Positions 1 to 64,000 of a stretch of DNA of 64,000 nucleotides are shown one piece after another. The position numbers and the translations under genes were made by a program. Each line of letters opens with the position of its first letter. Within the stretch, counting starts at the first letter, position 1. Source of the stretch: Alphaproteobacteria bacterium (GTDB lineage: Bacteria; Pseudomonadota; Alphaproteobacteria; RF32; CAG-239); contig JAFUXF010000026.1 of NCBI GenBank assembly GCA_017477185.1, forward strand, positions 2,215 to 66,214. Reading direction: 5' to 3'. The notes beneath the pieces were generated by a model. The model did not search any database. It had not been told where the DNA came from and saw only the letters and a list, made by a program, of their open reading frames with translations.

Positions 1-407
1 GATATACTCGGATACGGACTATCTTTTGCTGAAATTTTAATTTTTGCCTCAGACAATAATTTTTTAAATGCCATCTGCGCAGGCATCGATTTAAATGAAA
101 AACCATTAACCTCAAATTTAGGAAGAGGATCATTCCGCCCATTACGAACAAGACTGAAAGCCTTCACGTTATAAGGAATTGAGCTTATCATTTCCTGCGT
201 TTCCCAATTAACATAGCACCGCAAAGGCGTTTCTAAATCCAATTCGTTTGCACCTTTGGTTGTTTTTATCATGTTTTCAGGCTGGGGGGGAATTAATTCA
301 ACATTTGCAACAAGCGGTTCTTGTTGTTTGGGTTGTTCAAAATATGTGCAACCTGTATACAACATACAGCACATCAGTAATATTCCGTATTTTTGCCGCT
401 GTCTCAT
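1..407 (-). CDS. putative lipoprotein, N-terminal part only (gene runs off the left edge of the window)
   Basis: Hand translation of the minus strand from ATG at 405..407 is open down to position 1. It begins MRQRQKYGILLMCCMLYTGC-TYFEQ, a basic n-region plus hydrophobic core plus TGC lipobox-like cysteine. The ATG overlaps the stop of the upstream gene (ATGA), which suggests the operon continues beyond the window. Confidence 0.4.
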   Translation of the reverse strand, partial: MRQRQKYGILLMCCMLYTGCTYFEQPKQQEPLVANVELIPPQPENMIKTTKGANELDLETPLRCYVNWETQEMISSIPYNVKAFSLVRNGRNDPLPKFEVNGFSFKSMPAQMAFKKLLSEAKIKISAKDSPYPSI

Positions 408-1084
408 TTTTTTTCATCCCCACTAACAGGAGCATTTATTTGTGGCGTTATATCACTTGATTCGTGTGTTTCAAATTGGCTGGCATCTATATTATTTTGT
501 TTCATCAATTTATTCATCAAGTCATCCATATTCATACCGGCACCGGCTGTCGGATCGTCCTTAACCGTTACCGGACCAAGCGCGGCTTTCATCTTGGCTA
601 TTTCTGAAGTATCTTCTTTTATCATATCCGGTGATGAATTTTTTTGAAGTTCCAGCTCATACTCCTGAAGATTACGGCGTAAAGCCATAATACCTCCTTT
701 GATTTTTCTCTCAACATAAGGATACAGCTCTCGATGTTTGAGAATAAAGTTTCCCGTTTCGCTAATCTCTTCCAAAACATCTAAAATATACCCGTAGTGA
801 GGATATTCTTCAATAGCAATATTACCTTTTCTGACACATCTTGCCGCAATTCTGGAAATGGTACGATCGTAATAATCGCGCAACAAAATATAGTTATCTA
901 AATACCAAAGGGTCTTCTTGCTAACCAGAGCAACACGCGGTTGATTGGTTGCAGGATGTGGGCTGTTTCCGGATTTCGGGGCATTTACTCCGGAAGGAGT
1001 TTCCCCTTGCTTTTTATCAGAAACTTGTTTTTTGATATCATCCATGAATATTGCTCCCATTTCCTCGTTATGAAGTTTAATCAA
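404..1084 (-). CDS. hypothetical protein (226 aa), last visible gene of the minus-strand T4SS array
   Basis: Intact ORF with no recognisable motif. Co-oriented and tightly spaced with the neighbouring genes. Confidence 0.5.
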   Translation of the reverse strand: MIKLHNEEMGAIFMDDIKKQVSDKKQGETPSGVNAPKSGNSPHPATNQPRVALVSKKTLWYLDNYILLRDYYDRTISRIAARCVRKGNIAIEEYPHYGYILDVLEEISETGNFILKHRELYPYVERKIKGGIMALRRNLQEYELELQKNSSPDMIKEDTSEIAKMKAALGPVTVKDDPTAGAGMNMDDLMNKLMKQNNIDASQFETHESSDITPQINAPVSGDEKK

Positions 1085-1135
1085 AGGGCTGCCTTTTGTA
1101 AATTATTTTAGCAGCTTATACCCAACTTAGGTTAT

Positions 1136-2824
1136 TTAGTTATCGTCATTAGAAGATATCCCAAACCCCTCATCTAAAATGATATTATCATTTTGTTGCT
1201 CTTGAAGATTGTAGGCAACATTGTTTCCAAACAATGCATTTTTTCTATTGTTTGACTGAGAGGTCACATCCGGATTATATGGGTCAGCATCAAAATCATA
1301 TTCTTCTGTTTCTTCACTACCATCATCTTCAACATATTCCCATTCGTACTCTTCACCAGAATCGTCTGAATTTACGGCTTCGCCTTCTTCATCAACATAT
1401 TCCCACTCATATTCCTCATCATTTGAACTATCTTCATCAACAGATTCTAAAATATTATAAGCCGCCTGAACTTCTGTCGTTGCAGAATCCGGTGACTTAT
1501 TCTCTAGAGCAGATACCTCATCGGAAGTAGCAACATTTTCTGTTTCTCCTTCATCCTCATCAACATATTCCCACTCGTATTCTTCATCACCATTTTCAGC
1601 ATTTTCTTCAACGACTTCCGTATCCGATTGTATATTTTCTTGATTTTCCTTCGGTTCTTCTTGTTCTGCAGATACTTCTAAGTTTGCATCTTCCGGCTGA
1701 ATTTCTTCTTTTTCTGCTTTATCCTCTTTAGCTGTCTCTTCTTGATTTTCATTTTCTGTGGCAGGTGTTTCCGTTTTTTCTTCCGGATTTATATCTTTGT
1801 CCTCTGGAATCGGCTCTTCTTTAAGGCTTTTCCATTCTGTATCATTTTCAAATAAATCTTCCGGTGTACCGTCAAAATCCCCCAATAAACTTTCATCTAT
1901 TTCTTCTGTTGTTGTTTCTTCTTCAGCCTCTTCTGGTGCTTCGGCTTGGTGCTTGGACATTTCTTGATAATAGTCGTCTTCAGAAATATCATCAACCGCC
2001 GTTTCTTTTATTGGAGAAGGTGTTTCAACATATTCATCTAAGGACACTGCATCATCCGCAGCATTGTATTTATCGTTATATTCTTGCATTTTAGCATCAT
2101 AATGCGCGCTCATCGGCATTGGGCTGACTGTGCTGAATATTTGATTTTTAAAGAAATCCAAATTTTCGGAATGAACCTTTTGAATCGCCTCTATCAATGC
2201 ATCATTTGACATTTGGCGAATCTCTTTTAAGGCCTGACTGATAATTGCTGAAAATTCTTGTGTTTGCGTATGCGTTATTGTTTTGATTAGCTCAGATTGT
2301 GATTCTGTCGTATTTTTGTTTTGCTTTTCCAAAATTGTCTGCGTCAATTTACTCTGCAAAGCCATAAGGGTTTGAGCTAATTCTTTGGTGTCTTCTTTGC
2401 GATTTTTATCCGAAGTTACCAACGCTTCCTTAAATGCTTTAGCTATTTCATGTGCCATTTCAGGACTTGCCGCTGATTGAACAATTACTCGCGGTTGCTC
2501 CTGATTTTCGCCGGTAGCTGAAAACGTTTTAGCTTCGGCATTTGTTGATGTGCTTTGTTCAAAACTTTCATCTGTTATGCCGGCTTCTTTTTCTAAATCT
2601 GCCAGATACTGCTGAACAACGACGCCTCCCGGTAAAGTGCCTATCAGTCGCTTAATTTCTACCGGTTGCTCTAAGAGCATTTTATTGTAGGCTTCTTTTT
2701 TTTCGGGACTGAATATATGTAATTGGCGGTATAAATTTAAAAGACGTTGAGCAATGATGACAGGATCGCTTTCTGTTCCCATCAGCTTATAATTCTTTGC
2801 AATTTTTCCAGAACTATCCAACAT
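1136..2824 (-). CDS. highly acidic repeat protein (562 aa) with three EEYEWEYV(D/E) aromatic-acidic repeats
   Basis: The C-terminal half is >40% D/E. It has three near-identical DEEYEWEYVDE units and a DPYNPDV motif. No Walker A motif, so it is not VirD4. It sits immediately downstream of virB11. Confidence 0.55.
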   Translation of the reverse strand: MLDSSGKIAKNYKLMGTESDPVIIAQRLLNLYRQLHIFSPEKKEAYNKMLLEQPVEIKRLIGTLPGGVVVQQYLADLEKEAGITDESFEQSTSTNAEAKTFSATGENQEQPRVIVQSAASPEMAHEIAKAFKEALVTSDKNRKEDTKELAQTLMALQSKLTQTILEKQNKNTTESQSELIKTITHTQTQEFSAIISQALKEIRQMSNDALIEAIQKVHSENLDFFKNQIFSTVSPMPMSAHYDAKMQEYNDKYNAADDAVSLDEYVETPSPIKETAVDDISEDDYYQEMSKHQAEAPEEAEEETTTEEIDESLLGDFDGTPEDLFENDTEWKSLKEEPIPEDKDINPEEKTETPATENENQEETAKEDKAEKEEIQPEDANLEVSAEQEEPKENQENIQSDTEVVEENAENGDEEYEWEYVDEDEGETENVATSDEVSALENKSPDSATTEVQAAYNILESVDEDSSNDEEYEWEYVDEEGEAVNSDDSGEEYEWEYVEDDGSEETEEYDFDADPYNPDVTSQSNNRKNALFGNNVAYNLQEQQNDNIILDEGFGISSNDDN

Positions 2825-2930
2825 CTTTTACGAATCTCTAGTTATATCTTTTACCAGATTAGCGAAAGGATGTAAATTTCAGGTTAATATTTTACATTTT
2901 TCATAAATATTTCGCGCTTTTCACAAGATT

Positions 2931-3899
2931 TTATGTTACTTCGGTAACTGCGCGTAAGTTTCCATCTCGGTTTATTTGGACAACGCGTAATTTTTTATGC
3001 ATTTCTTCTATGGTTTTACCTCTGTCAATACTCGGATAGCTATGTAAAATACGATCAACAAAAGCCTCATATGCCGCTTCTGAACTCTCTGCGTGAATCG
3101 TTGCTAAACAGTTATCATGCCCTGATCCCATCAACTCCCATATTGCTCCGGCATTGTTGGTTGAAATCTCACCGCCGATAATCGCATCCGGCGTAAAACG
3201 AACAACCAAGTCAATAATTTTTGCATAGTTAAAATCATTTGTTTGCTCGGTACGAGACATCACAACGTGGACACGATTGGGGTGGGGAACGATTAGTTCT
3301 CGCGTATCCTCGATAGTTATAATTCGTTTATGAATATCTAATATTTTTAATAAATTATTTAAGAATGTTGTTTTACCTGTTGCGGTTGCACCACTAACCA
3401 AAATATGATCACCGCGTTTAATGCTTAACAACAGTCTTTCATAAGGATCTTCCGGATCTTTAATTGCACGGAGCGGATTGATTTTATGAAGTCCTTCGCC
3501 TTGCTTTAAACCATAATCTCCCAGACCAAACGCAACATCGTCGCTATGAACACGAATAGTCAGCGCAATGCCTCCGGTTAAGTCATCTTGATCATACATC
3601 ACATTTTTACCGCAAATCGCAGAAAAACGATGATCTCCCGGAATCGTTGCGTAAACAACCGGTGTTCCCTGTATCGGATCAAACGGAAGTTCATAAGTAT
3701 TAGCAATAATATATAACAAATCCGTTAGATATTCTTTGCTTAATTTTTCATCTTTATACAGCACCCACGGGTAAGCTCTTTTACCGCGTAAACGAAGCCA
3801 TATTTGCCCCGAACGATTGATGGCAACTTCTTCGATATTTTCCTGATTATACCAGTAAGCTAGAGGCCTTAAAACAGATTCTAATACTTTAAAACTCAT
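2931..3899 (-). CDS. virB11: VirB11-family T4SS ATPase
   Basis: Walker A motif SGATATGKTTFLNNLL. Asp-box/His-box context IITIEDTRELI ... GHDNCLATIHAESS. The 322-aa size and position next to VirB10 fit VirB11. Confidence 0.9.
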   Translation of the reverse strand: MSFKVLESVLRPLAYWYNQENIEEVAINRSGQIWLRLRGKRAYPWVLYKDEKLSKEYLTDLLYIIANTYELPFDPIQGTPVVYATIPGDHRFSAICGKNVMYDQDDLTGGIALTIRVHSDDVAFGLGDYGLKQGEGLHKINPLRAIKDPEDPYERLLLSIKRGDHILVSGATATGKTTFLNNLLKILDIHKRIITIEDTRELIVPHPNRVHVVMSRTEQTNDFNYAKIIDLVVRFTPDAIIGGEISTNNAGAIWELMGSGHDNCLATIHAESSEAAYEAFVDRILHSYPSIDRGKTIEEMHKKLRVVQINRDGNLRAVTEVT

Positions 3900-3912
3900 G
3901 CTTTGTTCCTTT

Positions 3913-6900
3913 TTAGAAAAGTTGCGGTATGCTACTGTTTGAAGAAGATGATGAACTTGTTGTCGGCGGCGGAGGCGGCGGCAATGTTCCCGTCGCGGAG
4001 GCTGGTGCCGGAGTTGTTTGTGTCGGCTTATCGTCGACTAACTTTGCCGTTGGTGCGCTTTCTGCGGCAGATGGCGTATCTCCACCGCTGCCACTATAAA
4101 CGACCTGACCACTTCCTTCTCGAACACGTTTATCCGTCACTGCTTTATCATCAATCAAAACCGGACTCCTTCTATCATCTCCTGTACCTGTACCTTCAGG
4201 ATTTCGATCTTCCGTTCTCATCCATAAATCCGTATTTGGATAAATAATGATTCTTGTTCCTGCAGGAACATAAGTCAGAGGCTTAATATTAGCCTTATCT
4301 TGTAAAATTTGCTCAAAAATCTGATTCATATCTTGCAAGAAATTTTCTCTGGCATCATTTGCTGCCTGCTGTTTTGGTGTTTCAACTTCTCCATTTGAAT
4401 TCTCATCATCTGCCATCATATAAGAAGCATAACTGGTTAAGGCCGTTGTCATAATTGGTAATGTATATTTCTTAAACAACTGTTGATCCAGATACCCTAA
4501 AGCTCCTCCTCGTCCTTGCGCATCTGCTGTCAAACCATTAAATTTGAACATTGAGCCATCCGGACGAATCAGACGCTCCCAAGAAATATCAACTTTGGCA
4601 GAAACAGATGTTGTTTCTGACGTTCCAGTCAGTCCGCCTAATGTTCCTATTAAATGGCTACCCGCCGGAATAATAATATTACGCCCTTCTTCGGCATAAA
4701 CATTGCGTTCGACATATGCTGTTACTGGGGTTGGATGATTACTGTCAATTGATCTGGCAATAACTGCAGGAATAGGCTTGTCTGCCAATATCATTTCACT
4801 CATATCAACACGCCATGAAGACATTGTCTTACTAATCCCCTGATCTGACCAATCTTCTTGCATTCCATCAAAAGACCGTCTATCGACATTTGAACTGATT
4901 TTGCCTACCGACATTCCGCTTCGACGAATTTGCTGAGCAGCTCCTAGTGCGGCCGCTCTTTGAGGATCATATCTTTCTCCCGGTCCGAATCCACCTCCAG
5001 GTCCTAAGTTTGTTCCGGGACCGGTTCCCGTCCCATAAGCACCACCATGACCAAAAGTTCCTTGAGGGACGAACATTTCCGCACCCTTTTGCGGACGCGT
5101 GCTTTCTTCTATACCAATTAGTCCACCCTCTTTATCTATAATCAAACCATCCGGCGTTCGTCGACCAATCTGATTTCCTTTTTTATCGACCACCGTTCCG
5201 TCTTCCATGATATCGCCAAGATACTCTCCATCAGGGGTTAAAGCGACACCAAGTGCTGTCCGATATTTTTCCGTACCTTCCGGAGACACACCAATTTTTG
5301 GAAGTTTCGTTGTCTTATCTTTTGGGCTTCGACTAAACCATACTTTTTTTCGTCCTATAGTGTCAAAAGGATCTAACAGTTTATTTCTCCCTCTATGACC
5401 TATAATATTACCATTTATATCAGTAACTGTTCCATCATCCAGTACTTTGCCGATAACCTTACCCTCTAAATCAATAACCGTTCCATCCGGTAAGACACGA
5501 CCGATAATATTGCCATTTTCATCAAAAACTAGATCATTGGCATTAACACGACCGATAACATTACCGTTTTCATCAACAATTTCACCGGAGGAGTTTACTT
5601 TTCCTATTACATTACCCTCAAAATCAACAACTGTTCCGTCAGGCAAAATTCTACCAATAACATTACCATCCTCATCAAAAGCTAAATGGCTGACATTGGC
5701 TCGTCCGATAACATTACCGTCAGCGTCGACAACTGTTCCATCAGGTAATACTCTTCCTATTTTTTTGCCATTTAAGTCAACGACTGTTCCGTCTTCTAAT
5801 ACCCTTCCAATAAGGTTACCATCTTTATCATAAACTAAATTTGCCCTATCGACTGTGCCAAGAACCTTTCCTTCATCATCAACAATTTCTCCTGCAGCAT
5901 TCAAATGCCCAAGCAATCCGCCACCTAAATTAACAACGGTTCCATCCGGAAGCAACCGGCCGATAATATTACCATCTTCATCATATGCAAATGAAGTTTT
6001 GTTAACTTTTCCTATAATTTTACCATTTGCATCGATAACAGAGCCATCTGCTTGAACTTTTCCTATAATTTTGCCATTCACATCGACAACAGAGCCATCT
6101 GATAAAACATGACCTATAACATTACCATTTTCATCAAAAGCCAACGTGCTAACATCTGCATATCCGATAACATTTCCATCTGCATCAACAACTGTTCCAT
6201 CCGGTTGTATTTTCCCGATGACATTCCCATCTAAATCCACTGCCGTTCCGTCAGCTAAAATTTTACCGATAATGTTGCCGTTTTCATCATATATATAAAC
6301 CGTTGTCCCATCTGATGTGTCTGGGGAGACTATCTTACAATTTTTATCAATAATCTCTCCTCTCAAATTAATTTTTCCTAATATATTACCTTTTTTATCA
6401 AAAGCAAATTTTGTTATATCCGTTTGCCCGATAACCTCACCTTTTCTATTAACGACATTTCCCTGTGCATTAATTTGTCCTATCATTTGGCGGTCTTTAT
6501 TGAAAGCCATGCCTTCGCGATTTATTCTACCGATAATTTGTTCGCTTTTATTAAAAATAAAATTACCGGCATCTGCTTGTCCGATGACTTTATTGCGCTT
6601 ATTAACCACATCTCCGTTTAATTTCAGTCGTCCAATGACATTATCATCTTTATCGACAGCAACACCATCCATTTTCACTTTACCGATAATATTGTCGCTT
6701 TTATCTAATATCAGAGTATGATTATGTGCTGTCCCTAAAAATTTATCTTTTTCATCAAACACACGTCCATCTGCGCTTAACATACCAATCATCTTGCCTG
6801 CTGAATTGACAACCGTGCCATCGATTTTTACTTGGCCGACAACGTTACAGAATAAATCATATACTAAATTATCATCATCAGCGCGACCAATAATGTTTCC

Positions 6901-9900
6901 ATCTTTATCAACAACCGTGCCATCAGGCATAATTCTGCCTATTACGTTTCCCGCTTCATCAAAAGCAAATTTACTGACATCAGCCTGACCGATAATGTTT
7001 CCATCTTTATCAACAACTGTTCCGTCTGCTCTAACCATGCCAATAACATTACCGGCAAGATCCACAACTGTTCCATCAGGCAAAACACGACCGATAACAT
7101 TACCATCTTTATCAAAGACTAAATCACTTATATCTGCGTGCCCGATGACTTTTCCATCTTTATCAACGACTGTCCCGTCTGATTTAACACGACCAATTAC
7201 ATTACCGTTCATATCGACAACTGTTCCATCTGTCAGAACTTTTCCGATAATATTGCCATTTTCATCATAAACATACCGATCGCTTGTCGTTTGCGCAATA
7301 ATATTACCATCCTTATCAATTACATCCCCATTATCTTGTAATTTTCCGATAATATTGCCATCTGCATCTACCACATTGCCTTCAGCATCAACGAATCCTA
7401 TAAACTTGCCATTTGCATCAAATAGTTTTGTCATATATGTTTGAGCGTGATAATATTGCAAAGGATGAGCTTTTGCGATAAATTTTCCGGTAGAAGAATT
7501 TATCTCACCTTTGGCATTCAATAAACCTAAAACTTCGCCATTAAAATCTGTTAGTTCACCTTTAAGCGTTAATTCTCCCAAAATCTGATAGCTGTTGTCT
7601 CGAATGATAAAATCTCGATTACCTCGTCCAATCAATTGATTGTCTTTATCAATCAAGAAACCTTGTTTCATTTCTCCTAAATGACTTCCTTGCGGGGATA
7701 GCACATTTCCTTCTTTGGTAATGTACCCCATTACTTTGTTGTCTAAATCATAAATATAAAAATCATATAGGGCATAACCAATATTTCTGCCTTTATTGGT
7801 TATATTACCATAAAAATCAACCTGTCCGAGATTTTCACCCTTAGAATTTGTAACTTGCCCATCTGTGCCAACATATCCAATATATTTATCCTGTAGATTG
7901 AAGGCGACACGATATTTAAATAAATTTCCAATCGGCATACCGTTTTCGGAATTAACATTACCATTAGGTTGCATATACCCTATTATTTTATTTTTACTAT
8001 CGGCTACTTTACCGGTTAAAAGCGTTCTTCCTAAAATTTGTCCTTTAAAATTCATAACCGGATAATATTCAATTTGATGTGCTAAAACTGCGCCATCTGC
8101 ATTTTTTAAATACCCTCTTCTGTCAACACAACCTAAAACTTCATTATTATAATTCAAAACCTGCCCGTTAGCAGAGACGACACCGATAATGTCTCCCGTA
8201 AAATTAATCATAGCATTAGGGAATGCGGCATAGCCTATATATTCTCCGATTTCACTGACAACCTGTCCGTTAGGAAGAATCCGTCCTTGAACAATATCTC
8301 GATAGTTACGAACATATCCTCGCGGTGTTACTACCCCCAAAAATTCGCATTTATCATCAATAATTGAGGCATACTTAACAAGTTGTCCTACCCATACCTG
8401 ATTATTATCAAAAACATCTCGACCGTTTATAATTTTACCCAAAGTGCTTCCCGTAAAATCACGGACAATTCCGTTTACTCCCGTATAACCGAGGATATTT
8501 CCGCTAAAATTCATAACCATTGCATTATTATAGGCATTACCGTTTTTAGGACTGATGATATTTCTGCTACCGGCTTTATCTTCTACTGTCGATAAATCAG
8601 GCAATATTTTCGCGACATAAGAATCGCCACGGCTCACCATATTGTTAACGCCGATTTGACCTAAAAGTTCCCCCTGATTATTAACGACATTTTCAATATC
8701 TAGCACTTTGCCGATAATTTCATTACGTTCGTTAATACTGATGCCTGCTTGCGTTAATTTGCCGACGGTTATCGCATTTTTATTTTGCAAATCTCCGCTC
8801 GGCATAACATAAGAATCAATACTCCCCTTTTCATCATATATGGCGGACAGTCTATAACATCTTCCGGAATTTTTACCATCTGCCGTAAACATATATCCGA
8901 ACGGAGATATAAATTTCTTTTCTCCGTTATCATAAACGATACCATTGATGCCGGCTATTCCTAAAATTTTGTTATTACTATTGACGGAAAGAATATTATC
9001 AAAACTTCCGCCAACTACTCGTCCGGTATTGTCATAAGCGATATTTCCCAACATATAACCGGTTGCCGTACCATCCATTTTAGCAACGATACCGTTTTTC
9101 AGGGCCTGATGCGTTAATGTCCCTTTATAATCGAAAACAGGACCGGAATTGACAACTTTACCAATCAATTCATCATCTTTACCATAAACAAATCCTCTGG
9201 CACCAATATATCCAATGATTTCCGTGGCTCTGGCAACTTTTCCTTCCGGCAGAACACGCCCTAAATAAGTTCCCGAAAAATCTGTTGCTGTGGCAGCAAT
9301 ATCAATTGTTGAACCAATGACTTCTCCGCTATCTTTTACAACCATTCCGTCTGAACGCATTTTGCCTACTAATGTTTCTTTATTGAAAACCTCACCATTA
9401 TAAGTTACAAACCCCAGATATTTCCCTCGATTATCTATAGCATATTTACTACGGACAATACTTCCGATAATGTTTTCACTATCATTGTATACATAACCAT
9501 TTGCTTTAATATGGCCGATATTTTTACCTTCAAAATCAATAACGCTTCCCCCCGGAGCAATACTTCCGATAAAATCTCCTTGATTAGAAACAACCATTTT
9601 TGATGAAATTAAACGCCCCTCTAAAGCGATATCACTACCGATACGACGAAAAGCATATCCGTCTGCAGAAACAAAACCGATTTCTTGTCCTTGCAGATTG
9701 CTGTATGTTCCGTTTCCGGTAAAACGCCCGATTGTTTGTCCATCATCAGAATAGATCAGCCCCGGGAATAAAACGGCACCGATAATATTAAAAAATTCAT
9801 CAATAACCAAGCCGTTTGGTAGAACTCTAGCAACAATTTTTCCTGAAGGGAGGCGAACTGTTCCATCGTTTCCTACTTTTCCCAAAGGTTTATTATCGTT

Positions 9901-10161
9901 GCCGACAGCCACACCTTGCGGAACCACGCCACCAATCACTTTGCCGTTAAAATCAACGATTAAACTGTCCGCGGTTACATTGCCCAGTAATTCATTTTTC
10001 AGCCCAACAACTTTACCATCAGGAATAACTTTACCGATAACTTCACCATTAAAATTTATTGCTGTAATTTCTTGCGCCGATGCTTCTGCGGCTGAAAAAA
10101 CGTTTATTCCGCCGATTAAACCAGCAATAACAATAAATTTTAACATCCATTTTTTTATCAT
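3913..10161 (-). CDS. virB10: giant VirB10/TrbI-domain protein (~2080 aa): signal peptide, ~1600 aa of degenerate 17-aa repeats, Gly-rich linker, VirB10 C-terminal barrel domain, Pro/Ser-rich tail (CagY-like architecture)
   Basis: The C-terminal segment IPAGSHLIGT, ISWERLIRPDGSMF, TADAQGRGGALGYLDQQLFKKY and YVPAGTRIIIYPNTDLW aligns motif-for-motif with the canonical VirB10 barrel (IPRGSLLVGEY / VVWNRLVRPDG / TDALGRAGLSGHVDNHWFERF / IPQGHEFQVY). The likely true start is the internal ATG at 10159..10161 (MIKKWMLKFIVIAGLIGGINVFSAAEASA-QE), which has an SD-like GGATGG upstream. The ORF track extends the frame to 10254. Confidence 0.85.
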   Translation of the reverse strand: MIKKWMLKFIVIAGLIGGINVFSAAEASAQEITAINFNGEVIGKVIPDGKVVGLKNELLGNVTADSLIVDFNGKVIGGVVPQGVAVGNDNKPLGKVGNDGTVRLPSGKIVARVLPNGLVIDEFFNIIGAVLFPGLIYSDDGQTIGRFTGNGTYSNLQGQEIGFVSADGYAFRRIGSDIALEGRLISSKMVVSNQGDFIGSIAPGGSVIDFEGKNIGHIKANGYVYNDSENIIGSIVRSKYAIDNRGKYLGFVTYNGEVFNKETLVGKMRSDGMVVKDSGEVIGSTIDIAATATDFSGTYLGRVLPEGKVARATEIIGYIGARGFVYGKDDELIGKVVNSGPVFDYKGTLTHQALKNGIVAKMDGTATGYMLGNIAYDNTGRVVGGSFDNILSVNSNNKILGIAGINGIVYDNGEKKFISPFGYMFTADGKNSGRCYRLSAIYDEKGSIDSYVMPSGDLQNKNAITVGKLTQAGISINERNEIIGKVLDIENVVNNQGELLGQIGVNNMVSRGDSYVAKILPDLSTVEDKAGSRNIISPKNGNAYNNAMVMNFSGNILGYTGVNGIVRDFTGSTLGKIINGRDVFDNNQVWVGQLVKYASIIDDKCEFLGVVTPRGYVRNYRDIVQGRILPNGQVVSEIGEYIGYAAFPNAMINFTGDIIGVVSANGQVLNYNNEVLGCVDRRGYLKNADGAVLAHQIEYYPVMNFKGQILGRTLLTGKVADSKNKIIGYMQPNGNVNSENGMPIGNLFKYRVAFNLQDKYIGYVGTDGQVTNSKGENLGQVDFYGNITNKGRNIGYALYDFYIYDLDNKVMGYITKEGNVLSPQGSHLGEMKQGFLIDKDNQLIGRGNRDFIIRDNSYQILGELTLKGELTDFNGEVLGLLNAKGEINSSTGKFIAKAHPLQYYHAQTYMTKLFDANGKFIGFVDAEGNVVDADGNIIGKLQDNGDVIDKDGNIIAQTTSDRYVYDENGNIIGKVLTDGTVVDMNGNVIGRVKSDGTVVDKDGKVIGHADISDLVFDKDGNVIGRVLPDGTVVDLAGNVIGMVRADGTVVDKDGNIIGQADVSKFAFDEAGNVIGRIMPDGTVVDKDGNIIGRADDDNLVYDLFCNVVGQVKIDGTVVNSAGKMIGMLSADGRVFDEKDKFLGTAHNHTLILDKSDNIIGKVKMDGVAVDKDDNVIGRLKLNGDVVNKRNKVIGQADAGNFIFNKSEQIIGRINREGMAFNKDRQMIGQINAQGNVVNRKGEVIGQTDITKFAFDKKGNILGKINLRGEIIDKNCKIVSPDTSDGTTVYIYDENGNIIGKILADGTAVDLDGNVIGKIQPDGTVVDADGNVIGYADVSTLAFDENGNVIGHVLSDGSVVDVNGKIIGKVQADGSVIDANGKIIGKVNKTSFAYDEDGNIIGRLLPDGTVVNLGGGLLGHLNAAGEIVDDEGKVLGTVDRANLVYDKDGNLIGRVLEDGTVVDLNGKKIGRVLPDGTVVDADGNVIGRANVSHLAFDEDGNVIGRILPDGTVVDFEGNVIGKVNSSGEIVDENGNVIGRVNANDLVFDENGNIIGRVLPDGTVIDLEGKVIGKVLDDGTVTDINGNIIGHRGRNKLLDPFDTIGRKKVWFSRSPKDKTTKLPKIGVSPEGTEKYRTALGVALTPDGEYLGDIMEDGTVVDKKGNQIGRRTPDGLIIDKEGGLIGIEESTRPQKGAEMFVPQGTFGHGGAYGTGTGPGTNLGPGGGFGPGERYDPQRAAALGAAQQIRRSGMSVGKISSNVDRRSFDGMQEDWSDQGISKTMSSWRVDMSEMILADKPIPAVIARSIDSNHPTPVTAYVERNVYAEEGRNIIIPAGSHLIGTLGGLTGTSETTSVSAKVDISWERLIRPDGSMFKFNGLTADAQGRGGALGYLDQQLFKKYTLPIMTTALTSYASYMMADDENSNGEVETPKQQAANDARENFLQDMNQIFEQILQDKANIKPLTYVPAGTRIIIYPNTDLWMRTEDRNPEGTGTGDDRRSPVLIDDKAVTDKRVREGSGQVVYSGSGGDTPSAAESAPTAKLVDDKPTQTTPAPASATGTLPPPPPPTTSSSSSSNSSIPQLF
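5300..9950 (-). repeat. in-frame degenerate tandem repeat array (~51-bp period; peptide unit ~DxxGNVIGRVLPDGTVV) inside the giant virB10 gene
   Basis: The protein track shows dozens of consecutive GN(V/I)IG(R/K)(V/I)xxDGTV(V/I)D units. The most regular copies are at ~5300..7260, and progressively degenerate copies run toward the N-terminus. The mirror-image plus-strand ORFs (PITLPSxSTTVPSG...) are the antisense reading of the same repeats. Confidence 0.65.
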
Positions 10162-10186
10162 ATTCCATCCAGCCTTTAATTTTTTA

Positions 10187-13100
10187 TCAGTTCCTACGGT
10201 TTTTAGCAACTTCCGGCAAAGCATACCCAGAAATCTGCTTATCCATATTAACAAATGAGCCGTTATTTTTTATGTATCCGCTTTCTTTTCCCATTTCGTC
10301 GACAACAATTCCTTTAGCATTCAATCTCCCGATATATTTGCCTTCATTATTCAATATTGTTGCTCCAATTTTATATATTTTCCCCAAAATATTTTCGTTA
10401 CTATCAACTGCTAAATCGTTAGAGACGACACGTCCGACAACGACACCGCTGTTGTTGGTAATTTTACCATCAAAATTAACATAGCCTACCATTTTATCTG
10501 AGTTATCAATAACAATATCGCCGTCCAAAATATCCCCATACAACTTTCCATTACTGCTGATAACTTGTCCATCAGATAACACTCTGCCGATAACGATATT
10601 TTCTTTGTCGGCAACGGCCCCATTGGGCAGTGTTACGCCAGCTAAATTACCACCGAAATCAATAATTGTACCTCGTTTAAGTAACGTCAAATTTTTATCC
10701 GATGAGCCACCAGGAAGAATTGCAGAAATAACCGTGTTATTCAAATCAAGAACGTCCCCTAATGTGTTTGTATATCCTTGATAATTTCCCCAAATATCTA
10801 CTAAAATATTTTCCGGTAATATTTCACCAATCAATTTTCCTTGTACATCAACAGCTTTACCATCGGAAGTCGTATGCCCGACAACTTTACCATTTACGCT
10901 CAAAATCTCACCATTTTTCAAGCTGTAGCCTAAATATTGACCATCATACCCTACCGCAGCCCCTGTTTTGACAAGACCTCCCAGATATTCTCCTTTGTCA
11001 TTAAAGAAATTACCTTTGCCATCTATTTTTCCAAGTATTGCCCCATACGGACTGACAACTTTTCCATCATAAGATACAAGCCCTAAGCCTTTACCATTGA
11101 AATCAACAACTTGTCCTTGCTCAACGGGAACACCTATTTGATGATTGAAAAATCCAAAACCATCACCTATAATTTTTCCTAAATTACCACCTCTCATATT
11201 ATAAACACTCCCATCAGGGAATAATCTTCCTAAAAATTCTCCTGAAGCATCTATAAAGGAGGTTTTTTCATTCATCAGCACGCCAATAACTTTATTTGAC
11301 GAATCAGCAACTAAATTATTTACAAAAATCTTTCCTGCTTCCTTACCGACTAATCCGATTTCTCCGTTAGAATCGACAATATTGAGGAAATTTCCATTTA
11401 AGTCATACGCATAATTTTTTTCAAGAACATGACCTATGTACTTTCCATCATCATCAAAAACATCGCCATTTATGCCAACGCATCCTATTATATCCGAATT
11501 TGAGGAAACAACGTGATTATCATCAGATATTCGTCCCAAAAACAAACCATCATATCCTATTGCAACACCTTGTTTTCTTATTGCTCCGACAATATCTCCC
11601 TGTTCGTTTAAAACTGTCCCGTCCGGATTTATACAACCGACATACGTTCCTTCCGGTGTTTTAACAATACCATCAGAACCAGCCTCTCCGAGATATACGC
11701 AATTATTATTATATACAGAACCGATTTTGCTTATCTCTCCCACATATTTTCCCGTACTGTCAACGACGACACCATCGAACATAATTTTCAGCTTGGTATC
11801 CGTTATCCCTTTCATAATTTTACCGTTTTTATCAAGGTATCCGATATTTTTACAGCCATACCCGACAGCCATGCCGCTTCGTACCAATTTACCAATAACT
11901 TCCGAACCTGCCGGATCTTTTACCAAACCATTTGCCAAAACCCTGCCTATAACTTGCCCTTCTTTTTCGACAGTTCCTTGATTAGAAATCGTTCCTAAAA
12001 CGCTACCATCAGGAGCTATCGGTAGCATTTGCATCTGCACCAAGGCACCAATACTCTTACTGAATCGGCTTATAATATTCCCTTGAGCATCAATGTAGCC
12101 GATTAATTGACCACTACCATCATAGATTTGACCATCTGATGTTGCATACCCGATAATTCGCCCATTTTTATCCAAAACAAGATTAACGAAATCCCCTGCT
12201 TTGCCGATAATATTACCATTGGCGTCAACCAATGTTCCATCATCAAGCATCTTCCCTAAAATATTTCCTTTAAAGTCCACAACATTTCCGTTTTCATCCA
12301 CATATCCTATGACGTTACCATCTTTATCATAGGCTAACCGCCGCAAATCATCAACACTCAACTCTGACGCATAACCGATGACATTACCATCTTTATCAAC
12401 AACTGTTCCATCAGAAAGAACTGTACCAATAATATTTCCATTGGCATCCACAACATTTCCGTTTTCATCAATATATCCTATCATATTGCCGTTTTTATCA
12501 TAAGCAATTTGCGGCCGATGTGCTGCTTTAGCTGTTCCGATAAGATTGCCTTTTGCATCGTAAATATTACCGTTTTTATCTATTTTACCAATAACGTTTC
12601 CGTTTAAATCCACCATGGTGCCATCCGGATTAACTTTTCCAACTAATTTTCCGTTGGCATCATACATATTACCGTCGGCATCAACATAGCCCATAATCTT
12701 ACCATTAGAATCATATAGAATCTGCTTGGCTGCCTGTTCAATATTTTTTGCTTTTCCGATTAGACGACCATTCGCATCATACATATTGCCGTCTTTATCT
12801 AATTTACCAATAATATTTCCTTTTAAATCAGTAATTGTTCCATCCGGATTAACCTTTCCTATCAGCCTACCGCTGGCATCATACATATTACCATCGGCAT
12901 CTATTCGACCAATAATATTGCCATTATTATCATACAAAATTTTTTCTTTATTTTTGGATGCTGCGGCTTTTCCAATAACGTTGCCATTATTATCCACCAC
13001 CGTGCCATCAGCCAACATCCGTCCTATAGCATTTCCATCCTTATCGACAACTGTTCCATCCGGATTAACATAACCAATGACTTTACCGTTAGCATCATAA

Positions 13101-14380
13101 ACTAATCGACGATTTTCGTCGGCATGCCCTTTTATATTTTTAGTAATAACATTGCCATCTTTGTCAATAAAGCCAACGACCTTCCCATCTTTATCAACGA
13201 CGCTGCCATCAGGCATCACAATACCTAAAACATGTCCGTCTTTATCTATTGCAACACGGCCTTGCTTACTGACGCGCCCGAGGATTTTTCCATCAAGTCC
13301 GATAACCTCACCATTCTTATTTAGGCGACCAATCACATTTCCTTCGCTATCAACCACACTACCATCTGATAAAACACGCCCGATAATATTACCATTTTCA
13401 TCATAAACAAAACCGGCATCAACAGCTTGTCCGATAACATTTCCATCGGCATCAACAACTGTCCCGTCAGGTAACGCTCTTCCTATTATTTTTCCGTTTG
13501 CATCAACAACCGTTCCATCTGCGAGAACTCTACCAATGACATTGCCATTTGCATCATAAACTAATCGCTGATTTTCTGCCACTCCAATAATATTGCCGTT
13601 TTCATCTACAATCATGCCATTGGCATTAACTCTTCCTATTACATTGCCATCGGCATCTCGAACATACCCGTCCTCATCTATTGTGCCAAGAATTTCACCA
13701 TTAGCTCCTATTGCATAACGAACATTTGTATTTGAAGCAGGTGTCCCCTTTGCTAACCCAAGACTTGTCGGATCACAAAAATTACAATCTTCTTTGAGAA
13801 TCGCTTTACCCTCAACAGGCACTTTTTGCGATTTATTGCTCCCTGAACTTAAATTAGCTTCACGCCATGTAATAATAAAATTATTTTGAACATTACCGGC
13901 AACGACAGGTACCCAGTTCATTGTTATATCACAAGTCTGATGACCTCTTAACACTTGGTTACTGCACTCTTCTTTGAACGAAAAGCCATCAAAAGGCGGC
14001 TCGGCTAGTTCAACCGAGACAATACGAACACTGACCCGTCCTGTTGTCCCTATCGTCAACACATTTTTAGCATCTGTTCCAATTACAACTTGCCCCATAG
14101 CGATAGGATTAGGTGTTGTTGTAATTGGTAATTCTCCATTATCAACCGTTTCAAATTCTATACTTTCCTGAATCGGGTCTTCACTCCGGATATCTAAGGC
14201 ATCATCACTTGCCGTAAATACCGGTGCCATATATTGCTCCTCTTCCTCCTCATCACGCATTAAAAGTAATAAACCAAGAATAAAAATGACTAAAGAAATA
14301 ACACCAACCATAATAATTATATGGTTAGTTTTTCTTACATAATTTTCTGATCTGGTTAAAATTTCTCTTTCATCTTTCAT
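10187..14380 (-). CDS. giant membrane-anchored repeat protein (1397 aa) with the same GNVIGRV..DGTVVD repeat family
   Basis: The N-terminus MKDEREILTRSENYVRKTNH plus TM IIIMVGVISLVIFILGLLLLM gives a type II anchor, like the VirB10 N-terminus. It is followed by an acidic stretch, a Cys-containing domain, then ~35 repeat units. The gene lies between virB9 and the giant virB10, separated from the latter by a 25-nt spacer. Confidence 0.7.
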   Translation of the reverse strand: MKDEREILTRSENYVRKTNHIIIMVGVISLVIFILGLLLLMRDEEEEEQYMAPVFTASDDALDIRSEDPIQESIEFETVDNGELPITTTPNPIAMGQVVIGTDAKNVLTIGTTGRVSVRIVSVELAEPPFDGFSFKEECSNQVLRGHQTCDITMNWVPVVAGNVQNNFIITWREANLSSGSNKSQKVPVEGKAILKEDCNFCDPTSLGLAKGTPASNTNVRYAIGANGEILGTIDEDGYVRDADGNVIGRVNANGMIVDENGNIIGVAENQRLVYDANGNVIGRVLADGTVVDANGKIIGRALPDGTVVDADGNVIGQAVDAGFVYDENGNIIGRVLSDGSVVDSEGNVIGRLNKNGEVIGLDGKILGRVSKQGRVAIDKDGHVLGIVMPDGSVVDKDGKVVGFIDKDGNVITKNIKGHADENRRLVYDANGKVIGYVNPDGTVVDKDGNAIGRMLADGTVVDNNGNVIGKAAASKNKEKILYDNNGNIIGRIDADGNMYDASGRLIGKVNPDGTITDLKGNIIGKLDKDGNMYDANGRLIGKAKNIEQAAKQILYDSNGKIMGYVDADGNMYDANGKLVGKVNPDGTMVDLNGNVIGKIDKNGNIYDAKGNLIGTAKAAHRPQIAYDKNGNMIGYIDENGNVVDANGNIIGTVLSDGTVVDKDGNVIGYASELSVDDLRRLAYDKDGNVIGYVDENGNVVDFKGNILGKMLDDGTLVDANGNIIGKAGDFVNLVLDKNGRIIGYATSDGQIYDGSGQLIGYIDAQGNIISRFSKSIGALVQMQMLPIAPDGSVLGTISNQGTVEKEGQVIGRVLANGLVKDPAGSEVIGKLVRSGMAVGYGCKNIGYLDKNGKIMKGITDTKLKIMFDGVVVDSTGKYVGEISKIGSVYNNNCVYLGEAGSDGIVKTPEGTYVGCINPDGTVLNEQGDIVGAIRKQGVAIGYDGLFLGRISDDNHVVSSNSDIIGCVGINGDVFDDDGKYIGHVLEKNYAYDLNGNFLNIVDSNGEIGLVGKEAGKIFVNNLVADSSNKVIGVLMNEKTSFIDASGEFLGRLFPDGSVYNMRGGNLGKIIGDGFGFFNHQIGVPVEQGQVVDFNGKGLGLVSYDGKVVSPYGAILGKIDGKGNFFNDKGEYLGGLVKTGAAVGYDGQYLGYSLKNGEILSVNGKVVGHTTSDGKAVDVQGKLIGEILPENILVDIWGNYQGYTNTLGDVLDLNNTVISAILPGGSSDKNLTLLKRGTIIDFGGNLAGVTLPNGAVADKENIVIGRVLSDGQVISSNGKLYGDILDGDIVIDNSDKMVGYVNFDGKITNNSGVVVGRVVSNDLAVDSNENILGKIYKIGATILNNEGKYIGRLNAKGIVVDEMGKESGYIKNNGSFVNMDKQISGYALPEVAKNRRN
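10300..13710 (-). repeat. in-frame degenerate tandem repeat array (same ~17-aa family) inside the 1397-aa gene
   Basis: Repeated DANGNVIGRVLADGTVVD / DENGNIIGRVLSDGSVVD-type units are visible in the translation. Degeneracy increases toward the C-terminus. Confidence 0.6.
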
Positions 14381-15960
14381 TGCGTTCTAACCACGCTGCA
14401 AAATACACCATTTCTTCCTAATCGACTGCAGACATCATCACCTTCCTGCAACGTCTCAATCGGACCAACTCTTAAATGAAACAGTTCTTTTCCTTGTCCG
14501 TCAGCAGCCGCATCAACCGAGAAAAATGGTTCATATTGTTTTAATGTATCAGAATATTTTTTAGATAACGAGCCCCATAAGCTCTCTAAATTACTGACAT
14601 TACTATCTGTCCCCAACTCTATAGATATATTGCTGTTGTCTGCAAACATCAGTCCTTGTCCTTTACCTCCTCTGTTAGCATAACTGCCTTCCGGTGCATA
14701 ATTTCCGTCGTTTGTAATACGTTGCATATTGGCATAATCAAAATCCCCCTGATTATTTCCATATCCAGGACGATAAGTAATATTCACGCCACCGTTTGGA
14801 TTTTGGCTGTAATTTGATAAAACAAAATTTCCACTGCCACTTGACATATTGTCTCCACCACTATTATCACCCAATCCGCCATTCTTGCCTGGGATTGGGG
14901 CCGGAACTTGCCATTGATGTTCATCTAAATCTTTAGTAGTCGGTGCAAATTCTAATCCGGCTTCATCAGAACGTCTCAATTTCAGACAAACCATTCTCTT
15001 ACCATTCCGCATAACCATATCGCCTATACCCTCAACGATGATTAAGCGATTATTGGGTCCTTTTGTTCTAAAGCCAACCGGCACTTCCAGACGTTCAACA
15101 ATCAGCGTTACGATAGGGCGTTGCGTCATTGTCAATGATTTTTCCCCTAAATCAATATAAGTAAAAATATCATCTCGCCATACTCGTTCCGGTGCAATGA
15201 CAACATCCTCAGGATTTGGAATATAGACTTCAACATCAAACCTAAATTTTGAAGCATCTAGAGGAATAGATTTTATCCAATCTTCTCTTTGAAAACTTTT
15301 AGTAAATAAAGAATCGACAGATTTATTCGGCCCACCTCTATAGGTTGAGGCATTTACTCCGCTGTGTCCACCAATACTTCCCGCAGAAACTCCTGCACCA
15401 CGAGATCCTGACGGACCGTCAATCACATCAACATCGATAATTGAGTTTGTCAGTCGTTCTGTGTTTACCCCTTCACTCTTCAGATAAAAGACATACTTAT
15501 TACCGCTTCTGCCAAAGATCACAATATTTGTATCCACTCCAACATTTGCTCCTTTTTTAGGATAAAGGAGCACTGTGTTCGGACCGGAAATTTGTCCGTC
15601 AAAGCTCGAGCTATCACCTAAATAAATATCCTCAACTAATTCCCAACTCGGAAAATTAAGTAAAGTAATCATTCCTTCTCTCACACGAATTGGCAATATT
15701 AAATCCGGAGACCAATAATATTTGGAATAAGCAGGCTTGCTTTGCCCTTCTCCCAAGTTTTGCAACGGATCAAGCCACGCACTTTGCGTCATTCCCAAAG
15801 CATTAAAGCCGGCATATCCCATATTCATAGGCATGTACATTCCCTGACTCTGATCAGCATTCTGATCCAAGCTCCCCATAGTTGCCTGAGAGCGTGCATT
15901 TTGAGTACCGCTCATTATGATGATAATTAAAAATAAAATTCGACCAAATGCCTTAATCAT
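14377..15960 (-). CDS. virB9: enlarged VirB9-like protein (527 aa): signal peptide, VirB9 N-domain, G/N-rich spacer, possible C-terminal SPOR-like domain
   Basis: The VirB9 N-domain pattern is present (GDSSSFDGQISGPNTVLLYPKKGANVGVDTNIVIFGRSGNKYVFYLKS, resembling 'gn.l.vKP...TNL.V.Td.r.Y.F.L'). The C-terminal ...GKELFHLRVGPIETLQEGDDVCSRLGRNGVFCSVV resembles the yRVrvGPf...A..lC..L...G..C.vv end of SPOR domains. The size is comparable to CagX-type VirB9 proteins. Confidence 0.7.
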   Translation of the reverse strand: MIKAFGRILFLIIIIMSGTQNARSQATMGSLDQNADQSQGMYMPMNMGYAGFNALGMTQSAWLDPLQNLGEGQSKPAYSKYYWSPDLILPIRVREGMITLLNFPSWELVEDIYLGDSSSFDGQISGPNTVLLYPKKGANVGVDTNIVIFGRSGNKYVFYLKSEGVNTERLTNSIIDVDVIDGPSGSRGAGVSAGSIGGHSGVNASTYRGGPNKSVDSLFTKSFQREDWIKSIPLDASKFRFDVEVYIPNPEDVVIAPERVWRDDIFTYIDLGEKSLTMTQRPIVTLIVERLEVPVGFRTKGPNNRLIIVEGIGDMVMRNGKRMVCLKLRRSDEAGLEFAPTTKDLDEHQWQVPAPIPGKNGGLGDNSGGDNMSSGSGNFVLSNYSQNPNGGVNITYRPGYGNNQGDFDYANMQRITNDGNYAPEGSYANRGGKGQGLMFADNSNISIELGTDSNVSNLESLWGSLSKKYSDTLKQYEPFFSVDAAADGQGKELFHLRVGPIETLQEGDDVCSRLGRNGVFCSVVRTQ

Positions 15961-15970
15961 TATTTTAACC

Positions 15971-16720
15971 TTATTTTGATTTATTACGCATTAAAGAATA
16001 TTGTACCACTGTAAATCCTACAGGATTATTCAAACGATCATTAAACTTGACAGATTTTCGGCGATAAACCACACGCAAAGATGCTGTCCAATAATTAATC
16101 TCCGGTGCAGATGATGACGGATACATATCTGTCGTTTCGTATTCTACTTGCCACAAACCGCGTCCCAGCTCATTAACTGTCAAAATATTAACTCTTCGCT
16201 GTAATCCTCTTTGTCGAACCAAATCTAAAGCTCGCCTAGCCGTTTTATTAATAAACTCATCATATACAGCAGATGATGACATTTCCTGAATTGGACCACC
16301 CGGAAGCCAGCGAACTTCCATTTCTGCCTCATCATTAACAATTGTGCTGCGTTGGAGAACATAACTTCGAACAAATGTTTCCGTAATGGATTTGTTTTCG
16401 ACTAAATCTCCACTGTAAGGTACAATATTATATATTTGTTCTTCTTTATTTTGAAATGTCAGCAAATACGGCTCAACTCTAAACAAAGGAATAACCTGAG
16501 CAATAGCAAGTAACAAAACAATATTACAGCATAAACTGACAACCATGATAACAGCAAAAGCACGCGCTGTCCACAAATAACGTTTTTCGTTATTATTTGC
16601 AACAAACACATTTTCTTGTTGAGGACGGCGCATTTGAGAACGCGAACTATTGTTCAGATTTGCTCTGCCTATCAGTTTCTGCTCGCTATTATTACCAAGC
16701 TGATTTGCCATCTGTCGCAT
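15971..16720 (-). CDS. virB8: VirB8-family protein (paralogue 2; bitopic, NTF2-like)
   Basis: Single TM (FAVIMVVSLCCNIVLLLAIAQVIPLF) after a cytoplasmic N-terminus. The C-terminal signature NNPVGFTVVQYS matches the VirB8 NPxGFxVxxY motif. Confidence 0.8.
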   Translation of the reverse strand: MRQMANQLGNNSEQKLIGRANLNNSSRSQMRRPQQENVFVANNNEKRYLWTARAFAVIMVVSLCCNIVLLLAIAQVIPLFRVEPYLLTFQNKEEQIYNIVPYSGDLVENKSITETFVRSYVLQRSTIVNDEAEMEVRWLPGGPIQEMSSSAVYDEFINKTARRALDLVRQRGLQRRVNILTVNELGRGLWQVEYETTDMYPSSSAPEINYWTASLRVVYRRKSVKFNDRLNNPVGFTVVQYSLMRNKSK

Positions 16721-16726
16721 TTCCTA

Positions 16727-16930
16727 TTAAATTGTTTCAATAAACCAATCCGGCAAATCTTTAGGTAATTCAATATGCATACATGCACAAGGTGATAATT
16801 TTAATTCATCCACACCTTTACCCACGCCTACGGGTTCAGCCTCATAATATGACCCAAAAATACCACAGGAGGGCAACATTATGACTGCAACTACCATTAT
16901 AATTTTTTTTATCATTCTGAGATACCTCAT
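16727..16930 (-). CDS. small lipoprotein (67 aa), VirB7-like by position between the two virB8 genes
   Basis: Signal peptide MIKKIIMVVAVIMLPSC-G with Cys at the cleavage position, and a short mature part. Its position corresponds to VirB7 in T4SS operons. Confidence 0.4.
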   Translation of the reverse strand: MRYLRMIKKIIMVVAVIMLPSCGIFGSYYEAEPVGVGKGVDELKLSPCACMHIELPKDLPDWFIETI

Positions 16931-17013
16931 AATTAGTATACTAAACCAGCTAGTTTGAGGTTATACTCTTTTAAATTAAATGTCTAACATCATCTGAGAA
17001 TATCAACAAAGAA

Positions 17014-17769
17014 TTATAAACCCTCTACTTGAGTTTGCGAATAACGAAGAACTGTAAAGCCTAACGGATTGATAAGACGCATACCGGAAAACATACGCTC
17101 TTTAATAAATACTGCCGTGATTGAAGCTGTCCAATACCGAACTGTCATTAACATATCTTGCGAAACATTATTTGTTTCTTTAGGGCTCAGCATATAAGTC
17201 TTAAAATCAACTTTCCAAACGGGACTATGTTGTCCACCGATACGGCGTACCGCAATAATTTCTGTTTCTTGTACAATGCCCTTACCGATAACATCATTCC
17301 ATAGTTTATCTCTGTAAACTGAAAATTCATCAAAAACATATGGGGAAGACAGAAAATTTACCATACCTCCCGGCAACCATCTGTTACGCATTTCTATTTC
17401 ATCGTTTATAATGGTATTGCGCAACTCTATATATTGGCGAATATACATATCGACCAATTTATCTCTTGAGGGCATATTTATCCCTATGCTTTCTGCACGC
17501 ACAATACCTTCACTGCTATCCTGAGATACTACTAAAAACGGCTTTACCGTTACTTGCGGGGCTAGTCGAAAAAGGGCTAGTGATGCGCTGGTAAATAAGG
17601 ACAAAGACAATATGGTTAAAAAAATGAAAAAACGCACTAACCACATATAATACTTGAGTTTAAAGTTTTTTTCATCTTGTTCATATTGTTCGATAAATTC
17701 CAGACGGTGTTCTCTATTTCCATCTGTAATTTCTAAAATTCGACTTCCTTCTAGTTTATTTACAGCCAT
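17014..17769 (-). CDS. virB8: VirB8-family protein (paralogue 1)
   Basis: TM FFIFLTILSLSLFTSASLALF. C-terminal INPLGFTVLRYS VirB8 signature. Clearly diverged from the second copy, so both are likely functional. Confidence 0.8.
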   Translation of the reverse strand: MAVNKLEGSRILEITDGNREHRLEFIEQYEQDEKNFKLKYYMWLVRFFIFLTILSLSLFTSASLALFRLAPQVTVKPFLVVSQDSSEGIVRAESIGINMPSRDKLVDMYIRQYIELRNTIINDEIEMRNRWLPGGMVNFLSSPYVFDEFSVYRDKLWNDVIGKGIVQETEIIAVRRIGGQHSPVWKVDFKTYMLSPKETNNVSQDMLMTVRYWTASITAVFIKERMFSGMRLINPLGFTVLRYSQTQVEGL

Positions 17770-17778
17770 TTTCCTTCC

Positions 17779-20700
17779 CTAAAAATTGCCTGCGAGTTGT
17801 GAACAATAGATATTACCGATCTGATGCAACATACGCTTGAATTCCTTATCTGCCTCTTGTTTTTGTTTCGCTAAAACTTGACGATTTGTCTTTTCCGATT
17901 TTATTTTTTCCTCTAAATCAGCATCTGCTTTTGAGTTATCTGATACAACAGTATATGCTCCGTCATCTTTTTGGAAGACTTTTATCAAATCATTTATTTT
18001 CTGTATTCTTTGTTCAATAATCTCATTGTTATTATTTTGAAATGTCTTGACTTGAGAGGCGGCTGTAGAGATTAATTGGTTACGATACCTCATCAAAGTT
18101 TCATATGCTAATTTGTAGTCATCTTCATTAGCTAAATCAAAATCTTGTGCCGGCGTAAAACCGATTTTAGTAAATAATTCATATAAAGGTTTTTTGGCTT
18201 TTTCAATTTCAAACTGCATTTCAGCTTTGTTTTGACGACTCTGTTGCTCGTAATCTGCTCGCTTTAAGAAATCTCCGATTTGATTTTGGTGTAAACTGGC
18301 AATATCAAATAAAATATCTTTTTGCTCTATTTCTGTATTCGAATCTTTGTGGACATCTGACAGGCGTTGGAAAACATCTTTTGCCAATGCGTTATATTTT
18401 AAGCCATTATCGTATGTTAATATGTGTCCCAGCTCACTCATATTTTGTGAGGGTTTAAACTCACTTAATGATTTTACTTCAGCTATACCTGAAACATCAT
18501 CTGCAAGATTTTTCACGGTATAGTACAATCCTTTTCCTGATACTTCAATATCATAGCATGGATTGCATCCTTCCGCTTCAAGTTTTTTCCAGATTTGAGT
18601 TTCTTTTTCTTTTTGCTCTGTATCAAACATTCTGGCTGTAGCCGTGTATAATCTGTATCTATCCCCTGTTGAAGTAACCAAAAAATTTTTGTATAAACAC
18701 GGAAACATTCCGCCACTGGCCAGTCTTTCAACAGAAGGACGAATGACCGTACTTAAATCTATTTCTTTTTCAACATACGCCGGTTTTCTTAAAATATATT
18801 TCCAAATTTCGGGAACAAACGCGAGGTTGTTCAGTACACCTTCTGATGTAACCAATCCTGATGCACTTCTTGGAATATTGTCATATGTTCCGTAATCGAA
18901 ATAAAGGGTTTCCCTTATCGTCGGCAACGGAACATCCGGAACGGACTTCGGGGCACGGAAATCGCGGTGTTTACCTTCATTACTAACAAAATATTCAACA
19001 TCCGGTTCTTGACAATAATTATGCAAGCAGGCTTCTTCTACAATATATTTTTGGTAAATTGCTCGCAATAAAGACATAATCTCCCCATATGAGCTGTATG
19101 CACCGATATTTGAACTGTATTCAGTCAGTTCTTTTGTCGGCAATTCTCTCAGCTTGTTCATCAATTGCTTATGAATATCAACAACTTGTCTATGATTGTT
19201 GGGATTGTATAAACTATCTCCCATTGCATAAAGCTGATCAATTGTATCTTTTACCAATTCCTCTGCCACACCTCTTGTATCTACAACCAACTGATTAGCA
19301 TTGTTAAGTATTTCCGGTAAGCTAAAAAGATAGGGCGTTTCATCATCAATCATTGTCGGAACGCTAAAATGACTTTGAAAATATGAACTTAAATCCAAAT
19401 TCTTTACTTGGTCAATGGTATCAGCATACCTTTTTTCTTCATCTTGAATTTTATTATCATTTGCAACTGTTATCGCATTAGCCTCATTGGCATATGCATC
19501 ATTAACTTTTTGAATAGATAAAGGTATCTCCGTTTCTAATTTTGTTTTAAGTATATTTAATTGAGCTGTTGTTTCTTCTATCTTTTGATTAACATCAGCT
19601 AACTTTTGTTTTAGGGCTAATACTTTTTCTCGGTTTTCGCTCAAAACATTTTCCGTTTCGGCAATTGCATCAGGTTCATCATACTCTGTTTCAGTTATTT
19701 GAGTCTCGCTTCTTATATAAGTTTTGACAGATGAATCTTCATCTGCTTTTGGTGCTGTTTGCGAAAGCTGAGCATTTACAAGTTGTTGTGTTTGGCGATA
19801 AATTCCTTGTTCTATAAAGTAGCTTTGCTTTTCATTATCTGCCGGCAATTCTTTTTGATAAGTTTCCGTTGAGTTTTCTATCGCCTTAATACCAAGCCCA
19901 TCTTTTTCTTTTTGCAGTAATGTTTTTATTTTAGTCTCTGCACCGGATATTATTGTTTCAGCTTGTAAAATTTCTTCTTCCAGATCTTGTCTTTGAATAT
20001 TTAATGCATCTAACTGAGCTTGACTTCGATTTATTTTATTTACGAGTGTTTCTTTTTCTCGCTCAATATTAGCTAATTGCTGCTCTTTCCTATTATATAA
20101 AGCGTTTAATTTTTCTTTTTCTTCCGCAACCAGAGCATCAACATTATTGGTTATATTATTATTTTCCCTTAAAACTTTATCTTGCAAAAGTGCTAAAGCA
20201 TCAGCATTGTGTTGTTTTTCATCATAGTCCTCAACTAAATTATTCAGTTGTTCGGCAACTTTTAATGTTACTTCCAGGACATTAATTGCATTTAAGCGTT
20301 GTATGATTTTATCGTATTTTCCTTCTATATACTGATTGTAATAAGATTGCGTATCTTTCCATACGGGATAGGCTTTTTTTATTCTTCCCCACTTGCCGTT
20401 TATACCATTTTCTGCCTGATCCTTTGCTAGCATTTTGGCTGCTTCTGAACCGATATTCCATGCTAATTTTTCGCTGGCTTTGAGTTCTTCATCAACCTTC
20501 TTCTCTTTTGCTGCATTTTTAAAACCACCGCTTTTTTTATTAATTTGTGATTTAAGGCGGTCAGCTTGACTTAAATCAGAGCTATCAACCCCCTCCGTAG
20601 AAACGTTTAATTCACTAAAATCATCTGCTTCAGCAACAACTCCTGTATCTATTGCTTTTGCCACATTATATGCCTTTAGTGCCCAACCGGAAATTCCTTT

Positions 20701-21984
20701 ACGTTTTTCACTATTCGCAATTTGTTCATCCGATAATCCGCCATTCCACATCTGGTGCGGATTTTCGTACATTCCGCCAAAATAAGTTATAGCGCACTGT
20801 TCTGAATTTTTGAGAGCCTCTAAGGCTTTTGCATGTATCTTTTTAGCTTTATCATAATTGTTATATAGTTCTTGAATTGTCGACAACCCTTTGGTTTGAT
20901 TGTGAATTTCAATCGCTTTATTAAGTAAGGCTTGAGCTTTATTGATTTGTTCTATACTTGCTAAATTTTCACGGTTTGCAGCATAAGGCGTTTCCAGTTT
21001 GCTTTGAGAAGGAACAAAATTGACAGCTCTTTTGTACTTAGGTTTGGTTTCCTTTTTATTATTTTCGGTATTCTTCATAGTTGAGGCGTTAAGTTCTAGC
21101 TCTTGATTTTGTACAAGCGCGGCTTCAGGATTTTTCATTATTTGAGCAAACGACAATTTTTGTATCTGTTTAGTATATGTCGCCATTTTAATGGTTGCCT
21201 GTTCATTATTCCATGCATTTTCATCACTATCTTCCTCCGGCAACATCGGTTGTACCATACCTGAGCCGATAGCTTGAACGGCAATATATTGCGTTCGCAT
21301 TGCTTCTATTTCTTGAATAATTTTCAATAATGAGTTCATCGTTTCATAAGTATTGTAGGCATTTTTCCAAACGGCATTTTCATCCTGCTCCTCTTGCATA
21401 CCGTTTTTGCCCTCTTTGACAGCTGTTTCAAGTTCTGTAATTGATGTCTCAATTTCATCAAACTTTTTTTCTAATTCTCTGGTAGAAGCATAAAGCTCAA
21501 TGATGCTGTCTTGATAAAACTCAGTCGCCAAATCACGATAAGCCTGACAAATCATTTTATACTCTTCACGATCAGTTTTAGTACAATCTACAGGATACTG
21601 AAAGAACAGTTCATAAACAGCTTCCATAATGGAGGCTTTGTCGTAAATATCATATTTTTTTGATTCTTTAAATTCTTTTGTCCCCGGTAAAGGTTGCTTT
21701 TCCTTTTTTTTGAAAATGCCCCCCATAAATCCGGTAAATTTCCCTGTATATTTGCTGATTGTTGCTTTTGCTTGCTGATTGATGGTCTGCATATAAGCAC
21801 CAGCTTGAGCTGTTACATTCTGTATATTGACTGTTACGGTATCCATAAAAAAGGTTACATCACTGACAACATCTACAGTCGGCGTTAGGGGTCCGGGGGG
21901 GAGAAGAAACGCTCTAACCCCATGACTAAAACTGACGCATAAAACGGCAACAATCAGAAATATTTTTGCTTTAGTCAATTTCAT
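17779..21984 (-). CDS. secreted 1401-aa coiled-coil protein (signal peptide plus long heptad-rich helical regions), unknown T4SS-associated function
   Basis: N-terminal signal peptide MKLTKAKIFLIVAVLCVSFSHGVRA. It is rich in E/K/Q/L heptads and has no TM segments or enzymatic motifs. It occupies the slot between virB8 and the virB4-proximal genes. Confidence 0.6.
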   Translation of the reverse strand: MKLTKAKIFLIVAVLCVSFSHGVRAFLLPPGPLTPTVDVVSDVTFFMDTVTVNIQNVTAQAGAYMQTINQQAKATISKYTGKFTGFMGGIFKKKEKQPLPGTKEFKESKKYDIYDKASIMEAVYELFFQYPVDCTKTDREEYKMICQAYRDLATEFYQDSIIELYASTRELEKKFDEIETSITELETAVKEGKNGMQEEQDENAVWKNAYNTYETMNSLLKIIQEIEAMRTQYIAVQAIGSGMVQPMLPEEDSDENAWNNEQATIKMATYTKQIQKLSFAQIMKNPEAALVQNQELELNASTMKNTENNKKETKPKYKRAVNFVPSQSKLETPYAANRENLASIEQINKAQALLNKAIEIHNQTKGLSTIQELYNNYDKAKKIHAKALEALKNSEQCAITYFGGMYENPHQMWNGGLSDEQIANSEKRKGISGWALKAYNVAKAIDTGVVAEADDFSELNVSTEGVDSSDLSQADRLKSQINKKSGGFKNAAKEKKVDEELKASEKLAWNIGSEAAKMLAKDQAENGINGKWGRIKKAYPVWKDTQSYYNQYIEGKYDKIIQRLNAINVLEVTLKVAEQLNNLVEDYDEKQHNADALALLQDKVLRENNNITNNVDALVAEEKEKLNALYNRKEQQLANIEREKETLVNKINRSQAQLDALNIQRQDLEEEILQAETIISGAETKIKTLLQKEKDGLGIKAIENSTETYQKELPADNEKQSYFIEQGIYRQTQQLVNAQLSQTAPKADEDSSVKTYIRSETQITETEYDEPDAIAETENVLSENREKVLALKQKLADVNQKIEETTAQLNILKTKLETEIPLSIQKVNDAYANEANAITVANDNKIQDEEKRYADTIDQVKNLDLSSYFQSHFSVPTMIDDETPYLFSLPEILNNANQLVVDTRGVAEELVKDTIDQLYAMGDSLYNPNNHRQVVDIHKQLMNKLRELPTKELTEYSSNIGAYSSYGEIMSLLRAIYQKYIVEEACLHNYCQEPDVEYFVSNEGKHRDFRAPKSVPDVPLPTIRETLYFDYGTYDNIPRSASGLVTSEGVLNNLAFVPEIWKYILRKPAYVEKEIDLSTVIRPSVERLASGGMFPCLYKNFLVTSTGDRYRLYTATARMFDTEQKEKETQIWKKLEAEGCNPCYDIEVSGKGLYYTVKNLADDVSGIAEVKSLSEFKPSQNMSELGHILTYDNGLKYNALAKDVFQRLSDVHKDSNTEIEQKDILFDIASLHQNQIGDFLKRADYEQQSRQNKAEMQFEIEKAKKPLYELFTKIGFTPAQDFDLANEDDYKLAYETLMRYRNQLISTAASQVKTFQNNNNEIIEQRIQKINDLIKVFQKDDGAYTVVSDNSKADADLEEKIKSEKTNRQVLAKQKQEADKEFKRMLHQIGNIYCSQLAGNF

Positions 21985-21995
21985 GTTCAGCCTCC

Positions 21996-23645
21996 TTAAT
22001 ATCCAACGGCATTTGTTGCCGTATCTCCAAAATATTCACCGACACTGTTATCGCCGGTTGCATATTCAATAAAGGCTCCGGCAGCAGCTAAAATCGCCAA
22101 TCCTGCTGCAAGTCCTGCAAACCATCCCCAACTGATTCTTCCGCGAATCGCCAAAAATGCAATTCCAACTAAGCCGAAACCACTAATGATATACAAAATC
22201 GTTTTCACACTCCTAAATATATCAGCAAATTTACTCTTTGTGGTGGAAACAATATTTGTTGCAGTTACGGTTGATGCTGTGGTGCTACCAACTTTTGCGG
22301 CTGCCTCATTGGCTTTTAATTCTGCCGCTTGTTGCTTTAGGGCTTCTAATTTTTTTAGCAATCCTTTTTTGCTGTCTGAATAGAGGTAATCATCAATATT
22401 GAAAGCCGTCACATCTTTATCATAATTATTCAATTTCTTCGGCATATTTATCATGTCTTTAGATGTTGCCATTTTCATTTCTGCCGTTAGCAACCGCGCA
22501 AATTTGAGTAACCTCTTCATATTTTCTATTTTAAGCGGAATATCTATCATGAGTGCTGCCGGTGTCGTTTCAACAATTTGCGCATTGCTTTGCAAACTAT
22601 TTGCGTATTCGATATTTTTATCATCTTCGCTCATCTGCTGAACGGCTTGATAATAAACCTCTGCCGCATCATCTAAAAACTTGCCGCGCCGATAAGCCAT
22701 CAGTTTTTTATTCCCTTCAACAGAATCTTCTTCATTCTTTTTATAAAAATTTTTGGCAATCACTTCATTCATGGCTGATGCCGCATTGCCTGAAAACAGA
22801 TTACCAACGGCTCCCGAGTTCATTAAACTAAAAGGATCATCAACGTTTCCGACCATATTAAGTGCTTTGTCTTTAAGTTCATTTATTTTTTTCATCACGC
22901 CATTCGGACCGTTGAGGTTTTGTTCATATTCTTCTGTCAGCGCTTCAATGTCGTCTTCATACGTTGCATCAATCTTTTTTATTTTTGCCTGATTATCCGC
23001 AATTATTCCTTTGCAATAAGAAACTGCACTATTATCCGAACCATCATTCTTTTCTGCATTACTTATTATTTCTTCGCATTTTTCGATATTATCATTATAT
23101 GGTTTAACTTCTCTATCTCGAGCATCTTGTAAATCTTGTACCGTTTGGTTAAAACTGGTTTTAAGTTGTGTCAATTCTGTTTGTAAATTAACCAATTCCT
23201 GTGCATTTGCCATGTTTGCGGCGGTTCCGGCGGCTCCTGCCACGGCACCGGTTGCTGAATTGGTAAGATCAGTAACATTACCGGCAGCATCTCCGACAAT
23301 ACCGGTTGCACTTCCGGCAGCATCTTTAAGCCCTTGCGCTGATTTTTTCGCATCATTGACCGAAGATTTTACATCATTAACTGCAGATTTCACCTGCTCT
23401 ACTTCAGACTTGATTTCATCTATCTTGGCCATACCTTCTTTGACACCATCGACCAATTTTTGATACGTTTTCAGGTGCTCTAATTGTTTTTGTGCTTTAT
23501 CTACCGTGTTTCCAACTTGCTCTGTAACGCTTTTTAAAATTTCCCCAACAGAGCGAGAAGCATCCATTTTTAATGTCGCTTGAGCTGAAGAAATCCAAGA
23601 AAAACCAACAAGAATATATAAGATATATTTTATTTGTTTAATCAT
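21996..23645 (-). CDS. 549-aa protein: signal peptide, coiled-coil region, C-terminal pair of hydrophobic helices
   Basis: MIKQIKYILYILVGFSWISSAQA signal. The C-terminal ILYIISGFGLVGIAFLAIRGRISWGWFAGLAAGLAILAAAGAFIEYATG is a hydrophobic hairpin with a short basic loop. Overlaps the next gene by 8 nt. Confidence 0.55.
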   Translation of the reverse strand: MIKQIKYILYILVGFSWISSAQATLKMDASRSVGEILKSVTEQVGNTVDKAQKQLEHLKTYQKLVDGVKEGMAKIDEIKSEVEQVKSAVNDVKSSVNDAKKSAQGLKDAAGSATGIVGDAAGNVTDLTNSATGAVAGAAGTAANMANAQELVNLQTELTQLKTSFNQTVQDLQDARDREVKPYNDNIEKCEEIISNAEKNDGSDNSAVSYCKGIIADNQAKIKKIDATYEDDIEALTEEYEQNLNGPNGVMKKINELKDKALNMVGNVDDPFSLMNSGAVGNLFSGNAASAMNEVIAKNFYKKNEEDSVEGNKKLMAYRRGKFLDDAAEVYYQAVQQMSEDDKNIEYANSLQSNAQIVETTPAALMIDIPLKIENMKRLLKFARLLTAEMKMATSKDMINMPKKLNNYDKDVTAFNIDDYLYSDSKKGLLKKLEALKQQAAELKANEAAAKVGSTTASTVTATNIVSTTKSKFADIFRSVKTILYIISGFGLVGIAFLAIRGRISWGWFAGLAAGLAILAAAGAFIEYATGDNSVGEYFGDTATNAVGY

Positions 23646-24318
23646 TATGCGCCTCCTCAGATTCCTCTTGTTTTGCAGTCATATCGACCGTCAGCGTCTT
23701 GAGACTTTGTGTATATTGATATTCTTGCATCAGGCTTTCCAGCATATAAATTTTAGCCAAGCGATTGACGATATCTATGGCTTTGGCATTGACTTCCGCC
23801 GCCATTTGATTAGTGTCGGTCATATCATCATCACGAATTGTTTCTTTGAGAAGTTGGGTTCTGGAAGTGAATGCAAATGCGTATAATCTCGCTATTGAAT
23901 CGCGCATAGCTGCCTGTATAATTTCTTGATGTTGTTTAAAGGCTTCAGAATCATTCCCTTCTCCACTTTTGGGCAGTAATTTTTCTTGTGCTGCTTTGGC
24001 AATCTCCTCATTTGGAGCGTCTGTTAACGATGGGATTCCCTCTATTTGTGTTGCACCCAGTTCTTTTATTTTATCAACATCTAACGTTTGTATTGTACTT
24101 AATCCGCTTTCTGCTTTGTCTTTAATCTCTTTTGCTTTTTCAGAAGCATCCTTAAATTGATCCTTATATTCCTGAATTTTTTCCTGATAAGTCGTTGCTT
24201 TCTCTTGAACTGTTTGCAATAAATTTTGAATTTTTTGAATAGCATCAATATCTGCCTTTGCCGAAAATGACGGTATCAACAGCATGGCAATAAATAGTAA
24301 TAGAAATTGTTTATTCAT
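23638..24318 (-). CDS. secreted 226-aa helical protein, possible VirB5-like minor pilus/tip component
   Basis: Signal peptide MNKQFLLLFIAMLLIPSFSAKA. The size, all-helical K/E/Q-rich composition and position downstream of virB4 resemble VirB5. No diagnostic motif was found. Confidence 0.45.
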   Translation of the reverse strand: MNKQFLLLFIAMLLIPSFSAKADIDAIQKIQNLLQTVQEKATTYQEKIQEYKDQFKDASEKAKEIKDKAESGLSTIQTLDVDKIKELGATQIEGIPSLTDAPNEEIAKAAQEKLLPKSGEGNDSEAFKQHQEIIQAAMRDSIARLYAFAFTSRTQLLKETIRDDDMTDTNQMAAEVNAKAIDIVNRLAKIYMLESLMQEYQYTQSLKTLTVDMTAKQEESEEAHND

Positions 24319-24322
24319 TTTC

Positions 24323-26653
24323 CTATCCTTCCTCTTTGCCTGTATCTTCAGCTTTAGGCGTTAATTGCCCAAGGTTTTCCAAACTTGATGTTGCTATTCT
24401 GGCTGCGTAAATTTGTACAATTTCATCAATTATTTTTTGCATTTCATTATCTGTCTTGAACAAAGCATTAAAATTGGTCCGTTCATCCTGACTATTAGTT
24501 ATATTTTCTTTAATGACATCTAATTCCTCATCATACTTGGCGGTTTTAACTTTTTGGTATAAGGATTTTCCTAAAATATTTAACATATCTTGATATTTAA
24601 TATTATCGATAAAATTCTTCCCGACTTCCGCTTTAGTAAAATCTTTATCATTGGCTTCCTTTACCGTTTGATAATAGCAATCTTTGACCATACGAATATT
24701 GTCGGCGTCTAATTTTATCAAACATTTTTTGGCAAAATTCTCCGGAAGAACAGGATACTCTATTGAGGCGTTTGCCTCCTCTGATTCTTTAACATTATCA
24801 TGGAGACCGCGAATCACTGAATAATCGTAATCACCTTTAATTTCACCTAAGCCAATTTCAGTTTCTTCATCAAGCGTTTCGGGTTTAACCGCTCCGATAT
24901 TGCCAATTGCGGTATTAACAAGAGATGAGGTAAATATTCGGCGAATCCTGTTAAGCAAATACAGACTCTCTTTATTTGTTATGGCAATGCTTGCAATAGC
25001 ATCATTGGTTGCTCCGTCTTTTCTGATTTTATCGCTATCTTCAATATATTTTGTCAGGACATTAGCAAAATAACTGCCGGAATCGGCTTTATCCTTCCAT
25101 GCTTCTGTCAAACCATAGACATTTTGTTCTGCGGTAATTACAGAATAGATACCTCTTGCTTCTTCTGCAATGGTGGCATCTTCATCATTCATTTTTTTTA
25201 GTAGTATATTAGCACAATCCTGAATAACTTTCATGTCTGTTAAATCTTCTGCTTTAAAACAGCATTCTTTAGCTAAGGTTTCTGAAGTAATAATAATTTC
25301 TCCATCTTTGCTGTTTTGTATGGCATTATTATAGTCACTGCATTGCGTTACATCGGCAAATTTCAAGGTCGCTTGATAATTTATTCTTGCGCTGCTTTGC
25401 CTAACATATTCTCCATCATCAAACAAAAGGCTTTCTTGTTGGGGAGTACCAAAAGCACGACGATTAATCTGAATACTCTCGGTAGCACCCTTTATTGTAT
25501 CAACATCATCTGCACTTACAGAACTTGATTTAGAAACATCTTTAAGCTTTTCTAGTGAACGTGTTGCGCCTGATACTGCTCTACTTTCATCTGTACTCTC
25601 AGAGCTTGCTTTCGTGGTATTTTCAAGATTTTCTAAAAGAGGGATTGTATCAGATAGGGTTGCCGGTTCAACTTCTTTGGCATTCGGAGCGACAAACGCT
25701 TTGCGTCCGGCTATCGGCTCTTCATAAACTTTACTATCTGAATTGATGATATCTGCTTCATCTAACGTACTGATATCCTTTAAGGTTTCAATATCACCTG
25801 TGGCAACAGCCTTTTTCAATGTTTTATCAAGAGAGGAAACTCCGGCACTACTACCTTGCGCAGAAGAATTAGAAACGACTTGCTCGACAGAAGATGATTT
25901 TAGTGTTGTCGGTTGAGAAGAAACATCACTATTTTGAGATGCTGAAACTGTATTTTGCGGCGTAAAGGCTACTCGCCCTATCGTAGATGCTTCTGTCTCA
26001 GACACAGGCATTTGTGTTTCCGGTTCCGGCATTACCGGAGACGCGGGTGTCACCTGTTCTGTCTTTGGAATATACTCCTCTGCCGCATTAACAGTGCTGT
26101 TAATGGTACTTTTGACATTATTTACTTTATCTTTTGCATCAGCAACAGCTTGCCCCGCCAAATTCACGGCGCCGGAAGCTGCACTTTTTGCATCCTCATA
26201 AGTGGATTTAGCATCGTTGTATGCGGATTTTGCTTCGTCTATTTTAGACGTTACCTCTTTTTTAGCGTCTTCAACCTTCTTTTTGTATTCATCAAATTTT
26301 GCTTTTTTCTTCTCGTATTCTTTTTTGGCGTCTTCAACCTTTTTCTTGATTTTATCAAGTTTTTCTTTGGCTTTTTTCAGTTTATCCGCTTTTTTCTTAA
26401 CTTCTTGTACTTTATCCAAATTAAATTTGCTCATACTGGCTTTGGCATCACCTATCGCAGAATTAATCGATGTGACTGTCTTACTTTCAAGAATCTGTGT
26501 TTTATATTGATCAATCTTTTGCATAATTGATTGTGCATTTTGAAAAATTGCGGAACAATCAAATGTCGGCCACAGTGCTTGTGCGGAGGACTGAAATAAC
26601 GCAGAGCAGATAATACCCATAAGCATAATTTTGACATATTTTTTTAAGTGCAT
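24323..26653 (-). CDS. secreted ~776-aa protein: signal peptide, K/E/D-rich coiled coil with internal duplication (KKKVEDAKKE x2), Ser/Thr-rich linker, C-terminal globular domain
   Basis: The likely start is the internal ATG at 26651..26653 (MHLKKYVKIMLMGIICSALFQSSAQA). The ORF track starts 21 codons upstream. No TM segments. It lies immediately downstream of virB4. Confidence 0.6.
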   Translation of the reverse strand: MHLKKYVKIMLMGIICSALFQSSAQALWPTFDCSAIFQNAQSIMQKIDQYKTQILESKTVTSINSAIGDAKASMSKFNLDKVQEVKKKADKLKKAKEKLDKIKKKVEDAKKEYEKKKAKFDEYKKKVEDAKKEVTSKIDEAKSAYNDAKSTYEDAKSAASGAVNLAGQAVADAKDKVNNVKSTINSTVNAAEEYIPKTEQVTPASPVMPEPETQMPVSETEASTIGRVAFTPQNTVSASQNSDVSSQPTTLKSSSVEQVVSNSSAQGSSAGVSSLDKTLKKAVATGDIETLKDISTLDEADIINSDSKVYEEPIAGRKAFVAPNAKEVEPATLSDTIPLLENLENTTKASSESTDESRAVSGATRSLEKLKDVSKSSSVSADDVDTIKGATESIQINRRAFGTPQQESLLFDDGEYVRQSSARINYQATLKFADVTQCSDYNNAIQNSKDGEIIITSETLAKECCFKAEDLTDMKVIQDCANILLKKMNDEDATIAEEARGIYSVITAEQNVYGLTEAWKDKADSGSYFANVLTKYIEDSDKIRKDGATNDAIASIAITNKESLYLLNRIRRIFTSSLVNTAIGNIGAVKPETLDEETEIGLGEIKGDYDYSVIRGLHDNVKESEEANASIEYPVLPENFAKKCLIKLDADNIRMVKDCYYQTVKEANDKDFTKAEVGKNFIDNIKYQDMLNILGKSLYQKVKTAKYDEELDVIKENITNSQDERTNFNALFKTDNEMQKIIDEIVQIYAARIATSSLENLGQLTPKAEDTGKEEG

Positions 26654-26728
26654 AGTACCCTCCTTTGAGAAGCCTTGATTATTTATTCTAACAAAAATTT
26701 GCATGAGGATAAACAATATTCTGCTTCA

Positions 26729-29218
26729 TTACGCAATATTTAAATATTTTGTAACAAAGTTTTCTTCTCCATACTCCTTTATTAAATCTTCAACCAACAA
26801 TACATTTTTACGGCTGGAGTTATATAGTTTCAAATACGGTCCGAGACCACTTAAATCAACATCCAAAATAACAGATTCACCTGTTGCCGGACGTGATAGT
26901 AGGATTGCATAAGGAAATTCGCGATACGATTTGCCGAAAATAAAGTCGATTTCTCGTTGCGTTAAATTCCAATTAGCATAATCTTCCGGCATAGCTTGCG
27001 GATTTCGGAAGAAAATAATCGTTTGGCATTGTCCGCGGATAACCTCACCAACACCTAATTTATCGATAATATTGGGTTGTTGAAAAGCACATAAATACGC
27101 CTGTCGTTTTTTACGACCTTCTTGCAAACCAATCATAAAATAATCTCGGAACATAGGGTGTTTGAGCATTGGCGCGGTTTCATCGATCATGATTAAAGAA
27201 GGAACACCTGTATCACCAACTTCTGACTGTATACGGTGCATAATATAACTGATAACAGCCGGTGCCAGTGTTTCATCTTCAAAAATATGGGTAAAATCAA
27301 AAGCAGTAAACCTTTTTGAACTTAAATCAAGACTATCGGTATCTGCATTAAAAATATTTCCATACTGCTCAGGATTAATCCACCGAAACAATTCTCTCCG
27401 CATATTACCGGTTGGCGAAAAACAGCTTTTGTAAAGGTTTTTCAATATACGTTCTTCCGGTTTAAGATAATCAAATGCCGTGGTTACCGCTCGACCGATT
27501 TCTCTTTCAGACAACGCGTCATCAACCATAGTAATGGCTTTTAACCAACGGCGTAAAAAGGCTCTGTTATTCGGATTATTTTCACAGTCAAACGGATTTA
27601 AGGAAACATTTTTTTCATCCCCGTCAAAACCGATATAAGCCCCTCGAACAGCGCGCGTAAAAATTTCAGCACCACGGTGACGATCAAAGAAAAACACCTT
27701 CAAATCCTTATGGCGCATAGCCTGCCCGGCTAAAAATGTCAGTAACGTCGTCTTACCTTGTCCGGTCGGACCAATAATACAACAGTGCGCAACAGCAGCG
27801 TCTTCGCTTGAAACGTGAAATTGGAATCGATAGGCTGAGCCTGACGTTGTTCGAAATACAGAAATAGCTCCTTCCCCCCAATCACTTTTACTAAAACCTT
27901 CTGCCGGTCGGTCAAAACACACAGCCATCGCTACTACTCTTGATAAATAGCGGTATGTCCTCGGATATGCATCATATGTCGGGAACTGATTAAAGAATGC
28001 TGCCTGCGCAACCCATCCCTCTCTGACCGGCGTAACACTAAACAAGCGGCATATACGTTGGACTTCGCTTTCAGCAAAATCTATCTCCTCCATGTTATCA
28101 CCGCGAATAATGATATCCATGGCATATTCAGTTAAAGCCTGATAATCTGCATCGCTATCTTCAATTGTTGATAAAACTTCACTGTATTGCGCCACCACAT
28201 CTGGAGAAAAGCTCGTTGAGGTTGCCATGCGTTGTTGTTGTATCAGCAAGGCTCGAGCCTTCGGCTTAAACATTGGCTTAATATTGTGCAACAGCGTTAG
28301 CTCACAATCAATTGACAGCAGACTGGCAATCATATTTTCATCCATATAATCCCCTGGAGCACGAATCCCCATGACAATGGCAAACTTTTCTTTATTTCCG
28401 GAGAAAAATTTAATAACACCTTCTTCCTCCGTAAAATGAATGTGGTCAGTTGTCAGCATTTCATTGAGTTGATATCCTTCTGCATTACCTACTTTCGGAT
28501 TTGGTTTACCTATCGGACTGCAAATACGGCTAAACACCGAAAAAGGACTATCTTCTGCCTTACTGTCTTCGGTTTCAAATAAAGGTTTTATTCCATAGTC
28601 ATTTAATGTTGCCATTAGAGATTGAGACGTGTAGTTCAGGTCTTTTAAGGCATCCGTTCTATCGGCAACGGAAAGAATTATGTAGTGCGTATTACTATAA
28701 ACTCTATCTAGAGTATTGTGCCATGTTTCTGATACTTGTTGTAAAATTGCGCTTCCAAAATCACCTTTATCGGTCTCCATTTCTATACGATCTCGCAACG
28801 TTAAAACACGACAAGTTACCTGAAGTTCGCCCATACTGTCTATCCACAGTTTACGCGCCTCCATCATAGACATAACCTTTTCTTCAGTCACGAAACTTAA
28901 ATCTATGCCATCTACCTTAAAAATTCGAGCAAAAGAACCATTATAGCAACGAATCGTTATCCCGTCCGCCATCAATTTTGTAAATGGCAAAAAATCCGCA
29001 ACGCGTGATTCTTGTGGTTGAGGCAAAATATATCGGCCAAATTTTGTTACCCAAACACCAGCAAATGCGGCTGCCGAAATAAATCCGATAACCGCTACAA
29101 TAACTTCCACATTGCTCAAGCCTTGAACAAAAATGGATACAAAATCAAATTCATCAGGGCGCAAATTTATTCCCCTTACTTTTATACAGATTGTTGCTGA
29201 TAACCCGACATTGACCAT
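26729..29218 (-). CDS. virB4: VirB4-family T4SS ATPase
   Basis: Walker A motif GPTGQGKTTLLTFLAGQA. Walker B context SLIMIDETAPML. The 829-aa ORF overlaps virB3 by 65 nt. Its first ~80 aa include a hydrophobic helix, so either the start is internal (e.g. MADGITIRC at ~28972) or the protein carries a VirB3-like N-terminal extension. Confidence 0.9.
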   Translation of the reverse strand: MVNVGLSATICIKVRGINLRPDEFDFVSIFVQGLSNVEVIVAVIGFISAAAFAGVWVTKFGRYILPQPQESRVADFLPFTKLMADGITIRCYNGSFARIFKVDGIDLSFVTEEKVMSMMEARKLWIDSMGELQVTCRVLTLRDRIEMETDKGDFGSAILQQVSETWHNTLDRVYSNTHYIILSVADRTDALKDLNYTSQSLMATLNDYGIKPLFETEDSKAEDSPFSVFSRICSPIGKPNPKVGNAEGYQLNEMLTTDHIHFTEEEGVIKFFSGNKEKFAIVMGIRAPGDYMDENMIASLLSIDCELTLLHNIKPMFKPKARALLIQQQRMATSTSFSPDVVAQYSEVLSTIEDSDADYQALTEYAMDIIIRGDNMEEIDFAESEVQRICRLFSVTPVREGWVAQAAFFNQFPTYDAYPRTYRYLSRVVAMAVCFDRPAEGFSKSDWGEGAISVFRTTSGSAYRFQFHVSSEDAAVAHCCIIGPTGQGKTTLLTFLAGQAMRHKDLKVFFFDRHRGAEIFTRAVRGAYIGFDGDEKNVSLNPFDCENNPNNRAFLRRWLKAITMVDDALSEREIGRAVTTAFDYLKPEERILKNLYKSCFSPTGNMRRELFRWINPEQYGNIFNADTDSLDLSSKRFTAFDFTHIFEDETLAPAVISYIMHRIQSEVGDTGVPSLIMIDETAPMLKHPMFRDYFMIGLQEGRKKRQAYLCAFQQPNIIDKLGVGEVIRGQCQTIIFFRNPQAMPEDYANWNLTQREIDFIFGKSYREFPYAILLSRPATGESVILDVDLSGLGPYLKLYNSSRKNVLLVEDLIKEYGEENFVTKYLNIA

Positions 29219-29447
29219 AGGCCTGTATCATGGTTGATATGTGCGGATCTTTAACACCCATCGCAATGACAATAATATGACCTATAGCTATAGTCGCTAT
29301 AAAAAATATTGGGTTTAAATTCCATATTCCCATACACATAAACATTATCGGGAACTGAATTCCTAAATTGAGTAACGTAGGCAAAAAGGGACCCCATAAT
29401 ATTTTTGGAGGATTTGCCACCGCTTTATAGATCATTTCCCTCATCAC
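29154..29447 (-). CDS. virB3: VirB3-family small inner-membrane protein
   Basis: 97 aa with two hydrophobic helices (LNLGIQFPIMFMCMGIW / IFFIATIAIGHIIVIAMGV). Sits immediately upstream of and overlapping virB4. Confidence 0.75.
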   Translation of the reverse strand: MMREMIYKAVANPPKILWGPFLPTLLNLGIQFPIMFMCMGIWNLNPIFFIATIAIGHIIVIAMGVKDPHISTMIQAYGQCRVISNNLYKSKGNKFAP

Positions 29448-29530
29448 ATTTATCCTTTTTATAAAGAATCCTTATTTTATAGTGTACCTTTTTTTTATGA
29501 ATAATACCTTAATTTTCATACTTATAAAAC

Positions 29531-30070
29531 CTATTCAAAAGACCACATTATATTGTTTTTCTCTTGGCAATATTGTTTGGCCTGCTTACGACTTAACGGT
29601 AATCCCTTATTTCCCCAACTAAAATCATATGTTCCCTTATCATTTTGAATACTCATTGAAATTAAGCCCAGTTTATCTTGCTCTTTTCCCTGAAAAATTG
29701 CTAATTCAATGCATTCTTTTTTATCTAATTCTCGATAAGTAATAACAAAACTTCTTGCCCCCGGCATCACTTGTGTCCCGTCACCATCAGCACCGATTAC
29801 GACTTCTTTGCCAAGAGTATTAAAGATTTTATTATCTTTCAGCTCTCCTTGATAAAACTTTTGCTCTATTGCAACTGTATTGTTCAGTCCCCAGTAATCC
29901 GGACGATTGCGGTAGTACATCCGAACTTTCTCGGTCATTTTTATCAATTCTTTGTCTGCAGCAATAATCTCTGAAGGAGGACGTTTAAAACTGAAGATTA
30001 CACCCAACAAAATGATAAAAAATAATGAAAACAGCCATATATACAAAATCAATTTTTCTTTATTTATCAT
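29531..30070 (-). CDS. small N-terminally anchored protein with two C-terminal Cys, non-canonical pilin-like candidate (position of R64 pilS)
   Basis: The ATG at 30068..30070 lies 1 nt after the stop of the GspF-like gene. It gives MINKEK + LILYIWLFSLFFIILLGVIFSF, a short polar leader plus ~22-aa hydrophobic helix, followed by a ~150-aa domain with Cys...Cys ~50 aa apart. It lacks the G/F/E5 prepilin peptidase site, so calling it a pilin is tentative. Confidence 0.35.
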   Translation of the reverse strand: MINKEKLILYIWLFSLFFIILLGVIFSFKRPPSEIIAADKELIKMTEKVRMYYRNRPDYWGLNNTVAIEQKFYQGELKDNKIFNTLGKEVVIGADGDGTQVMPGARSFVITYRELDKKECIELAIFQGKEQDKLGLISMSIQNDKGTYDFSWGNKGLPLSRKQAKQYCQEKNNIMWSFE

Positions 30071-30071
30071 G

Positions 30072-31187
30072 CTATTTTCCCATTGAATTGGTAATTTGAT
30101 CTTGCATATCAAATACGCCCATTACCGCCCAAGCAATAACGCCACCGATTGATAACAATGCCACCATATTTAAAACACTGGCTTTTTGCTCAATCATGTA
30201 TACAGATTCATCCAACCATTCGTTTGCTAAATTATCAATGGCTTCTTCAAAGTTATCCAACTCAGAATAAACTGACAAATCAGAAATGATTTCCTTATCT
30301 GGAAACTCCAGTTTTGTCTTATAGAGAGCCACACCTAAGTTGTCACCATTATTGATATATTTGAGGCTCTTATCAATTCTTTCTTTTAGATATTTGTTCG
30401 CATCACGACGCAATGCACTCATCGCACTGGAAACAGGAGTTCCTCCTTTAATTAAAGCAGCCATAGCTAAAAGCCAACTGATGCCGGCAAATATCTTATA
30501 CAAAGACCAAGGCGGGAATCGGTCAAAAACAACCCTTGTTTGTCCGACCCAGATACCTATGGTTAAATAAATTGTAATCATGGCTACAGGAAGAGCAGCA
30601 AATGCTACAAACCAGTATTTTTGAATCCACTCGGAAACACCAACCAAGTCAGCGGCTATCCCTGTCCACCGCGTATCCGGAGCTGCCTCCAACATAGGAG
30701 GAACCATGTAGACGCCTATTGCATACAAAATCAAAACAGACATCATGGTCAAAAATGCCGGATATGCAATTGCTCCGACAATCGGGCGAATCATTTTTGT
30801 AGATCCTTCCGTTACTTTAATTAAATTGTGTAATGCACTTTCCAAGTTAGAAACATCACCCGTCGATAGCATCAGCCTTTCTCTTGACGGAGCCCAACCA
30901 TTAAGTGCGTCAGCAAATGTCAAACCATTTTGCAGGGTTTTCATCCATGAAGTAATTGCAATTGCCATCGGTTCATATGGGTTTTTACCATTATCACTAA
31001 CCCCCTGATAAAGCATATCCAAGCCATCCATTAAAGAAAAGCGGTTAGCCATCAAAGATGCTAGTTTTCGATAAAGTTTCAGTCTTGTCTTATTAGAACA
31101 AAGACAAATTATCTGCGCATATTTAATCTCAACTTTACTGATTTTGCGCATATTTTTTTTCAGACTTCTATTTCTTTGTTCTACCAT
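30072..31187 (-). CDS. GspF/PilC/TadB-family polytopic inner-membrane platform protein (R64 PilR-like)
   Basis: 371 aa. It has two soluble helical repeats (FSLMDGLDMLYQGVS... and ISDLSVYSELDNFEEAIDNLANEW), each followed by hydrophobic helices, the T2SS-F family topology. Adjacent to a GspE-type ATPase. Confidence 0.6.
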   Translation of the reverse strand: MVEQRNRSLKKNMRKISKVEIKYAQIICLCSNKTRLKLYRKLASLMANRFSLMDGLDMLYQGVSDNGKNPYEPMAIAITSWMKTLQNGLTFADALNGWAPSRERLMLSTGDVSNLESALHNLIKVTEGSTKMIRPIVGAIAYPAFLTMMSVLILYAIGVYMVPPMLEAAPDTRWTGIAADLVGVSEWIQKYWFVAFAALPVAMITIYLTIGIWVGQTRVVFDRFPPWSLYKIFAGISWLLAMAALIKGGTPVSSAMSALRRDANKYLKERIDKSLKYINNGDNLGVALYKTKLEFPDKEIISDLSVYSELDNFEEAIDNLANEWLDESVYMIEQKASVLNMVALLSIGGVIAWAVMGVFDMQDQITNSMGK

Positions 31188-31198
31188 GTGTTTTTTCC

Positions 31199-32875
31199 TT
31201 AATAAGATGGTCTCTGATCAAGCAACCCGCACCAACGTTCGACTTCTTCTAAGTCAATCCAACCTTTTAACATACGCTCCATTGCCGCATCTTTTAAAGT
31301 TCTTCCGTTTAAATCACTCGTCCAATAATCAATCGCTTTACGCGTTTGGCTTTCAATCATTAGCTCTAAGAACGTGGCATCAGGCAAAATAATTTCAGGA
31401 ACGCAAATACGACCTTTTACACCTCGATTATCGCAATACTTGCACCCCGGACCACGCATATATGTATTTTCAATACCAAAATCACCTAAAGCCATCTTTA
31501 AACGTTTAACTGCCGGATTATCAAGCATTTCTTTAACACTTTTGCGACAATGCGGGCATAATCTTCGAAACAAACGTTGAGAAATCAATCCTTTCATGAG
31601 CTCAGGGTCCGCTAACATAAATTTCTGGATTCCCATATCACGCAAACGAGTAATAATTGCCGGTGCCGAGTTTGCGTGTAAGGTTGACCATACACCGTGT
31701 CCGGACAATGCGCCCTTAAAAGTTAACTCTGCAGCCGATAAAGAACGAATTTCGCCCACCATAATCACATCCGGGTCAGAACGCAAAGCGGCTGATAATG
31801 CTTTAGTAAACATTTCGTCCTTTTCTTCTTCGGTGGTTGCGTTGGTTACAGGCATTTGTCGCGCACCGGGAATCGGATACTCCGGCGGATCTTCAACGGT
31901 AATCAGGTTTAATTCATAATTTTTTTCTTGTAATAATTTAATCATGTTGCGTTGCAAAGTTGTACTTTTACCTGAACCTGTCGGTCCGGCGATAATACTT
32001 AACCCTGTTGGCACAGAACGTAAACGATAAAATAAATTTTCTTCATATTCACCAAAACCTAAAGAAGATAAATCACCACTCCCATCCGGATTATCATCTG
32101 CATACAACAGACGCATAACCAAATACTGCGATCCGAAAGCTATCGGATTAAATTGTAGGCGGATAGCTAACACATTGTGTGGCAACATTAATTTACCATT
32201 TGACCCTCGTAATGGCGTTGAACCAAGTTTTTGTGCGCCCTGAAATTCATTTTGAGTATAGTTCGAATCGGAAATATCGGCAGAAGCAAATGCTGCACGA
32301 ACAAAGGCTTCGCCCCATTCTCCGTCGTACTCCATGACTGTTTGCATCATGCCATTAACACGAAACATAATTTGCGTACTGTCTGCTACGACAACGTGAA
32401 TATCTGACACTTTGTTGGCCGCGGCACGCGCTACAACATTGACAAAGTCACGCTGCATTTGCAGTTGGTTTTCTTCAACTTCCTTCTCAGATAATTCAAC
32501 CGGGCGTGACCGTTCACCATATGCATAAATAGCATTTAGTTCATTTTGAGTCACAAATATCGGGTTACCAAATCGTAACCCTTTTCTTTTGGCAAGAGCC
32601 TGAAAGCTCATGACTCTTCCATCAAAACGGTGGGCCTCTACGACCAGAAAACGTCCATCTGAAAATAATGCCAGCAGACGACGCGTATCATCACCGACCG
32701 ATATCGTTTCCGAATTAGGTAATGTCAGTAACTTATTTCCAGCAACAAATAAAGACTGTATTAAGCCTGTTTTTTCGGTATCATCAGAAGATTTAACATC
32801 ATTTGTCTCTGAAGTTGTTTTTTCAACTGAATCTCCTGTATTTGGCGCAATATTTTGTTTTTCTTCATCGGCCAT
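31199..32875 (-). CDS. GspE/PilB-family secretion/pilus-assembly ATPase (R64 PilQ / TcpT / BfpD-like)
   Basis: Walker A motif IIAGPTGSGKSTTLQ. Asp box VEDPPEY. Walker B motif DPDVIMVGEIR. His box GHGVWSTLHANSA. Tetracysteine CPHC...CKYC zinc motif typical of this family. Confidence 0.9.
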   Translation of the reverse strand: MADEEKQNIAPNTGDSVEKTTSETNDVKSSDDTEKTGLIQSLFVAGNKLLTLPNSETISVGDDTRRLLALFSDGRFLVVEAHRFDGRVMSFQALAKRKGLRFGNPIFVTQNELNAIYAYGERSRPVELSEKEVEENQLQMQRDFVNVVARAAANKVSDIHVVVADSTQIMFRVNGMMQTVMEYDGEWGEAFVRAAFASADISDSNYTQNEFQGAQKLGSTPLRGSNGKLMLPHNVLAIRLQFNPIAFGSQYLVMRLLYADDNPDGSGDLSSLGFGEYEENLFYRLRSVPTGLSIIAGPTGSGKSTTLQRNMIKLLQEKNYELNLITVEDPPEYPIPGARQMPVTNATTEEEKDEMFTKALSAALRSDPDVIMVGEIRSLSAAELTFKGALSGHGVWSTLHANSAPAIITRLRDMGIQKFMLADPELMKGLISQRLFRRLCPHCRKSVKEMLDNPAVKRLKMALGDFGIENTYMRGPGCKYCDNRGVKGRICVPEIILPDATFLELMIESQTRKAIDYWTSDLNGRTLKDAAMERMLKGWIDLEEVERWCGLLDQRPSY

Positions 32876-32881
32876 TTGTCA

Positions 32882-34303
32882 CTACTCTAAAAACATGCCA
32901 TCTCTCAAACTCGGAAGTCTTTTTTCTGATGAAGGAGGTGCTAGAATCTCTTCTTCATCCTCAAAATCATCACTTACGGCATTAATCGGCTTCGTCGGCT
33001 CTTTATCTAATATACCACCGGCAGAGAAGTAGAGATAATCTTTAACACCATTTCTATCTGCAGTAATATATGTTTGTGTTATTTCTTCAATTACATGACC
33101 GGTATTCAGTATTGTTCCCGGTTTAACCATAAATGTTCCCCCGTTTTTATTAATTAGCTTAGCGACCAATACTTCACCTTTACCACTAATCTCCATAATG
33201 GCATATTCATCGGATATCTTCGCTTTCGGTGCTTCTTCATCCTCAGTAATATCAACTAATGCAAATGGGTTTGGTCCTGTTTGCTTACTTTCCTCAAAAG
33301 CCTTTTTCTCAGCTTCTAATTTTGACTTCAGAACGGCAACTTGTGTCTGTAACGTTGTAATCTCTTTTGTATACTTTTCTTTTGCCGCTTTTGCCGCCAT
33401 ATTAGCTCGCTCAATCGACGACGTAATGTTTTTCAAATATTCTTTTTGACGCGAAAGTAATTCTTTTTGAGCCTCTTCTTCTTTGACTAATTGGTTGTAA
33501 AGACGCGCATTATAATCAATCCATTCCTGATTGTTTTTAAGCATTGTCTCTTTATAGGCTTTCAAAACTCTTTCTTGTCTTAGTTTTTCGTACTTGATTG
33601 ATAATTCTTTGAGCTTTCTTTGTTCAATAAGCAATTTTCTTTCCTGCTCTTTTTCCCACTCTTCCTGCGCTCTTTTTCGTTGCAACTCCCTTTCTTTTTC
33701 CTCGTCTTTTGCTCTTTGTCTTTGAGCTTTCATGGCTGCAATTTCATTCTTAATTCTTTCTCTTTTTAATTCCAAAGAAAGCAAACCTGTTTGCTTTTCA
33801 ATATCCGCCATTTGTGAAAATAAATCTTCCTTAACTTGATTCATAATCTTATCACCAAATGAAGCCCCGCTATCAGCTTGCTGTTGAGATGCTTGCAGAG
33901 CTTGACGATCGGTTTCTTCCACAAAATTATTATATGCTTTTAAGATATTGTTATCTTGCGGATTTTCTGCTGGTATCGAGGAAGATAAAGTCGTATTAGT
34001 TTCCTCAGCAGAGGAACTTTCTGCCAAGGATTGTTGCTGATTATCTCCGCCTAGTACCGGTGCCGGTTGAAGCATCGGAGCATTTGGAGCAATATCAGGA
34101 CGACTATCATCACTGTTATTGTTTTCTGTAGACACATCCTGATTATTCACAGCGTCAGGGCTCTCTATCGTTACACCGCCATTTGAAGAGTCTTCATTAT
34201 TTATTGAAGGCAATTCTTGCGCTATAGCAGCTATGCTAATAGCACTTAGAATCCCTACAACAAATAAAAAATACCTTATAGTGCTTTTTATTTTATAAAA
34301 CAT
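32882..34303 (-). CDS. secreted/anchored 473-aa protein with Q-rich region, K/E/R coiled coil and a C-terminal PilP / GspC-HR-like beta domain
   Basis: N-terminal signal/anchor MFYKIKSTIRYFLFVVGILSAISIAAIA. The C-terminal AIMEISGKGEVLVAKLINKNGGTFMVKPGTILNTGHVIEEITQTYITADRNGVKDYLYF fits the HR-domain pattern (A.I..gg....v.~GdtL.gg.V..I....V.L..nG....L.f) of secretin-binding PilP/GspC proteins. Confidence 0.5.
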   Translation of the reverse strand: MFYKIKSTIRYFLFVVGILSAISIAAIAQELPSINNEDSSNGGVTIESPDAVNNQDVSTENNNSDDSRPDIAPNAPMLQPAPVLGGDNQQQSLAESSSAEETNTTLSSSIPAENPQDNNILKAYNNFVEETDRQALQASQQQADSGASFGDKIMNQVKEDLFSQMADIEKQTGLLSLELKRERIKNEIAAMKAQRQRAKDEEKERELQRKRAQEEWEKEQERKLLIEQRKLKELSIKYEKLRQERVLKAYKETMLKNNQEWIDYNARLYNQLVKEEEAQKELLSRQKEYLKNITSSIERANMAAKAAKEKYTKEITTLQTQVAVLKSKLEAEKKAFEESKQTGPNPFALVDITEDEEAPKAKISDEYAIMEISGKGEVLVAKLINKNGGTFMVKPGTILNTGHVIEEITQTYITADRNGVKDYLYFSAGGILDKEPTKPINAVSDDFEDEEEILAPPSSEKRLPSLRDGMFLE

Positions 34304-35603
34304 AGATTACCCCCTCGTAAGACCAAGAACCGCTATCCGTATCGTATTTTATACTATTAATAACAAGTCCTGAAAATTTTGTTAACACGTCCATCCATGT
34401 CATTGGATTTTGATTTACCGTAAATGAAAAACCAACCTGTTTATAAATAATTGTTTTTGGCGGATCATTCGGATTTGCAGCAGGAACCTGCACTGTTTCC
34501 TGTTGATCAGATAAAGAAATCGACAAATCTAAAGATTGAAATAAGTCATTGATAATATTTTTTAACTCAATGTCTGTATAAGCCGGTGGTGATTTAATAG
34601 TTTGCGGACTATAACTGGTGCTGGCAATAAGTGTTCCACCATCTGTAGAAATAGACCGAGCAGCAAACTTCATACCCGACTCATTTAACGCTTGATCGAC
34701 CCATGAAATTCGGCCAACTTGCCTGTTCCAAGAAACGGTTGCCCCACTATCCGAACAATTTATCCCCCCTATTTTCCATCCTGGCGGCATAATTTTAACC
34801 ATATTCATGGCATCTCGGTAGCAATAAAGCAAAATTTCTTCCGGATTTTTAAGTGTTTCCCATGGTTTGATAATAGGCTTTTCTTCAACAACAACCGGCT
34901 TAATTATTTTCGGACGAACAGGTGCAACTATTACCGGCTGTTTTTTCGGAGCAAACAATACATCCACAACAAAAGAGGACAGAACCCAAAAACCAATTAC
35001 GGCAGAAACGGCCACGATCGCATAAAGTTTTATACCCCTTAACGCCTTAACCTTTTGCAACTTAGCGCGTATACCATTTTCTAAAATGGCAGAGAGGTCC
35101 ATTGCCTTGGTATCTTCTATACCCCACTCGGCAGGAGCTATTCTATACCCCCAGTCAGGTACCGTCATCATTGACATAAACTGTTCTTTTGCATCCTCTT
35201 CTTTAAGGAACAGCATATCACCATCGGATAAGATAATATCATTTCTGACGCAGCAGTACCACCACCCGTTATCAACCTTAAAGACAGCCACAAATGATGA
35301 TTTATCAGCAAATGATGTTGCCACAGAGACAGCGAGAGAATTCATTCCCTTGCGATAGCCATCAGAGCTGGAACAAACACCAAATTGAACAACTTTTCCC
35401 GGTTTAAGAGCGAATAGATCCGCTCCTTCTAAAATACTCTCTGCAGTTTCATCAATTTCCGTATATGGATCATCTCTATTTTGTAATGGTTGCCAAAATA
35501 GACCCGCAACATAAGTTTTACCATCAATAACCGTTGTCGCAGCCCATGAACGATTGGCTGTTGCATCAAAATCTTTATCATATAATTTTGCGTTTTCTAA
35601 CAA
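34293..35603 (-). CDS. bitopic inner-membrane pilus-assembly protein (R64 PilO / BfpC-like by size and topology)
   Basis: 436 aa with a ~190-aa cytoplasmic N-domain, a single TM (LYAIVAVSAVIGFWVLSSFVV) and a ~220-aa periplasmic domain. Located between the secretin and the PilP-like gene. Confidence 0.45.
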   Translation of the reverse strand: MLENAKLYDKDFDATANRSWAATTVIDGKTYVAGLFWQPLQNRDDPYTEIDETAESILEGADLFALKPGKVVQFGVCSSSDGYRKGMNSLAVSVATSFADKSSFVAVFKVDNGWWYCCVRNDIILSDGDMLFLKEEDAKEQFMSMMTVPDWGYRIAPAEWGIEDTKAMDLSAILENGIRAKLQKVKALRGIKLYAIVAVSAVIGFWVLSSFVVDVLFAPKKQPVIVAPVRPKIIKPVVVEEKPIIKPWETLKNPEEILLYCYRDAMNMVKIMPPGWKIGGINCSDSGATVSWNRQVGRISWVDQALNESGMKFAARSISTDGGTLIASTSYSPQTIKSPPAYTDIELKNIINDLFQSLDLSISLSDQQETVQVPAANPNDPPKTIIYKQVGFSFTVNQNPMTWMDVLTKFSGLVINSIKYDTDSGSWSYEGVIYVL

Positions 35604-35622
35604 CGGTTTTCCTCTTTTATTC

Positions 35623-37290
35623 TTAGATATTATGCATTCTTGATTCCGGATTTAACGGAGATTCCAAAACAACCGGCGTTAAAACAATAACGAGTATACT
35701 TCTTGTTTTTTTAGCCGATGCCGAACCGCCTAACAAAGAGTTGGTCGCAGAGCCGACGCCCGATTTATCGGTTGTATTTTCAACACGCTCATACCCTGTC
35801 AACACCAAGGACTGGCCTGATGTCATGACAACTTCCTGAGAAAATCCTCGAGATTCAACAATCGGGTTTTGAATATATTGACCACTTCCCCCTTCTGCTG
35901 TTCCACCGTCTAAGCTAACCTTATCCAAAGCCAATAAATCAGAAAGAGTTAAATTAAACATCATCATAATACGACCATGTTCCAAAATACGCGGCAATAC
36001 ATTCATCGTGAAACCTGTTTCAATTTCCTGCGTTTCCGTGGAAATATCATAATAATTAGAATCACCGCCACTGTTTGTCTTTGTAATTTCTGAAATATAA
36101 TTTTGCTTTTTAACAACCTGAATTGGGGCCGGCTTGTTATTGAGCGTCGTTACCGTACCACTGGTAATCAGGCTTGTCGTCGCTTGAGTAGACAAAGCCT
36201 TCATTGCTGCCGAAACATCAAAATTACCAGGCAATAACGTTAAGGATAAATTATCAGCTATAGACGTATCACCAGCTCCAAGTCCGGCAATTCCGATTGA
36301 CTGAGGATTATAAGCATATGTTGCTATTTTTGAGCCATCCTCACCGACTGTAATACTTTTCAACCGTTTTACAAAAGCAGGATCCTGAAACATTGCCGAT
36401 AGATTGAGATTAAAGTAATCACTATCCCCGACATTTACCTGATATACTTTTACAGAAATAGCGACTTGTCGACTTAAGCGAACATTCTGCTCATTAATAA
36501 ACTTTGCAACTTTCTTAATATCATTCGGATTAGCTGTTACAACAACCGTTCCGTTTGACGAATCCATACTCAGTTGCGCAGACGCGTCGATCATTGACTT
36601 GATTGAGTTTTCAATATTGCCCCAAAACTCTAACTTTGCCGAGTTAGACATCGTTAAAGAGTTGGTTGCCCCACTACCGCTGGCAGAACCTCCTAAAGAA
36701 ACATTCATGCTCGGTTCACTAGGAAGACTATACAACACAAATGTTCTGGTAATATTTTTATAAAAATAAATTTCTTTTTTATCGTACTTCCACCAAACAC
36801 CAAAACGAGATCCAATCTCATCTAACAAACCACTTAAAGGCCCTTGATAAGAAACGAGCATTTTGTTTGGCTCCGTCCAATCGACATTGACATTCTTTGG
36901 ATTAGGTTTATTTTGCTGAGCCGTTTCTCTGGCTTCATCATTCATATCACCGGCAAAACTGACACGCACTCCCGTAATTTTGTTAATCATATCACCGATT
37001 TCATACAATGTTATCGGACGATTACTAATCAGTGTAACACCATCTTTTGTTTCAAAATTAGCAGGTAACGGCTGTCCGTCATATTCAATTTCACTAACAT
37101 CGCCGAGCCAAATATCATTTTTTACACGCACAACATCTTCAGCAATTGCTTTATCAGGCAACTTTGCTTTTTCACTCAGGACCGTTGCCTTTTCAACATC
37201 TCTTTCGACCGTTGCATCCATTTCTGTTGAAATAGAACAAGAAGACGTCATCCCCAATAAAAGAATCGCCCCAAATGCATTACGCGTCAT
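35623..37290 (-). CDS. secretin-family outer-membrane channel, lipoprotein type (R64 PilN / TcpC / BfpB-like)
   Basis: C-terminal secretin domain: IQNPIVESRGFSQEVVMTSGQSLVLTGYERVENTTDKSGVG...LLGG...RSILVIVLTPVVL. N-terminal lipoprotein signal MTRNAFGAILLLGMTSSC. The start at 37288..37290 lies 1 nt after the stop of the upstream lipoprotein gene. The ORF track extends to 37386. Confidence 0.85.
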   Translation of the reverse strand: MTRNAFGAILLLGMTSSCSISTEMDATVERDVEKATVLSEKAKLPDKAIAEDVVRVKNDIWLGDVSEIEYDGQPLPANFETKDGVTLISNRPITLYEIGDMINKITGVRVSFAGDMNDEARETAQQNKPNPKNVNVDWTEPNKMLVSYQGPLSGLLDEIGSRFGVWWKYDKKEIYFYKNITRTFVLYSLPSEPSMNVSLGGSASGSGATNSLTMSNSAKLEFWGNIENSIKSMIDASAQLSMDSSNGTVVVTANPNDIKKVAKFINEQNVRLSRQVAISVKVYQVNVGDSDYFNLNLSAMFQDPAFVKRLKSITVGEDGSKIATYAYNPQSIGIAGLGAGDTSIADNLSLTLLPGNFDVSAAMKALSTQATTSLITSGTVTTLNNKPAPIQVVKKQNYISEITKTNSGGDSNYYDISTETQEIETGFTMNVLPRILEHGRIMMMFNLTLSDLLALDKVSLDGGTAEGGSGQYIQNPIVESRGFSQEVVMTSGQSLVLTGYERVENTTDKSGVGSATNSLLGGSASAKKTRSILVIVLTPVVLESPLNPESRMHNI

Positions 37291-37291
37291 T

Positions 37292-38005
37292 TTATTCAAA
37301 AGCATTCTCGTCCTCCATCGTCTCAACAACCAATACACGATTTCCCTTATAAAACGTAGCAATCGGTGCAGGTTTTGCTCGAGCAAAAGTTCTTATCAAC
37401 GCTGCACTTGCATCCGCAAATCGACCACGGAACATCGCTCCTGCCGTTAAAGGATAATTACGATTTGTTTTCCAAACCAACCGCCATCCTGCGCGATCGC
37501 TCCATTCTGTCATCAATTCTTTCAGGTTTTGACCTTCTTCCGCTAGCCAATCTTCAACAGGATCTTCCGGATTTTGGGAATTTAGACCACCATCATCACT
37601 TTCTTCAGCAGCTACACTATCATCATATTCTTCGACCTCATCATCAACAGACGGAGGAATTGCCGCAGACATATTACTACCAGCACCCGTACTTACTACA
37701 TTTTGATCACGAGGTGTTCTCTCTCCATACTGACGATAATCAGCAGCGACGTCTGTGTAGCTGACAAATTCTGAGTTTTTATCACCATCCGGTCCTGCCG
37801 AAACGACTTCCACGCAATCAGGGTCATCCGGCAGATCCATCGGTTGCGTCAGAGTTCCCATGCAGCCGGCAATAAGAACCGAGAGCATTCCTAAACAAAA
37901 TCCATTTTTCATATCCATAAGTAATATTCCCAAATATTTAAATATTTTTTTCATCATACAAACATAAAAATAAATAATCAAGAACGGACAGCGACTTATT
38001 ACCAA
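37292..38005 (-). CDS. lipoprotein with C-terminal TcpQ/PilL-like domain (secretin pilot/partner)
   Basis: Lipobox MKNGFCLGMLSVLIAGC-MGT. The true start is probably the internal ATG at ~37912 or ~37957. The C-terminal WSDRAGWRLVWKTNRNYPLTAGAMFRGRFADASAALIRTFARAKPAPIATFYKGNRVLVV matches the TcpQ C-domain pattern of ICE/R64 PilL proteins. Confidence 0.55.
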   Translation of the reverse strand: MVISRCPFLIIYFYVCMMKKIFKYLGILLMDMKNGFCLGMLSVLIAGCMGTLTQPMDLPDDPDCVEVVSAGPDGDKNSEFVSYTDVAADYRQYGERTPRDQNVVSTGAGSNMSAAIPPSVDDEVEEYDDSVAAEESDDGGLNSQNPEDPVEDWLAEEGQNLKELMTEWSDRAGWRLVWKTNRNYPLTAGAMFRGRFADASAALIRTFARAKPAPIATFYKGNRVLVVETMEDENAFE

Positions 38006-38012
38006 TTACAGC

Positions 38013-39707
38013 TTACCATTTTTGATAATACTTTTTCCACTCCTCATCCTCTTTAGGCCCTTGCGCCGCATTCACTATCTTTACGGTTCTTACAACAAAT
38101 GAATTAGGCTCTCTATCAACAAATGCAGTATTTATCTTTTGATAATCGACGCCATTTGCCGTCAGAATATTATAGAGCATATTAAGGCGTTTTTGCTGCA
38201 AGGCAAACGACTTTGAGCCATCTATACGAATCTCCAACCCCACATCCTTATCATCGACAGCTTTTTTCGCAAATGCCTGTATCCAACGCAACGTCTGCCC
38301 CGAAATTTCTGCCCGATTGGGCTGAAAAGACAACCTGATTTCAGTTGGTAAAATGACTATTTTTTCTTCATCTTCGGTCTGTTTTTTACTTTTTAGGAGA
38401 TTATTTCCTTTTGCTTTCAGCTTCTTGATTGCTTTTTCTCTGTTTTCCTTCGAAAAGACAGAGGAAAGACTATCCAATATGGATTTTTCTTTTGTATTCT
38501 TAACAGTTTTCGTCTTTGTTTTCTTTTTCGGTATAGGAGTTATTTGTCCTTCATCATCACTGATATCTGGAACCAAATCATCTTCATCCAGCAAATCCTG
38601 CGGAATAGGAATCAGCAGATTATCCTGAACTGCAATTTTGGCTGTCTTTTTTTCTAAACTTACTTTATTTTTAGCAATAAGTCCTTCCGCTTTCTTTTTA
38701 GCCGCCTCTGACGAAAAACCTTCTTTTAGAATTTTTTTATTCTTAATAAACTTACTTCCCCGAGCAACAAGCCATGGATTATCGTCTTTATGCTTTTCAG
38801 CCATTGTTTGCCACTTTCTTTTTTGCGGCCGGTCATTACCAACAACTTCCTCCGATGCAGTTAACGACACATTTTCACCTAAACTGGCAACTTGTGACGG
38901 CTCAGGCATCTTCTTTTCTTCTGCCGTCTTAGTGTTTCCCTGCAACGGGATACTCTTCTCTTCTTCTTGCAAAACCTCCTTAACCTGTTCATCCACGGTG
39001 TTTTGATTTTCCGCGGCTTTCTTTTCCTTATATTTTTTGAGATTATCAATTTTGAAAATTTGCTTTGTTGCCTTTATCATAATCGGACCACTCTGCTCAC
39101 TCAAAACAATAGGTTTATGATTTTCGATTTTAGCAGCACTCTCTTCCTCTTTTGCAGGACTTTCCGATTTATCACCAGATAAAGCAATTTGACTCTCTTC
39201 TACCGTCGGTTTTTCCGAATCAAAATCTCCGGAATAAACCAATGGCATATCCGGAATATTATTTAACTCCTCCTGCTTATCTGCGTCTGGAATTTTTTCA
39301 ACAAACAGAGGGATTTCCTCTGCAGTTGCCTCATCTTTTTCCTCTTCTTTTTGAAGTTTAAGAGGCATATTATATGCTACCTTCACCTTTTCTGCCTGAA
39401 TGGGCGGAGATTCAAGGGTTTCCTGATAAACAGGTTCCGATTTTAAGGCGTGTGCGTATAGTTGCGGAGACCGGAAAAACAATGAAATATTTTTACGAGG
39501 GATTTGTACATCATTCTTCGGCGTTTGAGGGGTATAAAAAAACGCTCTGTCCACACCAATAACCACGGACAAAGTAATCACAAAACTATACACGAATGTT
39601 TTGAACCCTATTCTGGTCATAAAACAAACCCCTCGTATTTTAGATAAAATAAACTGCGACTCTTGGCAAGCACATATCATTTTATGCACAATCTTTTTCT
39701 TAATCAT
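38013..39707 (-). CDS. first gene of the array: N-terminally anchored 564-aa K/E-rich protein with a possible C-terminal OmpA/MotB-like domain
   Basis: TM FVYSFVITLSVVIGV near the N-terminus. The start may be internal (MTRIGFKTF at ~39620). The charged, low-complexity middle is followed by C-terminal GLEIRIDGSKSFALQQKRLNMLYNILTANGVDYQKI, which loosely fits peptidoglycan-binding OmpA-like domains. Confidence 0.45.
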   Translation of the reverse strand: MIKKKIVHKMICACQESQFILSKIRGVCFMTRIGFKTFVYSFVITLSVVIGVDRAFFYTPQTPKNDVQIPRKNISLFFRSPQLYAHALKSEPVYQETLESPPIQAEKVKVAYNMPLKLQKEEEKDEATAEEIPLFVEKIPDADKQEELNNIPDMPLVYSGDFDSEKPTVEESQIALSGDKSESPAKEEESAAKIENHKPIVLSEQSGPIMIKATKQIFKIDNLKKYKEKKAAENQNTVDEQVKEVLQEEEKSIPLQGNTKTAEEKKMPEPSQVASLGENVSLTASEEVVGNDRPQKRKWQTMAEKHKDDNPWLVARGSKFIKNKKILKEGFSSEAAKKKAEGLIAKNKVSLEKKTAKIAVQDNLLIPIPQDLLDEDDLVPDISDDEGQITPIPKKKTKTKTVKNTKEKSILDSLSSVFSKENREKAIKKLKAKGNNLLKSKKQTEDEEKIVILPTEIRLSFQPNRAEISGQTLRWIQAFAKKAVDDKDVGLEIRIDGSKSFALQQKRLNMLYNILTANGVDYQKINTAFVDREPNSFVVRTVKIVNAAQGPKEDEEWKKYYQKW

Positions 39708-39741
39708 TTTTTTTATTTTTTTGTTTTTTAGCTAAAAATCT

Positions 39742-39769
39742 CTTGATTTTTACCCTTTTAAATTATAAT
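39742..39769 (+). promoter_or_regulatory. sigma70-like promoter candidate for the tRNA-Arg gene (TTGATT, ~15-16 nt spacer, perfect TATAAT)
   Basis: cTTGATTtttacccttttaaatTATAATc ends 15 nt before the tRNA 5' end. The AT-rich palindromic -10 could also serve the divergent minus-strand operon. Confidence 0.3.
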
Positions 39770-39784
39770 CAAAAAAAACGAGGT

Positions 39785-39861
39785 GTCAGCGTAGCTCATC
39801 AGGATAGAGCACCAGTTTCCTAAACTGGGGGCAGTGGGTTCAAGTCCCGCCGCTGACGCCA
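39785..39861 (+). tRNA. tRNA-Arg (anticodon CCT)
   Basis: Hand-folded cloverleaf. Acceptor stem GTCAGCG/CGCTGAC. D arm GCTC-ATCAGGAT-AGAGC. Anticodon stem CCAGT/ACTGG with loop TTCCTAA (anticodon CCT). T arm GTGGG-TTCAAGT-CCCGC. Discriminator G, encoded CCA. Confidence 0.85.
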
Positions 39862-40273
39862 TTTTTTAACTATTTGCTTTTCCTATCATCTTATTGACGG
39901 TATCGTTTAGTTTATCTTGCGGATCATCAACTCCCAAATTAACATATATTTGTGTGCTTTGCAGAAATTTATGTGTGAAAGCTCGCTTTACCATAAAAGC
40001 ACCAGCACCATTTGGCGTAATTTGCAGAGAAAGTCCTTTTTCTTCTGTATCATAAAAAATATCCTTTTATTAGGGGTTGCTAAGTCTTTGATAGTAGCTT
40101 TTGTAACCTTAAATTTGTTTTTCTCTCTTGCGTTTCTGGTGCCTAAAATTTTAGTAAATTCAGTAAAATTCAATCCAATCAAAAAATTTTAAAAATACGA
40201 GTTTTTCTGTGTAAAACAGTATATTATAAGTAATTTAGGAAAGCAAGAAAAATCTAAATAAAACACTATGCCA

Positions 40274-40312
40274 CAGTTTAGGAAACTGGTGCTCTATCCT
40301 GATGAGCTACGC
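40274..40312 (-). repeat. 39-nt inverted partial copy of the tRNA-Arg 5' half (D arm to anticodon stem), a pseudo-tRNA fragment
   Basis: cagtttaggaaactggtgctctatcctgatgagctacgc is the exact reverse complement of tRNA positions 39791..39829. Identity stops abruptly on both sides. Confidence 0.7.
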
Positions 40313-40560
40313 CGGTGCATAAAGCCTTTATAATCTACCATAAAGATATTTGCAAGGCAGCTTTTTAATATATTTATCTGTGTCGGGTATTTGATATTAT
40401 TGATGGAATAAAGTTTATCGTATGTTTGATAATAGATTTTTCTATCTTCAAAAGAGCTAAGCTGATTTTTATAAAAAATATTTTCGAATTTTGTTGTATT
40501 TATTTTATTAGCATATATAATATCATCATTAGTTTATTACTATTTGATTAGGAGATTTAA

Positions 40561-42081
40561 ATGACAAGAAAATTAAAGGTCATGTTTTCTACGCATGGTT
40601 TGGTAGAAGGTGACTTTGCTTTTGATACTGATGATAAAGGATATACGATTACCCGAGTTGTTTCAAAAAAAGTTATTACTGGTCAAGATACTGGGGGACA
40701 AGTCTATTATGTTAAGGCTTTAGCGACGAGTTCTAATAGCTATGATGTTGATCTTGTAACACGCCGTGTTGACCCTCGAATTTGTCCTCAATTTGGAGGA
40801 ACTTACAGAGAATTAGGCAACAATATTAATTATACAATTGAAACACAATGGCACGAAAGCTCTAAAATTCGTAGTCGTGTTTTACGGGTACCTGCCGGAG
40901 GGAATTTTATGTTTATTCCTAAAGAGGAAATTGTTCCTTTGCTTCCGGAACTTGTTGATAATTTATTTGATTTTTATAAACGGGAAAAACGACTTGAAAA
41001 TATTGAAGTTGTTGAAGGACATTATCGCGATGGAATGCTGGCGGCAGATATGCTATGCACCAAAATCTCAGACGAAACGGGTCATCGTCCGGTCATGCTC
41101 GTTACGAGCCATTCTCTCGGGCACAAAAAATATGAGCGTAATCTTCCTCTTTATGAAAACGGAATGATTAATGAAACCGAATGGAAATGGCACAATTTTG
41201 AGGATCGAATTGCCCATGAAAAATATACTTTTGATAAGGCAGATATTATTATTGCAACTTCACCGGATGAACAAACAAGATTGCTGGCAGCTCCTTATTT
41301 GCAAGATATCAATAAAATTACAGTAATTCCCCCCGGTTATAATGACAAAGTTTTTAGTCCTTTGTCTTTACAAGAAAAAAATAAATTGAAGCATCAATTT
41401 GAATACAAAGATTTAGACGGAGCCGTTCGTCATATTGATTTGACAGGTAAAAAAATTGTTTCTTCTTTAGGGCGTGTTGTTCGAGATAAAGGCTTTAGCG
41501 AGTTATCCCGCTCTATGGTTGAAATTATGAAAGAAGATCCCTCTGTTTATTATATGCTCAGCGGAGAAAAGGATAACCCTGTTACGGAAGAATGTCGAGA
41601 TATTCTTAAAGGATTTGAAGAGCGCGTTATTTTCTTGCCATCTCTTAATCAGGCAGAAATGGCTCGTGTATATAGAGTATCTACAATTTTTATAATGTCT
41701 AGCTTAAACGAAGCTTTTGGAATGGTTCCCATTGAAGCGATGGGGTGCAAAACGGCTGTTATTGTTGGGCGTAGCGGGTTTAATGATTTTGCGCATTGTG
41801 CTGATATCCGTGACGATAGTTTAGATTTTTCCAAAACCATCGGGATTTATGCGCCTTCTCAAGAGTCTGATCGTTGGCGACAAGTTAAAGCATTAAAACT
41901 TCTTTTAAATGATCAGGATTTATGCACTCAGATTTCTGAAAACGGTTATAATTATGCCAAAAATAATTTAACGTGGGAGATGATTTCAACGCAAAAGGAT
42001 CAGCTTGTTCAAAAAAAGCTGACATCACGTTTGCAATCTTTTAATTTTAAAAATTTAGCAAATAATGATTTACAATATTAA
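40561..42081 (+). CDS. GT4 glycosyltransferase of the sucrose-phosphate-synthase / mannosylfructose-phosphate-synthase type
   Basis: LVTSHSLGHKKYERNL...DKADIIIATSPDEQ parallels the SPS motif TGHSLGRNKLEQ...ELVITSTRQE. GT-B C-terminal domain with the EAFGMVPIEAMGCKTAVIV nucleotide-sugar binding motif. Confidence 0.8.
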   Translation: MTRKLKVMFSTHGLVEGDFAFDTDDKGYTITRVVSKKVITGQDTGGQVYYVKALATSSNSYDVDLVTRRVDPRICPQFGGTYRELGNNINYTIETQWHESSKIRSRVLRVPAGGNFMFIPKEEIVPLLPELVDNLFDFYKREKRLENIEVVEGHYRDGMLAADMLCTKISDETGHRPVMLVTSHSLGHKKYERNLPLYENGMINETEWKWHNFEDRIAHEKYTFDKADIIIATSPDEQTRLLAAPYLQDINKITVIPPGYNDKVFSPLSLQEKNKLKHQFEYKDLDGAVRHIDLTGKKIVSSLGRVVRDKGFSELSRSMVEIMKEDPSVYYMLSGEKDNPVTEECRDILKGFEERVIFLPSLNQAEMARVYRVSTIFIMSSLNEAFGMVPIEAMGCKTAVIVGRSGFNDFAHCADIRDDSLDFSKTIGIYAPSQESDRWRQVKALKLLLNDQDLCTQISENGYNYAKNNLTWEMISTQKDQLVQKKLTSRLQSFNFKNLANNDLQY

Positions 42082-42097
42082 AAAGTACACTAAGAAA

Positions 42098-42126
42098 CCG
42101 CTGACATAAAGTCGGCGGTTTTTTTC
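42098..42126 (+). terminator. rho-independent terminator (ccgctgac-ataaa-gtcggcgg plus T8)
   Basis: 8-bp GC-rich stem with one G-U pair, 5-nt loop and a run of T residues directly after the GT4 stop. Confidence 0.7.
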
Positions 42127-42207
42127 TTTACTTTTTGTCAAAAAACTGCTAAATCAGGATTACAAAACAATTATTTTATTCATTATTTATTTTTAAAACT
42201 TATTATT

Positions 42208-43776
42208 ATGGCAACAAAAAAACATCTGAACAATGAGGTAATCTATCAGATTTACCCATTAACTTTTGCTTATGCCTCGGGAAGTCAAACAGATCCTTAC
42301 CCGAGTGGTGCTTATGGAAATCTCAAAGGAATTACATCGCGTGTTAAGTATGTTGAATCTCTTGGGGTGGACGCAATCTGGATTACGCCTTTTTATAAAT
42401 GGGGCGGTAACGGCTTTGGCTACGATATGGTTGATTATTGCTCCGTTGATCCGATGTATGGTAATTTGGATGACTTTAAGGAGCTTTGCGAAACCTATCA
42501 TCGACATGGTATCCGTGTTTTGATAGATCAAGTCTACAATCACTGTTCCATCTATCACCCGTGGTTTATTCAGAGTGAAGAGCGAAAATTAGGTTTTGAA
42601 GACTTCTTTGTCTGGGCAGATGCCAAAGGCTTTGATAAAAACGGACGACCTATTGTCCCGAATAACTGGACATCAATCTGGGATTCTTCGGGCAACAGCG
42701 CATGGATGTGGAGCGATACCAGAAAGCAATTCTACATGCACTCCTTTGACTACACAATGCCAAACTTAAACCTCAACAATCGCCGCGTACAGAACGAGAT
42801 ACTGAAAGTGGCTGAATTTTGGTTTGACTTAGGTGTTGACGGTTTCCGTCTTGACGCTGTAACACATTATGCTTGTGACCCTCAGCTCAGAGACAATCCG
42901 TTGGATGAAAAAGGTCATCAAATCCGCCGCTATGATATCAATTCATTGGGAGGTGCCGAGTTCATCAACCGATTGAAGGATCTGTGTAATACCTATGAAG
43001 TTCCGAAAACACTTCTGGCGGAGTACTGGTATGATAAGTCCCCTAAAGGCTTTGCAAAGGCAAAGAAGATTCTGGCAGAGAGTGGGTGTGATGCTTTCTT
43101 TACCGGTGCATTGAATCGCGGGTTAAAAGGTCTGGCAGATTCGTTGCGGGACGAAATGCGTGTTTCTCCGAATGGCGAAAAACTCAATTGGGCTTTTTCC
43201 AACCATGATTTGGAGCGAGCTCCGAGCCGCATTTTCGGGAATCAGCACTCTGTGCAAAGGAGTAAGTTGCTGATGAGCCTGCTGATGGTTCTCCCCGGAA
43301 GTATCTGTATTTTCCAAGGTGAGGAGCTGGGCTTACCCAATCCCCAAAGCATGGATGAGTGCAAGAATCCGAACAATGATCCCTTGGGCATCTGGACGGA
43401 TTTTAACAGTCCGTGGGATGCTGCTCGTGCCGGTTTTGCCATGAGTGACAGCCCCGATGATCCGAGCCGTCAGTTGGCTTTGCATCCCTCTGAGGAGCAG
43501 TATAAATATGCTGTTTCCCGACAGTGGACGACGGAATCCATGCTCGAACACACGAGAAAATGTATTTATTTTCGCAGAGGAAGCCGTTTCTTTAGTGGGT
43601 ATGGCACCATCATTCCGCTGAAGGTTAAAAAGGCAAATGTTATCGCCTTCGTACGCACGGATGAGGATGACAGATCTCGTTGTCTTTGTATTTTTAACTT
43701 CAATAAATATCCTGTTGAAGTGAAATATAAAGGGACGCGACACATTGTCCGTGGGGAAGATTATATCCTTGGTTAA
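42208..43776 (+). CDS. GH13 (alpha-amylase family) enzyme: alpha-glucosidase / sucrose-hydrolysing or phosphorylase-like
   Basis: VIYQIYPLTF...GNLKGITSRVKYVESLGVDAIWITPFY and DQVYNHCS, GFRLDAVTH, FSNHD are the conserved GH13 regions I-IV. Paired with the SPS-like GT, this suggests compatible-solute or disaccharide metabolism. Confidence 0.85.
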   Translation: MATKKHLNNEVIYQIYPLTFAYASGSQTDPYPSGAYGNLKGITSRVKYVESLGVDAIWITPFYKWGGNGFGYDMVDYCSVDPMYGNLDDFKELCETYHRHGIRVLIDQVYNHCSIYHPWFIQSEERKLGFEDFFVWADAKGFDKNGRPIVPNNWTSIWDSSGNSAWMWSDTRKQFYMHSFDYTMPNLNLNNRRVQNEILKVAEFWFDLGVDGFRLDAVTHYACDPQLRDNPLDEKGHQIRRYDINSLGGAEFINRLKDLCNTYEVPKTLLAEYWYDKSPKGFAKAKKILAESGCDAFFTGALNRGLKGLADSLRDEMRVSPNGEKLNWAFSNHDLERAPSRIFGNQHSVQRSKLLMSLLMVLPGSICIFQGEELGLPNPQSMDECKNPNNDPLGIWTDFNSPWDAARAGFAMSDSPDDPSRQLALHPSEEQYKYAVSRQWTTESMLEHTRKCIYFRRGSRFFSGYGTIIPLKVKKANVIAFVRTDEDDRSRCLCIFNFNKYPVEVKYKGTRHIVRGEDYILG

Positions 43777-43787
43777 CGATAAAAAAA

Positions 43788-43816
43788 CCGCTGACACAAA
43801 GTCAGCGGTTTTTTTA
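43788..43816. terminator. bidirectional rho-independent terminator (ccgctgac-acaaa-gtcagcgg, T-run / A-run) between convergent genes
   Basis: Perfect 8-bp stem flanked by A7 upstream and T8 downstream. It lies between the GH13 stop (43776) and the M20 peptidase stop (43819) and is a near-copy of the hairpin at 42098..42126. Confidence 0.75.
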
Positions 43817-43818
43817 TA

Positions 43819-44925
43819 TTATTTTCCAGCTAATTTATCTAAGAACTTAATCTGAATATCCGCTAATTTTTCAACGCTGTCAATAACCACATATTCTCCA
43901 CTGGCGTGCATTCCCTCGCCTGTTCCTGAGTGCATAATCACAATTGACCCTTTAACGGCAAATGAGCGCGAATCCGTTGCCCCTCCGATATGTTCAAACT
44001 CTATTTTCTGTCCTAAGATATTTTCAGCAAACTCTTTGTAATCCAAAATATACGGATTATTCTCATCCATGACAACCGGAGTGCTTTCAGAAACAATTTT
44101 ATAAGTCACGCCTTTTTCCATACACTGATCAAGATTTTTCCTTAAATCGGCAACGCTTGACGTTTCTGTTAATCTGAAATCACACAAGGCTTCTGCATGA
44201 TTAGAAATAATATTAGAAACGTCCCCCCCCTTAATTGAGGCAAAATGGACCGTATCTTGCCATTTGTTTTTCGGCTCAGGTAATTCTTTTGAATAATAAG
44301 GATAAAGTTTGCGAATATTGGCACAAGTCATCATCAATTTTTCATTGGCATCAATCCCTTCCCAAGGCGTAGAACCGTGAGCTTCAAGCCCTTCAGCAAT
44401 AATTTTAACAAAAACGGGATTTTTGCATTTGCTGACAATTTTTAGGATATCGCCGCCGACATCATTATCTAAGACTATTTTTGCTTGAATATTCGGATGA
44501 GCATTCATGAATGCGTGCGTACTGTTGCTTCCTTTTTCTTCATCGGTAGATAAAATAATACCGAATTTTAAGTTCAACTTGTTTTCTAAAACATGAAACA
44601 TAGAATTAAAAGCAACCGCGGCAAAAGATTTCATATCCAAAGTCCCGCGCCCGTACATTTTTCCATCTTTAATAAAAGGAGAAAACATCTCATCTGCAGC
44701 AGGAACAACGTCCAGGTGTCCTAAAACAATAACATCAAACTCCTCAACATCTTGATTGCGTATAAAAAGAACCGGAGAAGTATCCTTATAGCGGCAGACA
44801 TCAACAACAGCTCTGCTTCCTTTAAAAAGGTTTTGACAGTACGCCATACACTTATCAATTTCTGCTAAATTTCCGGTTTCTGTTCTGAATTGGATTAAGT
44901 CTTTAATGGTTTCTAATAAATTCAT
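43819..44925 (-). CDS. M20-family metallopeptidase (ArgE/DapE-type deacylase)
   Basis: Metal-binding motifs VLGHLDVVPA and GRGTLDMKS. Further His/Glu positions fit M20 dimetallic hydrolases. Confidence 0.8.
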   Translation of the reverse strand: MNLLETIKDLIQFRTETGNLAEIDKCMAYCQNLFKGSRAVVDVCRYKDTSPVLFIRNQDVEEFDVIVLGHLDVVPAADEMFSPFIKDGKMYGRGTLDMKSFAAVAFNSMFHVLENKLNLKFGIILSTDEEKGSNSTHAFMNAHPNIQAKIVLDNDVGGDILKIVSKCKNPVFVKIIAEGLEAHGSTPWEGIDANEKLMMTCANIRKLYPYYSKELPEPKNKWQDTVHFASIKGGDVSNIISNHAEALCDFRLTETSSVADLRKNLDQCMEKGVTYKIVSESTPVVMDENNPYILDYKEFAENILGQKIEFEHIGGATDSRSFAVKGSIVIMHSGTGEGMHASGEYVVIDSVEKLADIQIKFLDKLAGK

Positions 44926-45010
44926 GTTTTTTCCTCATGTTTTACGTTTTCTTCACAATCTTGGGATATATTAGGCTTAATATAATAAAAAATGATTAAA
45001 ATACGAGGAT

Positions 45011-45520
45011 GTGATGAAAAGGATTTTCTTTGCTTGTTTATTGGCCCTGTTTTCCTTTAATGCTAGCGCAGAGGGCTTACCTGATGAAGGAGAAAGCGGT
45101 TTAGCTTTGCCCAGAATGGTATCTTTGCGTTCTAACATGATAAACGCACGTTCCGGTCCGGGAGCAAGGTATCCGATTTCTTGGGTATATCGTCAAAAGG
45201 GGGCTCCGGTTGAAATTACTGCAGAATTTGAGTTGTGGCGGAAAATTAAAGACTGGAAAGGCTCAGAATCTTGGGTTCATAAATCTATGCTGACGGGGAA
45301 AAGGAGTATTAAACTTATTACTCCGGGAGAAAGCAATATTTATGAGTATCCGGATTATAATTCAAAGGTTATTGCTCGTGCTGAGGAGGAAGTTGTCGGA
45401 ATGATAAAAAAATGTCCTACAGGTAAAACTTTTTGTTTAGTCAATTTTGAAAATAAAATTGAAGGATGGGTTCCTAAAAGCAATGTTTTTGGGGTTTATC
45501 CCGATGAAGTCATTGATTAA
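45011..45520 (+). CDS. secreted SH3b-domain protein
   Basis: Signal peptide MMKRIFFACLLALFSFNASA. The INARSGPGARYPISWVYRQKGAPVEITAEF...WRKIKDWKGSESWVHKSML bacterial SH3 pattern is present twice. Confidence 0.6.
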   Translation: MMKRIFFACLLALFSFNASAEGLPDEGESGLALPRMVSLRSNMINARSGPGARYPISWVYRQKGAPVEITAEFELWRKIKDWKGSESWVHKSMLTGKRSIKLITPGESNIYEYPDYNSKVIARAEEEVVGMIKKCPTGKTFCLVNFENKIEGWVPKSNVFGVYPDEVID

Positions 45521-45680
45521 AAAAATGCTCTCCACGGAGAGCATTTTTTATACCTCACAAGATTTAGTGTGGAAAAGTTATTTTTTGTATTTTTTTATAC
45601 TTGTTTTAGTATATTTTGATTTTATCTAATCTATCATTGTTAATTTCCTATAGATAAAAACAAACTAAAAGAGGTTTCTG

Positions 45681-46796
45681 ATGACTCATGTTTCTGATAA
45701 CTTTGAGAAAAAAATTCTTAATGGTTTCAACACATTAGCACGACACACTTTTCGTACGATGAAATATATTGATAAAGAATTCGGTATCAGTCGTCTGACA
45801 AAAAAAATGGTCTTGGCTCTCGGATTAAAACTCATTACACTCGCCGCACCCCACGCTCAAATCAGTCTGCATGCGCAGAATGTACAAAAAAAATCTGTTC
45901 CACAACTTCTCGCAAAAACAGCTGAAATCAAGGAAAACCCTACTTATGAAGAGTTTTTTGAAAAACACCAAACTCAGGTTATTGAACGCCAAAAATCTTT
46001 TGCCATCGCTTTGTGGGAAAATCTGCAAACAAATATCCATATTGTTCAAGAAGCTGAAAAAAAAGGAAAACAAAGCAGAACAAAGGCTTTGCGAGAATTA
46101 TTTCAGGTCTATAAGAAAGATGGAATTATCATTGATAAAGAATATTTCTGTGCTTCTGCCGGTTTAGGCTCTTTTTTACAAACCATTGATGATGGGCAGT
46201 TCGAGGAATATCGTCTTATCTCAGAATGTCTTACCAATCCGAATAATTGCAGCAAAATAATTAAGGATTTTAAACTTAATTTTGGCACAAAAAAAGAAAG
46301 TTCTGATATCCAGAAAAGTTTGGCTGACATTTTTAAGAAAAATCCGTATGCCGTCTGCATCGTTTTTCCTCGTTCTAAAAGTAACAGCCGTAGTGGATAT
46401 CACTATGTGACCGTATTTTCCAATTCGCTGGCGGTAGATACTCTTTTAGCATACGAGGACAGCTTGCACGGCAAAACGGCCAGATTTAATCGCACGGCTA
46501 TCTCCAACACTGAAGATTATTTTATCGGAGAGAGAAAACGAGGATATGTCTTTGATGTTTCTGAAATGATAGGTAATTACCAAATTTTTGATATGTTCAT
46601 CAATTACCTTCACCGAAAAGAAAATCCTTTAATAAAGCCGGTTGAAATTCGGTCATTATGTCCTGTATCTTTTCAGCCGTTTTCTCAAACTAAACCCATT
46701 AAAAAAGATGAAAAAGAGTTTGCATGGGCTGCCGTCGGGCGAAAACCTGTTGATCCGCAAATCTTGTTGGCATCAAATAATCAACGGATGAATTGA
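45681..46796 (+). CDS. hypothetical protein (371 aa)
   Basis: Intact ORF with its own RBS (aaaagagg upstream). No recognisable motif. Sits in the AT-rich variable segment near the tRNA. Confidence 0.5.
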   Translation: MTHVSDNFEKKILNGFNTLARHTFRTMKYIDKEFGISRLTKKMVLALGLKLITLAAPHAQISLHAQNVQKKSVPQLLAKTAEIKENPTYEEFFEKHQTQVIERQKSFAIALWENLQTNIHIVQEAEKKGKQSRTKALRELFQVYKKDGIIIDKEYFCASAGLGSFLQTIDDGQFEEYRLISECLTNPNNCSKIIKDFKLNFGTKKESSDIQKSLADIFKKNPYAVCIVFPRSKSNSRSGYHYVTVFSNSLAVDTLLAYEDSLHGKTARFNRTAISNTEDYFIGERKRGYVFDVSEMIGNYQIFDMFINYLHRKENPLIKPVEIRSLCPVSFQPFSQTKPIKKDEKEFAWAAVGRKPVDPQILLASNNQRMN

Positions 46797-47289
46797 TTTT
46801 GCGATTCTGATGTCTTTTTTGGCGATTCTGTTTTTTGGACTATCAGAGTCGCTAATTTTTTTATAAGGGCTCAAAACGAATCTGAGTCTCGATTTGCCGC
46901 GAATCGTTGGAAAGACTCATTTTTTTATCAATCTTTTGTTAATAAATGGCAGCTAGAATCCGAAGCATGAATTCATAATCTTTTCGAAAAGATAAAAAAC
47001 CGGTCAAAAAAATTAAAACTTGGCAGAATGTCATTTGATAGCAACAGAAGTTGTGATGATAAAAGAATTTTAGTTAAAATGTTTATTTCCTTGCACGGTG
47101 ATGGATGATAAGCATTTTAAGAATAGAAATTAAGTATTTTTATGTCTTCTCTCTCAATCAAAAACACTTGTTGGTGTCGGAGCAAGCGTTTTTGATGAGA
47201 GGAGAAGAGTTATTGTGGAATTATTATAGGATACATTTTGTCTTAACAAAAAACTCCCAAGCCGATAAAGGTCTTAGGAGTTTTTGAGG

Positions 47290-47817
47290 TTACATGAAAA
47301 CCATCGGGCGTACCCGACAGCTTTCACTGCGTTTTAGCTCTATTACTTTTCCGGTTTGGAAGTCTATCGCTTTTGCTAAATAGGACTTCGAAGCCGGTGT
47401 TTCCAGCCAATAACGACTTTCTCGCAGAGGCTCTTTTCCGAAACTTTTCAACACCTGATTGATTTTGATCAAATGCTGGTAGATCTCAAGAGCTTGTTCT
47501 TCTGTCATTAGCCGTGTCCGGATTTGCCTGCAATTTTGCAAAGCTGCTAGGTAAGACATCGGAACAGATAATTCGGTTAACCCGATATCTGCCTCATCCA
47601 GATGAACAGCTTTTATCGACCGCATGGGCTTGAAACTTTTACTGACCTCCCCATTAGCATATCGCAACGCGATAGGGAGTTCTTCCTCTGCCTCATAAAG
47701 AGGCAAACACTCATAAAACTTGGCGTAGTTAACCATCTCAGCTAACTCAGAAATACTGATTTCATGCTCACGCAAAAAAACAGATAACGCCTCTAACTTT
47801 TTCTTACTCATAGGCAA
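47290..47817 (-). CDS. hypothetical protein (175 aa)
   Basis: Intact ORF with no motif recognised. Confidence 0.4.
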   Translation of the reverse strand: MPMSKKKLEALSVFLREHEISISELAEMVNYAKFYECLPLYEAEEELPIALRYANGEVSKSFKPMRSIKAVHLDEADIGLTELSVPMSYLAALQNCRQIRTRLMTEEQALEIYQHLIKINQVLKSFGKEPLRESRYWLETPASKSYLAKAIDFQTGKVIELKRSESCRVRPMVFM

Positions 47818-47916
47818 TTATATTCGTTAATAATATTCATTGGGAGAGTATTTATATCATAAAAATCTTCTTTTGTAAATAGACAAAATAAACGAAATTT
47901 TATTTTTTTGCAAATT

Positions 47917-48690
47917 CTAATAAACCATCTGGTCTTTACTTTTCTTGGTCACAATAACTCTTTGATACATTCCCCCCAAGAACTTGGTCTTTTGCCAGTT
48001 ATAATCTAAATCTCTTTCTGCAAAACTGGCAATTTCTCTGTCCCATAATTTTTCGGCAAAAGGTTGTTTCAGGCGGTTAAACATCCGCACAACGTAAGCT
48101 AAAGGATGTAGCATATTAGGACGCCCATAGTCCACAAATATCACCTTTCCTCCCTCTTTGAGGCTGTTTAAGGCATTATTGACGACCTTCATTTTACTGA
48201 CTATCGGTAATTCATGCAACAACATAAAACAAATGATTGTATCATATTTTTCAGGTAACTTTTCTTCAGCATTATAGTGATAAAACTTCACTTGCGGATA
48301 TCCGTCTCCCAAATGTTCTTGAGCAAATGAAATCTGTGCATTATTCACATCTATAACATCAAATCTCCCCTTATAGCCTATTTGATCGGCAATGTCTTTA
48401 ATCTCATCTCCAAAAGTGATACCCATTTGTAAGACTTTCGTCTGAGGATAAATATCTTCAATAAATGAATTTATTATTTTCTCTCGTGTGAATAAACTCA
48501 GAATATTATTGATAAATCTTGAACGAAAAAACCTAAACCACTTTTCATCCTGATAAAGACGAGGGTACACTGCCGTTTGGTACACCGGCAACGGAAATGT
48601 TTTAGACTGCATTAAAACACGACTTTCCAATTCTTCTTTTTTTGCGGCTTTTTCTTCAGCTTCTACTTCGCTAATTAATTTTATCATCAT
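47917..48690 (-). CDS. class I SAM-dependent methyltransferase
   Basis: VLQMGITFGDEI (motif I, G-x-G-like), FDVIDV (motif II), YDTIICFMLLHELP, GGKVIFVDY (post III). Rossmann-fold methyltransferase order. Confidence 0.65.
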   Translation of the reverse strand: MMIKLISEVEAEEKAAKKEELESRVLMQSKTFPLPVYQTAVYPRLYQDEKWFRFFRSRFINNILSLFTREKIINSFIEDIYPQTKVLQMGITFGDEIKDIADQIGYKGRFDVIDVNNAQISFAQEHLGDGYPQVKFYHYNAEEKLPEKYDTIICFMLLHELPIVSKMKVVNNALNSLKEGGKVIFVDYGRPNMLHPLAYVVRMFNRLKQPFAEKLWDREIASFAERDLDYNWQKTKFLGGMYQRVIVTKKSKDQMVY

Positions 48691-48702
48691 ATCCTCTCTT
48701 TA

Positions 48703-49380
48703 TCAGGAGCCTTTAATTAACCCTAGTTTTGTGGCTTCCATAACGGCGGCTGTTCGATTATAAACGCCCAATATTTTCAAAATAGCTGTCATATGAAGTT
48801 TAACTGTTCCTTCGGTCATACCCAATTCAAAAGCAATTACTTTATTCGATTTACCGGCGGCAACTTCTTCCAGAACATCTTTTTGACGTGGTGTCAAATG
48901 CGGTTTATTTGAAGAAAGACTCACATTTTCGACCATCATTTCTTGCAGTAGTTTATCAGCTTCTGTCACACTGTCAAGCTGTTGTGTTTGCAAAAATTCT
49001 TGCGGTAACCATGCTCCTCCGGATAACACCAGCTGCAGAGCATTGATTATTTCATCATGCGATGAGGTCTTAGAAAGATATCCTGAAACCCCCAATTCAA
49101 TTGTTTTTTGCACAATTTCACGGTCAAAAACAGCAGATAAAATAATAATCGGTGTCTCAGGAATTTTATCATGAATCTTTTTGATCGCATTGCTCCATAC
49201 ATCCCCCGGCATAGCTAAATCAGTTAAGATTAAATCGAATTTTTTTTGGCGTTCAAGGATTTCAAATATTTCTGTGTAATTATGCGTCAAAACAATTTCT
49301 GCCTCAGCATAATTTGTTTTGAGAAGCAGCTCTAACCCTTTCAAAAACAACTCATGATCATCTGCTACTAATATTTTCAT
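48703..49380 (-). CDS. NarL/FixJ (LuxR)-family two-component response regulator
   Basis: Receiver domain from MKILVADDHELF with the conserved Asp (ILTDLAMPGD) and Lys. C-terminal LuxR helix-turn-helix LTPRQKDVLEEVAAGKSNKVIAFELGMTEGTVKLHMTAILKIL. The ATG at 49378..49380 overlaps the rsmE stop by 4 nt. The ORF track extends 56 codons further. Confidence 0.8.
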   Translation of the reverse strand: MKILVADDHELFLKGLELLLKTNYAEAEIVLTHNYTEIFEILERQKKFDLILTDLAMPGDVWSNAIKKIHDKIPETPIIILSAVFDREIVQKTIELGVSGYLSKTSSHDEIINALQLVLSGGAWLPQEFLQTQQLDSVTEADKLLQEMMVENVSLSSNKPHLTPRQKDVLEEVAAGKSNKVIAFELGMTEGTVKLHMTAILKILGVYNRTAAVMEATKLGLIKGS

Positions 49381-50096
49381 TTCCAATCTCCTCTTAATGC
49401 TTGCCAACAAGCCAATGCGGCAACGGCTGCCGTTTCGGCACGAAGAATCCTGTTTCCTAAGGTAACACCAGTCGCAAAAGGTGCTTTCCTTAATTGTTCC
49501 AATTCTTGAAGCGAAAATCCGCCCTCCGGACCAACCAAAACGGCACATTTATCTTCATTGATAAATGCTTGTAAGGGCGGTTTGCTGTTGAGGGTTTCAT
49601 CTAAATAGTATAATTTGCGATCAGTCGGCCAGCATTTTAACAAATTTTCAAAATCTATTACCTCTGCAACCTCCGGCAAATCAACACGTCGACATTGCTC
49701 TGCCGCTTCAATTGTTTGAGCGATAAAGCGTTCTTTTTTAACACGTTCACTAATCGTATAACGCGTTAAAACCGGTATGATTTTTCGGACACCGAGTTCT
49801 GTCGCTTTCTGTACAATAAAATCTGTATTATCTTTTTTGACAGGCGCAAATATTAACCAAATATCCGGTGGCAAACAATACGACCTTTGCAATTTGAGAA
49901 TATGCAAAACACAATGTTTTTTGCTTGTTTCCGCAATTTCACATAGATATTCCCCACTTTGATTATCGAAACATAACAACGAATCTCCGACCTGACGCTT
50001 CATTACATGAGTCAAATAATGACTTTGTTTCTCATCAAGTTCTATTGCGTTGTTTACGGATAACGGCTGTGCAATGTATAATCTGATTTGTCCCAT
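49377..50096 (-). CDS. rsmE: 16S rRNA (uracil1498-N3)-methyltransferase RsmE
   Basis: MGQIRLYIAQPLS... N-terminal PUA-like region. C-terminal SPOUT-knot motifs LVGPEGGFSLQE and TLGNRILRAETAAVAALA. Confidence 0.8.
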   Translation of the reverse strand: MGQIRLYIAQPLSVNNAIELDEKQSHYLTHVMKRQVGDSLLCFDNQSGEYLCEIAETSKKHCVLHILKLQRSYCLPPDIWLIFAPVKKDNTDFIVQKATELGVRKIIPVLTRYTISERVKKERFIAQTIEAAEQCRRVDLPEVAEVIDFENLLKCWPTDRKLYYLDETLNSKPPLQAFINEDKCAVLVGPEGGFSLQELEQLRKAPFATGVTLGNRILRAETAAVAALACWQALRGDWK

Positions 50097-50184
50097 AAAT
50101 TTTCTGCATAACTTGTTTTTTGTTTTCTTATTTTAGAAGATATATGTTAAATTTTGTTAAATACTAACATTATTTGAGGCGGAT

Positions 50185-50850
50185 ATGATTGTTACGATTG
50201 ACGGTCCGGCAGCGGCAGGAAAAGGAACTTTAGCAAGCGTTTTAGCTCAGACATATCATCTGGTGTATTTTGATACAGGAATGGTTTATCGTGCTGTCGG
50301 GCTGGATATGTACTTGCATCATGATGACCCTCATGATGAAGAAAAGGCAACGCAATATGCCGACGCGCTGACTTTTACAAAAATGCACGACTTGGCAAAG
50401 AATCCGGATTTTCGTTCGGCAATCGGTGGAAATTATGCCTCTATTGTTTCGGCACATCCGAAAGTTCGCGCGGCACTCCTCAAAATGCAACAAGATTTTT
50501 CTAAGAATCCTACATTTGCCGACGGAACACTGGCTGAAGGGGCTATTTATGACGGACGAGATACCGGCACAGTGGTCTGTCCTCATGCAGACATTAAGTT
50601 TTTTATTACCGCCTCAACAGAAGTGCGTGCGATGCGGCGTTTTAAGGAATTTCAAGCAAAAGGGTTGACAACTGACTATGAGACCGTTTTGGCGGATATG
50701 AAAGCGCGTGATGAGCGCGATGCGACGCGTTCCACCGCACCGATGAAACCGGCCGAAGATGCCATCGTTTTTGACACTTCAGCAATGTCGATTGAAGAAG
50801 TTTTAGCTTACGCGCTGAAGATTATTGATGAGAGAATCAAGAATTCTTAA
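50185..50850 (+). CDS. cmk: cytidylate kinase
   Basis: P-loop IVTIDGPAAAGKGTLASVLA. CMP-binding DTGMVYRAV and DGRDTGTVV motifs. Confidence 0.9.
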   Translation: MIVTIDGPAAAGKGTLASVLAQTYHLVYFDTGMVYRAVGLDMYLHHDDPHDEEKATQYADALTFTKMHDLAKNPDFRSAIGGNYASIVSAHPKVRAALLKMQQDFSKNPTFADGTLAEGAIYDGRDTGTVVCPHADIKFFITASTEVRAMRRFKEFQAKGLTTDYETVLADMKARDERDATRSTAPMKPAEDAIVFDTSAMSIEEVLAYALKIIDERIKNS

Positions 50851-51014
50851 AGAAAATGCTTGAAAAATAAAAAGATAGTGGTATAAACAGCTGGTCTGAT
50901 GAGGATAGGGCACGCTATATCAGATATTAACCTCGTGCAAGTCCACCCGCAAAGGGCTTTTGGTTGTATTGATTCAATAAGCTCGGGTTGGCATTTTTTG
51001 AAATATATTTATTT

Positions 51015-52700
51015 ATGACAAACGCAGAATTTAAAATCCCTGAAACAACTGAAAACTTTGCTGAGCTCTTGAATGAGCAATTCGGTGAAGACTCCTTAAC
51101 AGGTTCTGTTGTTAAAGGTACTGTTATTCGTTTAACTCCTGATTTCGCTATGGTTGATGTCGGGTTAAAATCAGAAGGCCGTATTCCTCTCCGTGAATTC
51201 GGTCAAAATCCGGAACTCAAAGTCGGCGATAAAATCGAAGTTTACGTTGACAGATATGAAGATAAAGACGGACAAATTGTTTTGTCTCGTGAAAAAGCAC
51301 GCCGTGAAGAAGTATGGCAAGATTTGGAAAAATCTCTTAATGCCGGCGAACGTGTCAACGGTATCATTTTTGGTCGTGTTAAAGGCGGCTTTACGGTTGA
51401 CTTAAACGGCGCAATTGCTTTTCTCCCAGGTTCTCAAATTGACATTCGTCCGATCCGCGATATTACCCCATTGATGGGCATTTCTCAACCATTCCAAATT
51501 TTGAAAATGGATAAGGTCAGAGGCAATATCGTTGTTTCTCGCCGCGTTGTTTTGGAAGAAACACGCGCTGAAGCCCGTGCTGAATTAATCGGCGATATCA
51601 AAGAAGGTTCTGTTCTCGAGGGTGTTGTTAAAAACATTACCGATTACGGTGCATTCATTGATTTGGGCGGTGTTGATGGTTTATTACACGTTACGGATAT
51701 TTCTTGGAAACGTATTAACCACCCTGCAGAAGTTTTGTCTGTTGGTCAGACTGTTAAAGTTCAGGTTATCAAATTTAATGAAGATAATCAACGCATCAGC
51801 TTGGGCATGAAGCAGCTTGAAAATGACCCATGGCAAGATGTTGCTAACAAATTTAAGGTTGGCGATATTTGCAAAGGTAAAGTTACAAACATCACCGATT
51901 ACGGTGCATTTGTTGAATTAGAAGACGGTATTGAAGGTTTGGTTCATGTCTCTGAAATGAGCTGGACACGCAAAAATGTTCATCCGGGTAAGATTGTTTC
52001 TACTTCTCAAGAAGTTGAAGTTAAGGTCTTGGAAGTTGATCCGGAAAAACGTCGTATCTCTTTGGGCATCAAACAATGCACACCGAATCCTTGGGCTGCC
52101 TATATTGAAGAGCATCCGCTCGGATCAGTTATTGAAGGTAAAATCAAAAACATTACCGAATTTGGTTTGTTCATTGGCTTGAGCGATGAAATCGACGGTA
52201 TGATTCACTTGTCTGATATCTCTTGGGATAAAGCCGGTGAAGAAGCTGTTAAAGATTACACCAAAGGTCAAGACATCCAAGCTAAAATTATTGATGTTGA
52301 TGTTGAAAAAGAACGCATCAGTCTTGGTATTAAACAACTAAGCGAAGAAGCAGTTTCTTCTGCTTTAGAGGGTATCAAGAAAGGCGATATCGTTAAGGCA
52401 ACAATTACCGCTATTGAAGATAAAGGCGTTGTTGTTGACGTTAATGGTTTGACAGCAAACATCAAGAAAGCTGACTTGTCTAAAGATAAAGCTAATCAAA
52501 ATCTCGACAACTATCATGAAGGCGACGTTTTGGAAGCCAAAGTTACTTCCGTAGACAAGAAAAACGTTAAAATTGGCTTATCCGTTAAAGCTCGTGAAGT
52601 CGAGGAAGAAAAGAAAGCTTTAGAAGAATATTCTAATACCGACTCTTCTAACTCCGCTTTAGGTGATGCTTTAGGTAAAGCCTTAAAGAAGAAAGCTTAA
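51015..52700 (+). CDS. rpsA: 30S ribosomal protein S1 (six S1 domains)
   Basis: Six repeated S1 OB-fold units (G.V.G.V..I.d.GaF.dlG.~GL.H.Se~sw). The start is probably MTNAEFKIPETTENFAELL (51015); the ORF track starts at 50988. Confidence 0.9.
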   Translation: MTNAEFKIPETTENFAELLNEQFGEDSLTGSVVKGTVIRLTPDFAMVDVGLKSEGRIPLREFGQNPELKVGDKIEVYVDRYEDKDGQIVLSREKARREEVWQDLEKSLNAGERVNGIIFGRVKGGFTVDLNGAIAFLPGSQIDIRPIRDITPLMGISQPFQILKMDKVRGNIVVSRRVVLEETRAEARAELIGDIKEGSVLEGVVKNITDYGAFIDLGGVDGLLHVTDISWKRINHPAEVLSVGQTVKVQVIKFNEDNQRISLGMKQLENDPWQDVANKFKVGDICKGKVTNITDYGAFVELEDGIEGLVHVSEMSWTRKNVHPGKIVSTSQEVEVKVLEVDPEKRRISLGIKQCTPNPWAAYIEEHPLGSVIEGKIKNITEFGLFIGLSDEIDGMIHLSDISWDKAGEEAVKDYTKGQDIQAKIIDVDVEKERISLGIKQLSEEAVSSALEGIKKGDIVKATITAIEDKGVVVDVNGLTANIKKADLSKDKANQNLDNYHEGDVLEAKVTSVDKKNVKIGLSVKAREVEEEKKALEEYSNTDSSNSALGDALGKALKKKA

Positions 52701-52752
52701 TTTAAGCAATTGACTTTAAGAAAAGAGGGACGAAATCGCCCCTCTTTTTTTG
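52683..52752 (+). repeat. direct repeat copy 1: last ~6 codons of rpsA plus its terminator hairpin
   Basis: ttaaagaagaaagcttaatttaagcaattgactttaagaaaagagggacgaaatcgcccctcttttttt is repeated with ~90% identity at 53577..53648. Confidence 0.75.
52724..52751 (+). terminator. rpsA rho-independent terminator
   Basis: agaggg-acgaaatcgc-ccctct followed by T7. Confidence 0.7.
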
Positions 52753-52754
52753 TT

Positions 52755-53096
52755 CTAAGGTAAAAAACAAAAAAGCAAGAAAATTCCGAAATAAACGAGA
52801 ATATAAAAAATAATTTTTAAAAATTTCTTGCTGATTTTCTTATTTATCAAATGTATTGCGATAAAGTAGGTTGCAATAAATGCTAAAAGAGATATCTTGT
52901 AAATACTATTGTATAACTCATCTTCATTTTCTTGAATAAATGATAGTGTTTCTTTGCTACTATCCGCTGATAATAGAGTAAAAAACAGTGCCATATTAAG
53001 CCAAGGGACGATTAACGCTAAAAGACAAAAAAATGCTATTTTTTTTAATACGGAAATATTTTTTTGCATCTGCTTATTCCTTGTATTATTTGCCAT
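52755..53096 (-). CDS. small hydrophobic membrane protein (about 113 aa) inside the duplicated-terminator insertion
   Basis: The ORF track gives 52755..53201. The likely start is ATG 53094..53096 (MANNTRNKQMQKNISVLKKIAFFCLLALIVPW...), 10 nt after the stop of the upstream small gene. Three predicted TM helices. Confidence 0.35.
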   Translation of the reverse strand: MANNTRNKQMQKNISVLKKIAFFCLLALIVPWLNMALFFTLLSADSSKETLSFIQENEDELYNSIYKISLLAFIATYFIAIHLINKKISKKFLKIIFYILVYFGIFLLFCFLP

Positions 53097-53457
53097 AGCG
53101 GCGGGTTGAACGATGTTTAATATATTCTTTAGCCATATTTTGCAATTGTTTATCATATTTGTACAGAGGAGATTCCATTGCATTGAATAAATCATCTGCA
53201 TCCCAATTTTTTGGTTTTTTATCTATAGGCAATTTAGGATTGTAATATTCCTTAATTAATTTTTTATTTTTGTATAAGGGAGAAGATTTGTCATAATATT
53301 TTTTAACAGCATAGTCTTCTCTTTTGTTAAGTGTTTTTATTCCACCCGAATCTAAAAATTTTAATCCGGCTTTTTTTAAGGCGTTTTTACCAACATATCT
53401 GGCCGCAGAACTAATAATAGGAAGCAGTGGGAGAGGCATTTTATTTTTCCTTTTCAA
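53086..53457 (-). CDS. small Lys/Tyr-rich basic protein (123 aa) inside the insertion
   Basis: MKRKNKMPLPLLPIISSAARYVGKNALKKAG..., ~25% K/R. No recognisable motif. Confidence 0.35.
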   Translation of the reverse strand: MKRKNKMPLPLLPIISSAARYVGKNALKKAGLKFLDSGGIKTLNKREDYAVKKYYDKSSPLYKNKKLIKEYYNPKLPIDKKPKNWDADDLFNAMESPLYKYDKQLQNMAKEYIKHRSTRRYGK

Positions 53458-53576
53458 TCTGTAAATTAACCATATATATTTTCATTAACCATATTTATAA
53501 CAAAATGCAATATATTATAACAAAATATTAACAAAAAATTGCAGCTTTTAGAATGATTATTTATAGTACTAATCTT

Positions 53577-53648
53577 TTTTAAGGAAGAAAGCTTAATTAA
53601 GCAATTGACTTTAAGAAAAGAGGGACGGAAACGTCCCTCTTTTTTTGC
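53577..53648 (+). repeat. direct repeat copy 2 (rpsA 3' end plus terminator), perfect 8-bp stem with GAAA loop
   Basis: ttaaggaagaaagcttaattaagcaattgactttaagaaaagagggacggaaacgtccctcttttttt. Compared with copy 1 it has one 1-nt indel and a compensated change in the stem. Confidence 0.75.
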
Positions 53649-53756
53649 TTGCATTTTTCTTAAAGTGTTTTATAGTAACCTTTGTAGGCAGAGATGCTTA
53701 CAGGGGCCTCAAAATCTCCTCGTAGATAAAAATAACTCCTTCTGATAAAGAGGGAG

Positions 53757-53835
53757 ATGATGAAATATATTGAATACATCATGCTGTTCTACGACAGTTT
53801 TGAGCTCCCTCACCTTTTAAAAAGGTGAGTTTTTT
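53757..53835 (+). other. candidate 23-codon small ORF with strong SD (aagagggag-ATGATG...) whose stop lies inside a rho-independent terminator (ctcacc-ttttaaaa-ggtgag plus T6); possible small protein or leader or sRNA
   Basis: MMKYIEYIMLFYDSFELPHLLKR. The SD AGAGGGAG lies 0-3 nt upstream of tandem ATG codons, and a hairpin plus T-run follows immediately. No long ORF lies upstream on this strand. Confidence 0.25.
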
Positions 53836-53987
53836 GTTAGGAACTATTCTCTTGAATGGTCATCACCGAGCTTGATTCGGTGATCTAATATTAAAGGAAT
53901 CTGCTTTTATCAATATTGGATTGTCGGATCAAGTCCGACAATGACTAAATAGGGTAAAAAAACAAAAATTAGGAGCTAAGAAAAAAC

Positions 53988-54203
53988 ATGAAATACGCAA
54001 ACATCCTCAAAAAAGAACTCGGGCTGCAGCTTGGCATTTTGCGCCTCAAACAAGGCAAAAAGCTAAGCCGTGTCGCGACGGATTTAGGTTGGAAAGACCA
54101 AGTCATCGACCAAATCGAAAACGGCTACCACCACACATGGAAACGCTATTACGAACTCCTCAAATATTATCATGGCACAATTGGGATTATTATTGACAAG
54201 TAA
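53988..54203 (+). CDS. small XRE/Cro-type HTH transcriptional regulator (71 aa)
   Basis: LGLQLGILRLKQGKKLSRVATDLGWKDQVIDQIENG fits the helix-turn-helix_3 pattern (lg..lr.lR...glsq..lA...g.s...is..E.G). Good SD (aggag) 8 nt upstream. Confidence 0.5.
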   Translation: MKYANILKKELGLQLGILRLKQGKKLSRVATDLGWKDQVIDQIENGYHHTWKRYYELLKYYHGTIGIIIDK

Positions 54204-54296
54204 TCCCCTTTTCTGAGCACGGCTTTGTATCCCTTAACATCGCCCTCAGGTGCTCATCGGGGCTGGCTTGTTACAACAGCCCCACCATCAAAAAAC

Positions 54297-54328
54297 GGAG
54301 CCGTGCCGAAAACGCGGCTCCTTTTATT
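54297..54328. terminator. bidirectional rho-independent terminator between the convergent XRE gene and yejB
   Basis: ggagccg-tgccgaaaacg-cggctcc followed by ttttattt, with A-run upstream. Confidence 0.6.
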
Positions 54329-55425
54329 TACACCTTATCAAAATTAATTCTCGGATCAACCAGAGAATATGTTATATCACTTATCAACTTTAGAATTAAG
54401 CCTAAAAGAGCAAAAATATACAATGTTCCGAAAATAACCGGATAATCGCGCGTCATAATCGCTTCGTAACCCAGAAGCCCCATACCATTAAGAGAAAAAA
54501 TAACCTCTATTAACAAAGAGCCGGTAAATAACATTTTAATCAGTAACGCAGGAAATCCGGCAATCACAATTAACATAGCGTTTCGAAAAACATGACCGTA
54601 TAAAACCTGACTTTCGGTTAATCCCTTGGCTTTGGCTGTTAATACATAGGGCTTGTTTATTTCATCCAAAAATGAATTTTTTGTCAGCATGGTCAGGCTG
54701 GCAAATCCACCGATCACCATCGCCAATACAGGCAAAGTAATGTGCCAGAAATAATCGCCAATTTTACCTAAAAGAGATAGATTTTCCCAGTTATCTGAGG
54801 TTAGGCCTCGTAGAGGAAACCACTGAAAATATATGCCGCCGGCAAAAACAACAATCAAAAATACGGCGAATAAAAATACCGGTATTGCCGCACCGATAAT
54901 AATTGCACATGAAGTCCATACATCAAAGGGGCTACCATCTTTAACGGCTTTTTTTATTCCCAACGGAATGGCAATCAGGTATATTAATAGGGTTGACCAT
55001 AAACCCAAAGATATAGATACCGGCATGCGTTCTTTGATAAGTTCCCAAACCGTTTTATTATGATAAAAACTGGTACCAAAGTCAAAAGTTGCATAGTCTT
55101 TTATCATCTTTACAAAACGTTCCGGTGCCGGCTTATCAAAACCAAATTGCTTTTCCAGTGCTTTAACCAAATCTTCCGGCACTCCTTGCGCTCCTTGATA
55201 CTGGCTTTGTTGTGCCGTATTCATATTGACTTGAGTGGTTGAACTGAGCGATGATTTTGAATCTGTATTCATACCTTGATACTTGGCAAGCATATATTCA
55301 ACAGGTCCTCCGGGGGCAAGCTGAATAATTGCAAAATTTAAAAACAAAATTCCAAATAAAGTTACTGGAATCAGCAAAAGGCGTTTTATAATGTAATTTC
55401 TCATTTTGCCTCCTTCATCCACCAT
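54328..55425 (-). CDS. yejB: ABC transporter permease, YejB/OppB family (peptide/microcin-C type importer)
   Basis: Binding-protein-dependent permease with the N-terminal RLLLIPVTLFGILFLNFAIIQL helix. The long periplasmic loop is typical of YejB. The EAA-like motif lies in the last cytoplasmic loop. Confidence 0.75.
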   Translation of the reverse strand: MVDEGGKMRNYIIKRLLLIPVTLFGILFLNFAIIQLAPGGPVEYMLAKYQGMNTDSKSSLSSTTQVNMNTAQQSQYQGAQGVPEDLVKALEKQFGFDKPAPERFVKMIKDYATFDFGTSFYHNKTVWELIKERMPVSISLGLWSTLLIYLIAIPLGIKKAVKDGSPFDVWTSCAIIIGAAIPVFLFAVFLIVVFAGGIYFQWFPLRGLTSDNWENLSLLGKIGDYFWHITLPVLAMVIGGFASLTMLTKNSFLDEINKPYVLTAKAKGLTESQVLYGHVFRNAMLIVIAGFPALLIKMLFTGSLLIEVIFSLNGMGLLGYEAIMTRDYPVIFGTLYIFALLGLILKLISDITYSLVDPRINFDKV

Positions 55426-57212
55426 GTTTGAGGAAGAAAACCTGTTTTAACAGTTGTTTGAGGTTGTTCAAACTTATTCCAATAAGCCACACGTTGGGTT
55501 GGTGAATACCAATGCGGAATTAAGTACCAGCCGTGAAGCAACACTCTGTCTAATGCGCGGACATATGCTTCATAATCTTCTTGCCTTTGGGCACTGATTA
55601 TGCCTTTGATTAACTCGTCAACAACCGGATTTTTCAATCCTAAGATATTATAGCTTCCGCGCACGTCAGCAGAAGCACTGCCCCACATTTCAGTCTGCTC
55701 ATTCCCCGGCATACGGCTGACATTAAAACCGGCAATTGCCATCTCAAAATCAAAATTATCAAGTCTGTTTTTAAAAACACTCGGTTCAATATTGCGGAAC
55801 TTCATCTTTATTCCTATTTTTTTCAGATTAGCAATGAAGGGAAGCATAACTCGTGTAAAAGCGGCTCCGTTTGCTGAATTACCGAGAACTTCTATTGTCA
55901 ATGGTTCTTGTGTCGCAAGATTTGTCATTTTTCCATTTACAAAGTCGTATCCGGCCGCTTGTAGCAATTTAACCGCTTTTTTGAGATTTTTACGCGTTTC
56001 TTCAGGCGTACGATGTGAGGGTAATCTTGGTGCTTCGGTAAATATACTTTCTTCTAATTTGTCTTTATATTTTTCTAGAATTTCGCGCTCTTTTCCTTGC
56101 GGCAAACCAGTAGCTTCCATGCCGGTATTTGGAAAAAAGCTGGCAATACGCGTATATTGTTTGTAAAAAAGATTTTCATTTGCCCATTCAAAGTTAAAGG
56201 CAAGAGCTATAGCTTGGCGAACACGTTTATCCTTAAACTTATCTTTGCGTAGGTTAAAAGCAAAATTTTGTAAAGGGGCGGCATTATTATGTTTAATATC
56301 TTTTTTTAAGACCTTCCCGCTTTTGATAATATCATTGTCGTAGCCGACAGCCCAGATTTTGGCGATATATTCTTCTCGTGCATCTATGTTACCGGCAAAT
56401 AAAGCCTGTAAGGTTACCGTTGTATCTTGATAATAGTCATAACGCAGCTCATCAAAATTGAACATTCCTTTGCGCGTTGGTAAATCTTTTGCCCAATAAT
56501 CAGGATTACGCTTAAATTGAATAAACTTATTGACTTCAAACTTATCTAAAACATAAGGGCCACTCCCAAGTGGCGGGACTAAACTTGGCTCAGAAAAATC
56601 TTTTCCTACCCAGTCATCTTCCGAATAAATGCTCATTTGCGCCAAAATTAAAGGAAGTTCCCTATTTTGTGACCCTTTCTTAAAATAAAAACGAACATGG
56701 CGGTCGTTTACCTCTTCTACGCGATCAACATCAGCATAGTAAACTTTATAAAAAGGCTGACCTTTTTCAACCAGTGCCTTATAAGAAAAAATAACATCTT
56801 TCGCTAAAACAGGCTTTCCATTGTGAAATTTTGCCCGTTCATCCAAAATGAATCCGACATAACTTTTGTCTTCAGGATATTCAAACTCCTTTGCCAGCAA
56901 AGGATAAACTGTTGCAATATCATTTACAGCTCCGACTCCTAAGGTATCAAGCGTGAGTGACACCGTATAGCCGCCATCTGATATCCCCTTAAAGATAAAC
57001 GGATTAAAATTATCAAAAGTCCCATAGGTCGGCATAACCATACGACCACCTTTAGGGGCATCCGGATTTACATAAGAAAAATTAGTAAAATCTGCCGGAT
57101 ACTGCGCTTTTCCATACAAAGCCAAATAAGGCAATGTTTCCGCAACAGCTGAAAAGCTCCATCCGGCAAACAAAAGTGTCCAAAAGAATCTATTTATGGT
57201 AGTTCTCAGCAT
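55401..57212 (-). CDS. yejA: ABC transporter periplasmic substrate-binding protein, YejA/OppA cluster (family 5 SBP)
   Basis: Signal peptide MLRTTINRFFWTLLFAGWSFSAVA. 603-aa family-5 SBP with the N-terminal PKGGRMVMPTYGTFDNFNPF region. Overlaps yejB by 25 nt. Confidence 0.75.
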   Translation of the reverse strand: MLRTTINRFFWTLLFAGWSFSAVAETLPYLALYGKAQYPADFTNFSYVNPDAPKGGRMVMPTYGTFDNFNPFIFKGISDGGYTVSLTLDTLGVGAVNDIATVYPLLAKEFEYPEDKSYVGFILDERAKFHNGKPVLAKDVIFSYKALVEKGQPFYKVYYADVDRVEEVNDRHVRFYFKKGSQNRELPLILAQMSIYSEDDWVGKDFSEPSLVPPLGSGPYVLDKFEVNKFIQFKRNPDYWAKDLPTRKGMFNFDELRYDYYQDTTVTLQALFAGNIDAREEYIAKIWAVGYDNDIIKSGKVLKKDIKHNNAAPLQNFAFNLRKDKFKDKRVRQAIALAFNFEWANENLFYKQYTRIASFFPNTGMEATGLPQGKEREILEKYKDKLEESIFTEAPRLPSHRTPEETRKNLKKAVKLLQAAGYDFVNGKMTNLATQEPLTIEVLGNSANGAAFTRVMLPFIANLKKIGIKMKFRNIEPSVFKNRLDNFDFEMAIAGFNVSRMPGNEQTEMWGSASADVRGSYNILGLKNPVVDELIKGIISAQRQEDYEAYVRALDRVLLHGWYLIPHWYSPTQRVAYWNKFEQPQTTVKTGFLPQTWWMKEAK

Positions 57213-58536
57213 TCATCCACTCGCCGAACGGATAAGAAAAATCCTCATCATTACTAATTTTGGGTTCAGGCATTCCCTCTTCTTTTTGAAAAACAGGTTC
57301 TTGTTGTGCCGATAGGTCTCTTTGTTTGGCTTCTTCCCACTCTTTTTTCAAATCAGCTAATTGATTTTGAGTCTGTTGGAATCCGCTTTCAAGCTCAGAA
57401 GTCACAACGGAGGGAGTGGGTGCAAATATATCTTGCAGAGGTTTTTCTTCAGGTATTATGCTAACCTCTTCTTCCTCATTTTCTTTCGGTTCATTTTCTG
57501 TTTCTACGTGCTCAGATGGTTCTTCAATATCTTCGCTAAAATGCGGTTCTCTCGGCATTGATATATCTTCAGAAGGATTACCAAAACTTTTGGCAAAGGC
57601 CATTGACAGAGGATCTGCATTTTCTTGTACATCTTCTTTCACATTTTCTGTTTTTTTGCGGGTAAAGGTGTTTAAGAACATTTGACGGGCATTCTCGGAC
57701 AGCGGTTTTTTTTCAGGTTCTTTCTGAGGAATAAATACAATATTTGATTTTTCTGTATCAACTTCTTTTTCAGCTTCATCAACATCAGAAAATCCTTCGT
57801 TTTCTTGCGGGGTATCCTCAGCCATTTGTTTGTGAGCCAAGCTCAAATCTCTATTTTGACGAATAGAATCCGCAGGGCCGGCAAGTAAACTAAAAACTTT
57901 ACCAAAAACGCCTGTTTCGATAACGTTTAGAAAAATTCTTTCCTGATCATGTTTTTCAAGCATATTTATCAAATTTTGATAGCGAGAACAAAACTCAAGA
58001 ATTGTCCCTCCGAGAATGACATCTTTTAGCGATTTTTCAAGCAGAATTTTCGGCAAATTCGGCTGATTTTGGTAAACATCTATCAATACTTTTCCTAATG
58101 CCCACTTTCCGCCATTTTTAACTTTAACCCACAAAGAGTCTATTTGCTCGGACGTTGACAGGTTGCCTCTTTCTATAATTTCTGACAGCAATTCATTCAT
58201 ATCTGCAATAAACATATCAAATTTATTTAGAATAATACCATTTTTATAGCTATCATGAGATTCCAATAACACCTTTATCATAGCATCTGCATATTCTTGA
58301 TTTTTACGCATTTGCTTAAACAACGAATACATATTTTTATTGAGAACAGACGTGCTGAAATACTGATATATATACCCGAAAACGACCCAAAGAATTAAAA
58401 TCGGCAAGGCCACGACGGCAACGCTTAGAGAAAAACTCTCCATATTCTCGCCGGACATATTTGAAATAGAATAAAAAAGCCAAATAATACTTGAAAAAAC
58501 CGAAACGAAAAAAGCTGCTGACAACACGTTTATCAT
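57190..58536 (-). CDS. membrane protein (two N-terminal TM helices) with a long acidic C-terminal tail
   Basis: MINVLSAAFFVSVFSSIIWLFY and VAVVALPILILWVVFGYIY helices are followed by a ~230-aa soluble domain and an E/D/P-rich tail. Overlaps the yejA start by 23 nt. Confidence 0.5.
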   Translation of the reverse strand: MINVLSAAFFVSVFSSIIWLFYSISNMSGENMESFSLSVAVVALPILILWVVFGYIYQYFSTSVLNKNMYSLFKQMRKNQEYADAMIKVLLESHDSYKNGIILNKFDMFIADMNELLSEIIERGNLSTSEQIDSLWVKVKNGGKWALGKVLIDVYQNQPNLPKILLEKSLKDVILGGTILEFCSRYQNLINMLEKHDQERIFLNVIETGVFGKVFSLLAGPADSIRQNRDLSLAHKQMAEDTPQENEGFSDVDEAEKEVDTEKSNIVFIPQKEPEKKPLSENARQMFLNTFTRKKTENVKEDVQENADPLSMAFAKSFGNPSEDISMPREPHFSEDIEEPSEHVETENEPKENEEEEVSIIPEEKPLQDIFAPTPSVVTSELESGFQQTQNQLADLKKEWEEAKQRDLSAQQEPVFQKEEGMPEPKISNDEDFSYPFGEWMNAENYHK

Positions 58537-58707
58537 CCTTATTATTTTTTAATGAATTGTATTTTAGCCGTTTTCACCGTAAAAGCAATTATTTTTCTAA
58601 TATTACGGCTACCTTTCCACAACAAAATCAACAGTATTTTAAAATAATAGTCGAAATTTGTTTTTTTTGTGCTATAAGAAGAGACAGATTTAATATTGAA
58701 GAGATAA

Positions 58708-59682
58708 GTGATGAATCAGACAAATACTTTGATTTTGGATTTTGAAAAAAATATTGTCGAAATTGAGGCCAAACTCGAAAGTCTAAAACTTTTAGCAGAA
58801 GATGAATCTGTTGATATCTCGCAGGAAACAACGAGATTAAAACAAAAACTTGAACGGCAGATGAAATTGACTTACGCTAATCTAACGCCTTGGCAAAAAT
58901 TGCAAGTATCGAGACACCCGCAACGTCCGCATTGTTTGGACTATGTTAACGGCTTAATTGAGGATTTTACGCCTCTTTGCGGTGATCGTTTTTTTGGCGA
59001 CGATGAAGCAATGGTTTGCGGTATAGGTCGTTTCAGAGAAACCTCCGTTGTTGTTATCGGACAAGAAAAAGGACACGACTTACAATCTCGCATGAAATAT
59101 AATTTCGGCATGGCGAAGCCTGAAGGATATCGAAAGGCACAACGCTTAATGGATATGGCTGATAAGTTTAATATGCCGATTATTGCTTTTGTGGATACAG
59201 ATGGAGCTTTTCCGGGGATTGATGCTGAAGCCAGAGGACAAGCTGAAGCTATTGCCTCATCCATCCAAAAATGCTTACAAGTTAAAACACCTATTATTTC
59301 TATCGTTATCGGTATGGGCGGTTCTGGCGGAGCTATTGCAATTGCAACGGCCAATCGTATTCTTATGCTTGAAAACTCCATTTATTCGGTTATTTCACCG
59401 GAAGGTTGTGCTTCTATTTTATGGCGTTCCGCTGACAAAGTTCAAGAAGCGACGGCAGCACTTTGTTTAACGGCTCAAGATTTGAGAAAATTCGGCGTCA
59501 TTGATGAAATTATCAAAGAACCTCTTGGTGGTGCACATCGCCATCCGGATCAAATAATCCAAAAAGTAGGAGATGCCATTGCCAAGCATCTGAAAGAATT
59601 GTCAGCTTCTACAGGCGAAGAGTTAAAAAAGCAGAGATCCGCAAAATTTTTAGCGATGGGACGTAATCTTCCTGAAAATTAG
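58708..59682 (+). CDS. accA: acetyl-CoA carboxylase carboxyltransferase subunit alpha
   Basis: Crotonase-fold motifs PIIAFVDTDGAFPG and SIVIGMGGSGGAIAIATANRILML. Confidence 0.9.
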   Translation: MMNQTNTLILDFEKNIVEIEAKLESLKLLAEDESVDISQETTRLKQKLERQMKLTYANLTPWQKLQVSRHPQRPHCLDYVNGLIEDFTPLCGDRFFGDDEAMVCGIGRFRETSVVVIGQEKGHDLQSRMKYNFGMAKPEGYRKAQRLMDMADKFNMPIIAFVDTDGAFPGIDAEARGQAEAIASSIQKCLQVKTPIISIVIGMGGSGGAIAIATANRILMLENSIYSVISPEGCASILWRSADKVQEATAALCLTAQDLRKFGVIDEIIKEPLGGAHRHPDQIIQKVGDAIAKHLKELSASTGEELKKQRSAKFLAMGRNLPEN

Positions 59683-59693
59683 AGGTCTTGTGA

Positions 59694-60821
59694 ATGTCTG
59701 AACATGATATTTGGTTGTTATCTTTTGGTATCGGCATAACCTTTTTACTACTGTGTAATCTGTTGTATGCTCTTTTGAAAAAAGACCCTGTTCGAGAGTT
59801 GCATTCTCTGACAGATGCTCTGTTTCGCGGGCAAGCGGAGCTGGCAGGAAGAATGTCTCAACTTTCCGAATCATCTAACCAACAACAAGGAAAGCTTTCG
59901 GAGGCGATTAACGAGCAAAAACTTTCCGTTTTGAAACTTATGGATGAGAAATTATTGGCTGTTACCAAAAGCGTCGGAGAAGGTTTGCAACAATCCACAG
60001 CAAAAACAACGGAGACAATTCAGGACTTGCGTGAAAGATTAGTTAAGATTGATGTTGCCCAACAAAAAATATCTCACTTGTCGGAACAAGTTGTCTCTTT
60101 GCAGGAAGTGTTGTCGAACAAGCAAGCTCGCGGTGCATTCGGTGAGATTCAGCTTAACGATTTGGTCAAATCAATTTTGCCTCCTTCTGCTTACGAATTT
60201 CAATGTGTTTTAAGTAATCAAAAACGTGCAGATTGTGTTCTCAGACTACCGAATCCGCCGGGAATGATTGTTATTGATTCAAAATTTCCGCTGGAGAGTT
60301 ATCAGGCATTACGCAATGCATCTTCTGACCGAGAAAGGGTTGAAGCGGAGCGTTTTTTTCGTGCTTCTGTCCTCAAACATATTAAAGATATCGCCGAAAA
60401 ATATATTATTAACGGAGAAACAGCCGAATCGGCTTTAATGTTTTTACCGGCAGAATCGATTTATGCTGAACTTTATACAAACTTTACAGACGTCGTTGAG
60501 TATTCTTACCGCTCAAAAGTATGGATTGTATCTCCGACAACACTGATGGCAACACTTAATACCGTCAGAGCTGTACTAAAAGATGTTACTATGCGAGAGC
60601 AAGCCGGTGTTATTCAAAAAGAAGTCTGTACTTTAATTGAAGACATCGCTCGCCTTGATGATCGTATAGAAAGTTTAGCTCGCCACTTTGAGCAGGCCTC
60701 AAAAGATATCGGTGATGTTCGGATTTCTTCAGGAAAAATTTCACGACGAATCGAAAAAATAGAGGACTTACAATTGGGCGAATATGCTCCTCCACAAGCC
60801 AATAAATATATTGCCGAGTAA
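59694..60821 (+). CDS. rmuC: DNA recombination protein RmuC
   Basis: N-terminal TM, long coiled coil, C-terminal RmuC nuclease-like domain (ARGAFGEIQLNDLVKSILP ... VIDSKFPLESY ... MFLPAESIYAEL). Confidence 0.8.
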   Translation: MSEHDIWLLSFGIGITFLLLCNLLYALLKKDPVRELHSLTDALFRGQAELAGRMSQLSESSNQQQGKLSEAINEQKLSVLKLMDEKLLAVTKSVGEGLQQSTAKTTETIQDLRERLVKIDVAQQKISHLSEQVVSLQEVLSNKQARGAFGEIQLNDLVKSILPPSAYEFQCVLSNQKRADCVLRLPNPPGMIVIDSKFPLESYQALRNASSDRERVEAERFFRASVLKHIKDIAEKYIINGETAESALMFLPAESIYAELYTNFTDVVEYSYRSKVWIVSPTTLMATLNTVRAVLKDVTMREQAGVIQKEVCTLIEDIARLDDRIESLARHFEQASKDIGDVRISSGKISRRIEKIEDLQLGEYAPPQANKYIAE

Positions 60822-60934
60822 TAACTTTGGGATAACTTGTAACAATTTTTATTTTTTTATAAATTTGCGATATTGATTTATGAATTAAAATAAGATATTT
60901 TATGGTTAACTTAACAAAACAAAAGAGGTATATT

Positions 60935-61216
60935 GTGACAAAATCTGAGTTGATTGAAAAAATTTTAGCAAAAAATCCGCATTTAACATTGAAAGATGTT
61001 GATCGTATTGTAACAACCGTTTTGGAAAAAATTATCAGTTCTTTGGCTGCTGGCGATCGTGTCGAGTTTCGCGGGTTTGGCGCATTTTCTGTCAGAACGA
61101 GAACACCGCGTATTGCTAAAAACCCTCGGACAGGAGCAAAAGTTGAGGTAGACGAGAGAAAAATTCCTCACTTTAAGACCGGAAAGCAATTGCATGAGTT
61201 ATTGAACAAAAGATAA
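60935..61216 (+). CDS. ihfB: integration host factor subunit beta
   Basis: [26 protein letters not shown]...[28 protein letters not shown]. The GTG start at 60935 has an AAGAGG SD 6 nt upstream. The ORF track's ATG at 60902 adds 11 atypical residues. Confidence 0.85.
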
Positions 61217-61238
61217 TTTTATATGACGGAGTAGCACG

Positions 61239-61646
61239 ATGGGATTTATTAAGACATTAATCGGCTTGCCGATTGTCGCGGTTATTTTGATCTTTGCCTT
61301 TGTTAATAACAACCTGGCAGAGTTCAGTTTGTGGCCGTTTGAACTGGAAATAACCGTATCCCAAAGCGTTGCCGTTTTATTTTTTGTTATTTTAGGCTTC
61401 TTACTCGGTAATTTGTTTTCTTGGCTATCATATGCTCCATTGCGAAAAGATTTAAAAAAACAAAAAAAAGCAAATAAAAAACTTAGTAAACAGCAACAGG
61501 TTCTTACGGAAACTGTTTCCGGTCTGCAAGGTGATTTGGAGCAAATTAGAGCAGAAAAAGAGGCTTTAATGCCTGAAAAACCAAGTTGGCTGAGTTTCTT
61601 AAAAAAACAGTCTACCGAAAATAACACTGATGATGGGGAAAAGTAA
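61239..61646 (+). CDS. lapA: LapA-family (DUF1049) inner-membrane protein
   Basis: Two N-terminal TM helices (LIGLPIVAVILIFAFV / SVAVLFFVILGFLLGNLFSWL) followed by a coiled-coil tail. Typical position after ihfB. Confidence 0.6.
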   Translation: MGFIKTLIGLPIVAVILIFAFVNNNLAEFSLWPFELEITVSQSVAVLFFVILGFLLGNLFSWLSYAPLRKDLKKQKKANKKLSKQQQVLTETVSGLQGDLEQIRAEKEALMPEKPSWLSFLKKQSTENNTDDGEK

Positions 61647-62536
61647 TGAACTGGCTTACCGATTTCGTTCGTCCGAAAGTTACTAAAGTTACCATAAAAG
61701 AGGATATTGCCGATAATTTATGGATTAAATGTCCGGTATGCGGAAAAATGCTTTTTTCTAAAGAGCTGAAGAAAAGTATGTATGTTTGCACGGAATGCGG
61801 ACATCATTTGCGCCTGTTTGTTGATAAAAGACTGAAATTATTGTTTGATGGGAAATATACCGAGATTGCTTTACCTCAACCTAAAGAAGATCCCTTAAAA
61901 TTTAAGGATTCTAAGCGTTATACCGATCGTTTGAAATCTTATCGCAAGGCGACCGGTCATAATGATGCTATTCGTGTGGCTCATGGCGAGATAGGGGGCA
62001 TTCCTTGTGTTGTCGCCGCGATGGATTTTGCTTTTATGGGTGGCTCTATGGGAATGGCTGTAGGCGAAGGAATCGTCAAGGCGGCAGAACTTTCTGCAAA
62101 GAATCACTACCCCTTAATTATCGTTACGGCGTCCGGTGGTGCTCGTATGCAAGAAGGAATTTTATCTTTAATGCAAATGGCTCGAACAACCGCGGCCATC
62201 AATCAAGTTAAAGAAAAAGGTATTCCCTATATTTCTATTTTGACAGACCCGACTACAGGGGGTGTCTCTGCTTCTTTTGCCATGTTGGGAGATGTTCATA
62301 TTGCAGAAAAGGGGTGCATTATCGGTTTTGCAGGTGCTCGAGTTATTGAACAGACTATTCGAGAAAAATTACCGGAAGGATTTCAGCGTGCCGAATATCT
62401 TTTGGAACATGGAATGGTTGATATTGTCGTTACTCGTTCGGAAATGAAAGAAACTCTGGTTAAAGTCATCAGTATTTTAACCCATAAAAAACCGGCCATC
62501 AGCCGTCCTCTTTTAGAAAGCAAAACAAGTTCATAA
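61646..62536 (+). CDS. accD: acetyl-CoA carboxylase carboxyltransferase subunit beta
   Basis: N-terminal zinc ribbon CPVCGKML...CTECGHH. Carboxyltransferase motifs IVTASGGARMQEG and GGVSASFAMLGDV. Confidence 0.9.
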   Translation: MNWLTDFVRPKVTKVTIKEDIADNLWIKCPVCGKMLFSKELKKSMYVCTECGHHLRLFVDKRLKLLFDGKYTEIALPQPKEDPLKFKDSKRYTDRLKSYRKATGHNDAIRVAHGEIGGIPCVVAAMDFAFMGGSMGMAVGEGIVKAAELSAKNHYPLIIVTASGGARMQEGILSLMQMARTTAAINQVKEKGIPYISILTDPTTGGVSASFAMLGDVHIAEKGCIIGFAGARVIEQTIREKLPEGFQRAEYLLEHGMVDIVVTRSEMKETLVKVISILTHKKPAISRPLLESKTSS

Positions 62537-62557
62537 CTTTTTTAGCAGGAGACAAAT

Positions 62558-64000
62558 ATGCTGTCGTTAAAACATCTCAACATCAAGTCTTTTAATGAGA
62601 ATTTGGCGTATTTGAATAAAAATTGTCTTGATTATTCGATTGACGATATTTCTGCACTTTCACAAGTTGAAATTCAAACAGAAAACAGTAAAATTTATGC
62701 TTTTTTGCAGATTGTTGATGACGACTCTTTGGTTTCACCGACACAGCTCGCCTTAAATGATGAAGCCTTTGCAAATTTAGGAGAATCGGAAGGGACTGAA
62801 GTTATCGTCAGTTTAGCGGCGACAGCACCCAGTCGTACTGCCCTTAAGCGCAAAATTGCGGGTAATATTTTATCTCCGCAAGATTATAAATTTATCATTA
62901 AAGATATTGTCAACAGGCGTTATTCTGATATTGATATTGCCTCATTTATTGTTGCCGGCGGTACGTTTATCAGTGCTAATGAGGTTTTGGGATTAACCGA
63001 TGCGTTAGTTGATAATACTAAAATTGATTGGCCTTATGAAAAACTAGTCGTAGATCATCATTGTTTAGGCGGTATCCCTGGCAATAAAACAGATATTATT
63101 ATCGCAGCGATTGTCGGAGCGTATGGTATTGCCATTCCCAAAACCGTTGCAAAGGCAACAACTTCTTGCGCCAGCGTCGCTGATACTATGGGCATTTTGT
63201 GTAACATCAACTTATCTCAGGACAAATTTAAGGAACTGGTTACCACCAATCGAGCCGTTGTTGCTAATTATGAGCCGCTTGAAGTGGTTGATGCCATTAA
63301 ATCCATTTCTAATGTAGAACGGCATTTAGGATTGACTCAACAAGAGTTTTTATTAACTGAAGTTCTTGCGCTTAAAATTTCTGCCGGCGTTACTCATTTA
63401 TTGATAGATATTCCGGTTGGTGAAAAATCTCGCATTAAAACGATTTATGAGGCTATCAGACTCCGAAAATTGGCAGAATTTGTCGGCGATCGGTTAGGAA
63501 TTGATATCGAAGTTGTTATTACAGACGGAAGCGAACCGATTGGAAACGGAATTGGAGCTATTTTAGAGGCTCGGGATATTATCCAGATTTTAAAAAATAA
63601 GCCTAATGCGCCGCAAGATTTGCTTGAAAAATCATTATTTCTTGCCGGTCGTTTATTAGAATTTGATCCTAAATTGCATGGCGGGAAAGGCTATGATACG
63701 GCAGCGGAAATTTTGCGCTCCGGTCAAGCCTTGGAAAAATTAAATGAAATTATCCGCGCACAAGGCAAAAAAGAACAACCGGTATTAGGAGGCTATACTC
63801 GTGATGTTTTAGCTCCGGAGAGCGGTGAAGTTATTGCCATTGATAATCAGCAAATTAACCGTATCGGAATTTGGTCAGGTGTTCGTCAATATCTCGGAGC
63901 GGGAATTGATTTGTTTAAGAAAGTCGGTGATATTGTTACCGCCGGAGAACCTCTGTATCGTATCTATGCTTGTTCTCCGGAAGATTTGGAGTTAGCTGAA
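62558..64000 (+). CDS. thymidine phosphorylase family protein (glycosyl transferase family 3), C-terminally truncated by the window edge
   Basis: DHHCLGGIPGNKTDIIIAAIVGAYGIAIPKTVAKATTSCASVADTMG fits the KHSTGGVGD.TSL.L.PIVAA.G..VPKMSGRGLGHTGGT core of pyrimidine-nucleoside phosphorylases. The ORF starts at ATG 62558 and is still open at 64000. Confidence 0.7.
   Translation, partial: MLSLKHLNIKSFNENLAYLNKNCLDYSIDDISALSQVEIQTENSKIYAFLQIVDDDSLVSPTQLALNDEAFANLGESEGTEVIVSLAATAPSRTALKRKIAGNILSPQDYKFIIKDIVNRRYSDIDIASFIVAGGTFISANEVLGLTDALVDNTKIDWPYEKLVVDHHCLGGIPGNKTDIIIAAIVGAYGIAIPKTVAKATTSCASVADTMGILCNINLSQDKFKELVTTNRAVVANYEPLEVVDAIKSISNVERHLGLTQQEFLLTEVLALKISAGVTHLLIDIPVGEKSRIKTIYEAIRLRKLAEFVGDRLGIDIEVVITDGSEPIGNGIGAILEARDIIQILKNKPNAPQDLLEKSLFLAGRLLEFDPKLHGGKGYDTAAEILRSGQALEKLNEIIRAQGKKEQPVLGGYTRDVLAPESGEVIAIDNQQINRIGIWSGVRQYLGAGIDLFKKVGDIVTAGEPLYRIYACSPEDLELAE

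Follow-up and report, generated by a model that had tools for sequence, protein, structure and literature searches.

A giant VirB10 with beta-flower repeats, probably split into two adjacent genes, in a gut or rumen alphaproteobacterium

The gene at 3913..10161 on the minus strand of the window (the whole 64,000-nucleotide stretch analyzed here) probably encodes the Sec-exported, barrel-bearing half of a giant VirB10 divided between two adjacent genes. To this reading, including the assembly proposed below, we assign a probability of roughly 0.7. The gene belongs to a chromosomal type IV secretion system (T4SS) operon of a low-GC gut or rumen alphaproteobacterium. It is a single open reading frame of 2082 aa plus stop, comprising a signal peptide, ~95 units of 17 aa, a conserved Gly-rich linker and a VirB10/TrbI barrel. 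Although the frame extends back to a TTG at 10254, the likely start is the ATG at 10161, which gives the 2082-aa product. Gaps of 25 nt and 13 nt separate the gene from the upstream beta-flower anchor gene and from downstream virB11, respectively. The sequence-only reading had described this interval, without its strand, as a giant VirB10 whose barrel is preceded by ~1600 aa of in-frame 17-aa repeats. That observation is confirmed: the coordinates are exact, and one frame runs without a stop from the repeats through the barrel. The interpretation attached to it is partly supported. The adjacent 1397-aa beta-flower gene with a transmembrane (TM) anchor had been overlooked, and hence the probable split as well. 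The features of the locus are as follows:

2931..3899, minus strand: virB11 ATPase (NCBIfam VirB11, 8e-41)
3913..10161, minus strand: virB10 coding sequence, a single open reading frame, probably the barrel-bearing half of a split giant VirB10
3916..4221, minus strand: C-terminal tail (aa 1981-2082; sequence and family consensus)
4222..4791, minus strand: VirB10/TrbI beta-barrel domain (aa 1791-1980; Pfam PF03743, NCBIfam, PDB ComB10 and Foldseek)
4291..4485, minus strand: two helices predicted to form the antenna of the barrel domain (aa 1893-1916, aa 1929-1957; AlphaFold2)
4822..5097, minus strand: conserved Gly-rich linker and helix (aa 1689-1780; family consensus and AlphaFold2)
5098..5250, minus strand: last three conserved hairpins (aa 1638-1688; family consensus LTPDGEYLG..., pLDDT 84-89)
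5251..5382, minus strand: basic non-repeat spacer (aa 1594-1637; zero unit matches, AlphaFold2 pLDDT < 50)
5383..7371, minus strand: lineage-specific regular array (aa ~931-1593) of 51-aa super-repeats with three hairpins each
7372..10074, minus strand: degenerate 17-aa beta-hairpin repeats that form the conserved core (aa 30 to ~930; orthologue alignment and periodicity)
10075..10161, minus strand: predicted Sec signal peptide (aa 1-29, MIKKWMLKFIVIAGLIGGINVFSAAEASA then QEITA; hydrophobic segment and AxA pattern)
10187..14380, minus strand: partner gene of 1397 aa, the proposed anchor-bearing half (translation, hydrophobicity, Pfam and synteny)
14377..15960, minus strand: virB9 of the CagX family, carrying a SPOR domain at its C-terminus (Pfam CagX 4e-11, SPOR 3.8e-4)

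By sequence and model comparison, the C-terminal domain is confirmed as a genuine VirB10/TrbI barrel. The HMM search is significant: Pfam TrbI (PF03743) matches aa 1791-1980 at E 8.9e-35, and its 120.7 bits exceed the gathering score of 35. The NCBIfam ComB10 (E 1.8e-32) and VirB10 (E 8.9e-30) models also match, both below their equivalog cut-offs, and the best PDB sequence match is ComB10 (E 8.6e-22), followed by CagY, TrwE and TraF. In an AlphaFold2 model the barrel is accompanied by a pair of long antenna helices. Foldseek matches this model to VirB10 C-terminal domains (8rt6, 7o3j, 6gyb, 6x6s, 2bhv and 3jqo) at E 1e-9 to 1e-11 and target-normalised TM-scores of 0.6-0.7, and the predicted barrel thus matches the fold of TrwE, CagY, ComB10 and TraF. 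ComB10 and further VirB10 C-terminal domains can be aligned to the antenna helices, which occupy model residues 607-630 and 643-671. In established VirB10 structures the antenna spans the membrane, and by analogy these helices are presumed to be the outer-membrane-spanning element. The Gly-rich linker noticed earlier is present (FGHGGAYG...NLGPGGGFGPGERYDP) and kept across the family with the consensus NLGPGGGxGPGERYDP; AlphaFold2 predicts it to be disordered and followed by a helix at model residues 447-463. The tail carries the previously described poly-Pro and poly-Ser stretches and is variable, with a conserved terminal (I/V)PxLF (family consensus PPPPP...PxLF) and pLDDT < 50.

The 17-aa units span aa 31 to ~1690. 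The tandem array is as originally described, with a slightly lower count (~90-95 hairpins as opposed to ~100 copies). The amino-acid autocorrelation has maxima at lags 17, 34 and 51 (0.25-0.39 against a background of ~0.1), the 51-aa super-period being strongest in aa 880-1640, and AlphaFold2 places one beta-hairpin in every 17 aa at pLDDT 85-97. A chance match is excluded by the Pfam Bflower_2 score (E 1e-127), and on such profile matches the repeats are assigned to the catalogued, AlphaFold-defined beta-flower fold (PF21785, PF21784, DUF3659). The same Pfam beta-flower/DUF3659 matches rule out an uncatalogued family (fold: PMC10584680). No CagY repeat family occurs among the Pfam matches; the units are unrelated to CagY repeats, as had been judged by eye, and so represent an independent expansion.

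Conservation along the array is uneven. The core repeats, which include a Pfam Bflower match at aa 790-845, have an occupancy of 1.0 in all 19 compared orthologues at 35-77% identity, and conservation over the first 200 aa of the mature protein is 66-77%, on par with the barrel. The regular array (consensus S.LAFDE.GN.IGR.LP / DGTVVD..GN.IG.V.A / DGTVVD.DGN.IG.ADV) has an occupancy of only 0.16-0.46 among orthologues, being common to loci L001-L003 and missing from the ~1500-aa orthologues. Its autocorrelation at lag 51 is 0.39, AlphaFold2 models 18 hairpins in 307 aa at pLDDT ~90, and its DNA copies have a mean identity of only 54%. Since this array is shared with three other species at 57-71% identity, it is an old lineage-specific expansion (aa ~930-1600) and not a rapidly recombining switch.

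The partner protein begins with a cytoplasmic tail bearing L..SE.Y..K.N, a TM helix at aa 20-41 (hydrophobicity 3.25) and an acidic stretch, followed by an Ig-like four-Cys domain (to ~aa 230) and ~68 beta-flower hairpins (Pfam Bflower_2, E 3e-102). Its gene adjoins virB10 in 20 of 20 species loci, and in the 20 species-representative genomes a stop codon is present at every junction between the two, as is a signal peptide. Among the neighbors, virB9 is syntenic in all loci compared and likely encodes the barrel's partner, while virB11 is 87-97% identical across related loci. The order virB8-virB8-virB9-partner-virB10-virB11 recurs in 20 species-representative genomes and ~80 metagenome contigs. 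Every one of these derives from gut or rumen Alphaproteobacteria, and the beta-flower virB10 gene is not an oddity. The operon is of the T4A type (VirB4, B8, B9, B11), and Pfam and NCBIfam detected no Dot/Icm genes in it.

A representative search retrieved unsplit relatives of 1930-2406 aa (34-42% identical) that begin with SSSE.Y.KKSN and a TM module and finish with a TrbI barrel, Bflower and TrbI matches lying within one chain (Pfam). The N-terminal module of the partner is homologous to the N-termini of two of these, P0102 (2201 aa, BLASTP E 5e-26) and P0113 (2350 aa, E 4e-20), from other Alphaproteobacteria-like metagenome lineages, which argues that the giant VirB10 of the window is a split one. 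On two independent contigs free of gaps, the gene for P0113 stands alone between virB9 and virB11, and in four further loci the anchor frame continues in phase into the array leading to the barrel. The literature searched contains no description of such unsplit giant beta-flower VirB10s. In a neighbor-joining tree of the barrels, calculated without support values, the split forms make up one clade nested among the unsplit giants and apart from ordinary VirB10s of 370-680 aa. Repeat-region alignments are all ~27% identical and do not resolve positional orthology inside the repeats. At ~3450 aa, the two halves combined exceed the unsplit proteins by ~1000 aa; the split would therefore have been accompanied by duplication and expansion.

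Domain content, the conserved order of the genes, the pattern of the signal peptides and the homology of each half to the unsplit protein were read from the data, and on them we base the following assembly. VirB10 of the wider family is one polypeptide of 1930-2406 aa. A short tail in the cytoplasm, a single TM helix and an Ig-like domain are followed by a very long chain of 17-aa beta-flower units, which replaces the usual Pro-rich linker, and then by the Gly-rich linker and the TrbI barrel. The window's clade would have two proteins instead, one inner-membrane-anchored (1397 aa) and one Sec-exported (2082 aa). Signal peptidase would remove aa 1-29 of VirB10, and the C-terminal barrel would assemble with VirB9-SPOR under the outer membrane, its antenna helices forming the pore, while the ~95 + 68 hairpins of both proteins would remain periplasmic. 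The halves may associate non-covalently, the most likely contact being between the first 200 aa of VirB10, which are highly conserved, and the conserved C-terminal region of the anchor protein. VirB10 normally couples the ATPases to channel gating by way of an inner-to-outer-membrane bridge; the association would rebuild this bridge and also create an enlarged periplasmic scaffold.

Two alternatives concern the relation between the halves. The 1397-aa neighbor could be an independent accessory scaffold derived by partial duplication (compare DotF or Cag3/CagM/CagT), leaving VirB10 as an outer-membrane/periplasmic cap with no inner-membrane link. The additional ~1000 aa suggest duplication over a simple cut, the contact between the halves is a prediction from sequence, and Dot/Icm has a separate inner-membrane-anchored DotF beside DotG (PMC6761968). 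We nevertheless regard this as unlikely, given that the neighbor's N-terminal module is the VirB10 N-terminus of the unsplit relatives, that the unsplit genomes examined all lack a further anchor gene between virB9 and virB11, that the two genes, separated by 25 nt, are strictly co-inherited, and that the repeats are best conserved near the junction. Considerably less probable is an uncleaved signal-anchor in VirB10 itself, which would make it a bitopic protein with a minimal cytoplasmic tail, as is canonical, and the upstream protein a paralogous second spoke. Canonical VirB10 proteins are anchored at the N-terminus, and the hydrophobic segment at aa 5-27 reaches a Kyte-Doolittle value of 1.9 over 19 residues. 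However, its h-region is short, and across 18 orthologues the n- and h-regions vary freely, positions -3/-1 always fit the AxA rule and strong conservation, QEITAI(D/N)FNG, begins exactly at +1/+2, as in cleaved signal peptides; moreover, only the upstream protein carries the conserved cytoplasmic motif L..SE.Y..K.N. We infer cleavage after aa 29, and the Sec-type signal peptide that the sequence-only reading had put in place of the usual TM anchor is thus retained in the split-protein reading.

The sequence-only reading had further suggested a CagY-like protein with possibly surface-exposed repeats. In such a model, in-frame recombination would change the size of the repeat region and thereby tune T4SS activity or antigenicity. 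This is the least probable of the alternatives, and for the relatives it is largely refuted. Giant size and in-frame repeats N-terminal to the barrel do fit, as does the in-frame spacing of all 12 identical direct-repeat pairs of at least 16 nt in virB10. [quoted passage not shown] Between species the protein ranges from 1425 to 2318 aa, and more distant and some unsplit relatives have young arrays with DNA 85-87% identical that break assemblies, whereas the window's array, as noted, is old and diverged. Within three related species, 22, 8 and ~20 independent metagenome contigs encode proteins of identical or near-identical length; 21 distinct strains of one species (99.1-100% nucleotide identity) and 8 strains of another show no length change. 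In-frame variants are rare: one of ~20 strains of one species has a +48-aa form (three units), and one contig carries a partner gene with a clean deletion of 175 aa. On the repeats of the window gene and the lengths in relatives, CagY-like variability is therefore not supported. Surface exposure is unlikely on sequence grounds, because the repeats of the unsplit relatives are flanked by an inner-membrane anchor on one side and, on the other, by a barrel beneath the outer membrane, an arrangement that places them in the periplasm. This topological argument is not absolute, since CagY has the same overall topology and yet is reported to be surface-exposed.

Among known systems, CagY of the Helicobacter pylori Cag T4SS (1927 aa) is likewise a giant VirB10 with large in-frame repeats before a TrbI-type barrel, and its barrel superposes on that of the window (6x6s, 6odi; Foldseek E ~1e-10, TM-score 0.69; sequence E 6e-6). 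The window protein differs in its 17-aa beta-hairpin units of non-CagY family, in its diverged DNA repeats, in a length fixed among strains of related species, and in being probably split over two genes, with a predicted cleavable signal peptide. CagY is not the only parallel, as had been supposed: DotG (IcmE) of the Legionella/Coxiella T4BSS is also a VirB10 homologue, with an N-terminal anchor, variable central repeats and a C-terminal TrbI domain, and its repeat region spans <1000 to >1500 aa between species (PMC6761968). The DotG fold matches the window barrel (9ngw, 7muq; Foldseek), and inflation of the VirB10 periplasmic region by repeats appears as a recurring theme. However, DotG units are 10-aa or pentapeptide-like, and DotG is a single polypeptide of Dot/Icm, in contrast to the probably split protein of the window's T4A-type operon.

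Canonical VirB10, TrwE (R388), TraF (pKM101) and ComB10, the last being the closest solved sequence, share the C-terminal barrel, the antenna and a gene position between virB9 and virB11. These proteins of 370-680 aa combine cytoplasmic tail, TM anchor and Pro-rich linker in one chain, whereas in the window the linker is replaced by ~1660 aa of repeats, the anchor lies in another gene, equivalog cut-offs are not reached and a C-terminal tail of ~100 aa is added. The unsplit giants (P0102, P0113) have the same repeat family, Gly-rich linker, barrel (34-42% identity) and operon position, and their N-terminal anchor module is that of the window's upstream gene, in their case within a single polypeptide. 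Finally, the beta-flower proteins described so far (PF21784, PF21785, PF21786) are small (~100 aa), stand-alone and often lipoproteins (Durairaj et al. 2023). The window repeats share with them strong HMM matches and the beta-hairpin 'petal' with [DNEQ]xxG at its tip, but chain ~160 such petals inside a core component of a secretion system.

[quoted passage not shown] The homology of an anchor module, the occurrence of unsplit chains in other lineages and a tree of the barrels indicate that the window carries a giant VirB10 split over two adjacent genes, an anchor half and a Sec-exported barrel half.

Parts of the split VirB10 in the window, in gene order (minus strand)
10187..14380: anchor gene, 1397 aa, with the following four parts
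Cytoplasmic tail: 20 aa, with an invariant L..SE.Y..K.N
Membrane region: strong transmembrane (TM) helix, then an acidic stretch
Ig-like domain: four invariant Cys
Repeats: ~68 beta-flower hairpins (Bflower_2, E 3e-102)
3913..10161: virB10, with signal peptide, 17-aa repeats, Gly-rich linker and TrbI barrel

The window virB10 is one ORF, so that repeats and barrel lie in the same gene, as the sequence-only reading had proposed. The open frame extends back to a TTG at 10254, and the ATG at 10161, preceded by a GGA-rich stretch, is the likely start, giving a protein of 2082 aa that begins 25 nt past the stop of the anchor gene and ends 13 nt ahead of virB11. The assignment of the C-terminal region to VirB10 was confirmed: in Pfam, TrbI (PF03743) matched aa 1791-1980 over profile positions 2-187 of 188 (E 8.9e-35), passing the gathering threshold at 120.7 bits versus 35. 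In NCBIfam, ComB10 (NF038092, E 1.8e-32) and VirB10 (NF038091, E 8.9e-30) were found below their whole-protein equivalog cut-offs (112.5 versus 300 and 103.7 versus 220, respectively), which points to a divergent subfamily. Among solved sequences, ComB10 is nearest (8.6e-22); CagY, TrwE and TraF come next. An AlphaFold2 model of aa 1287-2082 contains the barrel strands and two long antenna helices (aa 1893-1916 and 1929-1957), and Foldseek aligned it with 8rt6, 7o3j, 6gyb, 6x6s, 2bhv and 3jqo at E 2e-11 to 4e-9 and TM-scores of 0.57-0.70. The matched VirB10 C-terminal domains come from the R388, Xanthomonas, Cag, ComB, pKM101, Dot/Icm and F systems (E 2e-11 to 7e-4). The Pro-rich periplasmic linker is absent, beta-hairpin repeats and a Gly-rich linker being found in its place, and the sole poly-Pro run is in the C-terminal tail. 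This tail past the barrel (3916-4221, minus strand, ~100 aa) varies, but in split and unsplit forms alike it always has a poly-Pro stretch and a terminal (I/V)PxLF, or a comparable sequence with an aromatic last residue, a pattern suggestive of a conserved motif for C-terminal docking or sorting.

A Sec signal peptide had been predicted in place of the TM anchor, and the comparison of orthologues agrees with this. The N-termini of 18 orthologues consist of a variable basic/hydrophobic stretch, an AxA and a highly conserved QEITAI(D/N)FNG, the signature of a Sec signal peptide that is presumably cleaved. The cytoplasmic tail and single TM are missing from the window VirB10 chain and are both encoded in the upstream gene, while unsplit relatives do have them. 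An exhaustive search with the barrel region yielded 102 representatives at E up to 1e-30, and the giants among them have two architectures. In split VirB10s (1400-1900 aa) a signal peptide at the N-terminus precedes QEITAI; unsplit ones (1930-2406 aa) start with SSSE.Y.KKSN and a TM module, as in the anchor protein, and end with the barrel. According to Pfam, the unsplit giants P0102, P0111, P0113 and P0133 combine Bflower and TrbI within one chain, and the N-terminal ends of P0102 and P0113 align with the window anchor module at E 5e-26 and E 4e-20, respectively. P0113 is identical on two independent gap-free contigs and is the sole gene between virB9 and virB11. At four further loci the anchor ORF is in phase with a tandem array toward the barrel, with a 100-N scaffold gap as the single interruption. 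In a neighbor-joining tree of the barrels, computed without support values, the split forms make up one clade nested among the unsplit giants and apart from ordinary VirB10s. BLAST of window segments on unsplit ORFs, aimed at the split point, gave repeat-to-repeat alignments that were ~25-30% identical and non-unique, and when the anchor module of the unsplit type served as a profile, six short fragments only were retrieved. Together the two halves in the window reach ~3450 aa, longer than the unsplit proteins, relative to which they are also expanded.

A scan of one genome per species returned 20 loci, all in metagenome-assembled genomes (MAGs) of gut or rumen Alphaproteobacteria, with Hadza and other human gut, mouse and roe deer as hosts. 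Their VirB10 ORFs measure either 1480-1620 or 2100-2330 aa, and the gene order virB8-virB8-virB9-(1397-aa gene)-virB10-virB11 is the same in all 20. The exact window VirB10 sequence had no record in the contig index; an orthologue from a roe-deer MAG is 71% identical to it and aligns end to end. In a conservation profile of 19 orthologues, aa 31-930 form a universal core, the first 200 aa being 66-77% identical and thus matching the level of the barrel. Also universal are the final three hairpins together with the Gly-rich linker and the barrel. The regular array that the sequence-only reading had seen (aa ~930-1630) is a lineage-specific expansion held in common with three species only.

Autocorrelation of the VirB10 amino acids peaks at lags 17, 34 and 51, and a 51-aa super-period is strongest at aa 880-1640. 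By a loose motif and autocorrelation, 17-aa units can be traced from aa 31 to ~1690. They number ~90-95, and 38 spacings in a row are exactly 17; a narrow self-built unit HMM gave too low a count for the degenerate units at the N-terminus. Bflower_2 covers the repeats in 15 stretches (E 1e-127, 418.6 bits versus a threshold of 38), and Bflower (155.9 versus 25) and DUF3659 (179.3 versus 24.8) also exceed their gathering thresholds. In beta-flowers, which are known from AlphaFold models only and have no known function, each petal is a beta-hairpin that carries [DNEQ]xxG at its tip; the Pfam families were built in 2023 (PF21784/PF21785, clan CL0395) (PMC10584680). The window unit ..VVDxxGNVIG.. 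holds a D-x-x-G that fits this petal tip, with two strands per 17 aa by DSSP. The window repeats therefore belong to the catalogued beta-flower family. They are unrelated to the CagY repeats, as had been judged by eye, and are not a new family.

Other identities considered for these sequences were set aside. An RHS/YD repeat protein is suggested by the RHS_repeat and YD_repeat_2x scores, which are sums of weak pieces with no stretch passing alone; the period is 17 aa, the RHS core and toxin domain are absent, and the Foldseek E-value to TcdB2-TccC3 exceeds 1. A word-indexed homologue search found fragments of at most 850 aa only, starting from internal Met residues. These were rejected as genuinely short proteins, being products of gene-caller truncation and scaffold gaps: in public metagenome annotations the callers had chosen antisense ORFs and left no more than 850 aa of the true gene, beginning at an internal Met. 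As a consequence, the family is badly represented in protein databases. Long, spurious antisense ORFs are opened by the repeat DNA in the window (5447-5833, 6317-6721 and 6995-7270, plus strand) and in the related loci L022 and L023. Over both repeat genes (4001-16000) the GC skew takes strongly negative values of -0.25 to -0.37, probably due to G-starting codons of the Gly/Asp/Val-rich repeats on the minus strand; a replication signal was rejected as its cause.

A phase- or size-variable VirB10, which had been proposed by analogy with CagY, is not supported by the repeat DNA or by strain lengths. The 51-nt units of the window gene have a mean identity of 54%, identical direct repeats reach 26 nt at most, and identical direct-repeat pairs of at least 16 nt number only 12, in contrast to the dense identical DNA repeats of CagY. 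[quoted passage not shown] Strain lengths were collected by a metagenome scan from three species related to that of the window, and are nearly constant, whereas CagY varies in size between strains. In one species, 22 of 22 contigs (21 distinct sequences, 99.1-100% identical) encode a mature VirB10 of 1697 aa, and in another the length is 1525 aa in eight of eight. Among the 20 contigs of the third, it is 1533 aa in 11, 1534 aa in six (an extra Ser in the tail), 1524 aa in two (a 10-aa non-repeat deletion) and 1582 aa in one (three additional repeat units). Thus, in-frame repeat changes occur but are rare in the related species. For instance, virB10 at locus L060 differs from that at L061 by an in-frame insertion of 48 aa, equal to three repeat units and possibly a real allele. 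The partner gene at L100 shows, relative to L089, a clean in-frame deletion of 175 aa in one of ~10 contigs, with a direct repeat at its edges and 100% identical flanks, which might be a real allele or an assembly collapse. Young arrays with 85-87% identical DNA occur in the more distant unsplit lineages, where they have defeated short-read assembly. At four unsplit-type loci, arrays of 162- or 237-nt units lie directly upstream of the barrel, each with a 100-N scaffold gap. They are far younger than that of the window and make better candidates for copy-number variation.

Scaffold gaps of 100 N in the arrays of four unsplit-type loci
L022: 9881-9980
L023: 9866-9965
L024: 8164-8263
L107: 4870-4969

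In the window, CagX/VirB9 lies upstream of virB10 with the anchor gene between them, and virB11 is directly downstream. The window flanks are housekeeping genes (S1, cmk, accA and alpha-amylase), which indicates that the T4SS cluster is chromosomal. An origin from a mobile element (plasmid, integrative element or phage) was rejected given these flanks and because no integrase or relaxase was found around the T4SS locus. The T4SS genes are immediately preceded on their strand by a type IVb pilus cluster, and the two make up a block of ~39 kb.

Further features of the T4SS operon and pilus cluster in the window (minus strand)
1136-2824: 562-aa ORF without family assignment
14377-15960: VirB9/CagX with a C-terminal SPOR (peptidoglycan-binding) domain behind a Gly/Asn-rich linker
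16727-16930: 67-aa ORF that separates the two virB8 paralogues and encodes a signal sequence and a lipobox-like LPSC
17779-21984: large 1401-aa secreted protein without family assignment
21996-23645: 549-aa ORF with a weak VirB2/TrbC pilin match at the C-terminus and a long coiled coil before it
24323-26716: 797-aa coiled-coil ORF with a faint TrbJ/VirB5 match, without family assignment
26729-29218: VirB4 with an N-terminal hydrophobic region (aa 26-60), which may be a VirB3-VirB4 fusion
29531-39707: type IVb pilus cluster (PilS-like pilin, T2SSF platform, T2SSE ATPase, PilO, PilP-like, secretin and TcpQ)
38013-39707: 564-aa ORF without family assignment

The C-terminal sequence of VirB9 is also conserved in the distant unsplit-type loci L022 and L023, and its SPOR domain may tether the core complex to peptidoglycan. 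The 67-aa ORF is a candidate VirB7-type lipoprotein; small ORFs of 58-62 aa are found at the same position in the related loci L022, L023, L024, L106 and L108. Within the cluster at 404-29218 (minus strand), Pfam and NCBIfam recognized no VirD4 coupling protein, relaxase or polytopic VirB6. The barrel has its best matches in ComB10, which belongs to a DNA-uptake T4SS, and the system may be non-conjugative.

The barrel lies under the outer membrane in every solved core complex, its N-terminus facing the periplasm (3JQO, 7O3J-type structures), and in the unsplit relatives the repeats lie between the inner-membrane anchor and the barrel. By this topology, the window repeats are most likely periplasmic, which argues against the surface exposure suggested by the sequence-only reading, although CagY, with the same topology, has reportedly been seen on the cell surface. 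In the proposed mechanism, the anchor half would stay in contact with the inner-membrane ATPases, while the barrel half, its signal peptide removed, would assemble with VirB9. From the parts list and the homologies we infer that the two repeat chains could come together in the periplasm, which would restore the bridge across the envelope and create an enlarged scaffold. Our most far-reaching reading, tentative at a probability of roughly 40%, is that the clade-wide split VirB10 couples energy in the periplasm via a non-covalent beta-flower contact. This would be a first function for the beta-flower fold, as a periplasmic scaffold or a peptidoglycan-engaging module. With no recognizable VirD4 or relaxase, a ComB10-like barrel and fusion to the type IVb pilus cluster, the machine is perhaps a DNA-uptake or contact-dependent system, not a conjugative one.

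VirB10 is the energy-sensing bridge of T4SSs and is known from textbooks as a single chain with a two-membrane topology. A split that occurs naturally throughout a clade, together with unsplit relatives, offers a ready means of asking whether ATP-dependent gating requires a covalently continuous chain. The beta-flower fold is now placed in a defined machine, which opens its structure and binding partners to study. The clade with the split VirB10 comprises prevalent human and animal gut Alphaproteobacteria, and a conserved T4SS and type IVb pilus locus is thereby flagged in abundant, uncultured bacteria. The genes of this VirB10 family are truncated by callers and gapped by assemblers, so that the family is under-represented in public protein databases.

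CagY had been named as the only well-known parallel, which overlooked DotG/IcmE, likewise a repeat-inflated VirB10. Inflation of the VirB10 periplasmic region by repeats is already known from both proteins. The Pfam hits of the window VirB10 (Bflower_2, DUF3659, Bflower, TrbI, RHS_repeat and MORN_2) include no CagY repeat family at E up to 0.01. DotG differs in its 10-aa motif and pentapeptide-like repeats, the window VirB10 having no match to a pentapeptide family, and in its Dot/Icm (T4B) gene context, whereas the window neighbors are VirB4, VirB8, VirB9 and VirB11. Across Legionella, DotG ranges from <1000 to >1500 aa (PMC6761968). No description of beta-flower repeats in VirB10, their scale or the anchor/barrel split was found in the literature searched. 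New in the window VirB10 are the beta-flower repeats, with ~160 hairpins per protomer pair, and the division into an anchor gene and a gene for the Sec-exported barrel. After CagY and DotG, this is a third independent case in which repeats have massively enlarged the periplasmic region of VirB10, here with a different fold and no hypervariability, and it indicates that architecture, and not immune evasion, can lie behind such enlargement.

What the first reader, a model, noticed from the sequence alone, without database searches (positions are those of the whole stretch)
5300..13710. Approximately 8 kb of near-contiguous coding tandem repeats shared by two adjacent genes: a recombination-prone and assembly-fragile region
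Two neighbouring genes in the same orientation contain long arrays of the same degenerate ~51-bp unit. This is the substrate for intragenic and intergenic unequal recombination: repeat expansion or contraction, or gene fusion or deletion between the two genes. It is also a classic source of collapsed or chimeric assemblies. The antisense frames generate many spurious long ORFs (PITLPSLSTTVPSG...), which confirms the periodicity at the DNA level.
Basis: seen in the sequence. Interest (0 to 1): 0.55.

Follow-up and report, generated by a model that had tools for sequence, protein, structure and literature searches.

The report
Split giant VirB10 with hairpin repeats
The 8 kb of "repeats" encodes about 160 copies of a 17-residue beta-hairpin in two adjacent type IV secretion genes that together fill the virB10 position; the copies are old, diverged at the DNA level and stably inherited, so this is not a recombination or assembly hot spot.

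Summary
The 51-nt periodicity is real: z = 12.8 against the in-frame background, against z below 1 in control genes. It is shared by two adjacent minus-strand genes. It is a protein-level periodicity, a 17-aa beta-hairpin of the Pfam beta-flower/DUF3659 families, not a DNA tandem repeat.

At the DNA level:
- Median identity between units is 45%.
- No self-alignment of 100 nt or more reaches 80%.
- The longest exact repeat is 26 bp, and every 27-mer is unique.

The closest relative has saturated synonymous divergence, yet gene B matches it at 1397 vs 1397 aa with no gaps. Only two "variable arrays" (about 5392-7446 and 12101-13735) have gained or lost modules between more distant species, in gene A by exactly 51 aa.

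The genes sit in a VirB-type type IV secretion operon, between virB9 and virB11. Gene B has a VirB10-type N-terminal membrane anchor, an Ig-like domain and repeats. Gene A has a signal peptide, repeats and the VirB10/TrbI C-terminal domain. More distant relatives have one fused 2000-2600 aa protein in the same slot. The window therefore carries a partitioned giant VirB10. I found no description of this in the searchable literature.

The parts
3913..10161 (-). Gene A: VirB10 C-terminal half. Signal peptide, about 92 beta-hairpin units, then the TrbI/VirB10 domain (2082 aa from the ATG at 10161).
   Evidence: Pfam TrbI 9.2e-35, Bflower_2 2.2e-127, DUF3659 1.6e-53. NCBIfam VirB10 2.3e-30 and ComB10 5.2e-33. 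PDB ComB10 2bhv 1.2e-21, plus CagY, TrwE and TraF. Lies between the virB9-like and virB11-like genes.
10069..10161 (-). Gene A signal peptide (MIKKWMLKFIVIAGLIGGINVFSAAEASA|QE).
   Evidence: Read from the sequence. An AxA site directly before a conserved QEITAI(N/D)F is present in the orthologues inspected. Moderate hydrophobicity, 1.88, against 3.25 for the gene B transmembrane segment.
7447..10068 (-). Gene A fixed array (aa 32 to about 904, ending at PLQYY): about 51 degenerate hairpins.
   Evidence: Length is 868-872 aa in every relative measured. 75% aa identity to L001 with pN/pS 0.23. Lag-51 z = 6.7.
5392..7446 (-). Gene A variable (regular) array: 13 modules of 51 aa, each of 3 hairpins.
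   Evidence: Register shown. The PLQYY-to-TPDGEYLG interval is 127-968 aa among relatives and 737 aa here. The 51-aa indels against L002 and L003 map here. Module nt identity has median 0.55 and maximum 0.72.
4216..4800 (-). TrbI/VirB10 beta-barrel domain of gene A (aa about 1788-1982).
   Evidence: 93% aa identity to L001.
10187..14380 (-). Gene B: VirB10 N-terminal half. Cytoplasmic tail, one transmembrane helix, an Ig-like domain, then about 69 hairpin units (1397 aa).
   Evidence: Pfam Bflower_2 3.3e-102, Bflower 6.3e-48. Transmembrane segment at about aa 20-42, hydrophobicity 3.25. The N-terminal 230 aa is homologous to the N-terminus of fused Bflower+TrbI proteins.
13736..14380 (-). Gene B N-terminal module (tail, transmembrane helix, choice-of-anchor-D-like Ig domain).
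   Evidence: NCBIfam choice_anch_D 2e-05, below its cut-off. The representatives search gives 455 hits, including N-terminal matches in proteins of 1930-2363 aa that end in TrbI.
12101..13735 (-). Gene B variable array (aa 216-760).
   Evidence: 204-622 aa among 21 orthologues; the low-occupancy alignment columns map to aa 420-678.
10190..12100 (-). Gene B fixed array (aa 761-1397).
   Evidence: 621-655 aa in all 21 orthologues, mostly 636-638.
10162..10189 (-). Junction between the two genes: TGA TAA double stop of gene B, a 25-nt spacer with a purine-rich stretch, then the gene A ATG.
14377..15960 (-). virB9/CagX homologue with a weak C-terminal SPOR match. Its stop codon overlaps the gene B start (ATGA).
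2931..3899 (-). virB11 homologue.
   Evidence: TIGR02788 VirB11 8.3e-41.

Best explanation
The interval is the repeat-coding part of two genes that jointly occupy the virB10 position of a chromosomal VirB-type type IV secretion operon in an uncultured gut or rumen alphaproteobacterium.

Shown:
- Gene A is a signal peptide, about 1600 aa of 17-aa beta-hairpin repeats (beta-flower/DUF3659 families) and the VirB10/TrbI outer-membrane core domain.
- Gene B is a VirB10-type N-terminal tail, one transmembrane helix, an Ig-like domain and about 1170 aa of the same repeats.
- The same operon in more distant relatives has one fused protein with both ends.
- The two-gene form is conserved in every related locus that covered the region.
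- Each gene has a fixed-length ancient array and a variable array.
- The DNA copies are too diverged to act as efficient recombination substrates and are inherited unit for unit.

Inferred:
- The ancestral giant VirB10 was partitioned, either by fission or by tandem duplication followed by complementary loss.
- Gene B supplies the inner-membrane anchor and gene A the outer-membrane core.
- The hairpin arrays form a large periplasmic scaffold through which the two halves associate.
- The variable arrays grow and shrink slowly, by rare short-homology or illegitimate recombination of 153-nt modules. An expansion burst occurred in the ancestor of the window/L001/L002/L003 clade.
For: Operon context: VirB4, two VirB8, VirB9/CagX and VirB11.

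Domain assignments.

Fused homologues: P0151, P0158, P0169 and P0176 carry an N-terminus like that of gene B, Bflower repeats and TrbI. Locus L021 reads VirB8-VirB8-CagX-[one 2350 aa protein]-VirB11. More than 100 fused clusters occur in Alphaproteobacteria genomes assembled from metagenomes.

Conservation of the two-gene form: every one of the 20 GTDB loci that covered the region and loci L023-L026.

Stability:
- Gene B against L001 has 0 gaps at 73% nt identity, and positional orthologues beat paralogues in 67 of 67 windows.
- pS is saturated at about 0.66-0.76, with pN/pS of 0.2-0.3 in the arrays.
- Three species at 93-94.5% nt identity have 0-2 gap positions.

DNA divergence.

Module-level indels and fixed versus variable arrays.

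Structure: AlphaFold2 models of 4 and 6 modules are all beta-hairpin, with pLDDT 88.6 and 83.2 and pTM 0.77 and 0.63.
Against: - No experiment and no direct evidence show that the gene A and gene B proteins interact, or where the arrays are located. CagY repeats have been reported as surface-exposed.
- Fission versus duplication could not be resolved. Fused proteins align colinearly with both A and B at about 27% identity, and window-level matches go to the consensus-like blocks.
- Model coordinates could not be inspected, so closed flowers cannot be told apart from an open solenoid. Foldseek gave only local matches, TM-score 0.09-0.20.
- Recombination is not absent in the family. L007 has a 122-bp exact repeat, P0005 carries a mosaic third repeat copy and P0004 a perfect 423-bp tandem duplication.
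- No conspecific sequences of the window organism were found, so its own population variation is untested.
Confidence: 0.72

Rival explanations
1. One reading: an active recombination or contingency locus, like H. pylori cagY. Frequent in-frame unequal recombination within and between the two genes changes repeat number or fuses the genes, tuning or varying the secretion system.
For: - All 18 intragenic and all 16 intergenic exact repeats of 16 bp or more would give in-frame products.
- Module-sized indels separate species.
- A related species has rare length alleles.
- L007 has a 122-bp exact repeat, and L002 has 252 exact repeats of 16 bp or more.
- The cagY precedent (PMC2194252, PMC3585145).
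Against: - Units have 45% median nt identity and the longest exact repeat is 26 bp.
- There is no unit indel against L001 despite saturated dS, and no concerted evolution.
- Lengths are identical across species at 93-94.5% nt identity.
- Only 4 of the 120 listed clusters in the abundant relative carry a module-level change.
- The two-gene architecture is invariant across the clade.
Confidence: 0.08
2. Assembly artefact: the array length or the gene split is a product of collapsed or chimeric assembly, or of a frameshift or nonsense sequencing error in one giant gene.
For: Periodic sequence. One relative contig (P0004/L027) carries a perfect 423-bp tandem duplication that could be an assembler loop.
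Against: - No repeated k-mer at k of 27 or more.
- L001, an independent assembly of another species, has the same unit count.
- The split is present in all relatives that covered the region, with a double stop, a spacer and a conserved signal peptide with a cleavage site.
- Both products are under purifying selection.
Confidence: 0.02
3. The arrays are not a periplasmic scaffold but an exposed adhesin or ligand-binding surface, binding a host or prey cell or cell-wall glycan. This would resemble the reported role of the CagY repeats or the choline/glucan-binding hairpin repeats. Gene B would then be an independent accessory protein rather than half of VirB10.
For: - Structural neighbours are Rhs/YD shells, teneurin and choline-binding modules, as local matches only.
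- The VirB9 homologue carries a weak SPOR match.
- An adjacent type IVb pilus cluster suggests cell contact.
Against: - The N-terminus of gene B is homologous to the N-terminus of fused VirB10 proteins and sits in the virB10 slot.
- Gene B has an N-in membrane anchor, so its array faces the periplasm.
- The arrays are conserved unit for unit, without the diversification expected of an exposed antigen.
Confidence: 0.18

Closest known systems
H. pylori CagY (VirB10 orthologue with repeat regions)
   Same: A VirB10/TrbI C-terminal domain preceded by a very large in-frame repeat region in a type IV secretion operon. Size is about 2000 aa. Repeat number changes by recombination in evolution. PDB CagY chains match the gene A C-terminus.
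   Different: - CagY repeats are alpha-helical modules (PMC2581425) encoded by hundreds of long exact DNA repeats that recombine within hosts (PMC2194252, PMC3585145).
- Here the repeats are beta-hairpins, the DNA copies are diverged (26 bp maximum exact match) and the arrays are stable between species.
- CagY is one polypeptide, whereas here the anchor and the core are on two.
Canonical VirB10/TrbI/ComB10 (A. tumefaciens VirB10, R388 TrwE, pKM101 TraF, H. pylori ComB10)
   Same: C-terminal beta-barrel domain. Gene position between virB9 and virB11. N-in bitopic anchor, here on gene B.
   Different: Canonical proteins are about 380-450 aa, with anchor, proline-rich linker and barrel on one chain. 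Here about 2800 aa of hairpin repeats are inserted and the protein is partitioned into two genes.
Beta-flower fold families PF21784/PF21785 and DUF3659 (Durairaj et al. 2023, PMC10584680)
   Same: Pfam matches far above the gathering scores. Hairpin-tip [DNEQ]xxG motif (D-x-x-G-N-x-I-G). Predicted short antiparallel hairpins.
   Different: The described beta-flowers are single small domains of about 96 aa, some of them lipoproteins. Here about 160 hairpins form arrays of 1100-1600 aa fused to a secretion-system core. Closure into 4-, 5- or 6-fold barrels was not verified, and no central helix is predicted.
Rickettsiales vir homologue (rvh) type IV secretion system
   Same: An alphaproteobacterial P-type system with duplicated scaffold genes. 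Rickettsia islet C is virB9a-virB8a-virB7-virB8b-virB9b-virB10-virB11-virD4 (PMC2653234). The window has two adjacent virB8 genes, then virB9, genes B and A, and virB11.
   Different: RvhB10 is a single protein of ordinary architecture. No VirD4 was recognised in the window. The window also has a type IVb pilus cluster upstream.
Rhs/YD-repeat proteins
   Same: Weak sequence matches (PF05593 1.8e-25 and 3.7e-19; PDB Rhs 1.3e-3) and local structural matches. Both have YD-x-x-G hairpin motifs.
   Different: The period is 17 aa rather than about 20-21 aa. There is no Rhs core or toxin domain. TM-scores of 0.12-0.13 show no global similarity.

Membership tests
VirB10/TrbI family (gene A) | C-terminal TrbI beta-barrel domain | tested here: met
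   Pfam PF03743 9.2e-35 covering 2-187 of 188. NCBIfam VirB10 2.3e-30 and ComB10 5.2e-33, both below the curated full-length cut-offs. PDB 2bhv 1.2e-21.
VirB10/TrbI family (gene A) | Gene located between virB9 and virB11 in a VirB-type operon | tested here: met
   Order is VirB9 14377-15960, gene B, gene A, VirB11 2931-3899. The same order is seen in relatives.
VirB10/TrbI family (gene A) | N-terminal cytoplasmic tail and a single inner-membrane transmembrane helix on the same polypeptide | tested here: not met
   Gene A starts with a cleavable-type signal peptide. The anchor is on gene B and on the same chain only in fused relatives.
VirB10/TrbI family (gene A) | Alpha-helical antenna forming the outer-membrane pore | not tested
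   The alignment to ComB10 covers residues 39-233 of 246, but the antenna region was not examined or modelled.
Beta-flower clan CL0395 (PF21784/PF21785) | Sequence match above the Pfam gathering score, with the [DNEQ]xxG hairpin-tip motif | tested here: met
   Bflower_2 scores 417.6 and 336.5 bits against a cut-off of 38. Bflower scores 155 and 162 bits against a cut-off of 25. The motif is visible.
Beta-flower clan CL0395 (PF21784/PF21785) | Closed shallow barrel of 8, 10 or 12 strands with 4-, 5- or 6-fold symmetry | tested here: inconclusive
pTM falls from 0.77 (204 aa) to 0.63 (306 aa). There is no global PDB match and no AlphaFold DB library was on hand.
cagY-type recombination switch | Many long exact direct DNA repeats (16 bp or more; mean 35-48 bp; up to 156 bp) | tested here: not met
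   34 repeats of 16 bp or more in 10.5 kb, mean 18.2 bp, maximum 26 bp, against 235-302 in the cagY middle repeat region (PMC2194252).
cagY-type recombination switch | Length variants among closely related strains or within hosts | tested here: inconclusive
   No conspecific sequences of the window organism were found. In relatives there is no variation across 93-100% identical genomes, and rare alleles occur in one abundant species.
Rhs/YD-repeat family | YD repeats forming a shell, with an Rhs core and a C-terminal toxin | tested here: not met
   Only weak repeat-level matches. There is no Rhs core or toxin domain, and the C-terminus is TrbI.

The most novel reading that the evidence does not exclude
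A previously undescribed architectural class of type IV secretion system in gut- and rumen-associated Alphaproteobacteria. In this class VirB10 carries 1500-2800 aa of beta-flower-type hairpin arrays. In one clade, which includes this window, VirB10 is partitioned into an inner-membrane-anchored protein and an outer-membrane-core protein. These would have to re-associate non-covalently through their homologous arrays to couple inner-membrane energy to the outer-membrane gate.
Probability: 0.45. Interest if true: 0.65.

Novelty: new variant of a known kind. Interest (0 to 1): 0.45.

Why it matters
For the question asked, the region can be trusted as assembled. It should not be flagged as a hypervariable or contingency locus. 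It also shows that protein-level periodicity does not imply DNA-level recombination potential.

For biology, VirB10 is thought to transmit energy-dependent conformational changes from the inner membrane to the outer-membrane gate as a single envelope-spanning polypeptide. A natural system with the two ends on separate proteins, each carrying over 1100 aa of hairpin repeats, offers a test of whether covalent continuity is needed.

It also gives the recently named beta-flower fold a concrete cellular context. The system is common in human and animal gut metagenomes: one orthologue is indexed in 598 blocks of the contig collection. Its gene products are annotated only as hypothetical, DUF3659 or TrbI family proteins.

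Tried and rejected
1. Tandem Repeats Finder found almost nothing, so unit-anchored and BLAST self-comparisons were used instead.
2. Fission versus tandem duplication was not resolved. Whole-protein BLAST of fused relatives against A and B, and a 120-aa sliding-window scan, were both dominated by generic repeat similarity to the consensus-like blocks.
3. An exact-sequence look-up of the window proteins and a metagenome scan found no conspecifics. Within-population heterogeneity of this species could not be tested.
4. A first alignment of overlapping windows, intended as input for structure prediction, aligned on self-identity and was discarded.
5. The Foldseek search against PDB gave only local hairpin matches. 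Model coordinates are not exposed, so the shape (beads or rod) could not be measured.
6. The plasmid protein search failed because the chosen coordinates were out of frame, and it was not repeated.
7. The 562-aa ORF after virB11 and the 1401-aa ORF in the virB6 position gave no family or PDB matches. No VirD4 or relaxase was identified.
8. Read-through or frameshift fusion of B and A was rejected. There is a double stop TGA TAA, and the junction layout differs between relatives.
9. Literature searches for beta-flower, DUF3659, PF21785 and split VirB10 found no description of this architecture. A search combining RF32 with type IV secretion returned no papers.

Full report
**Observation**

The interval 5300-13710 lies inside two adjacent minus-strand ORFs. 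Gene A is 3913..10161 from its ATG; the ORF extends to a TTG at 10254. Gene B is 10187..14380. Both translate into long runs of a 17-aa unit, roughly x-D-G-T-V-V-D-x-x-G-N-V-I-G-R-V.

The periodicity is statistically solid:
- DNA autocorrelation at lag 51 is 0.412, against 0.303 +/- 0.009 for other in-frame lags (z = 12.8).
- Two control genes of the same operon give z below 1.
- A profile of the unit matches only these two genes in the whole window.

The description as "8 kb of tandem repeats" overstates the DNA-level picture:
- Tandem Repeats Finder reports only 6004-6135 and 6954-7272.
- 115 anchored 51-nt units are 45% identical at the median. About 1% of pairs reach 70%.
- The best long self-alignments are 65-75% identical. 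None of 100 nt or more reaches 80%.
- The longest exact direct repeat is 26 bp, and every k-mer of 27 nt or longer is unique in the window.
- DNA-detectable similarity is confined to about 5396-7430 and about 12200-13720.

**What it is**

The genes lie in a long minus-strand operon. In order it contains VirB4 (26729-29218), a TrbC/VirB2-like C-terminal match (21996-23645), two VirB8 paralogues, a VirB9/CagX homologue (14377-15960), gene B, gene A and VirB11 (2931-3899).

Gene A ends in a TrbI/VirB10 domain. The support is Pfam 9.2e-35, NCBIfam VirB10 2.3e-30 and PDB ComB10 1.2e-21, with further matches to CagY, TrwE and TraF. It begins with a signal peptide. The AxA site sits directly before a conserved mature N-terminus, QEITAI(N/D)F, in the orthologues inspected.

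Gene B begins with a short basic tail, one strongly hydrophobic helix and a weak choice-of-anchor-D-like Ig domain.

Both repeat regions match the Pfam beta-flower families and DUF3659 far above threshold. The fold was named by Durairaj et al. 2023 (PMC10584680).

AlphaFold2 models of four and six 51-aa modules are confident and consist only of short beta-hairpins. pLDDT is 88.6 and 83.2, and pTM is 0.77 and 0.63. Foldseek finds only local resemblance to Rhs/YD shells, Tc-toxin cocoons, teneurin and choline-binding modules, with TM-scores of 0.09-0.20.

**Relatives**

A genome scan returned 20 loci from uncultured gut and rumen Alphaproteobacteria. Every locus that covers the region has the same gene order: VirB9, gene B, gene A, VirB11.

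An exhaustive search with the first 230 aa of gene B found this module at the N-terminus of single proteins of 1930-2363 aa. These proteins also carry beta-flower repeats and a C-terminal TrbI domain.

In locus L021 one such 2350-aa protein sits alone between CagX and VirB11, after two VirB8 genes. More than 100 clusters of this fused form exist in Alphaproteobacteria genomes assembled from metagenomes. They are annotated as hypothetical, DUF3659 or TrbI/VirB10 family proteins.

Genes B and A are therefore the two halves of a giant VirB10. A single chain carrying both anchor and barrel is the canonical VirB10 architecture, so the fused state is most parsimoniously ancestral. I could not decide whether the split arose by fission or by tandem duplication with complementary loss. 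Duplication and divergence of scaffold genes is a known habit of alphaproteobacterial rvh systems (PMC2653234).

**Dynamics of the arrays**

Each gene has a fixed array and a variable array.

| Part | Length among relatives |
|---|---|
| Gene A, mature N-terminus to PLQYY (fixed) | 868-872 aa |
| Gene A, PLQYY to TPDGEYLG (variable) | 127-968 aa; 737 aa here |
| Gene B, aa 761-1397 (fixed) | 621-655 aa |
| Gene B, aa 216-760 (variable) | 204-622 aa |

Comparison with the closest relative, L001:
- Gene B matches at 1397 vs 1397 aa, 77.7% identical, with no gap.
- Gene A shows no module-level indel; its gaps are 7 aa or shorter.
- This holds although third codon positions are only 49% identical and pS is saturated.

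Against L002 and L003 the gene A indels are exactly 51 aa, and they lie in the variable array.

Tests for concerted evolution:
- Every 153-nt window of gene B is closer to its positional orthologue (median 0.745) than to its best paralogue (median 0.516), 67 of 67.
- In the gene A variable array, orthologues (0.69) and best paralogues (0.66) are about equally similar.
- There is therefore no sign of recent homogenisation.

The arrays are under purifying selection, with pN/pS of 0.2-0.3 at saturated pS. They are less constrained than the TrbI core, which is 93% identical in protein sequence.

In a second sub-clade, three species 93-94.5% identical in DNA, together with independent re-assemblies, have both genes colinear with 0-2 gap positions.

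**Is recombination ever seen?**

Yes, but rarely, and mainly where young copies exist. In an abundant relative (P0118, 1569 aa):
- The common 1552-aa form is only a different start-codon call.
- A rare allele, P0005 (1618 aa, 3 contigs), has a third, mosaic copy of a 57-aa super-repeat.
- One contig, P0004, has a perfect 423-bp tandem duplication joined at a 5-bp microhomology. This could be real or an assembler loop.

Elsewhere in the family, L007 has a 122-bp exact repeat and L002 has many short ones. The family therefore evolves by slow birth and death of modules. The window belongs to a clade (with L001, L002 and L003) whose gene A variable array expanded about five-fold in an ancestor and has since diverged.

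**Comparison with cagY**

CagY is a VirB10 orthologue whose middle repeat region holds 235-302 exact direct repeats of 16 bp or more. Their mean sizes are 35-48 bp, they reach 156 bp, and they recombine in frame within hosts (PMC2194252, PMC3585145).

Here there are 34 such repeats, with mean 18 bp and maximum 26 bp. All are in frame. From general knowledge, RecA-dependent exchange in E. coli needs roughly 23-27 bp of perfect identity and falls steeply with divergence. Only a handful of pairs here reach that threshold.

**Verdict**

The more interesting result is the architecture. This is a partitioned, repeat-expanded VirB10 in a type IV secretion system widespread in gut Alphaproteobacteria. 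I found no description of it in the searchable literature.

The proposed mechanism is inference and remains to be tested. In it, gene B is the inner-membrane anchor, gene A is the outer-membrane core, and the hairpin arrays form a periplasmic scaffold that joins them.

Noticed in passing
window 29531-39707 (- strand); tRNA at 39785-39861 (+): A type IVb-pilus-like gene cluster lies directly upstream of the type IV secretion genes, in the same orientation. It includes a PilS-like prepilin, T2SSF, a T2SSE ATPase, PilO, a secretin and TcpQ. A tRNA-Arg(CCT) flanks its far end. The remainder of the window (40-63 kb) is ordinary chromosomal housekeeping: cmk, rpsA, accA, accD, rmuC.
   Followed up: partly
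window 14377-15960 (-): The VirB9/CagX homologue is long (527 aa) and has a weak C-terminal SPOR (peptidoglycan-binding) match, 3.8e-4. Its stop codon overlaps the gene B start codon (ATGA), which suggests translational coupling.
   Followed up: partly
window 17779-21984 (-) and 1136-2824 (-): A 1401-aa ORF in the usual virB6 position and a 562-aa ORF directly after virB11 have no Pfam or NCBIfam match and no significant PDB sequence match. An ORF of similar size follows virB11 in relatives. No VirD4 coupling protein or relaxase was recognised anywhere in the window.
   Followed up: partly
window 3913-4215 (-), C-terminal tail of gene A: The gene A orthologues inspected, including those from distant species, end in a Pro/Ser-rich tail followed by a conserved terminal motif, ...(S/I)(V/I)PQLF. 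This may be a sorting or interaction signal. The tail is otherwise the least conserved part of the protein (49% identity to L001).
   Followed up: no
L023 6001-10710 (P0118) and L007 6791-11521: In P0118 two 57-aa repeats are 88% identical in protein but share only 14 of 50 synonymous-capable codons, where 22.5 are expected from codon usage. In L007 the same two repeats share 41 of 50 codons and a 122-bp exact run. One lineage therefore shows homogenisation or a young duplication, and the other shows unusually strong synonymous divergence, possibly from selection against DNA homology.
   Followed up: partly
L027 3001-8136 (P0004): A single metagenome contig carries a perfect 423-bp in-frame tandem duplication. 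It joins a hairpin of the variable array to one of the three hairpins next to the TrbI domain at a GACGG microhomology. It is either a very recent illegitimate recombination or an assembler loop.
   Followed up: partly
window genes A and B compared with loci L001-L023: The lengths of the variable arrays of gene A and gene B are weakly correlated across 13 loci (Spearman 0.59, p = 0.03, not corrected for phylogeny). This would fit the two arrays spanning the same distance, but it may simply reflect shared ancestry.
   Followed up: partly
window 12190-12970 (-), gene B aa about 471-730: Part of the gene B variable array has a different super-period: modules of about 73 aa, made of four hairpins plus a short linker. 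Gene A has three-hairpin, 51-aa modules. The best Pfam 4-fold beta-flower match falls here, at aa 554-622.
   Followed up: no

What the first reader, a model, noticed from the sequence alone, without database searches (positions are those of the whole stretch)
10187..14380. Second giant repeat protein with VirB10-like N-terminal topology: possibly the other half of an ancestral split mega-VirB10
The 1397-aa protein directly upstream carries the same 17-aa repeat family. It starts with a short basic cytoplasmic tail plus a single TM helix followed by an acidic stretch, which is exactly the N-terminal topology of canonical VirB10. It lacks any barrel domain. Its neighbour has the barrel but a signal peptide instead of the TM anchor. 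The two ORFs are separated by only 25 nt and sit in different frames. One explanation is gene fission of a >3400-aa VirB10, or a sequencing or genuine frameshift, with the downstream half gaining its own export signal. The other is two paralogous repeat proteins that share a scaffold fold.
Basis: partly seen in the sequence, partly recalled or inferred. Interest (0 to 1): 0.75.

Follow-up and report, generated by a model that had tools for sequence, protein, structure and literature searches.

The report
Inner-membrane half of a split VirB10
This 1397-residue repeat protein is the membrane-anchored front half of a giant type IV secretion channel protein (VirB10). An old gene split in one group of gut bacteria cut VirB10 into two genes, so a protein thought to bridge both membranes as a single chain is here made in two pieces.

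Summary
ORF 10187-14380 (-) encodes 1397 aa: a basic tail, one TM helix, an acidic linker, an Ig-like (ASH/PapD-type) domain, then about 1170 aa of 17-aa beta-hairpin (beta-flower) repeats. It has no TrbI barrel. It lies between virB9 and a 2082-aa VirB10 with a signal peptide, the same repeats and the barrel. The gap is 25 nt and the frames differ.

It is not a frameshift artefact. The identical protein is on 10 contigs read, and the same two-gene layout is seen in two assemblies. All 72 related gut alphaproteobacterial loci that hold both genes keep them separate. The second gene always has an AxA signal-peptidase site followed by a conserved mature N-terminus, QEITAIDFNG.

Single-chain versions exist in sister lineages. 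Nine intact ORFs of 1498-2496 aa carry the same N-terminal module, the repeats and the TrbI barrel in one protein, between virB9 and virB11 in the five loci examined. On TrbI trees the two-gene clade is monophyletic (97-100%) and nested among single-chain lineages. HMMs map A to the first ~400-690 residues of most single-chain proteins. B maps colinearly from about residue 800 to the end in seven of twelve.

Best reading: one ancient gene fission of a giant VirB10. That the halves reassemble in the periplasm is inferred, not shown.

The parts
10187..14380 (-). Gene A (the finding): 1397-aa N-terminal half of the split VirB10. Stop codon TGA at 10187-10189.
   Evidence: The identical protein is on 10 contigs read. 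Orthologues of 1070-1834 aa are present in the 71 related loci measured besides the window's own.
14321..14380 (-). Cytoplasmic tail, aa 1-20, with the conserved motif (L)T(H)SExYV(K/R)KTN(R)
   Evidence: Nearly invariant in alignments A1 and A4. The same motif, SSSEQYVKKSNR, is in single-chain VirB10s.
14258..14320 (-). Single transmembrane helix, aa 21-41
   Evidence: The sequence itself, plus a predicted helix over residues 10-42.
14126..14257 (-). Acidic, predicted-disordered periplasmic linker, aa 42-85
   Evidence: pLDDT below 50 over residues 47-82. The sequence varies between orthologues.
13799..14125 (-). Ig-like beta-sandwich domain of ASH/PapD type, aa 86-194
   Evidence: pLDDT 79-87. 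Foldseek best matches are HYDIN and CEP192 ASH domains, E about 1e-6, TM-score on target 0.72. Pfam ASH is sub-threshold at 19.7 bits. NCBIfam choice-of-anchor D is also sub-threshold.
13775..13786 (-). Conserved CxxC (CNFC), aa 199-202
   Evidence: The cysteines are invariant or nearly invariant in A1 and invariant in A4. The motif is also present as CGVC or CVIC in single-chain proteins.
10232..13717 (-). About 68 beta-hairpin repeats of 17 aa (beta-flower modules), aa 222-1383. They are regular to about aa 800 and degenerate after that.
   Evidence: Pfam Bflower_2 at 3e-102 and Bflower at 6e-48. Lag-17 autocorrelation. The AF2 model of aa 470-800 shows confident blocks of about 8 short strands (~68 aa) separated by low-confidence linkers.
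10190..10231 (-). Conserved C-terminal tail SGYALPEVAKNRRN, aa 1384-1397. Its last codons, AGG AAC, read as a Shine-Dalgarno-like AGGAA for gene B.
   Evidence: 62 of 72 orthologues end in KNRRN. The last ~45 aa have pairwise identity 0.77-0.85. AGGAAY followed by a stop lies directly upstream of B's start in most loci.
10162..10186 (-). 25-nt spacer between A's stop and B's ATG at 10161
3913..10161 (-). Gene B: 2082-aa C-terminal half of the split VirB10. Public gene callers use an alternative start at 10224.
10075..10161 (-). Signal peptide of B, aa 1-29, with predicted cleavage ASA|QE
   Evidence: In 72/72 orthologues residue -1 is A (70) or S (2). Residue -3 is A, V, T, S or G in 68. The mature N-terminus QEITAIDFNG is conserved while the leader sequence varies.
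5242..10074 (-). About 94 beta-hairpin repeats of B, aa 30-1640. The first ~150 aa are as conserved as the barrel.
   Evidence: Pfam, periodicity, conservation profile.
4222..4791 (-). TrbI/VirB10 barrel domain of B, aa 1791-1980
   Evidence: Pfam TrbI at 8.9e-35, 120.7 bits against a cut-off of 35. The closest solved chains are ComB10, CagY, TrwE and TraF.
14377..15960 (-). virB9 (CagX domain plus SPOR domain). Its stop overlaps A's ATG.
2931..3899 (-). virB11-type ATPase, immediately downstream of B
15971..17769 (-). Two virB8 copies (15971-16720 and 17014-17769) flanking a 56-aa VirB7-like candidate lipoprotein ORF (16727-16897)

Best explanation
Gene A encodes the inner-membrane-anchored N-terminal part of a giant VirB10 whose periplasmic region is built of beta-flower repeats. 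One ancient gene fission cut this VirB10 in two in a clade of gut Alphaproteobacteria. Gene B encodes the rest: more repeats plus the TrbI barrel that forms the outer-membrane part of the type IV secretion core complex. B acquired a Sec signal peptide at the break.

Shown here:
- A's N-terminal module (tail, TM helix, Ig-like domain, CxxC, first repeats) is homologous to the N-terminus of single-chain VirB10 proteins.
- B aligns colinearly with those proteins from about residue 800 to the end in seven of the twelve examined. Its TrbI domain aligns at the C-terminus in all twelve.
- The two-gene arrangement is derived, monophyletic and conserved.

Inferred:
- A sits in the inner membrane with its N-terminus in the cytoplasm. 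Its conserved 20-aa tail plays the role of the VirB10 N-terminus, contacting the inner-membrane ATPase complex.
- B is exported by Sec, cleaved at AxA|Q, and assembles with VirB9 and VirB7 at the outer membrane.
- The two halves rejoin without a covalent bond in the periplasm, probably through A's conserved C-terminal module and B's conserved, related N-terminal module.
- Matched amounts are helped by co-transcription and by translational coupling (virB9 stop overlaps A's start; a Shine-Dalgarno-like sequence lies in A's last codons).
For: Domain content and position:
- A has beta-flower repeats and no TrbI. B has the repeats plus TrbI. A lies between virB9 and virB10.

Not an artefact:
- The identical protein is on 10 contigs read. 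The two-gene layout with identical TrbI region is seen in two of the three places shown, from separate assemblies.
- 72/72 related loci that hold both genes keep them separate.
- B's signal peptide obeys the -3/-1 rule in all 72. The leader is variable and the mature end QEITAIDFNG is conserved.

Single-chain orthologues:
- L093 has a clean 2496-aa ORF with no N runs between virB9 and virB11. It carries A's N-terminal module, 19 Bflower_2 stretches and TrbI at 2140-2338.
- Eight further intact single-chain cluster representatives of 1498-2363 aa have the same N-terminal module at residues 1-200. TrbI was confirmed by Pfam in the four scanned and seen by eye in the other four.
- Four more loci are interrupted only by scaffold gaps, one frameshift or one in-frame stop.

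Homology and colinearity:
- N-module alignment A2.
- A-HMM positions 3-695 align to F086 1-688 (370 bits) and positions 7-676 to P0264 6-656 (330 bits).
- B-HMM positions 6-792 align to F087 802-1595 (314 bits). The B-HMM starts at 794-933 in P0196, P0233, P0243 and P0264, and its TrbI part aligns at the C-terminus.

Polarity:
- Neighbour-joining (NJ) bootstrap on TrbI gives the two-gene clade as monophyletic in 97-100% of replicates. Fused lineages were monophyletic in 13/100 replicates with four fused proteins and 1/60 with twelve.
- More distant short VirB10 relatives are single chains with an N-terminal membrane anchor (a TM helix in P0137, a lipoprotein signal in P0138) plus an Ig-like domain plus TrbI.

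Interface hint:
- A's last ~45 aa and B's first ~150 aa are conservation hot spots.
- A 982-1118 and B 4-139 hit each other specifically and reciprocally at 54-84 bits.

Background:
Against: - No experimental data exist for this system. Reassembly of the halves and the role of the cytoplasmic tail are inferences.
- The split point lies in a repetitive region where HMM alignments have lower-scoring alternative registers. In P0243 an A-HMM stretch (positions 322-1022 to residues 612-1322, 239 bits) overlaps the region B maps to.
- In the other five single-chain proteins (F086, F093, P0189, P0222, P0229) only partial B alignments were found. The projected B start there ranges from about residue 330 to 860.
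- BLAST windows against F093 could not place the degenerate repeats.
- A+B (median 2749 aa) is about 400-500 aa longer than most single-chain forms. Some duplication or expansion therefore accompanied or followed the split.
- The trees are neighbour-joining on 400-470 columns of one domain, rooted on two distant sequences.
- Signal-peptide and TM calls are by rule and by AF2, not by a dedicated predictor.
- Similarity of A's Ig-like domain to that of the short VirB10 P0137 is weak (hhalign E = 0.035).
Confidence: 0.8

Rival explanations
1. Duplication and reciprocal loss. The whole giant virB10 was duplicated in tandem. Copy 1 lost its 3' part including the barrel, and copy 2 lost its 5' part including the anchor. 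A and B would then be truncated paralogues that overlap in content, not the two sides of one cut.
For: - A+B (median 2749 aa) exceeds typical single-chain lengths of 2150-2500 aa.
- A 982-1118 and B 4-139 are reciprocal specific matches.
- In P0243 A-HMM and B-HMM stretches overlap.
Against: - The strongest long alignments do not overlap: A maps to residues 1 to ~690 and B from about 800 to the end.
- The B-type N-terminal module already occurs twice within most single-chain proteins, at about 355 and about 800. The A-end/B-start similarity can therefore be inherited from an older internal duplication.
- No long colinear match was found between A's distal half and B's proximal half, either in the window pair or between profiles beyond the 135-aa module.
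Confidence: 0.1
2. After the split, A took on a different job, for example as a periplasmic or peptidoglycan-associated scaffold or an adhesin-like repeat protein. It would no longer work as part of VirB10. B alone, Sec-exported, would serve as a truncated VirB10 in the outer-membrane core.
For: - Repeat lengths vary widely between species (A 1070-1834 aa).
- Dot/Icm core complexes can assemble without DotG, the VirB10 homologue (PMC9371333).
- Nothing here shows a physical A-B contact.
Against: - A keeps its position between virB9 and virB10 and its overlap with virB9.
- It keeps the conserved cytoplasmic motif shared with single-chain VirB10s.
- It has a strongly conserved C-terminus next to B's equally conserved N-terminus.
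Confidence: 0.07
3. The two-gene state is ancestral, and the single-chain giants arose by fusion of A and B.
For: Only that both states exist. In about 10 split loci A and B are in the same frame, separated by a single stop, which shows how easily the states could interconvert.
Against: - The two-gene clade is monophyletic and nested among paraphyletic single-chain lineages. With all twelve single-chain sequences the fused lineages were monophyletic in only 1/60 replicates. With four they were 13/100.
- Short distant relatives and canonical VirB10s are single chains with an N-terminal membrane anchor and a C-terminal barrel (PMC9371333).
- Single-chain proteins show ordinary repeats, with no relic of a signal peptide, where B begins.
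Confidence: 0.02
4. Sequencing or assembly frameshift, or a recent pseudogenising frameshift, in a single 3400-aa gene in this contig.
For: A single-base indel would join the frames. B's frame stays open for 31 codons upstream of the ATG at 10161. That is unremarkable for a 38% GC sequence.
Against: - The identical A protein is on 10 contigs read, and two places from separate assemblies show the same two-gene layout.
- 72/72 species-level loci have a stop after ...NRRN and a signal peptide on B, in all three relative frames.
- A hydrophobic leader in the middle of a periplasmic repeat array would make no sense in a fused product.
Confidence: 0.01

Closest known systems
Canonical VirB10 / TrbI family (A. 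tumefaciens VirB10, pKM101 TraF, R388 TrwE; Pfam PF03743)
   Same: - Operon position between virB9 and virB11.
- N-terminal short cytoplasmic tail plus one TM helix (in A).
- C-terminal TrbI barrel (in B), matching TraF and TrwE chains.
- Expected role as the link between the inner-membrane complex and the outer-membrane core (PMC9371333).
   Different: - Canonical VirB10 is one polypeptide of about 380-450 aa with a proline-rich linker.
- Here the anchor and the barrel are on two polypeptides (1397 and 2082 aa).
- About 2800 aa of beta-hairpin repeats and an Ig-like domain replace the linker.
- The barrel half has a cleavable signal peptide.
Single-chain giant beta-flower VirB10 of sister alphaproteobacterial lineages (found here: L093 2496 aa; P0189, P0196, P0233, P0236, P0243, P0264, P0222, P0229). 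I found no description of these in the paper library.
   Same: - Same N-terminal motif, TM helix, Ig-like domain, CxxC, beta-flower repeats, TrbI barrel and C-terminal ...LF.
- Same virB8-virB9-virB10-virB11 context in the five loci examined (L086, L087, L089, L090, L093). The eight cluster representatives come without genomic context.
   Different: One ORF instead of two. There is no internal stop or signal peptide where B begins.
H. pylori CagY (VirB10 homologue with large repeat regions)
   Same: A greatly enlarged VirB10 homologue with long internal repeats upstream of the barrel (PMC9371333). B's barrel matches CagY chains.
   Different: - CagY is a single chain of about 1900 aa.
- Its repeats are unrelated in sequence to beta-flower hairpins (my recollection; not tested here).
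- It is part of a pathogenicity island, not a conserved chromosomal operon in gut commensal-type genomes.
Legionella DotG/IcmE with DotF
   Same: An enlarged VirB10 homologue with a repeat region. It works with a second protein, DotF, in the core complex and periplasmic ring (PMC9371333).
   Different: - DotG keeps the barrel and, from my knowledge, its own N-terminal anchor on one chain.
- DotF is not derived from DotG.
- Here the second protein is demonstrably the detached N-terminus of VirB10.
H. pylori ComB10 (PDB 2bhv)
   Same: Closest solved relative of B's barrel by sequence, at E = 1e-21 against about 1e-5 for CagY, TrwE and TraF.
   Different: ComB10 is a short, single-chain VirB10 of a DNA-uptake system, without repeats. 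No functional link was tested.
Beta-flower fold proteins (Pfam PF21784/PF21785, clan CL0395; Durairaj et al. 2023, PMC10584680)
   Same: Strong Pfam matches. 17-aa hairpins with a turn motif of the type [DNEQ]xxG. AF2 blocks of 8 short strands.
   Different: The described beta-flowers are small single domains of about 96 aa, some of them lipoproteins. Here dozens are strung together inside a secretion-system subunit.
Rhs / YD-repeat proteins (TIGR01643, PF05593)
   Same: The hairpin repeats score above the YD-repeat cut-offs. Pipelines name such proteins 'YD repeat-containing protein'. Foldseek finds local similarity to Rhs shells.
   Different: - No global structural match (TM-score about 0.1).
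- No Rhs core or toxin domain.
- Period of 17 aa.
- Genomic context is a T4SS operon.

Membership tests
VirB10 / TrbI (PF03743) | C-terminal TrbI beta-barrel domain with antenna helices | tested here: not met
   There is no TrbI hit in gene A at E <= 0.01. The domain is in gene B at residues 1791-1980, 120.7 bits. A alone is therefore not a TrbI-family member by the Pfam criterion.
VirB10 / TrbI (PF03743) | N-terminal cytoplasmic tail plus a single TM helix (bitopic inner-membrane topology) | tested here: met
   Basic tail of 20 aa, then 21 hydrophobic residues, then an acidic stretch. AF2 predicts a helix over 10-42. No dedicated topology predictor was available.
VirB10 / TrbI (PF03743) | Orthology of the sequence to part of a bona fide single-chain VirB10 | tested here: met
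   The A-profile finds single-chain proteins carrying TrbI with the full N-module at residues 1-200, E from 2e-25 to 5e-18. The A-HMM scores 330-370 bits over the first ~690 residues.
VirB10 / TrbI (PF03743) | Gene position between virB9 and virB11 in a VirB-type operon | tested here: met
   The order is virB8, small ORF, virB8, virB9, A, B, virB11. The same order holds in the related loci.
VirB10 / TrbI (PF03743) | Physically bridges the inner-membrane complex and the outer-membrane core, and senses ATP energy | not testable with these tools
   Needs biochemistry or cryo-ET. The role is inferred only from homology (PMC9371333; Cascales and Christie 2004, as cited in PMC1919506).
Beta-flower repeats (PF21784 / PF21785) | Sequence match above the Pfam gathering score | tested here: met
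   Bflower_2 scores 336.5 bits (cut-off 38) over 13 stretches. Bflower scores 162.4 bits (cut-off 25).
Beta-flower repeats (PF21784 / PF21785) | Closed small barrel of 4-6 beta-hairpin 'petals' | tested here: inconclusive
   The single-sequence AF2 model of aa 470-800 gives confident blocks of about 8 short strands separated by weak linkers. I could not inspect barrel closure. The PDB holds no comparable fold.
ASH / PapD-like Ig domain (PF15780) | Beta-sandwich fold matching ASH domains, and a Pfam score above cut-off | tested here: inconclusive
   The fold criterion is met: HYDIN 2e6j and CEP192 6fvi at E about 1e-6, TM-score on target 0.62-0.72. The sequence criterion is not met: 19.7 bits against a cut-off of 27.
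Rhs / YD-repeat proteins | YD repeats forming an Rhs shell with an Rhs core and a C-terminal toxin | tested here: not met
   The repeat models score above cut-off. However, there is no Rhs core or toxin domain, and no global structural match (TM-score about 0.1, rmsd above 20 A).
Sec signal peptide on partner gene B | Basic n-region, hydrophobic h-region, small residues at -3 and -1 | tested here: met
   In 72/72 orthologues residue -1 is A or S. In 68/72 residue -3 is A, V, T, S or G. The leader sequence is variable and the mature end is conserved. This is rule-based; SignalP was not available.

The most novel reading that the evidence does not exclude
A naturally bipartite VirB10. The envelope-spanning 'energy-sensing bridge' of type IV secretion would work as two polypeptides, held together by related beta-flower modules at the termini created by the fission. 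Together with about 160 beta-hairpins per A-B pair, these would build a periplasmic scaffold unlike any solved T4SS. [quoted passage not shown]
Probability: 0.45. Interest if true: 0.75.

Novelty: new variant of a known kind. Interest (0 to 1): 0.62.

Why it matters
[quoted passage not shown] A split that is conserved in more than 70 species-level genomes, with intact single-chain relatives available for comparison, is a ready-made natural experiment. It can test whether that bridge must be one chain, and where the two halves contact each other.

It also shows that proteins which pipelines label 'YD repeat-containing protein' are T4SS core subunits. And it reveals a previously undescribed family of 1500-2700-aa beta-flower VirB10s in chromosomal T4SS operons of gut Alphaproteobacteria. 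This gives the recently named beta-flower fold its first clear cellular context.

Tried and rejected
- **BLASTP of 100-aa windows of A and B against the single-chain F093, and of A against B.** The degenerate repeats default to the canonical repeat, so neither position-specific orthology nor paralogy could be read this way. Full-length HMMs were needed.
- **hhalign of A's N-domain profile against the short VirB10s P0137 and P0138.** The right region aligned, but only at E = 0.035-0.06. I do not rest the argument on it.
- **Metagenome scan with the outgroup N-module.** It returned only three loci, one of which (L093) was decisive.
- **Foldseek of the repeat model against the PDB.** It gave only local Rhs/teneurin hairpin similarity and nothing about function.
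- **phmmer of A against PDB sequences.** Only marginal YD-repeat hits.
- **NCBIfam and Pfam on the unassigned neighbouring ORFs.** No VirD4, relaxase or VirB6 call was possible.
- **Literature searches.** I searched VirB10 with 'gene fission' or 'split gene', RF32 with 'type IV secretion', and CAG-239 with 'secretion system'. No description of a split VirB10 turned up. The Brucella hit concerns small indels only.
- **The frameshift-artefact and fusion-is-derived readings.** Both were considered and rejected (see rivals).

Full report
**What is at the coordinates.** ORF 10187-14380 on the minus strand is 1397 codons. It opens with a basic 20-aa tail, a 21-residue hydrophobic segment and an acidic run. 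AlphaFold2 on an alignment of 22 homologues predicts:
- one long helix over residues 10-42;
- a disordered linker;
- a confident beta-sandwich over residues 86-194.

The closest solved folds to that sandwich are ASH/PapD-like Ig domains (HYDIN, CEP192), at E about 1e-6. A conserved CxxC follows. After it come about 1170 aa of repeats with a clear 17-aa period: identity at lag 17 is 0.24-0.30 against a background of 0.08. Pfam assigns these repeats to the beta-flower families (Bflower_2 at 3e-102). It finds no TrbI domain in this protein.

A single-sequence AF2 model of aa 470-800 is all-beta. It shows confident blocks of about eight short strands (~68 aa) separated by weak linkers, which suggests a string of small beta-flower modules. 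The beta-flower fold was named in 2023 from AlphaFold models (PMC10584680).

**The neighbourhood.** The gene sits in a minus-strand VirB-type operon. From upstream to downstream the genes are:

| Gene | Window coordinates |
|---|---|
| virB4 | 26729-29218 |
| unassigned ORFs | between virB4 and virB8 |
| virB8 | 17014-17769 |
| 56-aa lipoprotein-like ORF | 16727-16897 |
| virB8 | 15971-16720 |
| virB9 with a SPOR domain | 14377-15960 |
| gene A | 10187-14380 |
| gene B | 3913-10161 |
| virB11 | 2931-3899 |

The virB9 stop overlaps A's ATG as ATGA. Gene B has a signal-peptide-like N-terminus, about 1600 aa of the same repeats, and a TrbI/VirB10 barrel at residues 1791-1980. Its closest solved relatives are ComB10, CagY, TrwE and TraF. 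A's TGA and B's ATG at 10161 are 25 nt apart, and the frames differ by one base.

**Is it an artefact?** No.
- The exact 1397-aa protein is on 10 contigs read. The three places shown come from three separate sample assemblies. Two of them show the same two-gene layout with an identical TrbI region; the third ends inside gene B.
- The N-terminal 238 aa has relatives in 206 species-level genomes, almost all gut Alphaproteobacteria MAGs. Their labels include uncultured Rhodospirillales, Azospirillum sp. 51_20, CAG:495 and Candidatus Scatocola.
- In every one of the 72 loci that hold both genes, A and B are separate ORFs. The 71 besides the window's own measure 1070-1834 aa for A and 1351-2101 aa for B.
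- A almost always ends ...KNRRN (62 of 72). Its final codons, AGG AAY, form a Shine-Dalgarno-like sequence just before B's start.
- B always carries a leader of variable sequence that ends in a small-x-small site: residue -1 is A or S in 72/72. The conserved mature end QEITAIDFNG follows.
- In about ten loci the two genes are even in the same frame and are separated only by the stop.

**Single-chain versions exist.** I searched with B's barrel region and followed the more distant hits. This led to loci in which only one giant gene lies between virB9 and virB11.
- The cleanest case is L093, a 332-kb human-gut contig with no N runs. One 2496-aa ORF carries A's tail motif (LLSSSDQYLKKSNR), the TM helix, the Ig-like domain, CGVC, 19 Bflower_2 stretches and TrbI at 2140-2338.
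- A profile of A's first ~205 residues was then searched against 1.84 billion cluster representatives. It recovered eight further intact single-chain proteins of 1498-2363 aa with the module at residues 1-200. Pfam confirmed TrbI at the C-terminus in the four I scanned. The barrel is visible by eye in the other four.
- Still more distant short relatives are also single chains. P0137 (553 aa) lies in a virB8-virB9-virB10-virB11 locus with type IVb pilus genes. P0138 (509 aa) is similar but starts with a lipoprotein signal instead of a TM helix. Both have an N-terminal membrane anchor, an Ig-like domain and TrbI.

**Direction of change.** Neighbour-joining trees of the TrbI region were rooted on the short forms.
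- The two-gene clade is monophyletic in 97-100% of bootstrap replicates. It includes a sister group, L094 and L096, which also has the ...NRRN stop and a signal peptide on B.
- The single-chain lineages form a grade around it. With all twelve single-chain sequences they were monophyletic in only 1 of 60 replicates; with four they were 13 of 100.

One fission on the stem of the clade is the simplest account.

**Where the cut fell.** Full-length HMMs of A (28 orthologues) and of mature B (45 orthologues) were aligned to the single-chain proteins.

| HMM | HMM positions | Target and residues | Score |
|---|---|---|---|
| A | 3-695 | F086 1-688 | 370 bits |
| A | 7-676 | P0264 6-656 | 330 bits |
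| B | 6-792 | F087 802-1595 | 314 bits |

- B starts at residues 794-933 in F087, F090, P0196, P0233, P0243 and P0264. A partial alignment in P0236 projects to about 815.
- B's TrbI part aligns at the C-terminus in all twelve single-chain proteins.
- In F086, F093 and P0189 only partial B alignments were found. They project the start to about 805-860 in F086 and F093 and about 526 in P0189. P0222 and P0229 are too divergent to place it.
- At the aligned position the single-chain proteins show ordinary repeats with no trace of a leader.

The map has limits. Lower-scoring alternative registers exist, and in P0243 an A stretch overlaps the B region. A+B is also typically 400-500 aa longer than the single-chain forms. 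Some expansion or limited duplication therefore accompanied the split. I keep a duplication-and-reciprocal-loss model as a minor rival.

[quoted passage not shown] Here the two ends of that bridge are on separate chains.
- A keeps the conserved cytoplasmic motif and the anchor.
- B is exported by Sec and carries the barrel.
- The two new termini are conservation hot spots. A's last ~45 aa reach pairwise identity 0.77-0.85 and B's first ~150 aa reach 0.75-0.83, against 0.34-0.5 for B's other degenerate repeats.
- A 982-1118 and B 4-139 are specific reciprocal matches.

I read this as a likely non-covalent docking site that replaces the lost peptide bond. No tool here can test that contact.

**Comparison with known systems.** Enlarged, repeat-bearing VirB10 homologues are known. 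PMC9371333 describes CagY's repeat region; that DotG also has one is my recollection. Both are single chains as far as I know.
- Four full-text searches found no description of a split VirB10, of a T4SS in these gut lineages, or of a beta-flower VirB10.
- The only apparent hit, a Brucella paper, concerns small indels.
- Annotation pipelines would call A a 'YD repeat-containing protein', which hides its identity.
- A alone fails the Pfam definition of the family because it has no TrbI. It is nonetheless orthologous to the N-terminal third of bona fide family members.

I class it as a new variant of a known kind.

Noticed in passing
window 29531-39707 (-): A type IVb pilus gene set lies directly upstream of the T4SS operon on the same strand: PilS-like pilin, T2SSF platform, T2SSE ATPase, PilP-like, PilO, secretin and TcpQ. 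The same T4SS-plus-pilus pairing occurs in the distant outgroup locus L084.
   Followed up: partly
window 16727-16897 (-): A 56-aa ORF between the two virB8 copies starts MVVAVIMLPSCG, which resembles a lipobox. It is a VirB7 candidate. A small ORF also sits between the two virB8 copies in L086, L087 and L089. From memory, the order virB8, B7, virB8, virB9, virB10, virB11 recalls the Rickettsiales rvh system; PMC2653234 confirms the duplicated VirB8 and VirB9 and an RvhB7.
   Followed up: partly
window 14377-15960 (-): VirB9 carries a C-terminal SPOR (peptidoglycan-binding) domain at residues 446-525, with a score just above the Pfam cut-off.
   Followed up: no
window 3913-3930 (-); also loci L004-L096 and P0189-P0264: Nearly all B proteins and single-chain giants end in ...[VI]P[QA]LF, ELF, RLF or RMF, after a Ser/Pro-rich tail. 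This is a conserved C-terminal aromatic residue of unknown role.
   Followed up: no
window 404-2824, 17779-21984, 21996-26716 (-): Several operon ORFs have no family assignment: 562 aa, 226 aa, 1401 aa, 549 aa with a weak TrbC/VirB2 pilin match, 226 aa, and 797 aa with a weak TrbJ match. No VirD4 coupling protein or relaxase was found among the ORFs scanned. The substrate of this T4SS is therefore unknown.
   Followed up: partly
window 4222-4791 (-): B's barrel is far closer to H. pylori ComB10, from a DNA-uptake T4SS (2bhv, E = 1e-21), than to CagY, TrwE or TraF (about 1e-5).
   Followed up: no
window 10190-10231 and 10224 (-): Public gene callers start B at an ATG 38 nt inside A. That ATG arises from A's conserved Tyr-Ala codons (TAT GCT) and recurs in about ten other loci. 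B's true start is uncertain, but the predicted cleavage site is not affected.
   Followed up: partly
L087 9995-10004; L090 6516-6521: In two single-chain-lineage loci the giant gene is interrupted at different places. L087 has a frameshift. L090 has an in-frame stop inside a repeat (DANGN*IGTVD) on a contig of 3.8x coverage. These could be assembly errors or independent decay.
   Followed up: partly
window 40561-64000: The right half of the window holds housekeeping-type genes: GT4 glycosyltransferase, alpha-amylase, M20 peptidase, ribosomal protein S1 and a family-5 solute-binding protein. Related T4SS loci sit next to dnaA, dnaN and yidC or next to flagellar genes. The system therefore appears chromosomal and vertically inherited, not plasmid-borne.
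   Followed up: partly
P0140, P0145, P0146 and many others: A's Ig-like domain profile also hits hundreds of very large proteins that carry 5-36 tandem copies of the same domain type. These look like adhesin-like proteins unrelated to T4SS.
   Followed up: no
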